The position numbers and the translations under genes were made by a program. The notes beneath the pieces are model-generated. The model did no database searches. It was not told the origin of the DNA and saw only the letters and a list, made by a program, of their open reading frames with translations. From Tubulanus polymorphus (lineage: Eukaryota; Animalia; Nemertea), in NCBI RefSeq assembly GCF_964204645.1, contig NC_134031.1:9114001-9178000 (forward strand): a DNA stretch of 64,000 nt, written 5' to 3'. This document shows, piece by piece, positions 1-64,000 of this stretch (the first letter of the stretch is position 1; every line of letters begins with the position of its first letter).

Positions 1-13
1 AGCTTGGAGGCAG

Positions 14-967
14 TATTATCATACAACTTGCTTTTTATTCATTTTCGGAAGCAAATTCATATTCATATTTATATTTTATGATTTATATGATATTTCATAT
101 ATAGTATTTCAGTCATAATTTTGTATTTATGATATCTAACTTCATTTTTATAATTTTTGACTTTGTAATTGTATTTCTGGTTTTTAGCAGATTGTTATCT
201 ATTATTTAACACACAGAGATGACCTGACACTGTCTAAGCAATTAATTATTTACAAGCTCTATGCCTATGTGTTAATTGGTATCTAAACTTGAGTCGTGGT
301 CAACAGCGAAGTTTGTCTGTCACCTATGGATTTGTCTATTGTAGTACTCACAGCCGCTGCCAACAAGTTTGGACATATTTTTAATTAGTTTCTCGCTCTG
401 GCTATCTGTCTCCAAGGTATATTGACCAATCATGATGTTCGTTACAAATGCGAGATGGGTCCGAATTTTTAGGGTATTTAAACCCTAGCTAACCAAGATC
501 TTTGCTCAGTTTACATCTCGCATCTGTAATAAACACATGATTGCTGTCAATGCTTTAGTTGGACTTATAATCTTATTTTCAAGGTAAGCCAGAGTTATGT
601 TACGTGTTTTATATCTGAAATAGGCCTAAGACCTTATACATAAGGTTTTTAATATCTAGTCTAGTTTAATATACTGATCTCGTCTAATTCAAAACTTCTG
701 TTGTCTGAATAAATCTTAAGATAAAGAATGTTTATTCCATTATCTCACAATACTATATTTCATAATACTATACTCAATATTTAACGAAATGTGATATCAA
801 TAATTTGTCTATATGATATTGATTATATTGGCTCAGTTTACATCTCGCATCTGTAATAAACACATGATTGCTGTCAATGCTTTAGTTAATCTTATTTTCA
901 AGGTGACGTGCTCTCGTAGCAAACTCGTTCTCATAACGTTAACGTAACAACGAAAGTTGCGTTAATA
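14..967 (+). repeat. 5' LTR (954 bp)
   Basis: Matches 9141-10104 with about 6 substitutions and two indels (8 bp and 2 bp) by eye; ends TATTA...TAATA. Confidence 0.97.
475..590 (+). promoter_or_regulatory. LTR core promoter / polyA signal / splice donor
   Basis: TATTTAAA at 475-482, Inr-like TCAGTT ~30 nt downstream, AATAAA at ~528, AAG|GTAAGC donor at ~583. Confidence 0.55.
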
Positions 968-970
968 AAT

Positions 971-980
971 TGGTGGAGAA
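971..980 (+). promoter_or_regulatory. Primer binding site, probably tRNA-Ala
   Basis: TGGTGGAGAA 3 nt after the LTR; complementary to the 3' end (..UUCUCCACCA) of eukaryotic tRNA-Ala. Confidence 0.75.
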
Positions 981-1004
981 CCCGAACGAACAGACCTCTC
1001 GCAA

Positions 1005-2177
1005 ATGCCAAGCGGAACGTCACCGATCAACTTCTCTGGAAGATCATTGCGAAGCTCATCTCAAGCAAGCAAGAAGTCTTCATCACTGTTGCCGTCTACT
1101 CAAATCAACACGACGAATTCATCAACAGCAACCAATTCGGCAAGTGTGTCGACCCCAGAACAATTGACACCGCCGACACCACCCCCGATCATCGATACTA
1201 CAAACGAAATCATGCCGGGAATACAGTTACCTCGGTTTACTGACCAAAACCCTCATGTCTGGTGGGACCTATGGCAATCGTACATATCGGCTTACCGGAT
1301 ACAACCAGACCAACAGGTCCATCATTTTAAGCTGCATTTGTCCGACCAAGCGCTTACCTGGTACCGATCATTGAGCGACGATATCAAAAAGGACAATGCG
1401 AAACTAAAAACTGCATTTACGACTCGCTTTAGTAACTCTAACGGAAATAGCATGTCAATTCTACAATTCAAACAGGAATCAGGTCAGTCAGTTACGTCAT
1501 ATTTAGAAAACTTTCTCCAGAAGTTGAACCCTATGGAACTGAGTGAAACATTGAAAGTCAGCTTCCTAATAAATGGTCTTCGTGACGATATTAAGCTGAT
1601 TATCATGCCTCAAAACCCAAGTACTGTTCAAGAGGTACTTACAAAAGCGAGCCTCGCTGAACAAACTATCGAAGTGACATCCCCAATCACAGTAGCTAGC
1701 GCAGCCACTACTAATGATATGGGAACAATCATGGACATGATGCGAAACCTCCAAGCTCAAATGCAAGAACTCCGAACACAGGTTATGGAAGATGTCAACC
1801 CACCGGAAATCGCGTATGCTCATCATACCAGGGAGCCACGACGACCTCAGAATGCGGAGATGCAACAGAATCAACGTCAACCCACATATAATACACCTCA
1901 ACAGTCAATGAGATATCAATCATCACAGCAACAACCACGAAATTATGATCACCAAGGTCCACAGACTCCACAAGGCCGTCAAGAATGTAATAACTGTGGT
2001 GAGTATTGTGGCGGAAGTAGTTTTTGTAGGGCTTTTCATGCAATTTGCAATTTTTGTAAGAAACCTGGTCATTTTGAACGAAAATGTCGTAAAAAGAAAT
2101 TTAGTCAATACTCCGGTACCCAGAACTTCAATACTCAACACCCCAACACTCGACCCCCTCGTCAATATTGCCCCTGA
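1005..2177 (+). CDS. gag: Gag (capsid + CCHC nucleocapsid)
   Basis: 390-aa ORF right after PBS; retrotransposon gag motifs (LSDQALTWY, QESGQSVTSY, FLINGLR) and zinc knuckle CNFCKKPGHFERKC. Confidence 0.93.
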   Translation: MPSGTSPINFSGRSLRSSSQASKKSSSLLPSTQINTTNSSTATNSASVSTPEQLTPPTPPPIIDTTNEIMPGIQLPRFTDQNPHVWWDLWQSYISAYRIQPDQQVHHFKLHLSDQALTWYRSLSDDIKKDNAKLKTAFTTRFSNSNGNSMSILQFKQESGQSVTSYLENFLQKLNPMELSETLKVSFLINGLRDDIKLIIMPQNPSTVQEVLTKASLAEQTIEVTSPITVASAATTNDMGTIMDMMRNLQAQMQELRTQVMEDVNPPEIAYAHHTREPRRPQNAEMQQNQRQPTYNTPQQSMRYQSSQQQPRNYDHQGPQTPQGRQECNNCGEYCGGSSFCRAFHAICNFCKKPGHFERKCRKKKFSQYSGTQNFNTQHPNTRPPRQYCP

Positions 2178-5100
2178 AGGAGCGCGCCTATCCCGGATCA
2201 TACTGATTCTCAGGATGGGCACGAATTAGAGGAAACACCCACTGTCAATGTAACAGAGGTTCGAAATTCAATTCTAGTAAAAATTTCTGGCTACCAATTT
2301 TCTTCATTAGTCGATACAGGTGCGTCTATTTCATGTATTTCCACCAAAACGCTTAAACGTCTACCACAAAATATTACCCTGAGGCCATCAGTTATTTCTC
2401 ATATTGCGGGAGTAGGTGGCGAGAAACATATGGTTGAAGGTCAAGTTCAACTTGATATCAATATTGGAGGCTTAGCCGTTTCTCATTTACTGTATGTAGT
2501 TGCACAAATGCAACACCCGGTCATCCTGGGTTTAGACTTCCTTGAAGCAAATGACGCAAAAATCTGTTTCAAAACTCGTACCCTCACTCTTCGGGACAAT
2601 GAAGTCTATACAGTCCTCAACACGTCCGGAGCTGGCTTAGTCAGGACTGAGAGACACACTGTCATTCCTCCCTATTCTGAATCTCGCATTCCTGTCCGCA
2701 TGTCTAAATCCGACACCCCAAAGATCTGTTTTTTGGAACCGGTTCAATCGCTCCACAAGACGCAAATCCTAGGCGCTAAATGTCTTGTCAATGTCGATAG
2801 GAATCGTTCAGTCATGTCCATCCTCAACCCCACTGATCAGGAAATGGTGCTACCTCGTAAAAAGGTTGTGGCCACGTATTTTGATATAGATCATGATTCA
2901 ATTGTTCCAATTAATGATGATTTTGACGCAAATAATTTTGATAAAACTGAACAAACAGAATTATACCCGCCGCAGCCAATCCATTTCGATCTATCAGATG
3001 CAGATCTTGATGAAGGTCAAAAAGAACAACTCTCAAAATTTTTGAAAGACAATCGCGATGTGTTTGCTGCTAATCTGTCTGAAGTTGGTCATACTGAAAT
3101 GTATTATCACAAAATTGAAACTGACCCCGGAGCAAGAAAAGTCAGCCAGCCTTTTTACCGCACTCACGCGGAAAATAAAAAGGAAATTGAACGGCAGGTT
3201 GACGAGTTACTCAAAAACAAATTCATAACTAAGTCAAATTCTGAATGGCATAGTCCGGTAGTACTCGTAAAAAAGAAGTCTGGTGAATTTCGCTTCGCGG
3301 TCGATTATCGGAAATTAAATCAAATTACCACTCAGCGTGATTTTCCTCTCCCAAGGTTCGAGGATGCAGTCGATTTAATCGGTGACTCGAAAGCCCAATT
3401 GTTTAGCAGCCTCGATTTGGCTAGTGGTTTTTGGCAAGTCCCTCTCGATCCTACCACTAAACATAAATCGGCTTTCATCACCCATCACGGGATTTTTGAA
3501 TGGGAGAGATTACCATTTGGTCTGAAAAATAGCCCGGCTACATTTGCTTCAGTCATGGCTCGTGCTCTCCAAAGTCTCAACTGGAAATTTGTACTAATAT
3601 ACGTGGATGACATCTTGATTTTCTCCCGTAACTTTGAGGAACATCTCCACCATCTTGATCTCGTTTTTAAACATCTTCGTAAGGCAGGCCTCACACTGAA
3701 ACCATCTAAATGCCAGTTTGCTTGACGTGAAATACTCTATTTAGGTCATATCATTACGAAAGGAGGCGTAAAAATAGATCCATCCAAAACTAAGGTCATT
3801 CAGGAATTAGAACCCCCAAAAGGCGTTAAAAGTGTCCGCCAGTTTCTAGGCATGTGTAATTACCACAAGAAGTTCATTAAGGGTTACAGTCAGATTGCCA
3901 CTCCATTGTATAATCTACTGAAAAAGGATAATAAATTCGTTTGGACCCTGGAATGTGATAGAGCTTTCAACTCCTTGAAACATGCCCTAACATCAGCACC
4001 AATTCTTGTATACCCAGACATGACAAAACCTTTCATCTTGACTACCGATGCGTCAGACTATGCACTGGGCTACATCCTCAGTCAACTCGACGATAACAAA
4101 CGAGAACGTGTCATTGCATTCGGTGGTCGTGCACTATCAGGTGCTGAAATAAATTACTGTACTACTGAGAAAGAAGCCCTCGCCATTGTGGATGGTATTC
4201 ACCACTTCAGGGTTTACCTCGCAGGGTCCAAATTCAGATTCACAATATATACTGATCACCAAGCCCTGGTATACATCAAGTCGATCAAACCAGAAACAAA
4301 ACGTGTTCATAAGTGGGCATTGTCTATCCAAGATTATAACTTCGATGTTGTTTACAAAGCTGGGGTTAACAATGAACCTGCAGATTTCTTATCACGAACT
4401 AAGTACACTGAGCCCGAGAAACCTCTTGACGAGGACTCGTATGATAACGCAGCAGAAATCTGCACCATTGACCCTTCATGTTTCGCCGATACGTGTTCAC
4501 TTCAAGAATCACGTAGGGCTCAATGGACATATCGGGTACAAGACACAATTTCTCGAGACACCTCTGTACTAGAAACAACTGTTTCAGTAATCATTATAGG
4601 TGACTCTGCATCAGAAGCTTCCCATATAGGTCATTTACAGAAAGAAGCAAAAGATTTCAAAGATATCTATGCTTATCTATTGAATGGTACCTTGCCTGAA
4701 AACAAGGAACAAGCCAAGAAAGTAATTCGTGTTGCAGACGGCTATGCTATCTGTGAGGGTATTCTCTATTACTTCTGGCAACGACACTTTAGTGACAAAC
4801 GTCTGATTCGAACACTTGCATTACCCCCTAGCAAAAGATGCGACGCTCTTAAAGCTTACCATGACTGTATTGCAGGAGGAGGACATTTCGGTGTAGAACG
4901 AACATACGCAGCTCTGAGGCAAAAATACTATTGGCCGAGAATGTTCAGTGACGTCAGTCATTACGTCAAGAACTGTGACGAATGTCAGCGTGCGAAAACC
5001 TCACGCCATGACTTACCGGCCCCCCTCCACCCTCTTCCTGTAGCTAGAGTCTTTGAACGCGTCCACATGGATATCTTAGGGCCACTGGTCGTGAGTGATG

Positions 5101-6321
5101 AAGGTTATCAATACATTTTACTCGTCGTAGACAGTTTCACTGGCTGGTGTGAAGCCTTTCCATTGAAAGATCAGTGTGCCAATACTATTGCCAAGGTTCT
5201 ATTTTCAGAAATTATTTCTAGGTACGGCGCCCCAGAACAACTGTTGTCGGATCGGGGTAAAAAACTTTCTCTCCAAGATAGTAGCAGCTCTCTGCGAACT
5301 TTTTCAAATAAAAAAACTAAATACCACTTCTTATCATCCCGAAACAAATTCAACTTGCGAACGCCGTAACTCCTTAATTGCGCAGAGCTTACGTGCCTAT
5401 TGCATAGACCGAAAACAACAGGATTGGCCAGATCTCTTGCCTGGCATCATGATGGCATTCAGGATGTCACCCTCGACACGCTCAACAGGGTACTCCCCTC
5501 ATTACCTATTGTTCGGCAGAGAGATGAATGTACCTTTTGATACATCGTTACAATTACAAACTAATCTGGGTACCGCGGCTAACTATTACATCGAAAATCT
5601 TCTAGATACTCTCCAAATGACGAATAAAATTGCAAGTGACAATGTAGGGAAATGTAAAGAAAAGATGAAACAAAATTTTGATAAAAAGGCTAAAGAACCG
5701 CATTTTCAGCCACTCGAGCAGGTCTTACTGCGAACAAAAAAGGTTCCCAAAGGCCTCTCCAGGAAATTACACCACAAATTTGACGGTCCATATTACATTG
5801 TTGACTGTAGCAATAATCATCATTACAAGTTGAGAAAGTGTTCAGATGACAAATTGCTTCAATCTCGTCAACATGCCAATCGAATGAAACATTACCACGA
5901 CCCTCGAGACCGCAGCTATCTACACATAGATACACCCCTAGAACCGCAACTACCGCCAACTGAACAAACATCCAATGATTCATCGGATAACCATCCAGAT
6001 ACTGCCATCCCTACGTCGGTCACACCCGAAGGAACTCAATTATCACCACCTAACTCGTCTGACACTCAGAATCCTTCGGATACTGATCCGACTCCTGATA
6101 CTGACAATGAGTGGGACGATTTACAGATTGATAAGATTGTCAAGTGTGCGTACCACAATGGCTCAAAAACTTATCTTGTGAAATTTGAAGGTTTAGCAAA
6201 GAAAGTCTGGCTATGGGCTGATGATGTACCAGAAGCACCACGTCGTGAATTTCATGTCCGTTACACCCTCCAGGGCAAGAAGCGAAAACAAACCAAGCGT
6301 AGGCCAAAACATTTTGCATAA
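2178..6321 (+). pseudogene. pol: Pol (protease, RT, RNase H, integrase, chromodomain-like C-terminus), disrupted
   Basis: LVDTGAS protease in frame with gag; RT LDLASGFWQ, LPFGLKNSP, YVDD; RNase H TTDAS, EKEALA, YTDH; integrase HHCC and DDE; in-frame TGA at 3723-3725 and frameshift in A-run at ~5260. Confidence 0.95.
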
Positions 6322-6463
6322 AATAATCACTACCAACCCGTCAACACGAGCTTCTTGCACATCTTTCTATAGATTTCCAAAATTTTTTCTCTTATGTCTT
6401 ACGCTCCCTCTAAGTAGACAGTCAAACTGTCGAAATTGTGCTATTGAGTAGTAATTCATATTG

Positions 6464-6497
6464 GTTTTTTTTTTCTCTTTCTCTCTTTTTGATTTAG
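6464..6497 (+). promoter_or_regulatory. Splice acceptor upstream of env
   Basis: Long polypyrimidine tract followed by TTTAG at 6493-6497, 32 nt before the signal-peptide ATG (6530). Confidence 0.65.
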
Positions 6498-6529
6498 GGG
6501 TCTCTTGGAGAAGCTACTTGTTCTTCGTT

Positions 6530-8919
6530 ATGGTAATGATTACACTCTTGCTGCCTTCGACTTCGGCTTCGGTTTACATACAGAGGATTAACTGCGGCCT
6601 CATCTTCCAACGGCAATCCAGGATTCATTTCGGTACGGAAGCTTGGATGCATACTTATGCTATTCCAATTCCTCAAAGTCAATATCCTGACCGCCTTCCG
6701 TTGTGTCGCTCAAACGGGTCACACTGTTCACAAATGGCTGCACTTATCCGTCAGGTCAACGCACTTCGCTTGGATACTGCATCGACAGTAAATGCTACTG
6801 CAAACTTCATTCGTGATGTTATACCCGTGATGGTAGACCGCGCTAACTCTCGATCACGCAGAGCCGGATTTTTACCTTTCATTGGGTCTCTTTCTAAGTC
6901 ATTGTTTGGTACTGCTACAATGGATGACGTTAATATGCTCACCAGGCATATCAGTTCACTTGAGAAATACCGACGCACAATCAACAACAAACTAACGCAT
7001 GATGCGGGTACGATGGCCTCTTTTATGGCTGAAGTTGATAATCGGTTTAACCATGTGGTTAAAGAGCTTACTTCGGACCACAAAGCCATCGCATCACTAT
7101 ATACACGATTCCGTGTCTTGTATACGGATGTTCAAGACACCATCTCGACCACTACTACGATTCTGATGAACTCAATTCAACGAGCTACCACAGTTAGGCA
7201 ACACCTAACTGCTCTACTTACTGGCATTAAGGACTTAACGAATGGTATCCTGTCACCTACTATCCTTTCCCCGAGTTTGTTAAGTTCGACAATGAAACAA
7301 GTGAAAGTGGTGCTTGCGGAAAAATTTCCAGACTATGCCCTCGTTGTTAATAACCCATTGGCGTTGTACAAGTCGGCTAAATTTCTGGTTTCCCGCAACG
7401 AGACGATGTTATTTCTATCGCTTAAGTTTCCTATTGCACTGAAAAAGGCTTCTCTGAACTTGTACAAAGTTATTTCACTTCCCGTTCCTATTATCTCTTC
7501 TGCACATCATTTTACGCACTTACCATATCTTACACCCTATTTTGCTATCGATGATTCACATACATCGTATTCTCTTTTGACGATGTTCTCCAATGTAGAA
7601 AGAAGCATGATACTTTCTGTCATTCCAGTGTGCCTATTTATAAGTCCTCATATTGGTCTTGCGAGTTAGCCCTGTTTCAGGATGTATCCGTATATATTAC
7701 TCGACACTGTGCCTTCCGAGTTGTCCGCACAGTATTACCTCCTAAGGCTATCGAAATCTCTCCCTCTTCGCTGATCATTTACAACACTCCTCAATTATTG
7801 CTGACTTGTAAGCACACTGCTAGGGAACCATCAGTTCAATTTGGGTGTTCCCTCTGCATCATCAAGGTTCCATGTCACTGTACAGTTACTTCAAGTTCGT
7901 ATTCTGTGGCTCCTCGCGCCTCAGTCTGTCATTACGATCGCATAAGGAACCCCTTTGAAATGATTCACCCCGTTAATCTGGCTGTACTTCAAGTTTTTTT
8001 CTCTGAGGACCGCACTAAGAATCTGTTAGGTCAATATGTGTCACACAAACGTTTCGATGTCAATCTACCCTCTTTCAAAATGTTTAATCACTCATTCTCT
8101 AAATTTCTGGCTAATGATAAAAGTGACCACTTCAGTTTAAAGTCTGTCGCGGATGCAGTAAAACGTAATCAAAAAGTCTATCAAGATTTGGCTGAACCAC
8201 TTTTAGATGGTGTTATCTCTTTGCCATCAGATTGGTCCGCGCCGACTACCATTTTGACATTTTGCACGCTAGGTATCTCGGTACTCTTTAGTTGTTTATC
8301 GATCTGGTTATTCAGGAGGGTTCAGTTTCTCTCTGCCGCCCTTCTCCTACTTCAGGCCCCTCACTCACATGCTTTAACGCCACCTACTCTGTGGGAGTAT
8401 GGGCTTTCATCTACATCAAATACCTCCAATAGTGACGACCTACAACTCAGGCTTCTCAATACCTTGCTGGTTTTCACGTGCATTAACACATTCATTTGGC
8501 TTATCATCATAATTCGGTATGTGCATACGAATCTTCATTCTCATGGCACCTCTATAGCTTTAGAAATTACTAATGGTCCACATTGTGAGCGAGTTCACGT
8601 TTTAAAGTTGCCATTATGTCCAGTTCATTGGGATATTTCTTATCCATCTAATATGTATGATGTCTCTATCTCAGGGATCTTGCGTCCGCATCTCTATTTC
8701 CAGGTTACCAACTGGACCATTGTCAATCGATTGTCCGGACAACAAGTTACATTACCTCCTTCAGTATCTATTCCCCCTATTCAAGCATATCGGCTTAAGT
8801 CCATTCTTTCTACTCCATACAGCGCTTACATCATTATCATACACCAAAACAGTTACACTGTTTTACAACCAGATCCATCTATCAAACCATCGGCTCCAAC
8901 TATTACTATGGGTGATTAA
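6530..8919 (+). pseudogene. env: Env-like class I fusion glycoprotein, one frameshift near 7580
   Basis: Signal peptide MVMITLLLPSTSA; furin site RSRR followed by fusion peptide AGFLPFIGSLSKSLFGTAT; heptad-like region; Cys-rich ectodomain; TM segments; N-glycosylation sequons. Confidence 0.85.
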
Positions 8920-9127
8920 CGATATAGGCTAGCACTCTATGTAAATATTTCTCGTCGATATATTTCTATATTTTCTTTTTACTATTTTGTACAGTCGTCT
9001 CAAACCAGGTTTCATTATAGTATCATTATGTATTTCTTTTATGCACTTCCGCTGCAATCTCCATCACATATTATGTTTTATATATATCCGCGTGTGAAAG
9101 TGAATTTGCGGAGCAAATTCCTATCCA

Positions 9128-9140
9128 GGCAAGGGGGGAG
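9128..9140 (+). promoter_or_regulatory. Polypurine tract
   Basis: GGCAAGGGGGGAG immediately 5' of the 3' LTR. Confidence 0.9.
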
Positions 9141-10104
9141 TATTATCATACAACTTGCTTTTTATTCATTTCCGGAAGCAAATTCATATTCATATTTATA
9201 TTTCATGATTTATATGATATTTCATATATAGTATTTCAGTCATAATTTTGTATTTATGATATCTAACTTCATTTTTATAATTTTTGACTTTGTAATTGTA
9301 TTTCTGGTTTTTAGCAGGTTGTTATCTATTATTTAACACACAGAGATGACCTGACACTGTCTAAGCAAGTAATTATTTACAAGCTCTATGCCTATGTGTT
9401 AATTGGTATCTAAACTTGAGTCGTGGTCAACAGCGAAGTTTGTCTGTCACCTATGGATTTGTCTATTGTAGTACTCACAGCCGCTGCCAACAAGTTTGGA
9501 CATATTTTTAATTAGTTTCTCGCTCTGGCTATCTGTCTCCAAGGTATATTGACCAATCATGATGTTCGTTACAAATGCGAGATGGGTCCGAATTTTTAGG
9601 GTATTTAAACCCTAGCTAACCAAGGTCTTTGCTCAGTTTACATCTCGCATCTGTAATAAACACATGATTGCTGTCAATGCTTTAGTTGGACTTATAATCT
9701 TATTTTCAAGGTAAGCCAGAGTTATGTTACGTGTTTTATATCTGAAATAGGCCTAAGACCTTATACATAAGGTTTTTAATATCTAGTCTAGTTTAATATA
9801 CTGATCTCGTCTAATTCAAAACTTCTGTTGTCTGAATAAATCTTAAGATAAAGAATGTTTATTCCATTATGTCACAATACTATATTTCATAATACTATAT
9901 ACTCAATATTTAACGAAATGTGATATCAATAATTTGTCTATATGATATTGATTATATTGGCTCAGTTTACATCTCGCATCTGTAATAAACACATGATTGC
10001 TGTCAATGCTTTAGTTGGACTTATAATCTTATTTTCAAGGTGACGTGCTCTCGTAGCAAACTCGTTCTCATAACGTTAACGTAACAACGAAAGTTGCGTT
10101 AATA
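9141..10104 (+). repeat. 3' LTR (964 bp)
   Basis: Direct repeat of 14-967. Confidence 0.97.
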
Positions 10105-10299
10105 GCAGACAACATCTGACCCTCCTAAATCATAATAAGACTCACTAATACGACATGGAGGCAGACCAAATCTGACCCTCCCAAATATTCAAACATATAA
10201 AGCTAATAACGGTACAAATTACAGAATGCATTATGTGAACAGTATGCAAAGTGACATTACGCAAATCAGACAGAAATTAGATGGGTTAACGGCTTATCC

Positions 10300-11111
10300 A
10301 AGTGCTGAGATGTATCCGAAGCATTAATGCGGGTTTAGATTGTCATCTTTGCTACCTACGCTGCAGCGTAACCACAGCTCGCCAACCACCTTTCCCCATG
10401 GGCACGCTGGATTGACAACTCGCAACCGCCGAAACTGTTGGTCTTACAGCTGGGCGGCGGAAAACCGTAATCGCTATCTAGCTGCCGTATAGTGCTAGCG
10501 TACTTGATTAGTTGTCTTGATTGTCTCTGATTGTAAAAGTATCTACGGTATTAAATTTGACCACGTACACTGACATGAATACATCAAAACATTTACTCCA
10601 TTCGAAAATGGACTGCAGCTGTTTTGGCTTACGTTAAGATAGGGTCAGCGCTCTCTCTAACGTAACGGTAGCTTGCAGGCTATCCTCGACAGCGATGGTC
10701 GATACACACAAGGAGGCTAAATCGACGAATCTGTTCGACCAGATATCCGCTTTCAATTTGTTGGAAACTGCAAAATCTAAAGGTACATCCGAGGTCGCTA
10801 GACCTAACGGTTTGATGGAGGTTGACGGGGTCAAAGCCCAACAACTCACTAACAGCTGGAGGCTGATCGGCCTGAAGGATATCCAATGTCAGCGTGGGAA
10901 TCTCGACTTCGGGTTGCTCTGTTCTGGCGGGAATCAAGCCCTGCTCCTTCATCATTGACAGGACCCGAGCTTCCACATCCTCGGCACTGAGTGAGGCCGG
11001 AGGCGGCGGTACTGGGGCTGGAGTTTCTACTCGCAATGGCGCCGATCTCACTCTTTTTGCCCTTGCAGGTTTTCCCATGGGCGGGGTTCTGCGCTTATTC
11101 TTCAGTGGCAT
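10300..11111 (-). pseudogene. DIRS/Ngaro (tyrosine-recombinase retrotransposon) gag-like ORF relic
   Basis: Frameshifted minus-strand peptides PLDFAVSNKLKADIWSNRFVDLASL, IFEWSKCFDVFMSVY, LIKYASTIRQL..DQQFRR..PW match the motif series typical of DIRS/Ngaro ORF1. Confidence 0.65.
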
Positions 11112-14100
11112 CTTATCAAAGACAAATTTTAAATGGCCGGCAATGGAAGTTTTACAAAAAGAGATTGTGTATCGCCTAGGAAAACTCCAGAAGGTACGAT
11201 ATCCCGGCCCGCCAATAATAATATAATGCTAAGATGAAGCATACGCGCAAGCCAACAGAACTAAATATAAAGCCGGGGCTCCTGCAAATTAAAACAAAAC
11301 CATCTAGAACTGGCCAACTGCGAAAGCAGTTCAGAGCAGAAAAGCTAGTACCTGCGTAAAACACAATTGATAAATAAAAAGTCAGGTACCCGTACAGGAA
11401 ACATGCCCCCAATTGTTACTGTATACAGGAAACGTACCGACCGGATCTGAGGGTGTTTACGATATGCCTAACTAAGGCTGAATAAGGTTCTGCGTTTAAA
11501 TCCGTTAATGGGCCAAATGATAAAACAGTTCAATGCAGATGCCAGGTAAGAATACACGTGGCATACCCCCAAAGTTACTGATGGCGGAAAAGTTCAATTT
11601 TCAAATTTAATTTAGTTACGAGCATTTCGTGTCAAAGGCTGCATACACTGGGTCACACCCATCAGAGATACCGTTACAGCCAATATGAATAAAAGCCACA
11701 TCATAATCGATGTCAGATGGCAGACATCTCTGAATGGATGATCGACCGGGCAAAATAGTTGCGCCACGAAAACCAAGAACTGTATGTCAACGCGATTGGA
11801 TTCGAATCCTTAAATTAGGAAAGGATTAGTACTATTAGCCTGTGTATAAACGAATGACGGAGGACCACAATTCGAACTGCCATGATTGAAAGAATTTACG
11901 TTATACGTTGATCTACGTTGATACGTTGACCAATATACGTTTAACAAAATTTCTAACGGATGAATAGATTGTTAAATTCATTGCCGACGAAGGCTCGGAA
12001 GATGTTGTTATGGCTCGGTAATTAGGTTTTCGTTTCCTTTGTTTTTACCCAAAATTAATTCAGTGTTGCTCAGTGCATTGTTGTGAAAAAAAAACAGGTT
12101 CCTAGGAGTTAATTCGTACTACATGTATGTAATGTATGAGGATCTTATCATTGTTCTCTATCATCAAACTGATAAACACTTATAACATACTTTCATCTAT
12201 TTCAGATATCGTCCGACGTGGTACTCCAGAATCTACTCCGGAACCATGGCCTCAGATCAATGAAGAAGACTTTTTACCAACTCCAGGACAATCGGCTAGA
12301 ACAACGCGGTCAATTATTGTTATAACTCCATTAGTTGATCGTAATTTAGCAGATACACCAGCTAATACAGATGACTCACTTCGGGAGAATTACGATGATA
12401 ATTCTGAACGACAAACAATTGATACAACTGAGGTGAGGGTTCATCCCGCTTTTTCTTTAACTGCTGATTGGTTAGGAGACTGTGGATTTTTCGACAATAG
12501 TTCTTTAGTTGAATATATTCACATATGGAAGGTCAAACATCAGAAACATAAATACCTGATATAGCTACTCGAGAATCATCCTCGCTTGCCAGGGTTTGAT
12601 TGTCGCCCGCTGGGGTCAAGCCAATAAAATCCTTGTTGCAAAGATATTTTAGGCGGACGAGTTCCTGCTCAACGCTCGCCAGTCTATATATCTAGCCAAT
12701 CAGGTACCTGGTATTTATAGAGCGTATGAATATAAGACCCTATAGATGTGTTATGTGATCTCCCTTGCGGGTGGAGACCGGGTCCTTTGCATACTGAAGA
12801 TATCCTGTGCCTGTGGGGGTCACTGGCAATGGAATTATAGGTAGCAACACTGCGTGAAAATCCGCAAATCGAATTTGATACGGGAACATCAACATAAGGA
12901 AGGACAGCATAACCGTCTAAAATCTGCATGCGGTTATTTAGACATAGTACCCAAATTGTAACCACATACAGATATGAGAATACACTATAGAATCCGCTTT
13001 GCACGTATTCTTCACTGACACATGGAATCCTCGTATCCATTTTACGGATATATAACGTATTCCTAATTGCGTTTTTGACATGTCCTGCATTTTGCGGGAC
13101 AGTCACAGAATTTCATTGTTTGTCCCACGGCCCCGGAAAGCATTAAAATGTCACGGATTTTTATGGACTTTCGCTTTAGCGAAGTCCATTTTGTTATCGC
13201 ATATGAAACTTTCTTCCTTTGGTACAAAATAACTTCCAAACGAGGCTTAGTTTCTCTTTGGACCTTTAAAAACATTCAATGCAGTAATAAAAGCTCTAAC
13301 CCTATTGAATTTCATAGGAATCCGTTGATTATATATCAATTTAGTTATTTATTTGTTGTTGGAACTACATTTCGTTTAGGAAGAACACATGCCCTGTTAC
13401 GTATATTCATCCTCCACACACGTGCCTGACACATATTCTCGCTGCAGTGTGGTGTATTGATCTGCGTATGTATATGGCGAGCGCGCCTCGCGTGTGGCCT
13501 AGTTAAAGTTTTCTTGGAAGTTGCAAATGATTCAACTACTAGGGTTTGTCGCGGCCGACCGCGAAGGCAGTGAATTTTATAGAAGGGCAGTAAATTGAAA
13601 AAGAGGGGAGTAAAGCTTGGAAATTGTTCAATTTACGAAAATGAATTGTCTTAACAAACTTCGTACACAGTGTATAGAAATGGTTACACCATGAATATGG
13701 AGTGTCTATTTGAGTCATTGGGGAAAACCCACTACCATATTCATGATGAATCATAAGGCAGTTGTGTGTGATGGAGATCGTATCAATAGACAGATTTTCA
13801 TTAAAACTTCTGGATTCAATCAAGGGGGACATCTTAGGCTTTTTTGATTACTTGGAGCACGGATTCTCTGAAATTCTACCAAAAACATCATACCGAAGAT
13901 AGGTATGCGTTTCCATTTTTTTTCTTGATATTTTCCATCCTTATTTTCAATCTGATTATCTGTAAAAAGTCAGTCTTCTCCCATCATTTGAATTCAATTC
14001 AATAATTTTCACTATTTGTCATTTGTTCTGCTTATAATCTCTAATATAGACTACCAATGTTTAATTTTGATGCTGATTAAACATACACTCATATGAATTT

Positions 14101-14335
14101 ATGAAAGACCATATTAAGAATTTCCTTTCTTGTGTGTGTAACAATTAGCTTTTGTCACGGAAAATGTCATGGTTTTTATTACCTTCATGGCGTAGTCATG
14201 AAGGTTATAAGATGTTAGTGAGTCGATGACATCATTTTCGTGTCACCACTTATAACTTGGTGGTGGGAGTTCAGACAAAGATTTGTCAAATGAATAAATA
14301 CTTGAATCTTATTAATGCAGAGTGTGAAATTTCGC

Positions 14336-16126
14336 TTTTTGATTTACCTCTGTCAGCGATATGAGGTTGGCATTGAGCCAATTCATGTAAAATCGCGGTA
14401 CGTTTTTTTATGTGAGCATTTGTTTCATTGGTTCTCGGCTTAAACGACGTATAATCGATGGGATTGAAGACATGGCGAACCTCCGTCAATGTGCATGGTC
14501 AACTGAGTTAAAATTCTACGAAAAACTGTTTTTGGCGGGAAAATTCTTAGCTCTCGCGTATAAAATTGCAATGACCTCGATTGGGGGTCGTCGTCTCTAC
14601 CAGCGAATGGGGATTGGTTGTTTTTGGGATATACAGGGAATTCCGGCGTTACTCAAATAATTATGGGAAAGCCATAGAATGGCGTACGTTTCATTGGACT
14701 AGGTGCCGTATACATGCGAATTTTATATGCTCATTGCTGGTGAGGATGTAATTATTTCACACATCCGCCATAGGTATTGTTTCATTTTAATACCCGGTGA
14801 TTGTTTTGATTGACATTGAAGTGTAAGCGAACATTCATTTACACGAGGCCTCCACCTGTGCGCGCAGAGTGCTACACGACACACACACAAGCTCGTACAG
14901 TACACTACTCAAGGTGATGCTGTAACGCGTGTGCGTTTGACGTGAAAATAGGCTGAATAATCGTAGCAGAAGATGAGCGCTGTGTTTTCTGTTTGATAGA
15001 ATTTGTAATGAATTGTAATTTTTGTGACCTGAAAATATTAAGCAGCAAACTAAAAGTAAAGGTCGAGGTTTGAATATTGTAGTCGTAAATTCCAGGATTT
15101 AAAATGATCTAATAACCAATTTCTTCTGTACCGGTATTTTAACTTTCGCGGCCAACATTAGAAGAGGTTTCCATGACCCAATATTCAGCCACCCTCTGAT
15201 ATGTGACATCATATGAATTTTAGGCCATCCCATATTAATGGTCTGTTTGCCGTAACCCGACCGACCCGACTTCAAAGGTACCGAGTGAAAACTTTTTTTC
15301 TGGGATTCATTGAAATAAATTTTATTTTTGATAAAAACGGCCGACCGACCCACTGCCTACGTATGAGCTACGTATTATCTTGGAGTAATCATTTGAGTCA
15401 AATGATTACTCCAAGGTATTATGTATGTTTGAATTCAAGTGTACATCGTGTGAAAACATGCCTTGTCAATGTGGCCTAATTTAAGTTTTTTTAGGAAACT
15501 GGCAGTGTTCCAATAAGCTGCCATTCATTCTCATAGTGACTATATCAAAGCTGGTAACGTAAAACCGCGCACATATTCAATGTACTGTTTCATTTTTAAC
15601 ACAGAGATGACGCTCTGGACGAAGTTATAATTTTAGAATAATTCTCGAAATCTACGCTTTTAGACAAATTTCCAGTGCACAATGTAGATAATTTTTGCGA
15701 TATTGTTTCCATGTAAAAAGGTGAGAAATTTGTTTTTTTTTTGCCCAAAAATTTAGCAAAAAAAATTTTTTCTTACCTACCGACTCATCCTGAAAAGTTG
15801 ATAGGTGTTACGGCAAACAGACAATTATTTTGGGATGGCCTTTTTTGAATATTTTTTTCATATTGTGAAACATATTTTTTTGGAAAATAAAATGATTTCC
15901 CTGCCACGCCTACCTGTACCCTACAAACTTTTGGATGTGGACCGTAACCAAATGTATATCTTTGGTCTTATTTGACTACAAAATAATTCTTTAAGAAAGA
16001 TAAAATACAATATAAACTTGTGGAACTTTGAAGTCACAATTTAAAAAGATTTTTCAAACAATGCCCTTACTCCAAACAACCTCTAGCTTTCAAGGTAAAC
16101 CACACTTTGCCGATGGGCAATTTATT
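14336..16126 (+). mobile_element. HINE family 2 copy 1 (inverted copy at 45081-46595)
   Basis: Long inverted match to 45081-46595; subTIR TTTACCT/AAGGTAAAC plus 3' palindrome TTGCC..GGCAA and T-rich ends. Confidence 0.75.
15221..15841. mobile_element. MITE nested in HINE family 2
   Basis: Terminal inverted repeats AGGCCATCCC / GGGATGGCCT; also present in the second copy (~45361-45915). Confidence 0.55.
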
Positions 16127-17299
16127 AAAAATATATCCCCAAATTATTAGAAAATGTCGATAGTAACACTGTGGGAAAGTTTTTATCGTTGAATGGGCAA
16201 ATCACGGCGGAAGAGTGCACCTGTGATAAGGCGGAAATAGTTCCATATGAAGGCAAAGCTTTTAAATGATTAGACAGTCGGAGGTGGTTTATCAACTTTT
16301 TTGAACTATAGTGCTGCTATTTTCCCAATCAAATTGCTAGATTTTGATCGTTTCGATCGAATTACAAGTCAACACTTGTAATTCAAGTGTGATTTTGATG
16401 TGCGTAGAGATACATTATGACAAGCGTAATGAATGGCGGCGCCATGTTAAAGCTGCGCGTCGATCGTTGAATAGTGGAATTATAGGGTGGAATTATCTTG
16501 ACGTATCGGCCCAACTCCGCGCGGTTGCGCCACCGCGCGGGATTTATGCGAAGCAGCAGAACACAAACATGGCCACTCTCTCAATTTTCAATGATAGAAA
16601 TCGTGTGTGCATTCCAATTATTTCGGCTGTTAGGGTTTTAAGGCACAATATAAGTTGATGATGTGATATAGCGATGTTAATTAATGATAATTCCGCAGTG
16701 AAGCTAGTCACGAACGGTGCCGATTGAGTGTACAGCTGCCAAAAACACTGAAATGTGCGTAGTTGCGTAACTATTTGCAGTGAATTGCAGACGAAACATG
16801 AAGCTTCAACGGCCGTTTAAAAAAAAATTATACCAATCGCAATTGTAAAATAAAAATGAGTTAGAACCTAAGTTGAAATTCTGGTCATTTCTAAAATTTA
16901 ATTACTAATTTTTAGTCAGTGCGGAATGTTTAGTTTTCCAATTATAATGAGGGGTGGTAGGTAGTCATGCAATTCAAGTCATCATTTATTACACGTTACT
17001 TCCGTGTTGTTGAAAATCTCGCGAGTCCTGGAAATATTTAGTGTCTTTCTTCCCGGATTGTATCCATACGAAGTTTATAAAAGGTTAGTGTCAACAAATG
17101 GTCCATTAAAGTCCCTCTTATTTATGTGGAGAGATGCTCTCAACCGGGAAAACCGTGGTCTGTTTCGTGTTATGGCCTACATGACTGACCTTGCTTGAGC
17201 GTTCGCTGCCGGCCCGCCGCTTCAAAGTTATGAATAAAGTATTATATAACTGATTGTTTATGACATACAACAAATAAACCTTTAAAGAAAGGTACCTGT

Positions 17300-17596
17300 T
17301 AGAATGATAACCACACTTAAACGTGGTGAACAGATAATAAGATAAAAACCCACTATCTACAGATTAAAAGAATTTAAAAACAAGAATTTATTCATTCAAT
17401 CTAAAATATATAAAATACACTACATTTCGATCTCACCCTAGAGATCATCGTCAGGTGTTAGATCTCAACCGTAACCTGACGATGATCTCTAGGGTGAGAT
17501 CGAAACATCATGTATTTTATATATTTTAGATTGAATAAATAAATTCTTGTTTTTAAATTCTTTTAATCTGTAGATAGTGGGTTTTTATCTTATTAT
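17300..17596. mobile_element. Penelope-like inverted pLTR fragment (palindrome) with hammerhead cores
   Basis: ~123-bp near-perfect inverted arms 17334-17456 / 17474-17596; CTGACGA-stem-GAAA core on each strand; 10-bp TSD AGGTACCTGT (17290-17299, 17597-17606). Confidence 0.7.
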
Positions 17597-19027
17597 AGGT
17601 ACCTGTGTCTGACATTCTACTGAAAAATTCCGAATTGATTTACCGCATAGTTTTTTCATAGTGAGCATTGTAGTATATGAATCAATCAGGGAAACAATTA
17701 ACATGATTGACAGACGCGGGTGCGGTTGTATCAGCTGTTGAAGACGTTCGATGTTAACAATAATATAAACCTCGTGCGCGATGAAAACAGGGACATCAAA
17801 CCTACGAGCAATTATCTGAACAGATAACTCTTTGCCTGCCAGGCTTATTTTTCAGGAAATACTGCGCTTTGCCAGGACTGCCATGTTTTTCAGAGATTCA
17901 TGAAACAAAATCTAAAAGAGATATCATCATCAAATTTGTTTTATTTTTTTTCATCTGGTCTTGCTTTTTCATGTAAAATAAGCAGCATATCTTCTAAAAG
18001 TGATAAAATCTGCAGCAATCACTAGTGCAGAGGGGGTATTTTTGCATAAAATATGCCCATTCATGCGTGTTCAGACCCCATTTCAATGGATGACGTCACT
18101 TACACACTGCATTGAATGACTGATGATAGTTTGTTTTAGTAGTAAAGGCAGTTTACTAACGGGTGTTGTGTGATCAATTCGCCATCTATAACTAACGGGT
18201 GTTGTGCGATGAATTCGCCATCTATCGTTAAAGTTAAGAAACAAGTCAACCGTACCATTACGGTTTTGGCAGGAAAGTGATGGAAGATATCGAACGTACC
18301 AGTACGTTTTTGGCAGGCAATGAGATAATGCTCGTAGATCAAACTAAGAAGCACTGAATTTTTGAATTACATTCGCCTGTAGTTTGCGATGAATCTTTTT
18401 GAAAATTAGCTTGAAGATTGGGCTTGGCGAGTTGTCCACCCCTATTGTGAAAAAAGGTCATTAGTGATCAAAAATGGCTAGCATTAGGGTAGCCATCTTG
18501 AATTTCTTGTTTCCACAGTGCAGCCAATTCTTGATGGATTTCTGCAAAATTTGGTGTGAGGATCAGAGTAGGTAAGCTGTCCATGCCTATTGTATATGGA
18601 GGTCATCGACTTTCAAAAATGGCCGCCAGTTCAGCCATCTTGAATTTCTAGCACGAAACGGCCTGCAATTATTGATGCATTTTCAAGGTACTAGGTGTAA
18701 GAATTTTGGTAGGTGAGATGTCTACCCCTTATTGCAAATTGAGTTCAAGTATGGCCGCCAGGTTTGCTATCCATCTTGGATTTCTTTTCAGCACGATACC
18801 TACACCAATTCTTAATGCATTTTTTCATGTTGTGTGATCTTTGGGGGCAGTTAAAATGGGCTTGTATTTTCGTGTAAGGATATATTAACAGAAAATGAAC
18901 ATTATCGCAACATAGCCTATACCATCTTAACTATCGTTACAATGTAAATCTTTCTGTAAAACATTGAATACTAGATCATTCCTCTTCTACTGCGTCATGA
19001 AGGTATAAGGCCTGTGGGCCTCTTGTT

Positions 19028-19965
19028 ACCTTCATGATGTAGCTGATAAAATGGTAGTGAGTTGATGACGTCATTTTTGTGTCCACCACTTATACCTTGT
19101 TGTTCAGATGAAGATTTGTCAAACGAATAAATACTTTAATCTTATTTTTGCAGTGTTGGATTGTTACAGCAAATAAACCTAGTGCCTAGTCCCTAGTGTC
19201 TGATATTCTGCTGAAAAATTCTGGATTGATTCACCGCATAGTTTTTTCATAGTGAGCATTTTAGTATATGTATCAATTAAGATGATTGACAGGTGCGGGT
19301 ACGGTTGTATCCCCTATTGAAGACGTTAAATGTAAACAATGAAATAAACCACGTGCGCAATGCAAATAGGGACAACAAACTAAGAAACACTGAATTTTTG
19401 AATTATGTGTGATTTGAATAGGCATCTGTTCTGTTTATTAAAAAGTCGAATCTAAATTGACTACAATTGCATAGGCCCTCAGACGTGCATAGAATTGAAT
19501 TGAATTCCACACAGCAATTCGCCTGAAATTTGCGATGAATCTTTTTGAAAATTAGCATGAAGATTGAGTCTGGCGAGATGTCCACGCTTATTGAAGAAAA
19601 GGGCATTGGTGATCAAATATGGCTGCCAGTTGGGTGGCCATCTTGAATTTCTTGTTTGCATGATGCAGCCCGCAATTCTTGATGGATTTCCGCAAAATTT
19701 GGTTCGAGGATGAGGGTAGGTAAGCTGTCCATGCCTATTGTACATGGATGTCATCAGCTTTCAAATATGGCCGCCAGGGCAGCCATCTTGAATTTCTTGC
19801 ACGAAATGGCCTGCAATTCTTGATGCATTTTCATGATACTTAGTGTAAGAATTTTGCTAGGTAAAATGTCTACCCTTTATCAAAAATTCAGGTCATGTAA
19901 GGCCACCAGGTTTGCCATCCATCTTGGATTTCTTTTCAGCACGATGCAGCCTACTATTCTTTATG
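19028..19965 (+). mobile_element. HINE family 1 copy 2, head-to-tail with copy 1, truncated by LINE
   Basis: Begins ACCTTCATG immediately after copy 1 end; colinear with 14180-14318, 17270-17810 and 18350-18830. Confidence 0.65.
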
Positions 19966-19967
19966 CA

Positions 19968-22900
19968 TTTGATATGATATGATTTTATTTTCATGTAAAA
20001 TTTTTACAGAATTAATGGATAAACAAAAGGGATTAAAATTGTAATAATATTAGATGAGGGACTGCTTTGAAGCAACAGTTAGCTCATACAAGAAAGCAGC
20101 CCTAGAAAAGAAAATGTATAAAATGAAATGAAATAGAGTAGAAAAACTACATAATACCAATCATAATACAACGTATTGACATACATATACATATACTGAC
20201 TGACAATGACATACATACACTGATTGACATAAGAAATTACGAATATCGCTCAACAAGGGAATGTTTGAGCCTTTTTTTTTAAATAAACTTTTTGATTTTT
20301 TTATATCTGTATTTAATTTGTTCCAGAATTGGGGGCCTATAACTTTTAATGAGTGTTTCTTTAATTGTCCCTTGAAATATGGAATAATTAGGTCGTTACG
20401 GTTTCTGGTTAAGCGGCTGTGAATTTGATTTCTTAGAGGAAAATAATTTTCAAAACTGCAGGGAATATCATTATGGGAGTAGTTATACATAAAACAACCA
20501 ATTTGGAATGATTTAATATCTTGGATTTTTAAAATATTAAGTCTTTTGAATAATGAATTTGTATGTTCTAGGTAGTAAGAGTTGGTAATAATTCTGACGG
20601 CACGTTTTTGTAATAGAAGTAAAGGATTTAAGAGATTCAAATGATTTGATGACCATACAATATTACAATAGCTTAGGTGTGGATCGATAAGAGCAAAATA
20701 TAAATTGATAAGGATACGTTGTGGCAGAATATGTTTTAGTCGATTCTGTATACCTACACTGAGGGCAACTCTTATACTAATATTATTCATATGTTCCTTC
20801 CAAGATAATTTTTCATCAATACAAACCCCTAGGAAATTAGTGTGTTTTACGCGGTTAATAGGTTGACCATTTATATGGATAAAAACGTTGTTTGGTAAGT
20901 CAGGACCGAATACTATATAATTTGTTTTTTCCAGGTTCAATGATAATTTGTTTGCTTGAAACCATATTGATAATTTATATAATTCAGTATTTATATTTCG
21001 GATAATGCGATGGCGGTCGGTATCACTGATAAAGGCGTTCGTGTCATCGGCGAACAAGATTAATTGAATAAGATTACTTACATTTGTGCTGTCATTGATG
21101 TATAATAAAAATAGTAAGGGACCAAGGATCGACCCTTGCGGAACTCCGATTTTGATTTGGAGGGGGTCTGATATTTTATTTTCTATTTGTACAACTTGGC
21201 ATCTATTTTCAAGATAGTTTTTAAACCAAAGGAGGGCTAATCCCTTAATACCATAAAATTTAAGTTTTTCTAGAAGAATGTGATGGTTTACAGTGTCGAA
21301 TGCTTTAGAAAGATCCAAAAATATTCCAATTGTAGTCTTTTTATTATCTATGTTATTTGTGATTTCGTTGATCAGTTTGATCAGAGCCATTGCAGGAGAG
21401 TGGTTTTTCCGGAAGCCGAATGGACTTGATGAAATTATATTGAACTTTTCGCAAAAATTTACTAGTCTCTTATATACTATTTTTTCTATAATTTTCGAAA
21501 AGCAAGGTAAAATAGAGATTGGGCGATAGTTATTGAATAATTCCGTATCTCCATTTTTATAAAGTGGTCGTACTCTAGCAATTTTAAGGTCATCGGGAAC
21601 GATTCCACTTGAGAGGCTAAAATTAAAGATATGAGAAAGGGGATCTTTAATCAAGTTTATAACAGCTTTTACCACTTTCATACTTATTTCATCAATTCCA
21701 ACCCCTTTATTTACATTAAATTCATTAACAATGTCAAGGATTTCTCTAGGTGTGGTGGGAAAGAAGTAGAAGTTTTTATCTTGGGGATGAGTTAGATAGT
21801 CATGAAAATCAACACCTGGGTTTGATATTTTTTTCGCCAGGTTTTCCCCAACATTAACAAAATATTTATTAAACTCATTGGCAATGTGACTTCTATCGAA
21901 TTTTTTCCGGTGATCGTCAGTTTTAAAAACATCGGGTAATTTATTTTCATTTCTAGATTTACCAAGTATATCATTTAAGATAGTCCAAGTTTTCTTAGAA
22001 TTTTGAGAGGCAGCTAGTAGTTTATTAGAGTAATAATCTTTCTTTGAGCGCCTGAGTAATTTTGTTAAGTAATTTTTGTAACGGATGTAGACTTCTTTTC
22101 TTTCATCTGATTTGTATTTCAAGAACTGTTTGTAAAGTTGATTTTTATGCTTTATTGAATTTCTCAGGCCGGCTGTTAGCCAGGGATTTGAGCAAGATTT
22201 TTGTGTGTTATTTGTGTTTCGATTTTGTATAATAATAATTAATAATAATTTATTGAGCCTAAAATCCATATAAAATATGCTCATTGGCTTTACAATATAA
22301 AGACACAATTTAAACATAAAGATAGAAAAAAAACAATTTACATCAGTAGTTAAAAGCTTTAATGAACAAATGGGTTTTAAATTGCGATTTAAAAACATCA
22401 GTAGAAGGACTAGATTTAATTGCATCTGGTAAGAAGTTCCAAAGTAGTGGGGCGGAGTAAGAAAAGGCCCTGTGACCGGCAGAAACTAGATTGACACAAG
22501 GGATGACTAGAAGTGATTGACTGTTTGATCTTAACACTCTAGAGGATGCCTTGTATTGCACTAATGATTTCAAATATTGTGGGGCCTGACCATTCAAGGA
22601 TTTATAAGTAAGGATCAAGATTTTAAATTGGATGCGGTATTTGATTGGAAGCCAATGCAGATCGTGTAGAATCGGTGTTATGTGACAAAATTTTGAGTTT
22701 CGAGTCAGGATCCGGGCAGCAGAATTTTGAACACGTAATTTATCTAAAATTTTGTCAGGGAGGCCAAAGAGTAAAGAGTTGCAATAGTCCAGGCGAGTTG
22801 TCACAAAAGCGTGAATAAGGCGTTCAGCAATTCCTTGATTCAATTCCTTGATTGTATAGGAAATGCTCGGTCATATAGGATCCAAAATTTGTTTAAGAAG

Positions 22901-23760
22901 AGTTTATATGAGTGGCTTGCATTAACACAATTTTGTATATCGAAACAGTCAACTGACTGGAGTAGTCTATTGCAATAGCTGACATTTCGGTCACAATAGT
23001 TCCTAAAATTACTAGTTTCGTCAATAACGGGTTCGTTTTCAGAGTTAATGATAGAAAAGATCGGAAAGTGATCTGAGATATCGGTCACTAGAATATCTAA
23101 ATGATGATCGTTTTTTACGTTATTACAAAATATATTATAAATTAGTATTGCCGATGTAGATGTAACGCGAGTTGGCTTGTCAATAAGAGGGTAGAAAGAA
23201 TTTGTTAATAGAGTATTACTAAAATCACCTGTTTGCTGATGCAAATCTGACATTAGTAAATTTATTTTCATTATTAATTTTTCTCAATACCTTATCAAAT
23301 TCATTTTGAAATGATTTTATACTAAGACCAGGGGGTCGATAAATGACGCCCACAATTTTGTTTTTTCCCTTTTTTTCCGTTATCTCAACAAATATAGATT
23401 CGTAAATATTGAAATCACCACACAAGTCATGGCGAATTTTAAAGTTCAAACTATTTTTTACATATAAAGCAACACCACACCACCAATTACATTTTTCCTA
23501 CAGTTAAATAAGGAATTATAACCACTTAAATGATAAAGGCTAGCATTATCGTTATTTTCAATAGCCCAAGTTTCGGAGATCCCTATGACAGAAGTGTCCG
23601 CCCTTAAAACATCAAGGTAGTTAACAAAGGAGTCAAAATTTTTGTTCGCACTACGAATATTAAATAAAAGTAATGAAAACCTTTTATTTTGACGAACCGT
23701 ATGAAAATCAGTTTCAGAAACGTAATTACAGGACATACTAAAGACAGGACATACTAAATT
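19968..23760 (-). mobile_element. Non-LTR retrotransposon (CR1/L2-group LINE) ORF2: APE endonuclease + RT, disrupted
   Basis: APE motifs NIRS, ISETW, VIYRPP, PTRVT, ISDHFPI in frameshifted pieces; RT motifs YRPISIL, FLDLSKAFD, GVPQGSILGPLLFLLYIND, LFADDT; AATAAA + (ATATC)n-like tail at ~19970-19995. Confidence 0.9.
22229..22845 (-). mobile_element. 5'-truncated L2-like LINE nested between APE and RT of the outer LINE
   Basis: C-terminal ORF2 peptide [40 protein letters not shown], followed by 3' UTR, AATAAA and (ATT)n tail. Confidence 0.85.
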
Positions 23761-26700
23761 TTTATGGACTCGTTAGAGTCTTTTATGCTATCGTGTCTCT
23801 TACTTAACTCCTTGTTAACACGATTCTGTCATTTTGGTAGCTTCAACTTCGCAAATTAAGTTCAAAAACTTAAATGCAGTAATAAAATTTTGGTTAAGAT
23901 ACAAGTCCTAGAAATGTATTTTGGGCACCGCTCATAGCCCACTCATTCATGGGTGTAGGCCACTAGCATTTTTCAGTTGAGCAAACCGGTTCATCGTACA
24001 CGAACTGCGCTTTTTGCCTACTTCAAAAGTTATAAGCTCGACAAAGTTAGTAATTCTCATCTGATTTACATCAAATAAACCTAAATGATTTATCGTCATT
24101 CATTTTATAGATTTTCGCATTAGCGATCCTTTTTGGAGCCCGATTATCTGTATTTATTTCGTTGACTGTGGCACAGTAATGAGATTTGTGCGCCTCGATT
24201 CGTCAGAGTACGAGTGTGTCGTCAATATCACTTCAAATACATGCTCAAGTATCTACAATCTACAGAAACCTACACAACCACAGTCAATAAACTAACTTTC
24301 CCTCGATAATGGGCCTTATTAATTTTTACTGCCCTGAAATTTGAAGAACTAGGGAAGTTGTCATGAACTTTTCATGGAACTCAAGTTTCGGCGTGATAGT
24401 TGTTGATGGTTTCCGAATTGATTAAAAAAGTTTTGATTTTCACTTTTCAAAGGTGATGATAAGTCTTGATTTTAACCAAGGCCTGACAACTTATGAACCC
24501 TGGATAGGAGCATCTGATTTCTTTTATAACTGTGTCTGTATGATTAATGAAACTACCAATTGTTTATCGGAACTTTATAGCGGATAAATAAACGATATAA
24601 ACACAAGGTATTTCCGTGATATTTTGAATTTATTGCATTTCATATGTAGTGCCATTCTGAGAGATTATCAAAACCCGGAAATAAAATCGAAGCCCATCGC
24701 CAAAGCCCTGTGGTACTTTCCCACGCATTGAGTTAGATTTCCTGTCCGTTAATTTTAAGAATTTTTCATTCACGATGCAGCACTCTTCACCTGGGCACAA
24801 AATAAGCATGTGATTTTAAGTTAAAAAAGCTGAAATTTATGGATGTCCTTAAAAATTGATGGCTGTCCCAAAAAATGGGAATCGCTGACCCTCAAAGCAA
24901 TTTTCAGGGGTAGGAAGCTCTGGCTCTTATGTATTGCTTCTTATGGTTAGTCTAGAGTCACTGGTTCAGCTTTGATATCCAAATCCACCAGGTTACGGTC
25001 TTAGAGAGGTAGAGCAGGAGCACATCATGTCCATTGGCATCTGCTATGTTGGCTCATCTATAGGCACATTCACATGACCTTATTTAGACCGTTCTAAACT
25101 GGTTAAATTTAGACTGGACCACACGGGCAAAAACTATTCCAAATTAGTCCGGTCCAATTTGGCACGGTCTAAAAGAACGAATTAGGTCTGGAGCAAATTT
25201 TTGACCGGACTAAATCTTGTGTGTGGACAGAAACTGGTACCAGGTCCGGTCTAAATCATTCTCTGTCGTGGCGGTATGAATGCAAATGTATTAAACTCGT
25301 CGGCAATTCATCATCAAGCTGATCAATATAGTTTTTAGATATATAATTTCTATATTTCCTAAAATTAATGTGTATGCTAATGGATCATTATTCATCTTTA
25401 AATCTCAGCCTGAATTGCTCCCAGATGTAGATGCTGCCCAACTCGCGTAATTTCACTAATAAGAATGATTTATTTGGCTTAACCAGGTTTTTTGCTAAGT
25501 GATTCTCCCAGTAATATTGCTCGGATAATTTAGACTGGTTGCAACTGAGGAGACATTGAAGAACAATTGAAGGGCACGTTGCTAGTTGCGTTGAGATGCC
25601 AATACCACTGGGTCAACTGTTTTTGTTTAAAATTGTCTTTTTACCTCGATTTAGCATTTTGTGGCAGGGAGAGCAAATATTTACTCGTATTGATATGAAC
25701 TATCATTACATAGGAACGCCGATCTTTGAATGAACTATCAATGCATTTGTCACCTGTATACCTCGTGTTGATAAAGTATGCAAGCCAAATGGCAATCGTC
25801 CTGTCATGGTCATATATAGTTTAATGGGTCATCCTTTGGGGATTTCAAGCAGGTTCAAGATGTTTTCCTGATTAAAGAGTAGAGGACAGTGCATAGCTGA
25901 TGGCTTAAATCTCTTTGCCACTGAGCTTCTCATGCTTGTGTATTTACAGGCTAGCCCTAGTCCAAACAAAATTCCACAACAGCGAGCAGTATTGGAAGAA
26001 GGCACTTATTTTTCGCCTGCTCCTCCTCCACCTTCTCCTGAAATTAAAGATAAGGTACTGAATGTTCATGATCTTGAACCAATAGGTGGTAAGTAATATC
26101 ATAATTGGGAATTTCAATATCTCATATTATAATTTGCAAAGCTTGATTGTAACCCAACGGTTTACTTTAGGCAATTCCATGACTCCAGTTATGGAAGAAA
26201 ATGAAGACACTCCAAGAACAGTGGGCACAATCAGTGATACCACTCAAACTGGAAATACTCCTAGAGAACAACTCCCAACCAATGAAATGTTCATATCAGA
26301 TATACGAGACCTTGCTGCAAAGGAGATGTCAGGCATTTTACATAATATAGGGAGTGTAGCAGTAAATGGTCTAATTGACCAAATAAATACGAACCAAGAC
26401 AGTCAAATTGACAGTGAGGAAATTGAAGTACATGGCGGTTATGATGAAGTGTTCAAACGAGAACTAAGTGAAGAGTATGAAAAACTTAGCAAAGAGATAG
26501 ATAATGATTAACTAAACTATAAAAAGGGAAATCTCATTATTGTTTCAACCCATTGTCGTTTCTTTGATACCGAAAGAAAAAGACGTTTTGTTATTGTTGT
26601 AAAGCATTGATAATCACTAACGCGCATTATTATAAAGTGTTTTCTTTCTAAAATGAATAATATATTGGTTGATGTTATGTCAGATTTTTTTGTTAAATAG

Positions 26701-27197
26701 AGTTTGGCATTTCAAAACCTTGTTGTCCATAGTTTCTTAATGTTTTTTAGAAGATTTGCAATTTTATGACCATAGTAATTTACGGTAGTAGTACATGTCG
26801 TCCTATTGTTATCATGAAATCCGTCACGTCAAACAATTACGTCCGTTTTATGCCACGTACGCGTTTGAAACTTTTACAGTCGCTTAAATATGAAACATAG
26901 AAGGTTGAGTACGTATATGGTGAATTTGTGTTACTTGGTTAATTAAATGTTGCTGAAATTTAAAAAAAATTGCAATTCTAAAGTAGAAGCAAAAGAAAAG
27001 GGTTGATGATAGATCCAGGGATCAAGAGTTATACCTTCCAACCTTGAGAGATTTTTGGTCATCATGGATTTCAAGGTTGTCGATCGGATGCATTTGAATA
27101 CGATTCGAATGGACGATCACCGTTTTTAGATAGGTTTAAGGCGTTTTAAAACATACATGTGTTTATGTGCACGAAACTAGTAACATCAACTTCTATC

Positions 27198-27384
27198 TGT
27201 TGATATATCATGTGATCCAGTGTAAAGGGTTAATTCCCACCAGTTTACTTTTTTGCTCTCGTCACATCTGTAACCAACCTGAGTGTTTTTTAGTTGCAAT
27301 AAAATAGTCGTAGTATTCACACGTTTACGGTTTTCTATCACTGCGCCTAAGGAAAGAAGATTATCTGATAAGATGCCTTTAACA
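27198..27384 (+). repeat. Putative 5' LTR of Copia element
   Basis: TGTTGA...TTAACA ends, AATAAA inside, directly followed by Copia-type PBS; no second LTR in window to confirm left boundary. Confidence 0.55.
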
Positions 27385-27950
27385 GGTTATGGGCCCAGAG
27401 GGGCTAGGCTTCCACTGTTTAATGGTAAGGACTTACAGTATGAACTATGGGAAACCAAGTTTATAGGATTTATGAGAATTGATAAGTTACACCAAGTGAT
27501 TGGCCCCAAGATGGCGGTTTACAGACAATGATGGATGAACAGAATGCAGATGCATACGCGAATCTGGTGCAATGGTTGGACGATAGTAGTCTAATTTCGA
27601 TTACGAGAGATGCAAAAAATAAAGGACTCCAAGCGCTAGATATTCTGAGATCGCACTAAATTAAAGAGGTAAGCCCAAAGTAATCGCATTGTATCAAGAA
27701 CTAACTTTGTTGCGAAAGGGCAGCGTTGACTGATTTCATGTTGAGGGCAGAAACTGCTGCAGCCCTATTAAAAACAGCTGAAGAGACAATCAGCGATAGC
27801 CTTCTGATATTGATGATTCTGAAAAGTTTTCCAGAAGACTATCAACCGTTCATAACCATGGTTTCTCGAAAAGATGACTTGTCTTTAAGCGATTTTAAGA
27901 CATCGTTGAGAAACTTCGAAGAAAGTGTGATATCAGAACAATATAAAAAA

Positions 27951-30900
27951 ATATAGCTGCAAGCAGCGAGGATTCTGCCATTCTGGATAGAATGTCGTTC
28001 AGGGATGCGAGCAAAAATTTCACCCGAAATCAGTTCGTTACATTCCCTTTTTTAGCCCACTTGGGACTTTAGTCCCAGCGGGCTATTGCGTTCACTTTTC
28101 ATCCGTCGTCCGTCAGTCCATCCGTAGATGGAATCCAGTTATTTTGGGAAGTTTTGAAGACGCTTCAATGTAATGTCTTGATATTTGGGTTACACATGTA
28201 TCTACCCTAGACACATCTTCAGCCCAAAAACTGGCCCTGTCAGAATCAAGATGGCCGACTGGCAGCCATTGTTGTTTGCCAAAATCAACACTTTTTACAC
28301 TTTTTGAACTTTTTGAGGGAAATTTTGAAGACGCTTTGATCAATTACCTTGATCTTTCGGATGTATGTGAATCCCCCAGGGCCCATCAGCATAACAAAAA
28401 TTAAACCGATCTGACTCAAGATGACCGTCCTATGACCTTTTTTAGTGCTCAAAAAGGTCAATTTTGGCCCAAATTCTGAGTCCTGTAACTCCCTACTGGT
28501 TTGCCATTACTCATTGCAATTTGTGATGGGTATTCCTTAAAAAGGTATGTTTTATACCTGAGACTGGTATTTTTGATCAGCCAATTATGACGCAATTGTC
28601 GGCCATCTTGGTGTCACCAGTACTCATTCGTAGTTGGGAAAAAGTTTTTTCCACATTATATTGAAACCTAAGCGTATTTTGTTACCACAATCAATTAGAA
28701 ACTTGTAGCTCATAACGTGTTCTGTGATTGTGGTGAGTTTCAAGGTCATTGGTTTTTGTATATGACCACCACGGGGTGTTGAATAATACAATATCTTAGT
28801 ATTTCTATATTATATTCGTATCAGTGCATATTTTGTAACCACAATCAATTGCAAAGTTGTAGCTCATGACATCATCTATGATTGTGGTATGTTTTAAGGC
28901 CATTAGTTATTCTTTATGGTCACCAGGGGGCGTTGAATAGTAGAATAACTTAGTATTTCCTTATTATATTGGTACCTAGGCATATTTTGTTACCATGATC
29001 AATTACAAAGTTATAGTTCGTGACGTTCTATGATTGTGGTGAGTTTCAAGGTCATTTGGTTTTGAATATGGTCACCAGGGGGCGTTGAATAGTAGAATAA
29101 CTTATAACTAGTATTTCCATATTAAATTGGTAACGGGGCATATTTTGTTATCACAATCAATTACAAAATCGTAGCTGCTGACATGTTCTATGATTGTGGC
29201 GAGTTTCAAGGTCATTGGTTTTTGATGGGTCTGTCTGTCTGTCTGTCTGTCTGTCTGTGGATGTTTCTTTATGACACGATTTAAGCTGTTTGTGTGGACC
29301 GAAAATTCTGTAATTTCACACAGGTATTCTCTACTTGATGTAGATGGTGCAGCTTGGTTTATATTTGATTCCGATGGTTATAAGTGCTCTAATTTGGTTA
29401 AAAGATAATTAACGTTACTCGCTAGTTCAAGCCGCTGTATAGCGCGTTGCTACGACAACGCTCGATCAACATACTGGTACTCGCTGTGTAATACTGAACA
29501 CGTATATACCTGTAGATATTGATCGTACTAGCACCGGTTTTAGATAGCGCGCGCGCTGATCGGTCTTAACACTTTTCGGAACTGCTGTGCTAAATGCTGA
29601 GAGGCCGAATCTATGCGCAATCATTTATTGGGCTCGTCACATTTGATAGTGAATGGATAAATAACCGGTGTCAATGACGGTCGCTACTCCCCATCAGTAT
29701 AACTCATCAGTATAAGAAATAATTCTTTGAGTTTTTTTTTTCAATCCCCGAAGTTGTTGTTACTATGTTGACCTCGCCGTTTTATAAGCTTACCGATGAT
29801 TCTTCTAGTATTTTCAGGTTCACAAGACATGACGAAGTCGCAAAGTTTTGTACAAATTTCACGAAACAAACAATTATTTAGGCGGCACCTGATCTATTGA
29901 TTAATTATGATAAATAATGTTTATTTCATTAAAAATTTGTTTTATTCAAACACTACTTTCATCGCACATAGCGTGATCGGTAGGCCCTACTATTCTACGG
30001 TAGGCCATTGACTCTTTCATGTGGTAGGCCTATTACAAATGATACAATCCGCGTGTCCGTGAATAAGTGACACGTGGTTGGGCGGGTTGTGAGGAGCATC
30101 GAAACTAATCCGTCACAAATAATAGATAGAAAACAATACCTTAAGAGGTTAACTTTTATCAACATCATTACCAAATCAAAACCTGCACATCCTATCATAA
30201 ATAGAAATTCTAAGAATTTATTTCAAAGAATAATAAATTACGTCTAAATATTGGGATTCGAACTCGTAGCATCGATTCAGGTGCCTTACCCAAAGCGGGT
30301 ATCCCGCAGGGAAAACCCATTACTATTTATATCGACAATCGCCTTTTTGACAGCGAGTTCGGTGAATGAAACAGAAACAATTACACAGAAACCCATCATG
30401 GAAAGTTTCTTTCTGGTTGTATATGGTCACCAGGGGCGTTGAATATTGAAATTGTTAGATTGTTGAGCATTTGGAACCACTTCCCAAGTGGGCATGGTGT
30501 CCCTGGACCCCTAGTTTGAAAGAGTGCTACCTAGGGATCAATTCACAACGTGGATATGATGACCCACATGTGCTACTACGCGCAAAGTACTAATGTGCCA
30601 GGTTTTGGGGGAAATAACAGTGACAGTTTAAGCGCATATTCGGTTATTATTAGTTCCGAAAAAAGTCGACTAGATAAGAAAACCGAATTTGGCCCAAAGC
30701 TCAAATTTGGCCAAATTTGGCCTATAGGGTAAACTATGCAGGAGGGAAGGCCTTATAGTGTTACTATTAGTAGAGGAGTGACAAGTCAGTCTGACAAGTC
30801 AAGCGATCAGATGGGGACTACAATTCACATATGAAATTGACGTCCAATAACCATTATAAAAACATAATCACGAACGGTACCATCACTCCCCATTACTGAC

Positions 30901-31826
30901 TGTCACTGGTCTCTGGCTAGCAATCATTCTTTATCGGTGCCCTGCAGTGGGTAGGTATTTTCAACTCACTTTGTTCTTCTATGACATTACCATCGCCGCT
31001 GCGTCACGATTTCACCAAGAATCTTAGTGTCTGATGTACCACAGTTGGTTACACTAGGATCGTTAGAGCGACAGAGATCACTGGTGAAGACAACCACTGC
31101 TAGTGCTGGGTGAGCGTCACGATGTGATGTACATGTACAAGGGACCTCCAATTGGTAATGTATGTGATGTATAAACTGACTTTAGACCGTTTAATACCGA
31201 CGATAACAAGGTATCACCGACGCTGACATTTTCTGACGCTAACTAGTATGACCCGGACCAATTCAATTCAATTAAGAAAACACGTACCGGTACAATGAAT
31301 AAATAAAACGCTGTTGATTTTTTGAAGTATTGATATCCACGAACAAAACTATACTATTATACAATGTTTAAAAGGAACTGCTTTTAATAACAGTATGAAT
31401 AAACTTACTTCACAAACAAGGAAGTACATTTTTAAACGGTAAAATTTTTTGAACGGTCGAACCCCAGTTATTCACGGTAACCTGTGATTTGGATATTCTC
31501 GGAGCATTCCTTCTTTATTTATTTATGAAATAACGTCACAAACTTTCAGATTCGCGCCAGTATGCGCGCCATGATTAATGGTTGCTATTTCCACCGGTGT
31601 AATCTTTAAGTAACTTCAAGTTTAAAATAGGAAGCACAGTACATCGTAGAAACTACGCGCAGAAAGAGACTGTTATATTATTATCAGAGTTTAACATTTC
31701 GTTTCAAAGTTGTTAGTAGTAAAATCTAATAGAAGATGATTTTTATGTTACGAAACTCATTGGAAAATATGTTAAAATAATAATCAGCAGGAATAGGGTT
31801 TCTGCCGAGGCAGCAGAAACCCTAAT
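27951..31826 (-). mobile_element. HINE family 3 copy 1
   Basis: Ends ATATAGCTGC-AA-GCAGCGA palindrome and AGGGTTTCTG..CAGAAACCCTAA hairpin, shared with 32971-35868 and 36094-36600; interrupts Copia gag. Confidence 0.7.
28047..30518 (+). mobile_element. HINE family 4 with microsatellite and ~140-bp core tandem repeats
   Basis: T-run + GCCCACTTGGG hairpin, (CCGT)-like microsatellite, four ~140-bp repeats at 28660-29220, (GTCT)n, 3' subTIR CCCAAGTGGGC + palindrome + CTAGTTT. Confidence 0.8.
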
Positions 31827-32475
31827 CACCAGCCTATAATGTTATGAAAGTAAATGTTGACCAGAAAGAACGTATGTCTTGTCCAGGCCGAGGGGCTGTG
31901 ATTTGTTGGACCTGCAATGAACCGGGTCACAAATCATCAAGTCGCGAGTAATGGCATAAACACTGTTCTCGCATGAAAACGTAGGTGACAAAAATTCCTT
32001 TTATTTCAAGGTTAACGATGAAAACGCGAAAGTCAAGAGAAACGATAAATTGCTCGTGGATTGTGGTGCCACTACGCATGTAGTGAACGACAAATCAAAA
32101 TTTATAAGTTTTGATCAGGGTTTTAATCCCGTGAATCATTATATAGAAATGGCGGACGGAACACGACCCAGCAATGGCTAATACAATGGCTACAATGGCT
32201 GTTGAATGAAAGAGTTTAGTTCTCATCAGTAATTGTATATATAGGGGTTCAGACCAAAGGTCAAAAGGTCGAGCTCATAAAAAATGAAAAATAAATTCTC
32301 ACACGCTCAAATTTATTTTTCACTTTTCACTCACTCAACCGTTCAACCTTTGATCTGAACCCCTATATATACAATTACTCTAATAATTCCATATACATTA
32401 AATAACATATATAAATGAAAATTATATGAATAATATATAAATGAAATCAATTTTAATAAAAAATTTGTTATTAAA

Positions 32476-32829
32476 ATGGAGACTAAACAAGTACACAGTG
32501 AGAACAACAAATCATTCTTAGATAGAATTAAAGATGCTACAAATGTCAAATCTGTAGATTATAAATTCAAAAAGTTAACAGAATTAACATTACATAAGAA
32601 ATATTTAATTACAAATATTGAATCAATTACTAATAGATATGGTAATAAATTAGTTATTCACTTAGAATACGAAGGATAAAAAGGAAATAAATATAAATTC
32701 AGAACATATTTACCAGATAGATTTCATAGATGATCTAGTGAAGATCTAGAAGAAGTGTGTTCTGGTGATTTATATTTCATATATAAAGGTAAGAATGAAA
32801 AAGGACGCCATGATATAGAGTTCGAATAA
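32476..32829 (+). pseudogene. Small conserved protein, paralogue of 57444-57770 (possible ssDNA-binding protein)
   Basis: Aligns by eye: FKKL..YG.K....L...F...LPD..S.E.L....IY.GKN..G.HD.E; two in-frame stops. Confidence 0.6.
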
Positions 32830-32970
32830 TATATAATAATGATATATTAGAAACTAAATTAGCAGAATTAAAGAATGAAAAAGAAATATATAAATGTGAT
32901 ACATGTAATCAATCATTCAGTAACAAAAGATATTATGAAAAACATTTAAAATCTAAAAATCATATTAGAA

Positions 32971-35868
32971 ATATAGCTGCCAAGCAGCGATGACAGGTTT
33001 TCTGCAAAGCCATTCAGAATGATGGGAATTGTAGTAAATTGAAATACCGATACATAGAATAAAATGCATTGACAGATTCGAACCTAATATGCTACCACTG
33101 TGTTAACGTCAAATATGATTCAGCTTTGAAACCGAACATACGCGGACGTACAATCAACAAATATTAATTTATTTGACCAGGCATTTATTTTGGCATTCAA
33201 ACATCAGGATACTGTATTATCACCATGCTTAAAAATGGAGCTGTCCTATTAAGAATTCATCTTAAGCACCTGCTGAGTCGATTGATTGAGTGAATTTACA
33301 GATAAGAACGTATTATGATTTAGAATAGATTTATGAAGTTAATGTTTTTATTGAAATATTTGAATAAATACATATATTGTAGTGTAGATTCAATCAATAA
33401 ATTATGATCTGGTCTGGGTTTCCGGCTGATGTTGATTTTGGCTTTTATGGATTACAAATTCTATAGTGATAAACAATTGATACCTGCAACATGTGTGTAA
33501 ATCAAACCTATTCCACTAGTTGCGTGTGTTTCCTAATAAACGGGAGAGTCACTCTTGATCTGAGTTATTAGAAAAATAATGTTCATTTAGTTATAGAAAT
33601 TCATTGCCTTTTTGGAAATTCTGTAATAATATTTGTTCTGTCATAATTTTTATTACTGTATGAACCAATGATATGCTTTGTAAATATGATGTAATAAAAT
33701 AAATTTGAATTTGAATTAAATTTGAACGTGAGAATCAAGCATAACTTGTGTTTTTTCAACTTGTCTTACTTGTCTTTTGTTAACAGTTCCAGAGTTTCAA
33801 TTACAATCAAATTCAAATTGGCTAAAAAGTACATAGGACTAAATGAAATGAACCGTTAGTTACTGCAAACCTATTCCAGTGTTATGTCGATCATGTTGAA
33901 TCACTTTCCTTGAGTTGAAAGAATCAGATCTTCTATGGTGCAACATCGGTCGAAGAGAGATATCTTCATTGGTGTTGACTGTCCTTGACCATCTAATTTC
34001 ATGCATTTGACATTGGAATCAGCATCATACCCATTTAAACTGCAAAATATTCATGCAACATGAAAACCTACAGTACATGTATACAGTAATCAAACTTTCA
34101 CCGATGTTGGATATTTGAATGAACGTTAGCCTTATTTCAGTATTCTTAAGCAGGAAATAATAAGCCCAATAAAAAGGCCCTATTCCCATTGGAACAATTG
34201 TATAATGCGTACAGCTGTATCGTACACTTATCAGTCAAGAATGGAGAAATCGGTATACCAAACCTACGAACAACAAAATGTACAGGCCTACAATGATTTC
34301 TGGTATACAAGCCGTGACCACATGAACGTTTTGGTTTGACTATTAATGTCAGCAGGTCAGAGAAAGCTTGCCCAAATTTAATCACATGGCTCAAATCAAT
34401 TAGCTTTTCTAGGTGTGAATACTTGACTGTATTGTTTTAACAATAGGCCTATCGAGTGAATTAGTACATAGACTGAATTAGACTTTAGGCTAGTCCTGAC
34501 CAAATCCTATCCATGTTATAATGGCACCAGTTAGGCCCTATAGTAACATCACTGGAGGGCCGACGAGAGGGGAAAAGTTGTGTTTGTAGTACATAGGCAT
34601 GGTAGGCTTGTCGTACTCACTTAATACTTAAAACACTGTTGTTACCTGTACGGTGACTTGCCGTATGTGAGTACGTTGGCGCTCAGACTTGCAATATTGG
34701 GATTCGAAACCAAACAAAAATAAATCCAGTAGTGGTCCAGTGATTTACCCCCTGTGCCACAGAACGTAACTGCAGGTTGGTGAAAATTTGATTTACAAAT
34801 AGCCTAGCCTCACCTAACCCAAACTCTATTCTTTCACGCACGCGCGTTTGCAGATTATAGGGTTTTAGGGAACTCGCGAACGGTTAACCTGTGGATATCA
34901 CCGTACAGTCACGTACGGGTAACAACTTCGTACTTAAAATGATATCGGCTACTAGGAACTCACGTACAGCGTTAGTAGGGAACTCACGTACGGTTAACCT
35001 GTGAAGATCACCGTACCGTCACGTACGGGTAACAACTTCATACTTAAAATGGTATTGGCTACTAGGAAATCACGTACGGCGTTAGTAGGGAACTCGCGTA
35101 CGGTTAACCTGTGGAGATCACCGTACAGTCACGTACGGGTAACAAGCTCGTACTTAAAATGGTATTGGCTACTAGGAACTCACGTACGGCGTTAGTAGGG
35201 AACTCACGTATGGTTAACCTGTGGAGATCACCGTACAGTCACGTATGGGTAACAACTACGTACTTAAAATGGTATTGGCTACTATATAATAGGCCTTTAG
35301 ACAAATAAATACCGGCAGGTAGGCTTTCTTAGCTTCCACACTTCACAACCGAACCAACTGACCAACCAGTATATTTAGTCCCAGTACGCACCAACCGGCA
35401 CAGGCCTAACACTGTTTGTCAACTGTGTGTACTGTAGTAGGCTATCGATAATCACCTGATACGTTTCTGTCGTTATTGACACTTTTGGTTACATGAACTG
35501 ATCAGCAATATACTTAAATGAAATAACCGGAATAACAAGAAATCAAAAATATTAAACAGGTAACAAACAAATGCCCGTAAACCTGTCAGACACGCGAACG
35601 CCGGACTCGTGAACTCTTGGACTCGGACCCGCTGAGCAATAAATTCATAAAATTGACTTTGAAATTGATTGTGGAGAAGAGAGGGAATTATTCGATAGCT
35701 CTTCCTCGAAAAGAAGAGAGAAATGTCGGAAAGAAAACACAACATGGCTACTAATTGAACGGAGCCAATTTCCGATGTTTACGGCTTGACAGTGCTCGAA
35801 AGGGAAAAAAAAAATAATAATCACGCGAATTTCAATAGGGTTTTCTGTGAAGAAACAGAAAACCCTAA
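32971..35868 (-). mobile_element. HINE family 3 copy 2
   Basis: Same terminal palindrome and hairpin as 27951-31826; PolB frame resumes after it. Confidence 0.7.
34866..35283. repeat. Tandem repeat, 110-bp unit, ~3.8 copies
   Basis: AACTC(G/A)CG anchors at 34871, 34981, 35091, 35201. Confidence 0.95.
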
Positions 35869-36093
35869 ATATTAATAATGATATGTAAGGTGAAGATTAT
35901 TTTGATAAAGATATTAATAAGAAACAAAGCATAATTAAAAGAATGAATACTAAATTAAACAATAAAAGACCATACATGGAAGATGTTAGAAATTATATTA
36001 ATTCATTAGATGATACTGAAGCATTTAAAAGTGATGTTGGACCAGCTGCTATTGAATTTAAATTTTATAAATGCAAAACATTAGAAGAAAAAA

Positions 36094-36600
36094 ATATAGC
36101 TGCAAAGCAGCGATAACGGGTTTTCTGGATGCATGTGATCGAAAGGAAAAATTAATTACCAGGTATTCGATGGAAAAAATAAAATGAGATGATTTGGATA
36201 TTATCGGAGCAATCCTCTTTTTGGTTGAATGGTCTAACCCCAGTATAGTCCCCCGTGATTTGGAAATTCTCGGAGCCCTCCTTTATTTACTTACTAAATG
36301 ACGTCACAAACGGTTATTTCGCCGGTGTTTGTTGTCTAACAATTCAATTCAATTCTTTATTTACAGTAACCTAATAAGTAATTTTAAGTTTCAAATAGGA
36401 TGGAAAGTACATTAAGACAATCTGTTGGTTCAGAGAGACCGTTATTACAGTATCAATTTATACATTTCGTTTCGAAGCTGTCAGTTGCCGAATCTGAATG
36501 AAGATGAATTTTATTTGACGAAATCGGCGGAAAATATATAATAATAATAATCAACAGAATTTCAAGAGGGTTTTCGACGAAAGTCAGAAAACCCTAAAAA
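36094..36600 (-). mobile_element. HINE family 3 copy 3 (short)
   Basis: Same ends; interior similar to 31440-31825. Confidence 0.75.
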
Positions 36601-37467
36601 AAACATTTAGAAAATACGAAAAATATTATAAAAATAATAACAGACGTAGAATATCCTAAAATTGGTATATCTGATAAAGTTAAATATATACAATCTGGAG
36701 ATAAACCAATATATAATATAAATTCTCATTCACACCATATTATTTCGAAACAAAATATAGATGATAAATTAGATAAATGCTATAATGAAGTGAAAAATGA
36801 AAAAGAAGAGAAATATTTTGAAGGATCGGGTTTAATATTTGATGAAATATTATTTATGACGTTACATGTGTACAATAAAAAATTAAAATAAATTAACTAA
36901 ATCAAAACCAATTGATGAAAATAATTTATCGTATTATAAAGAACCAGATATTGAAGCGTCGAGTGATATTAAACTACCATTTAAAACTAATGCTGTTATA
37001 AATGTACAAAATTTTGATGGTAAATGTTTTCTATGGACAATAATTAGTTGCTTACATCCAACAGAAGATATTACACATAGTTTTAGATTAACAAATTATA
37101 TACCATTTTGAAAATAATTTTAAGATAGATAATTATCCTGTTAAAATCAAAAGTATTCCAAAAATAGAAGAGATAATAATCTAAAAATAAATTATTTAAT
37201 TAAATCAAATTACCAAAAACAAAAGGTAATAATATCAAACATTATACATTAGAACCTTTGTATTTATCAAAAGATTATGATTCAAATGATGTTATAGATA
37301 TGTTATATGGATAAAACAAATTGATTTATTTTTTAAATCAGAAAATGATTATACTTTTGGATTATATATTATTTTGTTATTTACTATGGATTTTGGATTA
37401 TATATAAAATCTGATTATCCAGAACTAATTAAAAGTGAATATCATTATTATAGAAATGAAAATGCTA

Positions 37468-38331
37468 TTTTCATGGGCTTTCATGCTTACAAGCCCATAT
37501 TGCTATCACACGGATTGATAACTTGCTTGGGGAGTCTATAACTTTTGTTAGTAACCTTCTTGGGCTCTGAGGGCTCTGATATTTACACAAAATTTCACAA
37601 TAAAACATTTGCTTTCACGTTTTTAAAAAATTCTTCTAATTTTCTTTTACTTTCATAGGGTGCTTGCGTTTGTGGCCATTTGAAAAATCTCTGTATGAAC
37701 ATTTATATTTTTCAATTTTAATAACTAATAAAACTTAAAACCACTATCTGTAAAATAAATTCTGAATTGAATTGGAGACTGGTTCCCTGTCTTATCAAAG
37801 AACCAGGGGGCGGTAGTCTATGGTGGCAATAAACTTTATCCGATGATCGTAGTGGATTGTCATTTGAAGGAAATGCAACTTATTCTTGCTTAATGTCTTT
37901 ATTATTTTAAAAAGAAAAATCGTGGCTCCTATCTATTTTTGTGTTCGCTTCTCTTCACCTGAAGTCAATCAAGTTAGTCACGTTTTTTCTTTCAGCTGTA
38001 AATTTTTCTATGCATAATCATTTCAACACAATCCGATAAGTTATTTAGCAATTATCAACATGATGATAGATTCCGATAAGACACTACAATATTCAAATAA
38101 CAACTATCCAAAAGCTTGCACTAACTTGGTCCACGTCAATAAAACCATTCCGATTCCCAGTCAACATGTGTAACATTTCATGTAACGATGTAAGACAACA
38201 CCGATCTCTTAGCTCTTTATTAAGTAATCGGTTCAAAGTTCGATTAATTCTACTACAGAAATAAAAAACCACCAAGCAAGCTTTCAGTACGACCATGTCA
38301 GCAAGCCCATTTTTAGAATGTCTTTCTTGTT
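37468..38331 (+). mobile_element. HINE family 5 inserted in PolB A
   Basis: 5' ATGGGCTT..AAGCCCAT hairpin, 3' subTIR AAGCCCAT and CTTGTT end; PolB-like sequence on both sides. Confidence 0.6.
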
Positions 38332-40747
38332 GTGACCTTATTAATTGAATATGAAATAAAATTTAATGAATTATTAGATGAAAATAAAGAAATTATAATG
38401 ACAGAACAAGATAAAGAAGAATTTGATTTTGCAGATAAATGTTATTACTGTAATGAAGTATTCTATTCATCTGATAAAAAAGTAAGAGATCATGATCATT
38501 TGAATGGGAAATTTAGAGGTGCAGCACATGAGAATTGTAACTTACAAGCTAAGAAAATCTATTCCAGTTATATGTCATAATTTATCAGGTTATGATGCTC
38601 ATTTATTTATTAAACATCTATGTCATAAAATAGAAGAAATCAATAATGAAATAGAAAGATTAAATTCAAATAGACCAAAAGATGTTGCTAAAATACCAAC
38701 TTATAAATTTAAAATGTTACCTAAAAATCTGAAAATGATATATCTTTTCAATTCGGCTGTTTGAGATTTATAGATTCATATAGATTTTTAATTAGTTCAT
38801 TAGATAATTTATCGAAATCATTAGTTAATGGTGAATTGAACATCTTAAAAGAACATTATCAAAATGATGATGATTTTCAATTAATGAGATATAAAGGCGC
38901 GATTCCATATTCATTTTATAAATCGCATAATGATTTTAACATAACTGAATGATTAAAAGAACAATTCTATGATGAATTAAAAAATGAATATGTTAAAGAT
39001 GGAGTTCATAATAGAAAATTGAATATTTGGAATCATTTCAAAATAGAAAATCATGGAGAATTAGTAGATTTATATTTAAAATCAGATGTATTATTATTAA
39101 CTAATATATTTGAAAGGTTTAGAGATGTAAATCTGAAATATTTTGATATTGATCCATGTCATTGTTATTTATCACCAGGTTTAACTCGGGACTGTGGTTT
39201 AAAATGTAAAGATATAAAAATGGATTCATTAACAAATATAGATCGATTATTATTATTTGAAAAATCTATAAGCAGAGGAGTTTCAGGTGTATTAGGTGAT
39301 AGATATTTCAATGTAAATGATAATCCTGGATATAAGTTATTATGTATAGATGCAAATAATCTATATGGTCGGGCAATGATGGAACCACAACCTTATGGAA
39401 TATTTCAAATAACTGAAATTTTACAGCACGAAAATGTTGATAAATTTGATTGGAAGAAAAGAATTCTAGATATTGCAGATGATTCAGATACTGGTTACTT
39501 CTTCGTTGTAGATTTAAAATACCCTGAAAATAGAAAAATTTAAATCTAGAAATCCAGCATACTGTTCCGAACATAAAACTGTTACACATGAAGAATTATC
39601 AAATTATCAAAAAAGAATTAAACCTGAAAATCATATTCATACAGAAAAGTTAATGGTTACTCAAGAAGATAAGTATAATTATGTAGTACATTATAGAATT
39701 TTAGAATTCTATTTGAATGAAGGAATGATTCTTACAAAAGTACATAGATATATTTCATTTAGTCAATCTAAATGGTTAGAAAAATATATAGATTATAATA
39801 CCAAACAGAGAACTAAAGCTTAAACTGATTTTGAGAAAGATTTTTTCAAACTAATGAATAATCCATTCTATAGTAAGACTTGTGAAAATATTAGAAATAG
39901 AAATGATATTCAGTTAGTTAGTAATGGTCATTTAGTTAGTAATGGTAAAAGAATTAGACATTTACAAACATATCCTAAGTTCATAGGTAACAGAATATTT
40001 GATGAAAATTTAGCTGCAGTTAAAATGAGAACTTCTATGAAATTTAATAAACCAATTTATGTTGGAGCATCAGTTTTAGAGATAATTACAAAATTATTAA
40101 TGTATGAATTACGACCTCATTTTGGAGAAAAGCATATAGAAATCTTATATTTTGATACAGATTCTTACATATTAAAGATAAAAACTAATAATATAACAAA
40201 TGATTTTAAAACATTAAAACATCATTCTGACTTTTAATTTTAAAAATAATTATCCTAAAATTACCCTAAAAATCATGAATTTTTTAACGATGATAATAAA
40301 AAAGTTCCTGGGTAGATTAAGGATGGATTAGGTGGTGAAGAGGTGAAGAAATGATAGAGTTCATAGGATTTCGATCTAAAATGTATAGTTATAAAACTAA
40401 AACTCATGAATCTAAAAAATTGAAAGGTATTACAAAAAGCGTTGTTGAAAAAAACATTCATTTTAAAGATTATATCAATTGCATATTTAATGAAGAAGTT
40501 AGAAAACATAAGATGAAATGTTTAAGATCTTGAGTACCACGAAATGTTTATTGAAGAGATAGAAACGGTTAGTTTGAACCCTTTCGATGATAAGAGATAT
40601 ATTTTAGACGATGGAATCCACACAGTTGCATATGGTTGCAATTTGGATGAATGCTTGAAATTTAAAAGGGATGAAGAGAAAGAGAATGAGATTATGAATA
40701 GGATTCTAACATGTTAATCAATTTTAATAAAAAAATATGTATAATAA

Positions 40748-41230
40748 ATGGAGTCAGAACAATCACAAACTATTAATTTTACAAATAACACCGGTGTTGT
40801 TAATATTTATGATAAGAAATGTTCAAAATGTGAATTAAGTAAGCCATTTACTGACTATTATAAAGATCAATATTCTAAAGATGGTTTACGAAATAATTGT
40901 AAAAGTTGCAAAAAAGCAAATGTTAAACAATATTATATAAATAATACTGAAAAATGTAAAGAATTGAATAAACAATGGAGAGAAAATCATCCAGATTATA
41001 TGACAGAATATATGAGAGAATGGAGGGATAATAATCGTGATCATTTTAATGAATATTATAAAGAAAGGTGTCGAACAGATTTTAATTACAAATTGAAGAA
41101 ACGTTTAAGTTCTAGATTATCAAATTTATTCAGTAAAGATAATCACTCAGAAACACTAACAAATTTATTGGATTGTTCAGATAAGTTTTAAAAATCATGG
41201 ATTATATATCAATCTGTCTATCAATATCAT
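40748..41230 (+). pseudogene. Cys-rich putative HNH/endonuclease VII-type protein (N-terminal part)
   Basis: KKCSKC..K....YYKD....DGL.N.CKSC motif, charged helical repeats, RLSSRL..LLDCS segment as in large-DNA-virus endonucleases; truncated before any catalytic motif. Confidence 0.55.
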
Positions 41231-42835
41231 TCAAAACTACAAAATAAACGAAACAGAAATTAATACATGTATATTCACCTTCACAAAGTATCATTTATGT
41301 AATATAGAAAAAATATAATCAGGAACTTACTCGTTGCCTATATATGTATTACATGATGTCTTGATCAGCATGGTTAGGAGAGTGTCTACATAACGCCCAG
41401 ATTTATATATTGTAAGCCTTACATAGAGAGAAATATTGTTGACCAATGAAATGCCCAGGATTGCTGAATGCAGACTATGAATGAAACTATGAATGTCTGA
41501 ATAGCCTACTCATAAACGAGGTCAACACTGCCTATATCTAAATTTAATATGAATGATGAATATGATAAGAAATGAATTTGGAATTTGAAGAATCTAAGAC
41601 CTCTAGAAAAGATAAAAAATATGAGTAAATTTAACTAACTAGATTTACAATTATATTTGGAACAGTTGAATAAAGCAAGGAAATTTATTGATTGGTGGAA
41701 TAGTAACCCACAGAATGAACAACATGTTGAATCTTTATTAAGCAGTTAGCAAAACAGCAACGCCCGATCTACGTAAAACTGCCTGCATATTAAAACATCC
41801 GTCACACGCCACATTTCGTTGAATAGAAGTAATCAATTTGAATATTGATTGATCAAACAGATGTCACCATATAGAGTGAGTGAATAGCTAGCAGTTTTAT
41901 ATAAGCACGCATACACGTAGGACGCGCACAGGATTTGGATAACATATTTCTCTCCTACGTTATAATTCGGAGTTTACAGTTCTAAATGTAACTAGTGTTT
42001 TTGGTTTTTATTAAGAAGTTGGGAAAGGGGGTTACTTGATAAGAAACCTATAAATATTTAATATATTTTTTATATATAAGTGTATTAATTTATATTTAGC
42101 AACTATAACTTCGAGTGAATTCTGTTTTACGTTAGATAGATTTCTCTTTTAGGTAACGAGATGTTTATCACAAGAAAGTGAAGAAATTATGAATGTTACA
42201 TCTAAAGAGACTGTAGTTGTTTTGTTTTACTGTATAGACTTTCAATGTTTGATTGCTAGAATTTCAGTTATGCGTACATTCGTCGTTTGGTCGTTGTTAA
42301 TGGTAACACAGCAACAGCTGTTGTATTATGCTATATTGATTCAAACATTCCACGCATACCTTACCGCTCCTCGCATGAGCGGCTTGGAATGTTTGATCGA
42401 TACAATTTGTAGAATAAATCCATGTGTTTATTATATCAACTGACGTTTTTTGTTGAATTAATTTTCAGTTTGAGGATTTAATATCAATGATCCGAAATGA
42501 CATATCTGGACAATTATACATTGCTCCTAATAGATTAATAAAAGTAGTGAGATATTAAATCCTAATCTAATAGAAAGTATTAAAAATTACGTATCTTTAA
42601 CTAGCTATTGAATTCTATTATATTTTTGATATATTCTTATTCAATTCTAATTAACACTAGATTAAATAGATTTTGACCAGAATTGAATAAAAATTACATA
42701 ACTTCAAAAAGATATTCAAATATAATATACATTTCTAGTTAATACTAGAATTCTTTAACTTTAACTAAATAGTATTGACCCAGAGTTACTAGTATCATTT
42801 GAAGAATAATCATAATATTTTTTTTTCTAAAATAA

Positions 42836-43529
42836 ATGTCTAAGAAATCTAATAAGAATAATATTGATATTGAAAAAAACATTAGAATATTTAGGTATTA
42901 CTGATAATAATGATAATGTAGCAACTAAAAGTGTTAATAATATTGACATTGAATACTATTTATATTGTAAACGTCAACTTGAGTTACTTATTGCTAGCGG
43001 TTAATGCAAAGAATTCTTAAGTAAAATTATAACATCGCAAGAATAAGACTATGAACAAAGAAAAAGTAATAAAATATTTTAAAATATATGAAGAAGCTAG
43101 ATTAGCTAGAATAAATGATTCAATTTCGGATGGAATAGTAAAATGTAATTCTAAGTTATGCAACCGGGTAATACCAATTAATGATGAAAATTATATACAA
43201 ATTATTATATTAAATCATATACTGATTTAAAAAATGATTACTTAGTTATGACACAACTGCAAAAATGGGTTGGATATGCTTCATTTCAATTAGGCCGAAT
43301 AATGACATTAATTTCTGCTGGTGTAATAACATTTTCTAATATCAAACCTATAGTATATAAAGATAATAAATCAGATAATATCGAAACAGATATTAAATCA
43401 GAACAAAAATTAAGTAAAATAAATGAGTGATGATATTAATAAAAAGCCTAGATCTGAAAAACAAATTAAATGGGCATGGGAATTAGGTAAAAGAGCTAAG
43501 AAAAAGAAATTAACTGATATAAATGAATA
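42836..43529 (+). pseudogene. Two overlapping small ORFs homologous to 55520-56112 and 56060-56401
   Basis: Shared peptides YYLYCK.QLE.LIASG, ARIND.IS, DLKNDYLVMT.L.KW.GY.SFQLG, KKPRS.KQI.W..LG; cut by element B's TIR. Confidence 0.8.
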
Positions 43530-43581
43530 GTAATTGGGAAATGTGGGTTTCATACCAGAGGTTGACACATCACTCATCACC

Positions 43582-43810
43582 GCGAGGCACTAACGAGAAC
43601 GGTCGGCAGCGTTGTGCTATTACAGTAGTACAGTGATTGTGTACCAGCTGCGCTCGGATAGTCGGTCGATGCAGCGAGGCACTGACGAGAACGGTTGGAA
43701 GCGCATTTGCTATTACAGTAGTACAGTGATTGCGCAACCAGCCATGCTCGGATAGATAGATGCAGCGAGGCACTGATGAGAACGGTTGGTAGCGTGTTTG
43801 TTATATACAG
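43582..43810. repeat. ~92-bp tandem repeat (2.5 copies) inside left TIR
   Basis: GCGAGGCACT..GAGAACGG repeated at ~43582, 43674, 43765; flanked by direct repeat CACTCATCACC; absent from right TIR. Confidence 0.85.
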
Positions 43811-45080
43811 GGGGACAGTAACCGCGCCACACTCATCACCACAAGTAATTTTTTTTCTTATAAATGGGAGACAGTGAGTACCAGACAGAAAACAATGATG
43901 TTAATAAAAATCAATATTATTGTCCATATTGTAAAAAAATTCATCAATAAATCTAAAAAATCGCGTCATGAAAAAACAGCAAATCATACAAAAAATGTTA
44001 AAGATTTTGAGACACCAGAAAATTCCAATGAAAGAAAAGAACAATTAGAAAATATGAAAAAAAATAAATGTAATATTTGTAATGTATAGCAAAAGGAATT
44101 ATAAAAGACATCTCGAATCACACAAACACAAACATAATTTAAATAAAAATATTTTAGGAACAGAATATTTTGATGATAAACCTCAACAAGTAAAAAAAAC
44201 CAGTTTCAAAAACTTAATTTCAAATAAACCTTATATGGAAAATGTTAGAAATTATATTGATTCACTAGAAATAAAATATACAATTGAAATTTTAGAAACA
44301 TTACGTAGTAAAATTGGGCATGCAGCTATTATATTTAGATTTTTTAAAGGAGCAACAATAGAAGATTATAGTAAATTTATTGAAATCGTGGAAAAAATAC
44401 TAGATTTTGTAACAGATGTTGAATATCCAAAAATTAGTATTTCTAGAAAAGTTTTATCAAATCAGAAGTAAAAATGGATTATAATATTCAAACACACTCT
44501 GAAGAAATCATTTCAAAAACACGAATAAAAGGGAAGTTAGAAAAAATACTTAATGAATTTAAACGTCATATTGAGGAAAGATATTTTGAGGGTTCTGGTT
44601 TAACATTGAAAAAAATTATATTTTTAGATTTAAATATTTATAATACAAAGAGAAATAAAACATCAAAAAGTAATACAATGTTTTAAAATGATTCAAACTT
44701 TACAACAGAAAAGGATATTAAAGCATCATCTTATATTAAGTTACCATTTACAACAAAAGCAGTAATAAATGATCGAAATGAAGATAATAAATATTTTCTA
44801 TTGTCAATTATTAGTTGTTTACACCCAACAGAAGATATTACGCATAGTTTTAGAATAACAGATTACCGGAAATATGAAACATTATATAAAATTGATCTAT
44901 ATCCAGTAACTATAAAGATGAATACTAAAATAGAAAAAGTTAATAATTTAAAAATTAATGTTTTCGAATTAATGCAATTACCAGAGACAAAAGGTGAAAA
45001 TATTAAAGATTATACATTAGAAGCTTTATATTTAACAGAATATTATGATGATGAAAATGTTATAGATTTGTTATATTACA

Positions 45081-46595
45081 AATAAATTGCCCATGGGCAA
45101 AGTGTGGTTTACCTTGAAAGCTAGAGGTTGGTTGGAGTAAGGGCATTGCTTGAAAAATCTGTTTAATTCGTGACTTCAAAGTTCTACAAGTTTATATTGT
45201 ATTTTATCTTTTTTAAGATATATTTTGTACTCAAATAAGACCACAGATATACATTTGTTTACGGTCCACGTCCAAAATTCCGTAGGGTACAGGTAGGTGC
45301 GGCAGGGAAACTATTTAAAAAAAAAATATTTTTCACAATATGAAAAAAAAATTCAAACAACGCATCCCAAAATAATTGTCTGTTTGCCGTAACACCGACT
45401 TAACTTCTCAGGAGGAGTCGGTAGGTAGATTTTTTTTTTTTGCTAAATTTTTGGGCAAAAGAAACAAATTTATCACCTTTCTTACATGGAAACGATGTCG
45501 CAAATCTACGTTGTGCACGGAAAATTTGTCTAATAGCGTAGATTTCAAGAATTATTCTAAAATTATAACTTCTTCCAGAGCGTCATCTCCGTGTCAAAAA
45601 TGGAACAGTACATTGAATATATGCGCGCTTTTACCAGCTTCAATTTAGTCACTATTAGAATGAATGGCAGCTTATTGGAACACTGCCAGTTTCCTGGAAA
45701 ACTTAAACTAGGCCACATGTCAAGGCATGTTTTCACAGATGCACATTTGACTTCAAACATACGTAGCTCATACATCGGCAGTGGGTCGGTCGGTCGGCCG
45801 TTTTTATCAAAAATGAAATTTATTTCAATGAATCCCAGAAAAAAGTTTTCACTCGGTACCATTGAAATCGGGTCGGTGGGGTTACGGCTACAGACCATTA
45901 TTTTGGGAAGGCCTAAAAACCCATACGGTATGATGTTACATATCAGAGGTTAGCTGAATATTGAGTCTTGGAAACCTCTTCCAATGTATGGCCGCGGAAG
46001 CTTTTACCGGTACAGAATAAATCGGCTATTAGATCGTTTTAAATCCTGGAATTTACTACTACAATATTCAGACCTCGGCAGACCTCATAGTTTGCTGCTT
46101 AGTATTTTCAGGTCACAAGAAATTATTACAAATTCTATCAAACCGATCTTCTGCTACGATTATTCAGCCTATTTTCATGTCAAACGTGCACGCGTTACAG
46201 CATCACCGTTAGTGAAATTCGCACGTATACGGTACCTAGTCCAATGAAACGTACGCCATTCTATGGCTTTCCCATAATTAATTTAGTAGCAGAATTCCCC
46301 GTATATCCCAAAAACAGCCAATCCCATTCGCTCGTAGAGACGACGCCCCCAATCGATGTCATTGCAATTTTATACGCGAGAGCTAAGAATTTCCCGCCAA
46401 AAAAAGTTTTTCGTAGAATTTTAACTCAGTTGACCATGTCAGCGACGGAGGTTCGCCATGTCTTCAATCGCATCGATTCTACGTCGTATTAGCCGAGAAC
46501 CAATGAAACAAATGCTCACATAAAAATACGTTCAGCGATTTTACATGGATTGGCTCAATGCCAACATCATATCGCTGACAAAGGTAAACCAAAAA
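45081..46595 (-). mobile_element. HINE family 2 copy 2
   Basis: Reverse complement of 14336-16126 (minus a ~200-bp internal segment); interrupts PolB B. Confidence 0.8.
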
Positions 46596-48883
46596 GATGA
46601 AAATGAACATTATATGTGGTTAAAACAAATTGATTTATTCTTTAGAACAGAAAGTGATCATCATCGTAAAATTTATCTATGTAGAAAATGTTTATCTAAA
46701 TTTATGACTGAGAATGCATTATTAAAACATAAAGAATTATGTGATAATAAAGATTTTTGCAAATTAATAATGCTAACAGAAAAAGATTATAAATTGAAAT
46801 TTACTAATCGTAAATTTAAGAATATAGTGCCATTTGTAATTTATGGGGATTTTGAATCGTTGAATATAAGAATTAACTGATCAAGATAGAAAAGAAATAT
46901 ATAACAAAAAGCAATTTTCAAAATCAATGGAACTAAATGAAGATATAATTCAAGACCCACCAATTATAAATACAATTAAAAAAGTTCATGAAAGAGCTGC
47001 TGCTTATGGAATTTATATAAAATCAAATTATCCTGAATTATATGAAAGTCAATATATTTCTTTTAGAGGTGAAGATGTAGTTAATGATTTTTGTAACAAA
47101 ATAATTGAATTAGAAAGTGATTTTATTAAACAAACATAAAAGAATAGTTATGACAAAAGAAGATGAAATTGATTTTAATCAAGCAACTCATTGTTGTGAT
47201 TGTGAAAAACGTTTTTATTCATTTGATTAAAAAGTTAGAGATCATGATCATTTAAATTCAAAATATCGTGGAGCTGCTCATGAAGATTGTAATTTACGAG
47301 CTAAAAAAGTAAATTTCGTACCAATATTATTTCATAATTTATCAGGCTATGATACTCATCTATTTATAAAACAATTATCAGGAAAATTAGGCGCAATTAA
47401 TCAAGAAATAGAAGAATATAATGCTATGAATGATTTAAATGTAAAAAAAATATGATTTTAAACTATTAGCTAAAACATCTTAAAATTACATTTCATTTCA
47501 ATTTGGTTGCATTAGATTTTTAGATTCTTATAGATTTTTAGCAAGTTCATTAGATAATTTAGCAAAAAGTTTAGTTGATAAAGATTTTGTAATAACTCGA
47601 CATTATTACCCAAATGAACAAGATTTTAAATTATTGAGATATAAAGGCGCAATTCCTTATTCATTTTATAAAACACATGATGATTTTAATGTTACAGAAT
47701 TATTAAAAGAACAATTTTATGATCAATTAAAAGAGGAGTATGTGAAAGATGAAGTTTCTAATAGAACATTAAATATTTGGAATCATTTTAAGATAGAAAA
47801 TCATGGTGAATTAGTAGATTTATACTTAAAATCAGATGTTATGATATAGGCTGACATATTTGAAAAATTTAGAGAAGTTAATTTAAATCATTTTAATGTT
47901 GATCCTTGTTATTGCTACTCTAGTCCTGGTTTAACCTGGCAATGTGGTTTAAAATATACAAATGTAGAATTGGATTTATTAAAAGAACCAGACATGGTTT
48001 TATTATTTGAAAAATCAATTAGAGGTGGAATTAGCGGTGTTATGGGAGATTTTAAAGCAAATGATGAATATAGATTATTGTATATTGATGTTAATAATCT
48101 ATATGGTTGGGCAATGATGCAACCTCAACCATACAAAAATTTTATATTAACAGAAGTTGAAAATGATGATAAAACTAATTGGCAAAGCGCAATTATGAGT
48201 TTAGAAGAAGAAGCACCAATTGGTTATTTCTTTATAGTTGATTTAGAATATCCCGATTACATAAAGTTTAAAACAAGAAATTTACCTTATTGCCCTGGAC
48301 ATTTAGCTGTAGATGATAGTTATTTAAGTGAATACCAGAAAAAAAATAAAACCGAAAGATCATGTTTCTTCAGAAAAATTGATATTAACACAAAATAATA
48401 AATATAATTATATTGTCCATTATAGAATGTTAAAATTTTATCTAAAGCAAGGAATGAAATTAAAGAAAGTAAATAGATATATTGAATTAAATCAATCGAA
48501 GTGGTTAGAAAAATATATAGATTTCAATACTCAACAGAGAACAATATCTAAAACAGATTTTGAAAAAGATTTTTTTTAAATTTATGAATAATAGTTTTTA
48601 TGGAAAAACATGTGAAAATATTAGAAATAGAAATGATATTGAATTAGTAAATAATTCTGAACGATTAAGACATTTACAATCAAGTCCTAGACATTTAGGA
48701 AATACAAGATTTTGAGATTATTTAACAGCAGTAAAATTAAAAAGAACATCAATGAAATTTAATAAACCTGTATTTATTTGTTCAACTGTTTTAGAAGTAT
48801 CAAAATTATTAATGTATGATTTTTATTATAATGTTTTACAACCACATTTTGGGGAAAAGCATATTGAAATATTATATTTTGAT

Positions 48884-49922
48884 TCTGTTACAGCTGACAC
48901 CCCAATATTATTAAAATATAATGATAAAATATTGATAAGAAGAATTTCAGAAATAATTCCAAAGCAAAATGAACGTTATGTTTCATATGGTGAAAAAGAA
49001 TTAATACAAATAAATGAATTAATGGATGTTTGGGCAAGAAATGAATGGAAAGAATTAAAGAATATTAGGCATAAAACAAATAAGAAAATCTATAGAGTTA
49101 GAACTAGGATTTGTTGATGTTACAGAAGATCATAGTTTAATTAGAAAAAAATGGTGATGAAATAGAACCAACTGATGCAAAAATTGGTGATGAATTATTA
49201 CATAAAAGATTTTACCCAAGAACGAATCATATGTCATTTGATGAAATAATTGATAATATTTATAACATAGAACCTGAAACATTAGAAGAAAAAGAATATT
49301 TTATTAAAGGATTTTTATGGGTGTGTATAATTATGTTAGTCGCACTCAATATTGTTGGTATTTATGCAATCAAGACTTGAAATTATTAGAAAGAATAAAG
49401 AAATACTGTGAAGAAGTTTATTCGCAAAAAGTTTTTAAAATCATAGATGTTATGAAATCATCACAATGTTATAGAATACATGTAAATAATCCTAAAGATT
49501 TTGCTATAAAATTTAATGATGAATTCTATATTCATGCAATAGTGAAAAGTAATACTTCAACAAAAGAAAAGATAGTGCCAGATTATGTATTAAATGCAAA
49601 ATATAATTTAAGAAAATGGTTCTTTGGATTCTATGCTGCAGATGGCACTAAAAAATTTATAAAGGATAAAAAGATAACCTTTGCACAAAAAGGAAAAGTT
49701 GTTATATCAGGATTAAATCTATTATGCAATTCATTAGGTTTTAATATGAATATCGGATTGATTAAATCTAAACTAAATTGTTTTAATCTAAGGCATACAG
49801 AAAAAGAAATAACTGAGGAAGTTAAAGATTTATTTGAAACATCCAACCCAATTGACTATGTTTATGATTTATCAACTGAAGATGGCACATTTAACTGTGG
49901 ATTTCCATTAATTTGCCTCAAT
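48884..49922 (+). mobile_element. Intein with LAGLIDADG homing endonuclease in PolB motif C (frameshifted)
   Basis: Block A SVTADTPILL, block B VDVTEDHSL, block E FFGFYAADG, block H QKGK..SGL..LCNSLGF, block F YVYDLSTEDGTF, terminal Asn followed by extein Thr; precisely absent from PolB A (YFDTDS). Confidence 0.93.
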
Positions 49923-50367
49923 ACTGACGCCTACATACTAAAAATCAAAACAAATGACATAACAAAAGACTTTAAGAAACATTAAAACATCATTTTGACT
50001 TTAGCAATTATCCAAAAGATCATGAATTATTTAGTAATGATGATAAAGAAATTCCTGATAAGTTTAAAGATGAATTAGGGGGTGATGAAATGATTGAATT
50101 TGTTGGGGTAAGAAGTAAAATGTATAGTTATAGAACAAAAGATCACGAAGCTAAAAAGTTAAAAGGAATAACAGAGCATGTGGTTGATAAACATATAGAA
50201 TTTCAAGATTATATAAAGTGTTTATATAACTCAATTGTAATGAAACATAAAATGAATTGTTTATGATCAGAAGATCACGAGATGTACATTAATGAATTTG
50301 AAAAAAACTAGTTCGATGATAAAAGATATATTTTGGGTGATGGAATAAAAACATTACCTTATGGTTA

Positions 50368-52789
50368 TTAAAAAATAAAATCAATATCATCATACTCGAA
50401 ATCACTACTGGTTTCTTCATTTTTTGACGCCTTATAAAACGTTACCATTATGAAACCTAAACAATGTTAACCATTCAGCGTCATTTTACAAACGACAACC
50501 GTAAATCGATGTGCAAAACGTCACAGGTTTATGTGTACACATACAAGCTATTTGGCAAAATATTATTGATAAAGACGTAGAATGGCTCCCTGTGATTATA
50601 TAATGACCTCTATTTGAACGTCGAAATGTTATATTGCATTGAATATCATGATAAGAGGTATTGTAATAGTAAAGGATGTATGATTATATCAGGAGCGGCA
50701 GGCATAAATAGAAATGATAAGTAAATCGGATTATTCGGTTAAATGGCGGATGTATACACGATTTGGAAGTCTGATATAAAAGTCAGACCCTGATATGGGA
50801 ATGCTAGTGGAATAACAAAGCTATCTACGATCTGAGTAGGGCCGGCGTGGATTTCATCGGCGGCTACAAGCGGTCTATATAAAAACGTGTAAACAAATAA
50901 TTTCAATATTCAAATGTTTTAGAAAATATGTTCGATATTAGGGGTATGCAGGTTTCATGAGATTAGCAATCTATAATAGCATAGCTGTCATATACGGCTC
51001 CGCGTCAACTGATGGCATGTGTATAAGGTGAAAATTCAATTCAATACTTTATTGATCCTTATTACATTCAAATTCCGGGATGAAATTCCCAAATTCAATA
51101 AAGTTACAAATTTTAGAATAAGAAAATACAAAATACAAGACACATGGGTAATTCATACAGAATAACATGAATAAGTTATTTAAATGACGATGTCTACTTC
51201 AACCCAGACTCAAGTCTAGGATATCGAGTGACAGCCAAACCGGGACCGGGCCGGCTGGCTACACGATATGCTCGAAGTCATGATGAAGCAGACATCAGAA
51301 GAGCTCTTTCTTCAACCATGGAGGCAATGAAGTTGCAGACCAGCTTAGAGCAAAAGTGAATCGAAGTCGGTCACAAGTTGACATTTTTTTTTTAATTAGA
51401 CCAGTCGAAGACTGTATCATCTACCCAATCGCCAAATCTCACAATTCCCCAAATTTCTTAAAACTTCGATTTCAAATTTGCAATTCCACATTAGCTTATC
51501 CCAGAAATTCTACATTTTTTCGCAGGCGTCAAATAATTTATTAAAGTTAATTTTCTTGTATTTAATTGTTTAGGTTCTTCCGTTTCATTTTTCTCTTTTA
51601 AATAAAATTCTATATTATTCCACATTTCATCTCGCTCTCTTTGTTTCTTTGTGTTTGTTAATTCATCAAATGGAATTATAATATCGAGGTTTAAAAAAAT
51701 TACAATCTTATTTAAAAAGAATTCATAATTAATTGAATCTGTTATTTTATTATCCACATAATATCTTAATAATTTTTGTGAATGTTTCTTTTATACTTTC
51801 CATATCTTCTTCTGTTAATTTAGGTTTTTCATGATAATCGTTAAATAATAGATATAAATACATTATCTTTTTTTGTGTGTTACATGTTGACGGAATAATT
51901 GTTTTTATTATATCTTTCTTAGTTATTTCACCATATTTATTTTCTATCATTTTCATTTTTTCAAACCATTGATTCTGGTGTGTGATCTTCCATAGAAAAT
52001 ATTTTGAAAATCTCATTTAGATATTTTAATTTTGGTTCTATAAGAATATCTCTAGTTTTTTCATCACCCCATAAATTTTTTTGCCATCCACATTACAAAA
52101 TATCACAGAATCTTCTTGTCTTAAGTACTCATAAATACATTGTGGGATTTTTTTTCTATCATATCTTGGTAATAGATCTTCATTAAGTTCTTGGTATTTA
52201 CTTACGTTTTCTTAATGTTTTATTGTTCTATTATGTAGATTTAAATTACTTGTTTTAATAATCAATTTACAATATTTACAATAATATGTTTTTCTTACTA
52301 ATCCATTATATTGTTTTTCAAACTTTTCAAGTGTTTCTTTATTATCTGGTAACGTTTTCTCGTATTTCATTTTTTTCCAATATATTATTTTTTCTTTCAT
52401 TGAATTCTGTTTCAAATTATTAAAAATTTTATCTATACGTGCTTTACGAAATTTATGATTCTCCCAATCTTCTATATTCGAAAAGGCTCAAAGAAATGAT
52501 CTTTTATATTATTCTTATCATAGAATAAGAAAGGTCTTTTCCAAATAATTTCAAGTTCACTTTTAACAAAATTACTATTATTTTCGTTTCTATCAACATT
52601 AACCGTTGAGTCATTAATTTTACACTTTTCTGAATGTTTTTTAACATAATTTCTTGAGAATAATTTATTACAATTCGGGCAGTTTAGTTTAGAAGGTTTG
52701 TAATTTTTATCATGTTTTTTCATATGTCGAGCCATATTACTTTTTCTTTGAAGTTCACCACAAATTTCACATTCTTTCTTCCCATCCAT
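50368..52789 (-). pseudogene. Multi zinc-finger protein of element B, fragmented and interrupted by insertion
   Basis: CEICGELQRKSNMARHMKKH, CPNCNKLF..H..KC, CKYCK..H...KH; acidic C-terminal piece converges on PolB stop. Confidence 0.55.
50421..51559 (+). mobile_element. ~1.1-kb non-autonomous element (HINE-like family 6) copy 1
   Basis: Direct repeat of 53343-54419; subTIR TTGACGCCT / AGGCGTCAA; ends TTCTTGT. Confidence 0.7.
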
Positions 52790-52858
52790 TTATTTAGGAA
52801 ACATTTTCTTAAAATTAATTGTTAATGGTTCGAGGTAATTTTTTGTGTGTCATAAATA

Positions 52859-54600
52859 ATGGTTGAATTAAAAGAATATAGAATATTTGTTGATTCAAGA
52901 AGACTTACAAATTATAAATCACATAATTTACTAGTACAATTAGATAGGGAATTTAAAAATTGTGTAGATTTATAATCAGTAAATATTAGTTTATGTAACT
53001 CATTTTACAATATATCGAATAAAACAATTGAACATAGAGCCTTTTTAATTTTTAATAAAAATAAAAATGAATGGTCCTATATATATTTAAAACCAGGGTT
53101 ATATAATTTAGATACATTATCACAAGAAATTAATAGAAAAGTCTGGCACAAATTAGGTAGTAATTCCGGGTTTAATATTAGATTTTTTTAAAGTGATAGT
53201 TCTGATAAAATAAAGATACGGTTGTCTAATAGTGAAAAACATAAATTTATGGTAAAAAAACCTATAGCTAAACTGTTAGGAATTCCTCCAGATAGATCTT
53301 TTACAAATATTGATGCTACACCAAACTTAATACCTTACACGCATAAAACGTTACCATTATGAAACCTAAACAATGTTAACCATTCAGCGTCATTTTATAA
53401 ACGACAGCCGTAAATCGATGTGCAAAACGTCAGAGGTCTATGTGTACACAAACAAGCTATCTGGAAAAATAGTATTGACATAGATGTAGAATGGCTTCCT
53501 GTGATTATATAATGCCTATATTTGAACGTCGAAATGTTATATTGCATTGAATATCATTAGAAGACGTATTGTAATAGTAAAGGATGTACGATTATATCAG
53601 AAGCGGCAGGCATAAATAGAAATGATAAGTAAATCGGATTATTCGGTTAAATGGCGGATGTATACACGATTTGGAGTCTGATATAAAAGTCAGACCCTGA
53701 CGGGGGCATGCCGGTGGAATGACGAAGCTATCTATGATGTGTGTAGGGCCGGCGTGAATTTCATCAGCGGCTACAAGCGGTCAATATGAAAATGTGTAAA
53801 CATATAATTTCAATATTCAAACGTTTTAGAAAATATGTTTGATATTAGGAGTATGCAGGTTTCGTGAGATGTGTATTAGGTGACGATTCAATTCAATTCT
53901 TTATTGATCCTTATTACATTGAAATTCCGGGATAAAATTCCCAAATTCAATAAATACAAATTTTAAAATAGATTAATACAACATACATGACACACGGGTT
54001 ATCCATACAGAACAACATAAGCATGTTATTTTAAATGACAATGTCTACTTCAACCCACCCAGATTCAAGACTCTAGGATATCGAGTGACAGCCAAACCCG
54101 GGGACCGGGCCGGCTGGCTAGGCCACACGATATGCTCGAAGTCATGATGAAGCAGACATCAGAAGAGCTCTTTCTTCAACCATGGAGGCAATGGAGGAAA
54201 TGAAGTTGCAGACCAGCTTAGAGGCATAAGTAAATGAAGTCGGTCGCAAGTTCGCGATCAATTATTGAGAATTTTCAATAAAAAAATTTAAACCACAACT
54301 AGAGTCGAAGACCTGTATCGTCTACCCAATCGCCAAATCTCATCATTCCCCAAATTTCTTAAAACTTCGATATCAAATTTGCAGGCGTCAAATAATTTTC
54401 TAAAATTAATTTTCTTGTTATATTTATTGCAATTTAATTGATCCTACAAAGACATTCGAAGCAACTAAAGATTTAACTTGTAATTCTAGTATATTAAATA
54501 TTTTACCATTGAAGAATGTTAAAGAATTTGGAATTCAAATAAATTATAATTCAACGCCAGATAAATTCAATGAATGGATATTATCAAGTAAAATTAAAAA
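52859..54600 (+). pseudogene. Minor capsid protein (penton)-like gene, interrupted
   Basis: IFVDSR..QLDREFKN, NSFYNI, LKPGLYN...L..EIN and, after the insert, YIYCNLID..ILNILP: motif series typical of Polinton pentons; adjacent to packaging ATPase. Confidence 0.65.
53343..54419 (+). mobile_element. ~1.1-kb non-autonomous element (family 6) copy 2
   Basis: Direct repeat of 50434-51559. Confidence 0.7.
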
Positions 54601-54607
54601 TATATAA

Positions 54608-55216
54608 ATGAATAAGGAATTATTTATATTTGAGCCTTATAATATGTTAATTTCTGGCGTAACAAATTGTGGAAAAACTTATTTTATATTAAATTTATTA
54701 GAAACTGTTTATAAAAACTATATTGATAATATAGTATTATTTTGTCCAACATATGGATTTAATCAAACTTATGATAGAAATATTACTAGAAATAATAAAT
54801 TTATTATATTAGATCCTAAAACAGTAAAAGAAAATTTAGATAATTGTATTAAAATAGCAATAGATATTTATAAAGGATCAAATACATTATTCATTATAGA
54901 TGATTGCGCAAATTTACAAGATTCAAAAGTGAGAGAAAGTGAGTTATGTTATCTGGCTTTCTCTGGGAGACATTTGGGGATAACAACATGGGTTTTAAAT
55001 CAAAAATATAATTCAATTGTTAAAGACTTTAGAGAAAACATTAGATTTCTAGTTTTATTCTACAATAAAGACAGAAAATCGATGAAAATTGCACTTGAGA
55101 AAAATGATATTATTCCACATGATTTACATAATGAATATATGGATAAATTGAAAAATATTAAAAGATCAAAATTACTATTTAGATTACAACACCCATTTAA
55201 ATATGAATTTATTTAA
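54608..55216 (+). CDS. A32/FtsK-like DNA packaging ATPase
   Basis: Open 202-aa ORF; Walker A GVTNCGKT, Walker B FIIDD, SGRH arginine motif and LNQKY. Confidence 0.92.
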   Translation: MNKELFIFEPYNMLISGVTNCGKTYFILNLLETVYKNYIDNIVLFCPTYGFNQTYDRNITRNNKFIILDPKTVKENLDNCIKIAIDIYKGSNTLFIIDDCANLQDSKVRESELCYLAFSGRHLGITTWVLNQKYNSIVKDFRENIRFLVLFYNKDRKSMKIALEKNDIIPHDLHNEYMDKLKNIKRSKLLFRLQHPFKYEFI

Positions 55217-55229
55217 ATTCAACAGGTTT

Positions 55230-55492
55230 GTTAATCTATTACATATTTAGTTACATTCTAGTTGAATTCTAGTTATTGGTATTTGAAACAAAAATCAAAT
55301 AAAATTCAACAATATTTTAACTAGCTTGTTAATCTAGTATATTTTTAGTTACATTCTAGTTGAATTCTAGTTATTGGTAGTTGGAACAAAAATCAACCAG
55401 ATTTAACAAGAAATAAATAAAAACAACAATATTTCAACTAGCTTGTTAATCTAGTTGAATTCTAGTTACATTCTAGTTAAATTCTAGTTGCA
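55230..55492. repeat. Array of short TTCTAGTT-containing repeats
   Basis: Repeated TCTAGTTGAATTCTAGTTA / TTACATTCTAG units. Confidence 0.7.
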
Positions 55493-55519
55493 ACATCACA
55501 ACTAATTTTTTTGTTATAT

Positions 55520-56112
55520 AAATTGGAGGTGAAAAGAAAATAAAATCTAAAAATGGTGATGTTCCAATTGAAAAAACTTTAGATGATTTAGGAATAACAG
55601 AAAACAAATTAATTCCAGATGATGGTGCTTTAAATAATGTTACAACAAATAATAATTATGAATATTATCTTTATTGTAAACATCAATTAGAAATATTAAT
55701 AGCATCTGGAAAATGTAAAAATTTTATTGGTAAAAATTTAACTTATAATGAATTAGATACAATGAAATCAGATGAAATTATTAGATTATTTAAGATTTAT
55801 GAAACCGCGAGAACAGCTAGAATTAATGACGCGATATCAGAAAATTTAGTAAAAGGTTATAGTAAATTATCTAATTATATGCTGCCAATTCAAGATGAAA
55901 ATAGATTATATGTTGATTTGAAAAATGATTATTTAGTTATGACCGAATTAAATAAATGGATTGGATATTTATCATTTCAATTAGGTGGATTTATAACATT
56001 ATTATCAACTGGAGTTATAACATTTTCAAATATTGAAAGTAAAAATATTTCTATAATAAATGAACAAGGTGGAAGAAGTAAAGAAAAAACCGAGATCACA
56101 GAAACAAATTGA
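55520..56112 (+). pseudogene. Conserved unknown protein with C-terminal hydrophobic segment
   Basis: Homologous to 42836-43430; open from 55762, upstream part with a stop. Confidence 0.65.
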
Positions 56113-56401
56113 ATGGTCTCGGCAATTAGGAATTAAATCACAAGAATATAAAAAAGCTGTAAAAGAAAAAATAAGTAATAAAAATGGTGAAAATATTGTT
56201 ATTTCTACTCCTTCTAATGATAGAATATTTAATAAATGTCTATATTTTACAGTTGGATTTGTAATTGTATTCATTTTGATTGGGTGTAATTGGTATAAGA
56301 AATCAAATAAAATTCATGATATTAATAATTCTGAAACAACTGCTATCAAAAATGAAAATACTTCTGAAATTCCAAAATTGATAATAAAAAAAATGGATTA
56401 A
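56060..56401 (+). CDS. Small basic single-TM protein
   Basis: 113 aa, TM CLYFTVGFVIVFILIGC; N-terminus homologous to 43423-43529; TAAATG start. Confidence 0.65.
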   Translation: MNKVEEVKKKPRSQKQIEWSRQLGIKSQEYKKAVKEKISNKNGENIVISTPSNDRIFNKCLYFTVGFVIVFILIGCNWYKKSNKIHDINNSETTAIKNENTSEIPKLIIKKMD

Positions 56402-57443
56402 TATTTTAGAAAAAAAGCAAAAAAAAGTAATTGAATATCTCACTACTTTTGTCTATCTATGCGGAGCAATTAAATTGTCCAGATAAGTCATTTCGGATTC
56501 TAGATATTCATTATTTTTATTAATTTATTTTGTTTTTTTAATTTGAAGTTTTTACTTGAATATTGTATTACAGTCGTTTCTTATCATTAGTTTTTTCTTA
56601 AATTGAAAGATGGCAGCACTGGGTGTGATGCTAAAATGAATATTTGAATTTGAATTTGTTAATCAATTAACATGGTAATTGATTACTAATTTGATTAAAA
56701 ATTATATCATAATTAAGTTAAAAATCCATAATTCATTTATCAGTTTTCATTCCTATATTCTTTTCATTCGGAATAATTTATAATTTCAAATTTCACATAT
56801 TTCTTTAGTAAACACCAACAACATTTACTTAGGTGTTTTAGCTAAGTATATAAGGCAATTTATTCGACCACTGGAGTGCCGCCGGGCTTGGCTTGCAGGG
56901 GCATTTCGAAAATGCACCTTTGTCCACCCTCCGTGGTTCTCCTTCAGTTTCGACTTTCGATCCTCCTTTTGGGGGTAAGGGGTTGATAGGAAATTTATTA
57001 ATATAATGTGTTTCCTGTCAACCATTGAAGGAGAATTGGTGAGGTGTGGGTCACAGGGGTGTAAGTAGAAATGCTTGGGGATAGGTATCTCGTGGCGCCT
57101 CTCAATAACGGGATGCTTATCCCCTAAAAACTCTGCGAGTCAAGTCGGGTGGTTTTGCTAAAACTTACCGTAAAAACATTGAAATATTCCTTTTAATCAC
57201 GAGAGAGAGAATGTATCCTGTCATGTGTGTGTTGTATGTACTGCGTGCTTATTATATAACTGCTAGCTATCCAATATAACAACAACGTTGAATTGCAACA
57301 CCTGTTTGATCGATCAATATTCAAATGAAGTACTACTCTCTTATGATAACATGTAACAGATGTTTGGCTGGCATGATTATAGTTGTTCGTAAAACGACTA
57401 AGGTCATTTTGGATCCTAGATATTCATTATTTTTATTTTTTAT

Positions 57444-57770
57444 TTAATCAACAATTTCTAAATCATGATGACCGTCTTTATTTTTTCCATGATAGATTAT
57501 TTTAAATCCTTCTAAATCTTTTAATTCCTCTGTACTCAATGAAACCCATTTATCGGGTAAAAATACTTTAAATTCTCGCGATGTACTAACATTACAGTAA
57601 CTTAAATTCGCTGATACTTTCTCTCCATATTTAGTTTTTATCTTTTCTAATTTCAATATTTTATGTTCAATTTCTTTTGTAACATCAATTAACTTTTTTA
57701 TTTCAAATTGTTTTTTTGCTGGTTTTATTCTGTTATTTATTGTTGCTAAGAATGCTTTCCTATCTCCCAT
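57444..57770 (-). CDS. 108-aa conserved protein (possible OB-fold ssDNA-binding protein)
   Basis: Intact ORF starting at inner edge of right TIR; homologue in element A. Confidence 0.7.
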   Translation of the reverse strand: MGDRKAFLATINNRIKPAKKQFEIKKLIDVTKEIEHKILKLEKIKTKYGEKVSANLSYCNVSTSREFKVFLPDKWVSLSTEELKDLEGFKIIYHGKNKDGHHDLEIVD

Positions 57771-57859
57771 TTATTAGGAAAACAAATTACTTGTGGTGAT
57801 GAGTGGTGTTTAGTACTCTAGTACTCTGGTATGAAACCCACATCTTCCAATTACTGTCC

Positions 57860-57931
57860 TGTCCTGTGGCAGGGTGGATAAGGTGTTTGACTCACAACTG
57901 AGAGATTGAGTGTTCGAATCCTAGTGATACC
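57860..57931 (+). other. tRNA-derived SINE head / tRNA pseudogene
   Basis: A box TGGCAGGGTGG and B box GTTCGAATCC with tRNA-like spacing, but stems do not pair. Confidence 0.5.
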
Positions 57932-59899
57932 ATGCATTCAGGCAGGACACATATCAGTACAGTGCCGGTGCGCAACAATCCTTTTATTAATGAAACAACA
58001 TGGTGGATGATTGAAATCATTTTCGGCTTAGATTTATCGCGAGTTTTAGGACTTTAATGAATTACACGAAACCATGATTTCTAAAATGAGTCAATTGATT
58101 ATTCTATTCGTAAATGAATTTACGTTGGCTACATTTCCTGAAGATTGGACAGAAATTGTAGGACTTTTCACACGGAATTTTACTTCCGCGTTCAGTTGAC
58201 GACTCGGATCGATGACAACGACAGCGGAGTTTATGTATTTTAAGGTGAGAATCCGTTTACCAGGGAATGTATTAAATGATTTCTTTGATAATATGAGTAT
58301 GGTAGCAAATGAGTACTCGGTGAAGCAATGATCATTGTTGGCTACTTACTTAATGCCTAGCTTTTTTGGGGGATGCGCCTAGAATAGATTTAGGCCCTAA
58401 ATATAGTGGGTAGAGCCAGTCAGTGGAATGCCTTAATAGCAGCTAGTTATGGCTGGTTTACACTGAATGTGCACGACAATTTATTTTGATTACTTTCTTT
58501 CCAGCTATTATTCGTGGAATGAACTGGTCACTACGGTCTTCAATTCCTTTGCGGATTCTTGCAGGAATATTAAACCACAGTGCGCAAATGCATGTTTCAA
58601 ATAAGGCTTTTTCGACATTGACAGCCAAAGACGTAACTTAACATTTTTTTGTAATGCAATATTTGGATTAGTAATCAGTCGTGCTAACGTAGGCCTACAT
58701 GCAGAATTGGATTCATTGTTATTATGGGATGATAATTCATGGGCGTCACGAGTCCTGTGACATACCCTTGATATGAAACTTGTTTCAATGTTAATCATAG
58801 ACTTGTTTTGGAGTAAACTGAATAGCCCTTAAAATACCAATGCCACGTGGCTTGGCGTCTATGCTCTACGAGACTGTGTAATAGATTTTCACAACAAAAT
58901 CATGATTTAAATTAGTCTCATAAGATATCTGTATTTTATTTCGCTCCTTAACTAAGTACTTCGTACATTTGATTGCTTAATTACAGATGGAAAGAGGTCA
59001 GATGGCATGAAAATCGACTGTGGCTGACTAATTGGCGCGAGTAACCAAAATGCTTCAATCATCAGGGGTAGACTAATTAGCCGAATATGAATGAAAACTT
59101 TACCTTGATGATCATTAGTTGATTATTGCTGTAATTATTTGCCTGGATATATCCTACATTTCAAAATCTGTCTAATAATGCCCCAGTACGACAGAGTTTA
59201 CACACTGAAACACGCTGGGCTGTGTAAGTGTAATTTGGATAAGTCCACAATATAACGACCGCCCTGCCCCGCTGCAACTGAAACGTCAACGAGTTAGACT
59301 GTATTGCTTTGATGACAAACTGACTCCTACGCAAGATGACCATCCAAATCAAATGTAAACTAAGAAAGAAAACAACAAAACTAGTTGCGTTGGTCGACAA
59401 AAATAAATCAATAGTTTATTACAATACTTCAATTTCAAAAAAAGGATAGGAAAAAGTGAACAATAAGTGTGTTTGCCATGCGTCTTTAAATATTTCCCAA
59501 GAATATTTCTTTTTCTGGCCACCACCTGCCTCGACGTCAGACTTTTTCGAGATGATTTCGCTGAAAGTACGAAACAAGACAAAATTTATGGATGGGAATC
59601 ATACATGCTACAAATCACTTTTACTGCGAACATTGGAATGAGCTTAAGCAATTTTCTAGGAGGAAAAATTGAGTCAAATGATGTTTCAAAATCTGAACGG
59701 GAAAAGTTTTACTGAATTTTATGGCTAATGGCAAGTACATATTTATACATTGAATTAATAAGGTAAATATCTGTATAAAAGGTTGTATAGCAACTTGAAT
59801 TGAAGGATTAATGCAATAGGTCTCTTAAAGACGAATGAGCCATACTTATTAGACTGGTCATGTGAATCAACATCAAATTTAGAACTATCATCCATTTTT

Positions 59900-60480
59900 A
59901 GTTTTCAATCAAAGACCAACCTATGAAATAAAGAACATATTTTTCTGAACCTGGAATAAATTAAAATAAATCTGAGGAATTCACCAAATTTCTGTATCGA
60001 ACCCCTAATATATAGCCTATAGATTGATACTTACATACGACAAATTGATAAAGAAGCTTCATTTGACAGTATACAAACTCGCAGACAAACTCCCAAAATG
60101 AATCATGTCCTATTCATGATAAACACATAGAATCAAACAAAATACAACTACAAAATTCACAATACAGATTTCGGTTTCGAATCCTTCAAATAGCTGTTTA
60201 CTTACATGAAACGAATTATCAAACTACTTCTGCCGACAGCATACCAACTCGCTGACAAACCCCCAAAGTGAACCGTGTCATGATAAACTTCTGGAATTAA
60301 ACGTAATAAAGAATGTACAAAATTTACAAAATGTCGGTTTCGAATCCCTCAAATAGCCTTACACTTACAAATGGTGGATTATCAAACAACTATGAACTCC
60401 CACAACGCCACATGTCTTTAATAATCTACAGTAAACCTGGAATTAAATGAAATAAATCTTAAAATTCCGATTTGAACCCA
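59900..60480. repeat. Degenerate ~170-bp tandem repeat (~3 copies)
   Basis: AACTCGC.GACAAAC.CCCAAA at ~60076 and ~60246; GGTTTCGAATCC at ~60173 and ~60336. Confidence 0.6.
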
Positions 60481-61189
60481 ACGTAGGCCCTATCTTTACT
60501 TGTAGGCCTAAGATCTTGAAATAGGATAAATAATGTTATGATGAAAGAGGCATAATGGTTCGGAAAAAATTGAATTCAATATGGCTCTTGGCCCGGCAAG
60601 TTTGCTTTTGAAATATCCTTTTGATTAGGCTTAGTTACACATTTTAAAAGCAAATGACATTTTGCATCAAACTAAAGGCGGCTTTTTTGAGAAAAAGATT
60701 CTTTTGAGTCGTAAAATTTATAGCCTAGAACCAATTTCTTCGTCAAAGCGTGATGCACAATTTTGACTGGGTCTTTTTTCCACGTGGTAGTGTACAGCAA
60801 ATTTGAATAGGCCTAAATAATAGAATTATCTTAGGTTTCACGATAAAGATGCAGCATTAACTTAGATTAATGCTTATCTTTTACAATTAGGCTTATATTT
60901 CAAAGGAAAACGCCCAAAGTTGGTCGAACAGGGGTTAGGCATTGATGGTAGAGGGGCTGTGTGTGTGCTGAAACTGAGATAAAAATGCACGGGAACGAGT
61001 TTGTCGAGTGGAGCTTATTATTCCATCAGGGATAGTGCACTATGGTCGTGTTATATATCAAAATGTTCCTTGTTAGTTCCGCTGCATCGCTAAAAACAAA
61101 TTGAGATAGGTTTCCCCGTATTTTTTTACATATTACATCACTTACAACAACAGCGCTTACAACGATAAACGTCCGTCGCCGAAAAATTC

Positions 61190-63045
<1,856 letters not shown>

Positions 63046-64000
63046 GAAAAATTCGGAATGACAAAAACTTCCGCATTGAGAGCGCCACCGGCACCGCACC
63101 AATTTAAATTCAATTATATGGATCGGAAACCCTCATGCGATGCACTCTATGATCTTTAGAACCTGTCTCTGGAGACTGGGAATAAGACATTTCTCTAAGG
63201 TCTGAGAATAATCGGGTAAGCGATTTTTTCTACCGGCCACAGTTAGGTTTCGCACTGCGCATGTTCTGAATATACCGGAAGTAAACAAACCGTGACGTAC
63301 GCGGAAGGAAAGCACATGGCTAGTCAAAAGTCAATTACATTGTCAATAGGCATACGTTATTCTGCGATGATAAAATCGAAATTTTAAGGTTAAAATCTGA
63401 AAAGATTTCCGATCCGTTTCCTTCTATGACAGGTTGTAAATATTGAGACAAAAAATAAAATGAAATTCAGCATATAGAATGAATTTAATGTGTTTATTTC
63501 TTATCATGAATTTAAGTGTTTATTTCTTTACTTAGTACAGTACTGCTTGCAGAAAATACATTTCAAATCAAAATTTAGAATTATCTTTCGGTTTAAAGTA
63601 TGAGGTAGACACACCACATGGTACCATCGATAGCAATAGTTGCATTCCTCCTAGAAAAGAAATAACAGAACTGTATATTGATATTGATTAATGTTCATTT
63701 ATACTGGCACTAAAATTAAAAAGGATTGCATTATAATGAACTTTGAATTTAATAACTATAAGGTCGAGGGCCTACCTGATTCATTAACTAGTGCAGCGGC
63801 TGATGTCCAACGATGTGAATTTGCATTTACTGTTGAAATATGGGTCGTGTCAGTACCTTGAAGAACACTGCCAGCATACTGTTGAATACACATATGTAAT
63901 TGAATGAGATTTGTTAAACAATAATCAATAATATTGAAATTAAACAAATCAATCCTACCAAAATAGTCAACAAGCCACAACTATGCCCATCAAGTTGTTT

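Follow-up and report, generated by a model that had tools for sequence, protein, structure and literature searches.

An inactivated pol-c-type intein in the DNA polymerase of a decayed Polinton, and its putatively mobile relatives

Introduction

How could an intein with the features of the pol-c allele come to lie in the protein-primed DNA polymerase of a Polinton (Maverick) element, within a genome that probably belongs to an animal, and has it been moving among such elements? This question is raised by a window of 64,000 nucleotides (the whole stretch of DNA that was analysed), in which the conserved motif C of a polymerase pseudogene is split by an insert of about one kilobase. The pol-c allele is known for Mimivirus and archaea from passages of Ogata 2005 (PMC549080), and the class 1 intein features and splicing chemistry referred to below follow parts of PMC7765530. 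Eukaryotic intein surveys, in the accessible portion of PMC5784728, cover fungi, algae, protists and large viruses; since iridoviruses (which include insect viruses) are among the carriers surveyed, inteins in animal-infecting viruses are not new. Passages of Gallot-Lavallee 2023 (PMC10710043) describe intein-bearing, virus-like DNA polymerases that lie on nuclear scaffolds in Klebsormidium, Tetrabaena and a labyrinthulid. For Polintons, the accessible part of Jeong 2023 (PMC10748475) reports HNH and VSR endonuclease domains in the polymerases, and a passage of Krupovic 2024 (PMC11071308), citing that work, ascribes such inserts to "intein invasions", as a suggestion.

Based on profile searches, a structural model of a close relative, phylogenetic trees and raw reads, we consider it highly probable that the window holds a broken copy of a pol-c homing-endonuclease intein in motif C of a Polinton polymerase, of a kind likely to have persisted by cutting and converting intein-free copies.

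Results

The insert is 1,039 nt long and splits motif C as YFD|TDAY, its Ser codon directly following YFD and its Asn codon being followed by TDAY (Table 1). An earlier reading of the same DNA, made from the letters alone (the sequence-only reading), had placed the insert at exactly these coordinates, which were confirmed by alignment with a second polymerase copy in the same window (copy A), and every motif that it had quoted (SVTADTP, DVTEDH, FFGFYAADG, block F and Thr+1) was found again. Copy A, which lies 9 kb upstream and whose unbroken YFDTDSY at 40,156/40,157 provides an internal control, aligns in self-comparison to 47,123-48,883 and 49,921-50,366, at 71% and 69% nucleotide identity, with a gap between.

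Table 1. Positions of the intein, its parts and the surrounding Polinton features in the window
Feature	Position	Strand	Basis
Polymerase copy A (protein-primed; pseudogene with the empty site YFD-TDSY)	35,868-40,636	+	tblastn, self-comparison
Element B, left terminal inverted repeat beginning AGTAAT, with tandem units inside	43,529-43,874	+	
Polymerase copy B, host of the intein (protein-primed, family B; pseudogene)	43,943-50,365	+	PF03175 on pieces, tblastn
Pol-c-type intein with LAGLIDADG homing endonuclease, broken copy	48,884-49,922	+	sequence comparison, HMM
N-terminal Hint piece, block A with Ser1	48,884-49,105	+	TIGR01445; 63% identity to P0175 over 78 aa
SVTADTP	48,884	+	Ser1, block A
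Block B Thr-x-x-His (T 49,122; H 49,131)	49,107-49,142	+	alignment with relatives
DVTEDH	49,116-49,133	+	block B
End of N-terminal Hint, linker and start of first LAGLIDADG helix (block C, truncated)	49,144-49,317	+	
Endonuclease body: block D Lys, block E, block F Asp (49,866), Leu-Asn	49,320-49,922	+	
FFGFYAADG	49,620-49,646	+	block E
YVYDLSTEDGTFNCG...LN	49,857-49,922	+	block F and terminal Leu-Asn
Thr+1 of C-extein (Thr of polymerase motif C D-T-D)	49,923-49,925	+	
A32-type packaging ATPase, element B	54,608-55,216	+	Pfam Pox_A32, E 7.6e-14
Element B, right terminal inverted repeat with final bases ATTACT	57,760-57,855	-	

The copy is frameshifted, as the sequence-only reading had stated: the frame changes three times (near 49,106, 49,143 and 49,318), and the Asp-Gly of block C, which holds a catalytic Asp, is missing, with block E kept; in the unbroken relatives the insert stays in frame. 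Because of the three frameshifts and the lost catalytic Asp, this copy is dead, incapable of either splicing or homing. Its endonuclease body is nevertheless a single open frame of 201 codons, and the four intein pieces hold no stop codon, against five in the five extein pieces checked.

In the comparison with Hint and LAGLIDADG profiles that the sequence-only reading had proposed, the N-terminal piece of the window intein passes the cut-off of the NCBIfam profile intein_Nterm (TIGR01445; 25.1 bits, cut-off 24.5), two other carriers, P0169 and P0005, lie at or above it, and the intein of an unbroken relative matches the window at E 3.7e-90 (tblastn); the similarity of the insert to inteins is far above chance level. 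Pfam searches with the window's own pieces gave a sub-threshold LAGLIDADG_3 match (E 0.078) and no Hint match, and no relevant match was returned when two of the pieces were searched against PDB sequences. Among the other carriers, Pfam Intein_splicing lies above its cut-off for P0169, and LAGLIDADG_3 does so in four of the five scanned. The nearest unbroken relative among the matches listed is P0175 (214 of 342 columns identical, 63%), which stands in for the window copy in the structural work. Modelled from its single sequence, this closest unbroken relative reached a pLDDT of only 40, and an AlphaFold model based on an alignment with 40 relatives (pLDDT 93.5) was used instead. In Foldseek, the top solved match of that model is 7qsu (E 3e-17, TM 0.65), with further matches to 7qss, 7qst, 2cw7, 1dq3 and PI-SceI, all of these being inteins that bear an endonuclease, and then to I-DmoI; giant-virus polymerase fragments match it too. 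A Hint fold is thus predicted, supported by the TIGR01445 score of the window piece and by the P0175 model.

The residues point in the same direction. S1, T84, H87, D151, D261, D336 and N354 are kept in all 11 other carriers, T84 and H87 being almost invariant across 41 relatives, and both LAGLIDADG catalytic Asp residues (blocks C and E) are present in 11 of 11; the window itself carries Ser1, the block B Thr and His, the block F Asp, the terminal Asn and Thr+1. The penultimate residue, on the other hand, varies: Leu in the window, Ser in the closest relative and Lys in Mimivirus, with H in eight, K in two and S in one of the 11 other carriers and, among 205 single inteins of 280-420 aa from the wider family, K in 117, H in 80, S in 7 and F in one. 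Leu occurs in none of those 205 and was seen in the window copy. These counts (K 117 against H 80) reject His as the fixed penultimate residue of the family, and the suggestion of the sequence-only reading that the Leu lies one change from a canonical His is not supported; since the position varies, the Leu need not represent decay from His. Penultimate His, a usual feature of class 1 inteins, appears to be non-defining for the pol-c allele. Taken together, the profile scores, the fold of the relative, the residues and the tree described below bear out the earlier identification of an intein with a LAGLIDADG domain at the pol-c site, which we regard as a class 1 intein with splicing predicted.

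The host gene had been read as a Polinton-type protein-primed polymerase, and it is supported as such by PF03175 matches, tblastn and the A32 ATPase of the same element. PF03175 reaches E 1.2e-5 on the window pieces, just under the cut-off, and lies above it in four of the five carriers scanned. Copy B, which is 82% identical to the intein-free polymerase of L003, is a pseudogene: it contains stop codons and frameshifts, and a 1.5-kb repeat has inserted into it between 45,082 and 46,605. Terminal inverted repeats of Polintons/Mavericks start with AG or AGT, and their integration produces a 6-bp target-site duplication. The inverted repeats of the element that holds copy B (element B) match in two blocks (32 nt at 94% and 46 nt at 91%), and a 6-bp target duplication is absent, the six bases on either side being different. 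The left end lies inside the remnant of a small gene of a neighbouring element (element A), and the region is therefore rearranged. A gene for a retrovirus-like integrase and one for the double jelly-roll major capsid protein were not found in the window (one query each); an rve integrase adjoins the polymerase of the close relative L006, and a capsid-like gene is present in L012. Element B is best read as a decayed, rearranged Polinton, whose copy in the window looks deleted or decayed.

Reads of three independent runs, from one organism and two studies (1,934 million letters), were mapped to 46,500-50,600. The best run shares only 0.23 of the window's words, and the sequenced organism may be a related species. 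Raw reads occur in every bin, with a depth of about 125-220 over the intein and about 270-670 over the adjoining exteins; since only 1,034 of the 21,227 reads are at least 99% alike, they would come from a set of copies that have diverged from one another, a sizeable share of them with the intein, depth being no measure here of copy number. The 5' junction is spanned by three contigs, which come from two runs and reach at least 39 letters to either side; among the 16 pieces shown (from a total of 3,031), the 3' junction is spanned by none.

The C-terminal piece of the window intein has one unbroken relative among 1,179 candidates (P0001, 50%, E 1.8e-42), whose intein was used for wider searches, giving 1,730 cluster representatives at E <=0.001 (best 150 listed) and, in a second database, 1,125 proteins (best 120 listed). 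Protein-primed carriers with the same site make up 10 of the best 120 of 1,125 and one of the best 150 of 1,730; the other full-length matches listed show no Polinton polymerase similarity, and their readable sites are nearly all YGD|TDS. Trees were built with 11 distinct unbroken carriers (cluster members included) plus the window, and these 12 inteins of protein-primed polymerases are monophyletic with 100/100 support in the careful tree (40 rows), and with an SH-aLRT of 100 among 115 inteins of RNA-primed polymerases (kept from 185 after thinning). The intein is rare: of the 80 top-ranking metagenome loci with Polinton-type polymerases, 68 have a readable empty site, 12 lack a readable one, and not one gave an intein match. 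Scans of viral contigs with single Polinton polymerases returned no relative, and an alignment scan returned one giant-virus locus only.

On the extein tree (59 rows, with 36 of the 81 loci left out as short or broken), the carriers fall within one subclade and are interleaved with empty alleles, with six changes of state; L003, an empty allele, is the sister of copy B from the window. Intein and extein identities are correlated (Mantel rho 0.57, p 0.003, 10 carriers), and because the two track each other the association of intein and polymerase is old. The comparison of intein and extein trees, which the sequence-only reading had suggested, thus gives a single intein clade at 100/100 together with correlated identities. 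A recent one-off jump into this genome is rejected by the extein tree and by this correlation; the intein appears to be an old and widespread lineage with a presence/absence polymorphism, which the sequence-only reading had missed.

One carrier departs from this co-descent. The intein of P0208 is 42-46% identical to those of four other carriers (46% to P0175), whereas the polymerase cores of P0208 and P0175 barely align (23% over 226 aa, E 0.002). Because the inteins are this similar while the cores align only in scraps, P0208 would need a horizontal move between distant types of Polinton polymerase; we take its VSR-like motif to mark the polymerase as Jeong's pPolB2 type. The AU test (p 0.074) gives no firm position for P0208 within the other carriers. 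Another intein-carrying Polinton-type polymerase, P0166 (MBV2113503.1), is deposited at NCBI under the MAG of a bacterial symbiont of a clam, on a 2.5-kb contig, and is likely host DNA in a bacterial bin.

In two polymerase families, alleles with and without the intein occur at 94-99.7% extein identity. In the family of P0005 (with intein) and P0008 (empty), of which 15 of 121 members are listed, these two have 740 of 742 extein residues in common and identical residues at the site, and the empty P0008 allele could arise by precise loss. The 15 listed of the 136 members of the P0169 cluster, on contigs of 57 kb to 1.0 Mb, comprise seven intein-plus alleles, six empty ones and two that end short of the site. 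The empty members are 94-98% identical to P0169 overall; round the site, 8-10 of 24 residues differ, compared with 13-56 of 881-1,167 elsewhere, and the six other intein-plus members show 0 of 24 differences, a pattern and not a test, since the window of +/-12 residues was picked after the sequences had been viewed, the cluster members are related and the Fisher p values are descriptive. The empty alleles represent three site variants, which could be homing-resistant. As an observation on the site itself, the three variants (P0290 and P0292 as against P0293, P0294, P0296 and P0297) include two that read D-C-D and not D-T-D. Presence and absence by themselves cannot separate homing from precise loss; the divergence centred on the site may reflect either donor flanks brought in by co-conversion or a situation in which only resistant sites have stayed empty, and either would imply homing, of which we see signs here.

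The origin of the clade was examined on a tree rooted on 22 archaeal pol-c inteins, where two branches of SH-aLRT 97 place it within the viral inteins, next to the inteins of a ChoanoV1-like group and of two phage-type polymerases; an arrangement with all 29 viral inteins as one sister clade is not rejected (AU p 0.585, 43 rows) and scores slightly better. Because archaea and viruses both have this allele in RNA-primed polymerases, the protein-primed host would be the derived state, and parsimony favours a jump from an RNA-primed family B polymerase into a protein-primed one. A large DNA virus is the likeliest donor, since 40 of the 80 best viral loci are named as giant-virus MAG contigs. The AU value and the close kin in phage-type polymerases speak against taking a giant-virus donor as proven. 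Of the jump from a large DNA virus polymerase that the sequence-only reading had proposed, the RNA-primed donor therefore stands, on parsimony, and the giant-virus donor is unproven. The two phage-type polymerases, P0031 and P0033 (PHROG 262, E 1.9e-163 and 1.8e-77), carry the same pol-c intein, near the Polinton clade in the tree.

The genome around the element holds several retroelements. A Ty3/gypsy element with gag and pol occupies 1-10,104, with LTRs at 6-967 and 9,133-10,104 that are 98% identical and a long env-like region matching Baculo_F (E 2.7e-12), and from this LTR identity and this match it is taken as a recent env-bearing insertion. LINE remnants lie at 20,161-23,772 (-), with a long reverse-transcriptase frame into which the 3' end of a second LINE is inserted. 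In the three Atlas clusters that best match the window's LINEs, Arthropoda, Platyhelminthes and Chordata are the most frequent phyla (6-10 members of each cluster have a known phylum). Env-bearing gypsy elements and such LINEs typically mark animal genomes, and the host is, judging by these neighbours, likely an animal. That the intein is carried in an animal germline, as the sequence-only reading had it, agrees with this retroelement context, from which an animal host is inferred.

Discussion

In the mechanism that we propose, an unbroken precursor would splice by the class 1 route known from established intein chemistry, with an acyl shift at Ser1 aided by the block B Thr and His, then transfer to Thr+1 and cyclisation of the terminal Asn. 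Exact splicing alone would rebuild the catalytic D-T-D, so that the polymerase would depend on splicing; the site would be kept because Thr+1 is itself the Thr of D-T-D and only exact splicing gives a working enzyme. Empty sites would then be targets for the LAGLIDADG domain of the freed intein, and repair of the break on an intein-plus template would insert a copy of the intein, allowing spread among the many Polinton copies of one genome (many templates per nucleus) or among co-infecting elements. As to history, the intein may have passed once, early on, from an RNA-primed viral polymerase to a single subclade of Polinton polymerases. It would then have descended together with these for a long time, being lost and regained repeatedly, and would have jumped at least once more, later, between Polinton polymerases of distant types.

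An explanation that accepts the intein and dispenses with present homing would have it fixed early in one Polinton subclade and inherited vertically, the empty alleles arising by precise loss or recombination. The agreement of intein and extein trees among the main carriers fits this, as do the dead endonuclease of the window copy and the shared site residues of P0005 and P0008, which precise loss would lead one to expect. It accounts poorly for the catalytic Asp pair, kept in 11 of 11 other carriers despite a between-group identity of 44-60%, which calls for selection for cutting, for the differences that cluster at the site in the P0169 family, and for P0208 with its horizontal move; we consider purely vertical descent improbable. 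Still less credible is an insert that only cleaves (in the manner of Hedgehog or bacterial intein-like domains) and so disables the polymerase. The penultimate Leu of the window, Ser of the closest relative and Lys of two carriers, in place of His, would suit such a domain, but Ser1, Asn and Thr+1 are all kept, His is found in 8 of 11 other carriers and Lys is the commonest residue of the wider family (117 of 205), and the insert occurs in many full-length open polymerases, in which cleavage within motif C would destroy the enzyme. We hold a cleavage-only insert to be very improbable.

Two further alternatives concern the setting. Intein and Polinton could both be real and the host not an animal (a protist, an alga, a fungus or a symbiont contig), in which case the intein would be kin to those of intein-bearing viral polymerases on algal nuclear scaffolds. 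No host gene was identified within the window, and such cases in algae and a labyrinthulid are described in the accessible part of Gallot-Lavallee 2023 (PMC10710043); against this stand the env-bearing Ty3/gypsy element and the LINEs of animal-rich Atlas clusters, and a host outside the animals seems to us unlikely, with a small chance remaining. The sequence-only reading had named a misassembled contaminant as what would undo it; here this would be a piece of giant-virus polymerase joined into a Polinton pseudogene. AT-rich repeats do assemble badly, and the 3' junction is unbridged in the 16 pieces shown of 3,031; yet both junctions are exactly in frame at a conserved site, the three contigs bridge the 5' junction, read depth is unbroken over the insert, and the nearest kin are the inteins of other Polinton polymerases (63%), Mimivirus and ChoanoV1 reaching only 38-39%. 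The bridging contigs, the unbroken depth and the closer Polinton kin reject an assembly chimera, which is largely refuted and has a negligible probability. A broken homing-endonuclease intein of a Polinton lineage is thus the reading that we retain. Its wider form, in which the clade came from large DNA viruses in the distant past, still splices and homes, transfers between Polinton groups that are far apart, passes through a cycle of invasion and resistance among endogenous copies in animal germlines and represents the first canonical mobile inteins of animal nuclear DNA, we regard as evenly poised between right and wrong.

Compared with the pol-c inteins of Mimivirus and other giant viruses, the window intein is alike in its D|TD site, Ser...Asn|Thr ends, two LAGLIDADG motifs (the first truncated in the window copy) and length of about 340-360 aa, and is 39% identical to the Mimivirus PolB intein (125 of 317 columns). 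It differs in its host, here a protein-primed polymerase (PF03175) that is carried by an integrating element and for which sequence comparison with the RNA-primed viral enzymes gives no useful match, and in the residues before the site, which are YFD, YSD, YMD, ASD and YLD in Polinton carriers and YGD in viruses (YGD|TD in 77 of the 80 viral loci fetched). Archaeal pol-c inteins (Thermococci, Methanocaldococcus, DPANN; L093-L132) have the same site and terminal residues; they differ in being about 385-400 aa long or mini-inteins, with 23-35% identity in the best segments and a long branch. The cases in the accessible part of PMC10710043 also place an intein inside an endogenous viral polymerase of a eukaryotic nuclear genome, their hosts being, unlike here, algae and a protist, and the words animal, metazoa, Polinton and Maverick are absent from the main text of that paper. 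Endonuclease inserts in Polinton polymerases are common to the window and to the cases in the accessible parts of Jeong 2023 and Krupovic 2024; those inserts are HNH or VSR domains, without a Hint domain or splice junction described in these parts, whereas the window insert is a whole Hint and LAGLIDADG intein that splits a catalytic motif. With animal Mavericks and adintoviruses the window and its relatives have in common the protein-primed polymerase, the A32 ATPase and the inverted ends starting with AGT, and in the relatives the integrase and capsid.

The words intein, Hint and LAGLIDADG are absent from the text and supplement of Jeong 2023, and the word intein from Starrett 2021 (PMC8502044), Barreat and Katzourakis 2021 (PMC8097293) and the coral polintovirus paper PMC11131425. 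Word searches of PMC12220804, PMC5718144, PMC13768754, bioRxiv 10.64898/2026.06.19.733378 and the supplement of PMC8502044 likewise brought up no Hint-type Polinton intein. In the open literature searched, no Hint-type intein in a Polinton polymerase was thus found, and subscription journals, Repbase, InBase or bioRxiv supplements may contain one. The sequence-only reading had likewise known of no description of the feature in animal Mavericks, and our search found only the suggestion about other inserts; we think it fairly probable that a pol-c intein clade in Polinton polymerases is reported here for the first time.

If the proposed reading is true, animal nuclear DNA contains a canonical mobile intein, and endogenous Mavericks reveal a route by which it entered. 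Homing would also cross between RNA-primed and protein-primed polymerases that have little in common besides D-T-D, a kind of transfer that a passage of Ogata 2005 (PMC549080) deems implausible even between Mimivirus and archaea, and the ancestors of Polintons and large DNA viruses would once have been in one cell. Where many intein-plus and empty copies share a genome, and the empty ones fall into several site variants, homing, co-conversion and resistance could be measured in a natural system. The carrier filed as a bacterial protein calls for caution in annotation.

Other features of the window

Remnants of the second Polinton, element A, with its intein-free polymerase, extend over 32,479-43,528 in a gene order like that of L002, L006 and L007. 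A repeat of about 1.5 kb (45,072-46,646) interrupts the 5' part of polymerase B and has an inverted copy at 14,286-16,135 (83-88% identity); read depth is very high at its edge. Another repeat, of about 1 kb, occurs twice within element B, at 50,434-51,482 and 53,343-54,383 (83-92% identity). Between these two copies, at 52,880-53,340, a broken frame follows a C2H2-type gene; its longest piece is without a Pfam match, and we take it to resemble a Polinton minor capsid gene. The polymerase in the window (47,135-47,380) and those of P0005, P0167 and P0169 also have a domain of the endonuclease VII (His-Me finger) type (PF02945), which precedes their polymerase core and constitutes a second nuclease-type insert.
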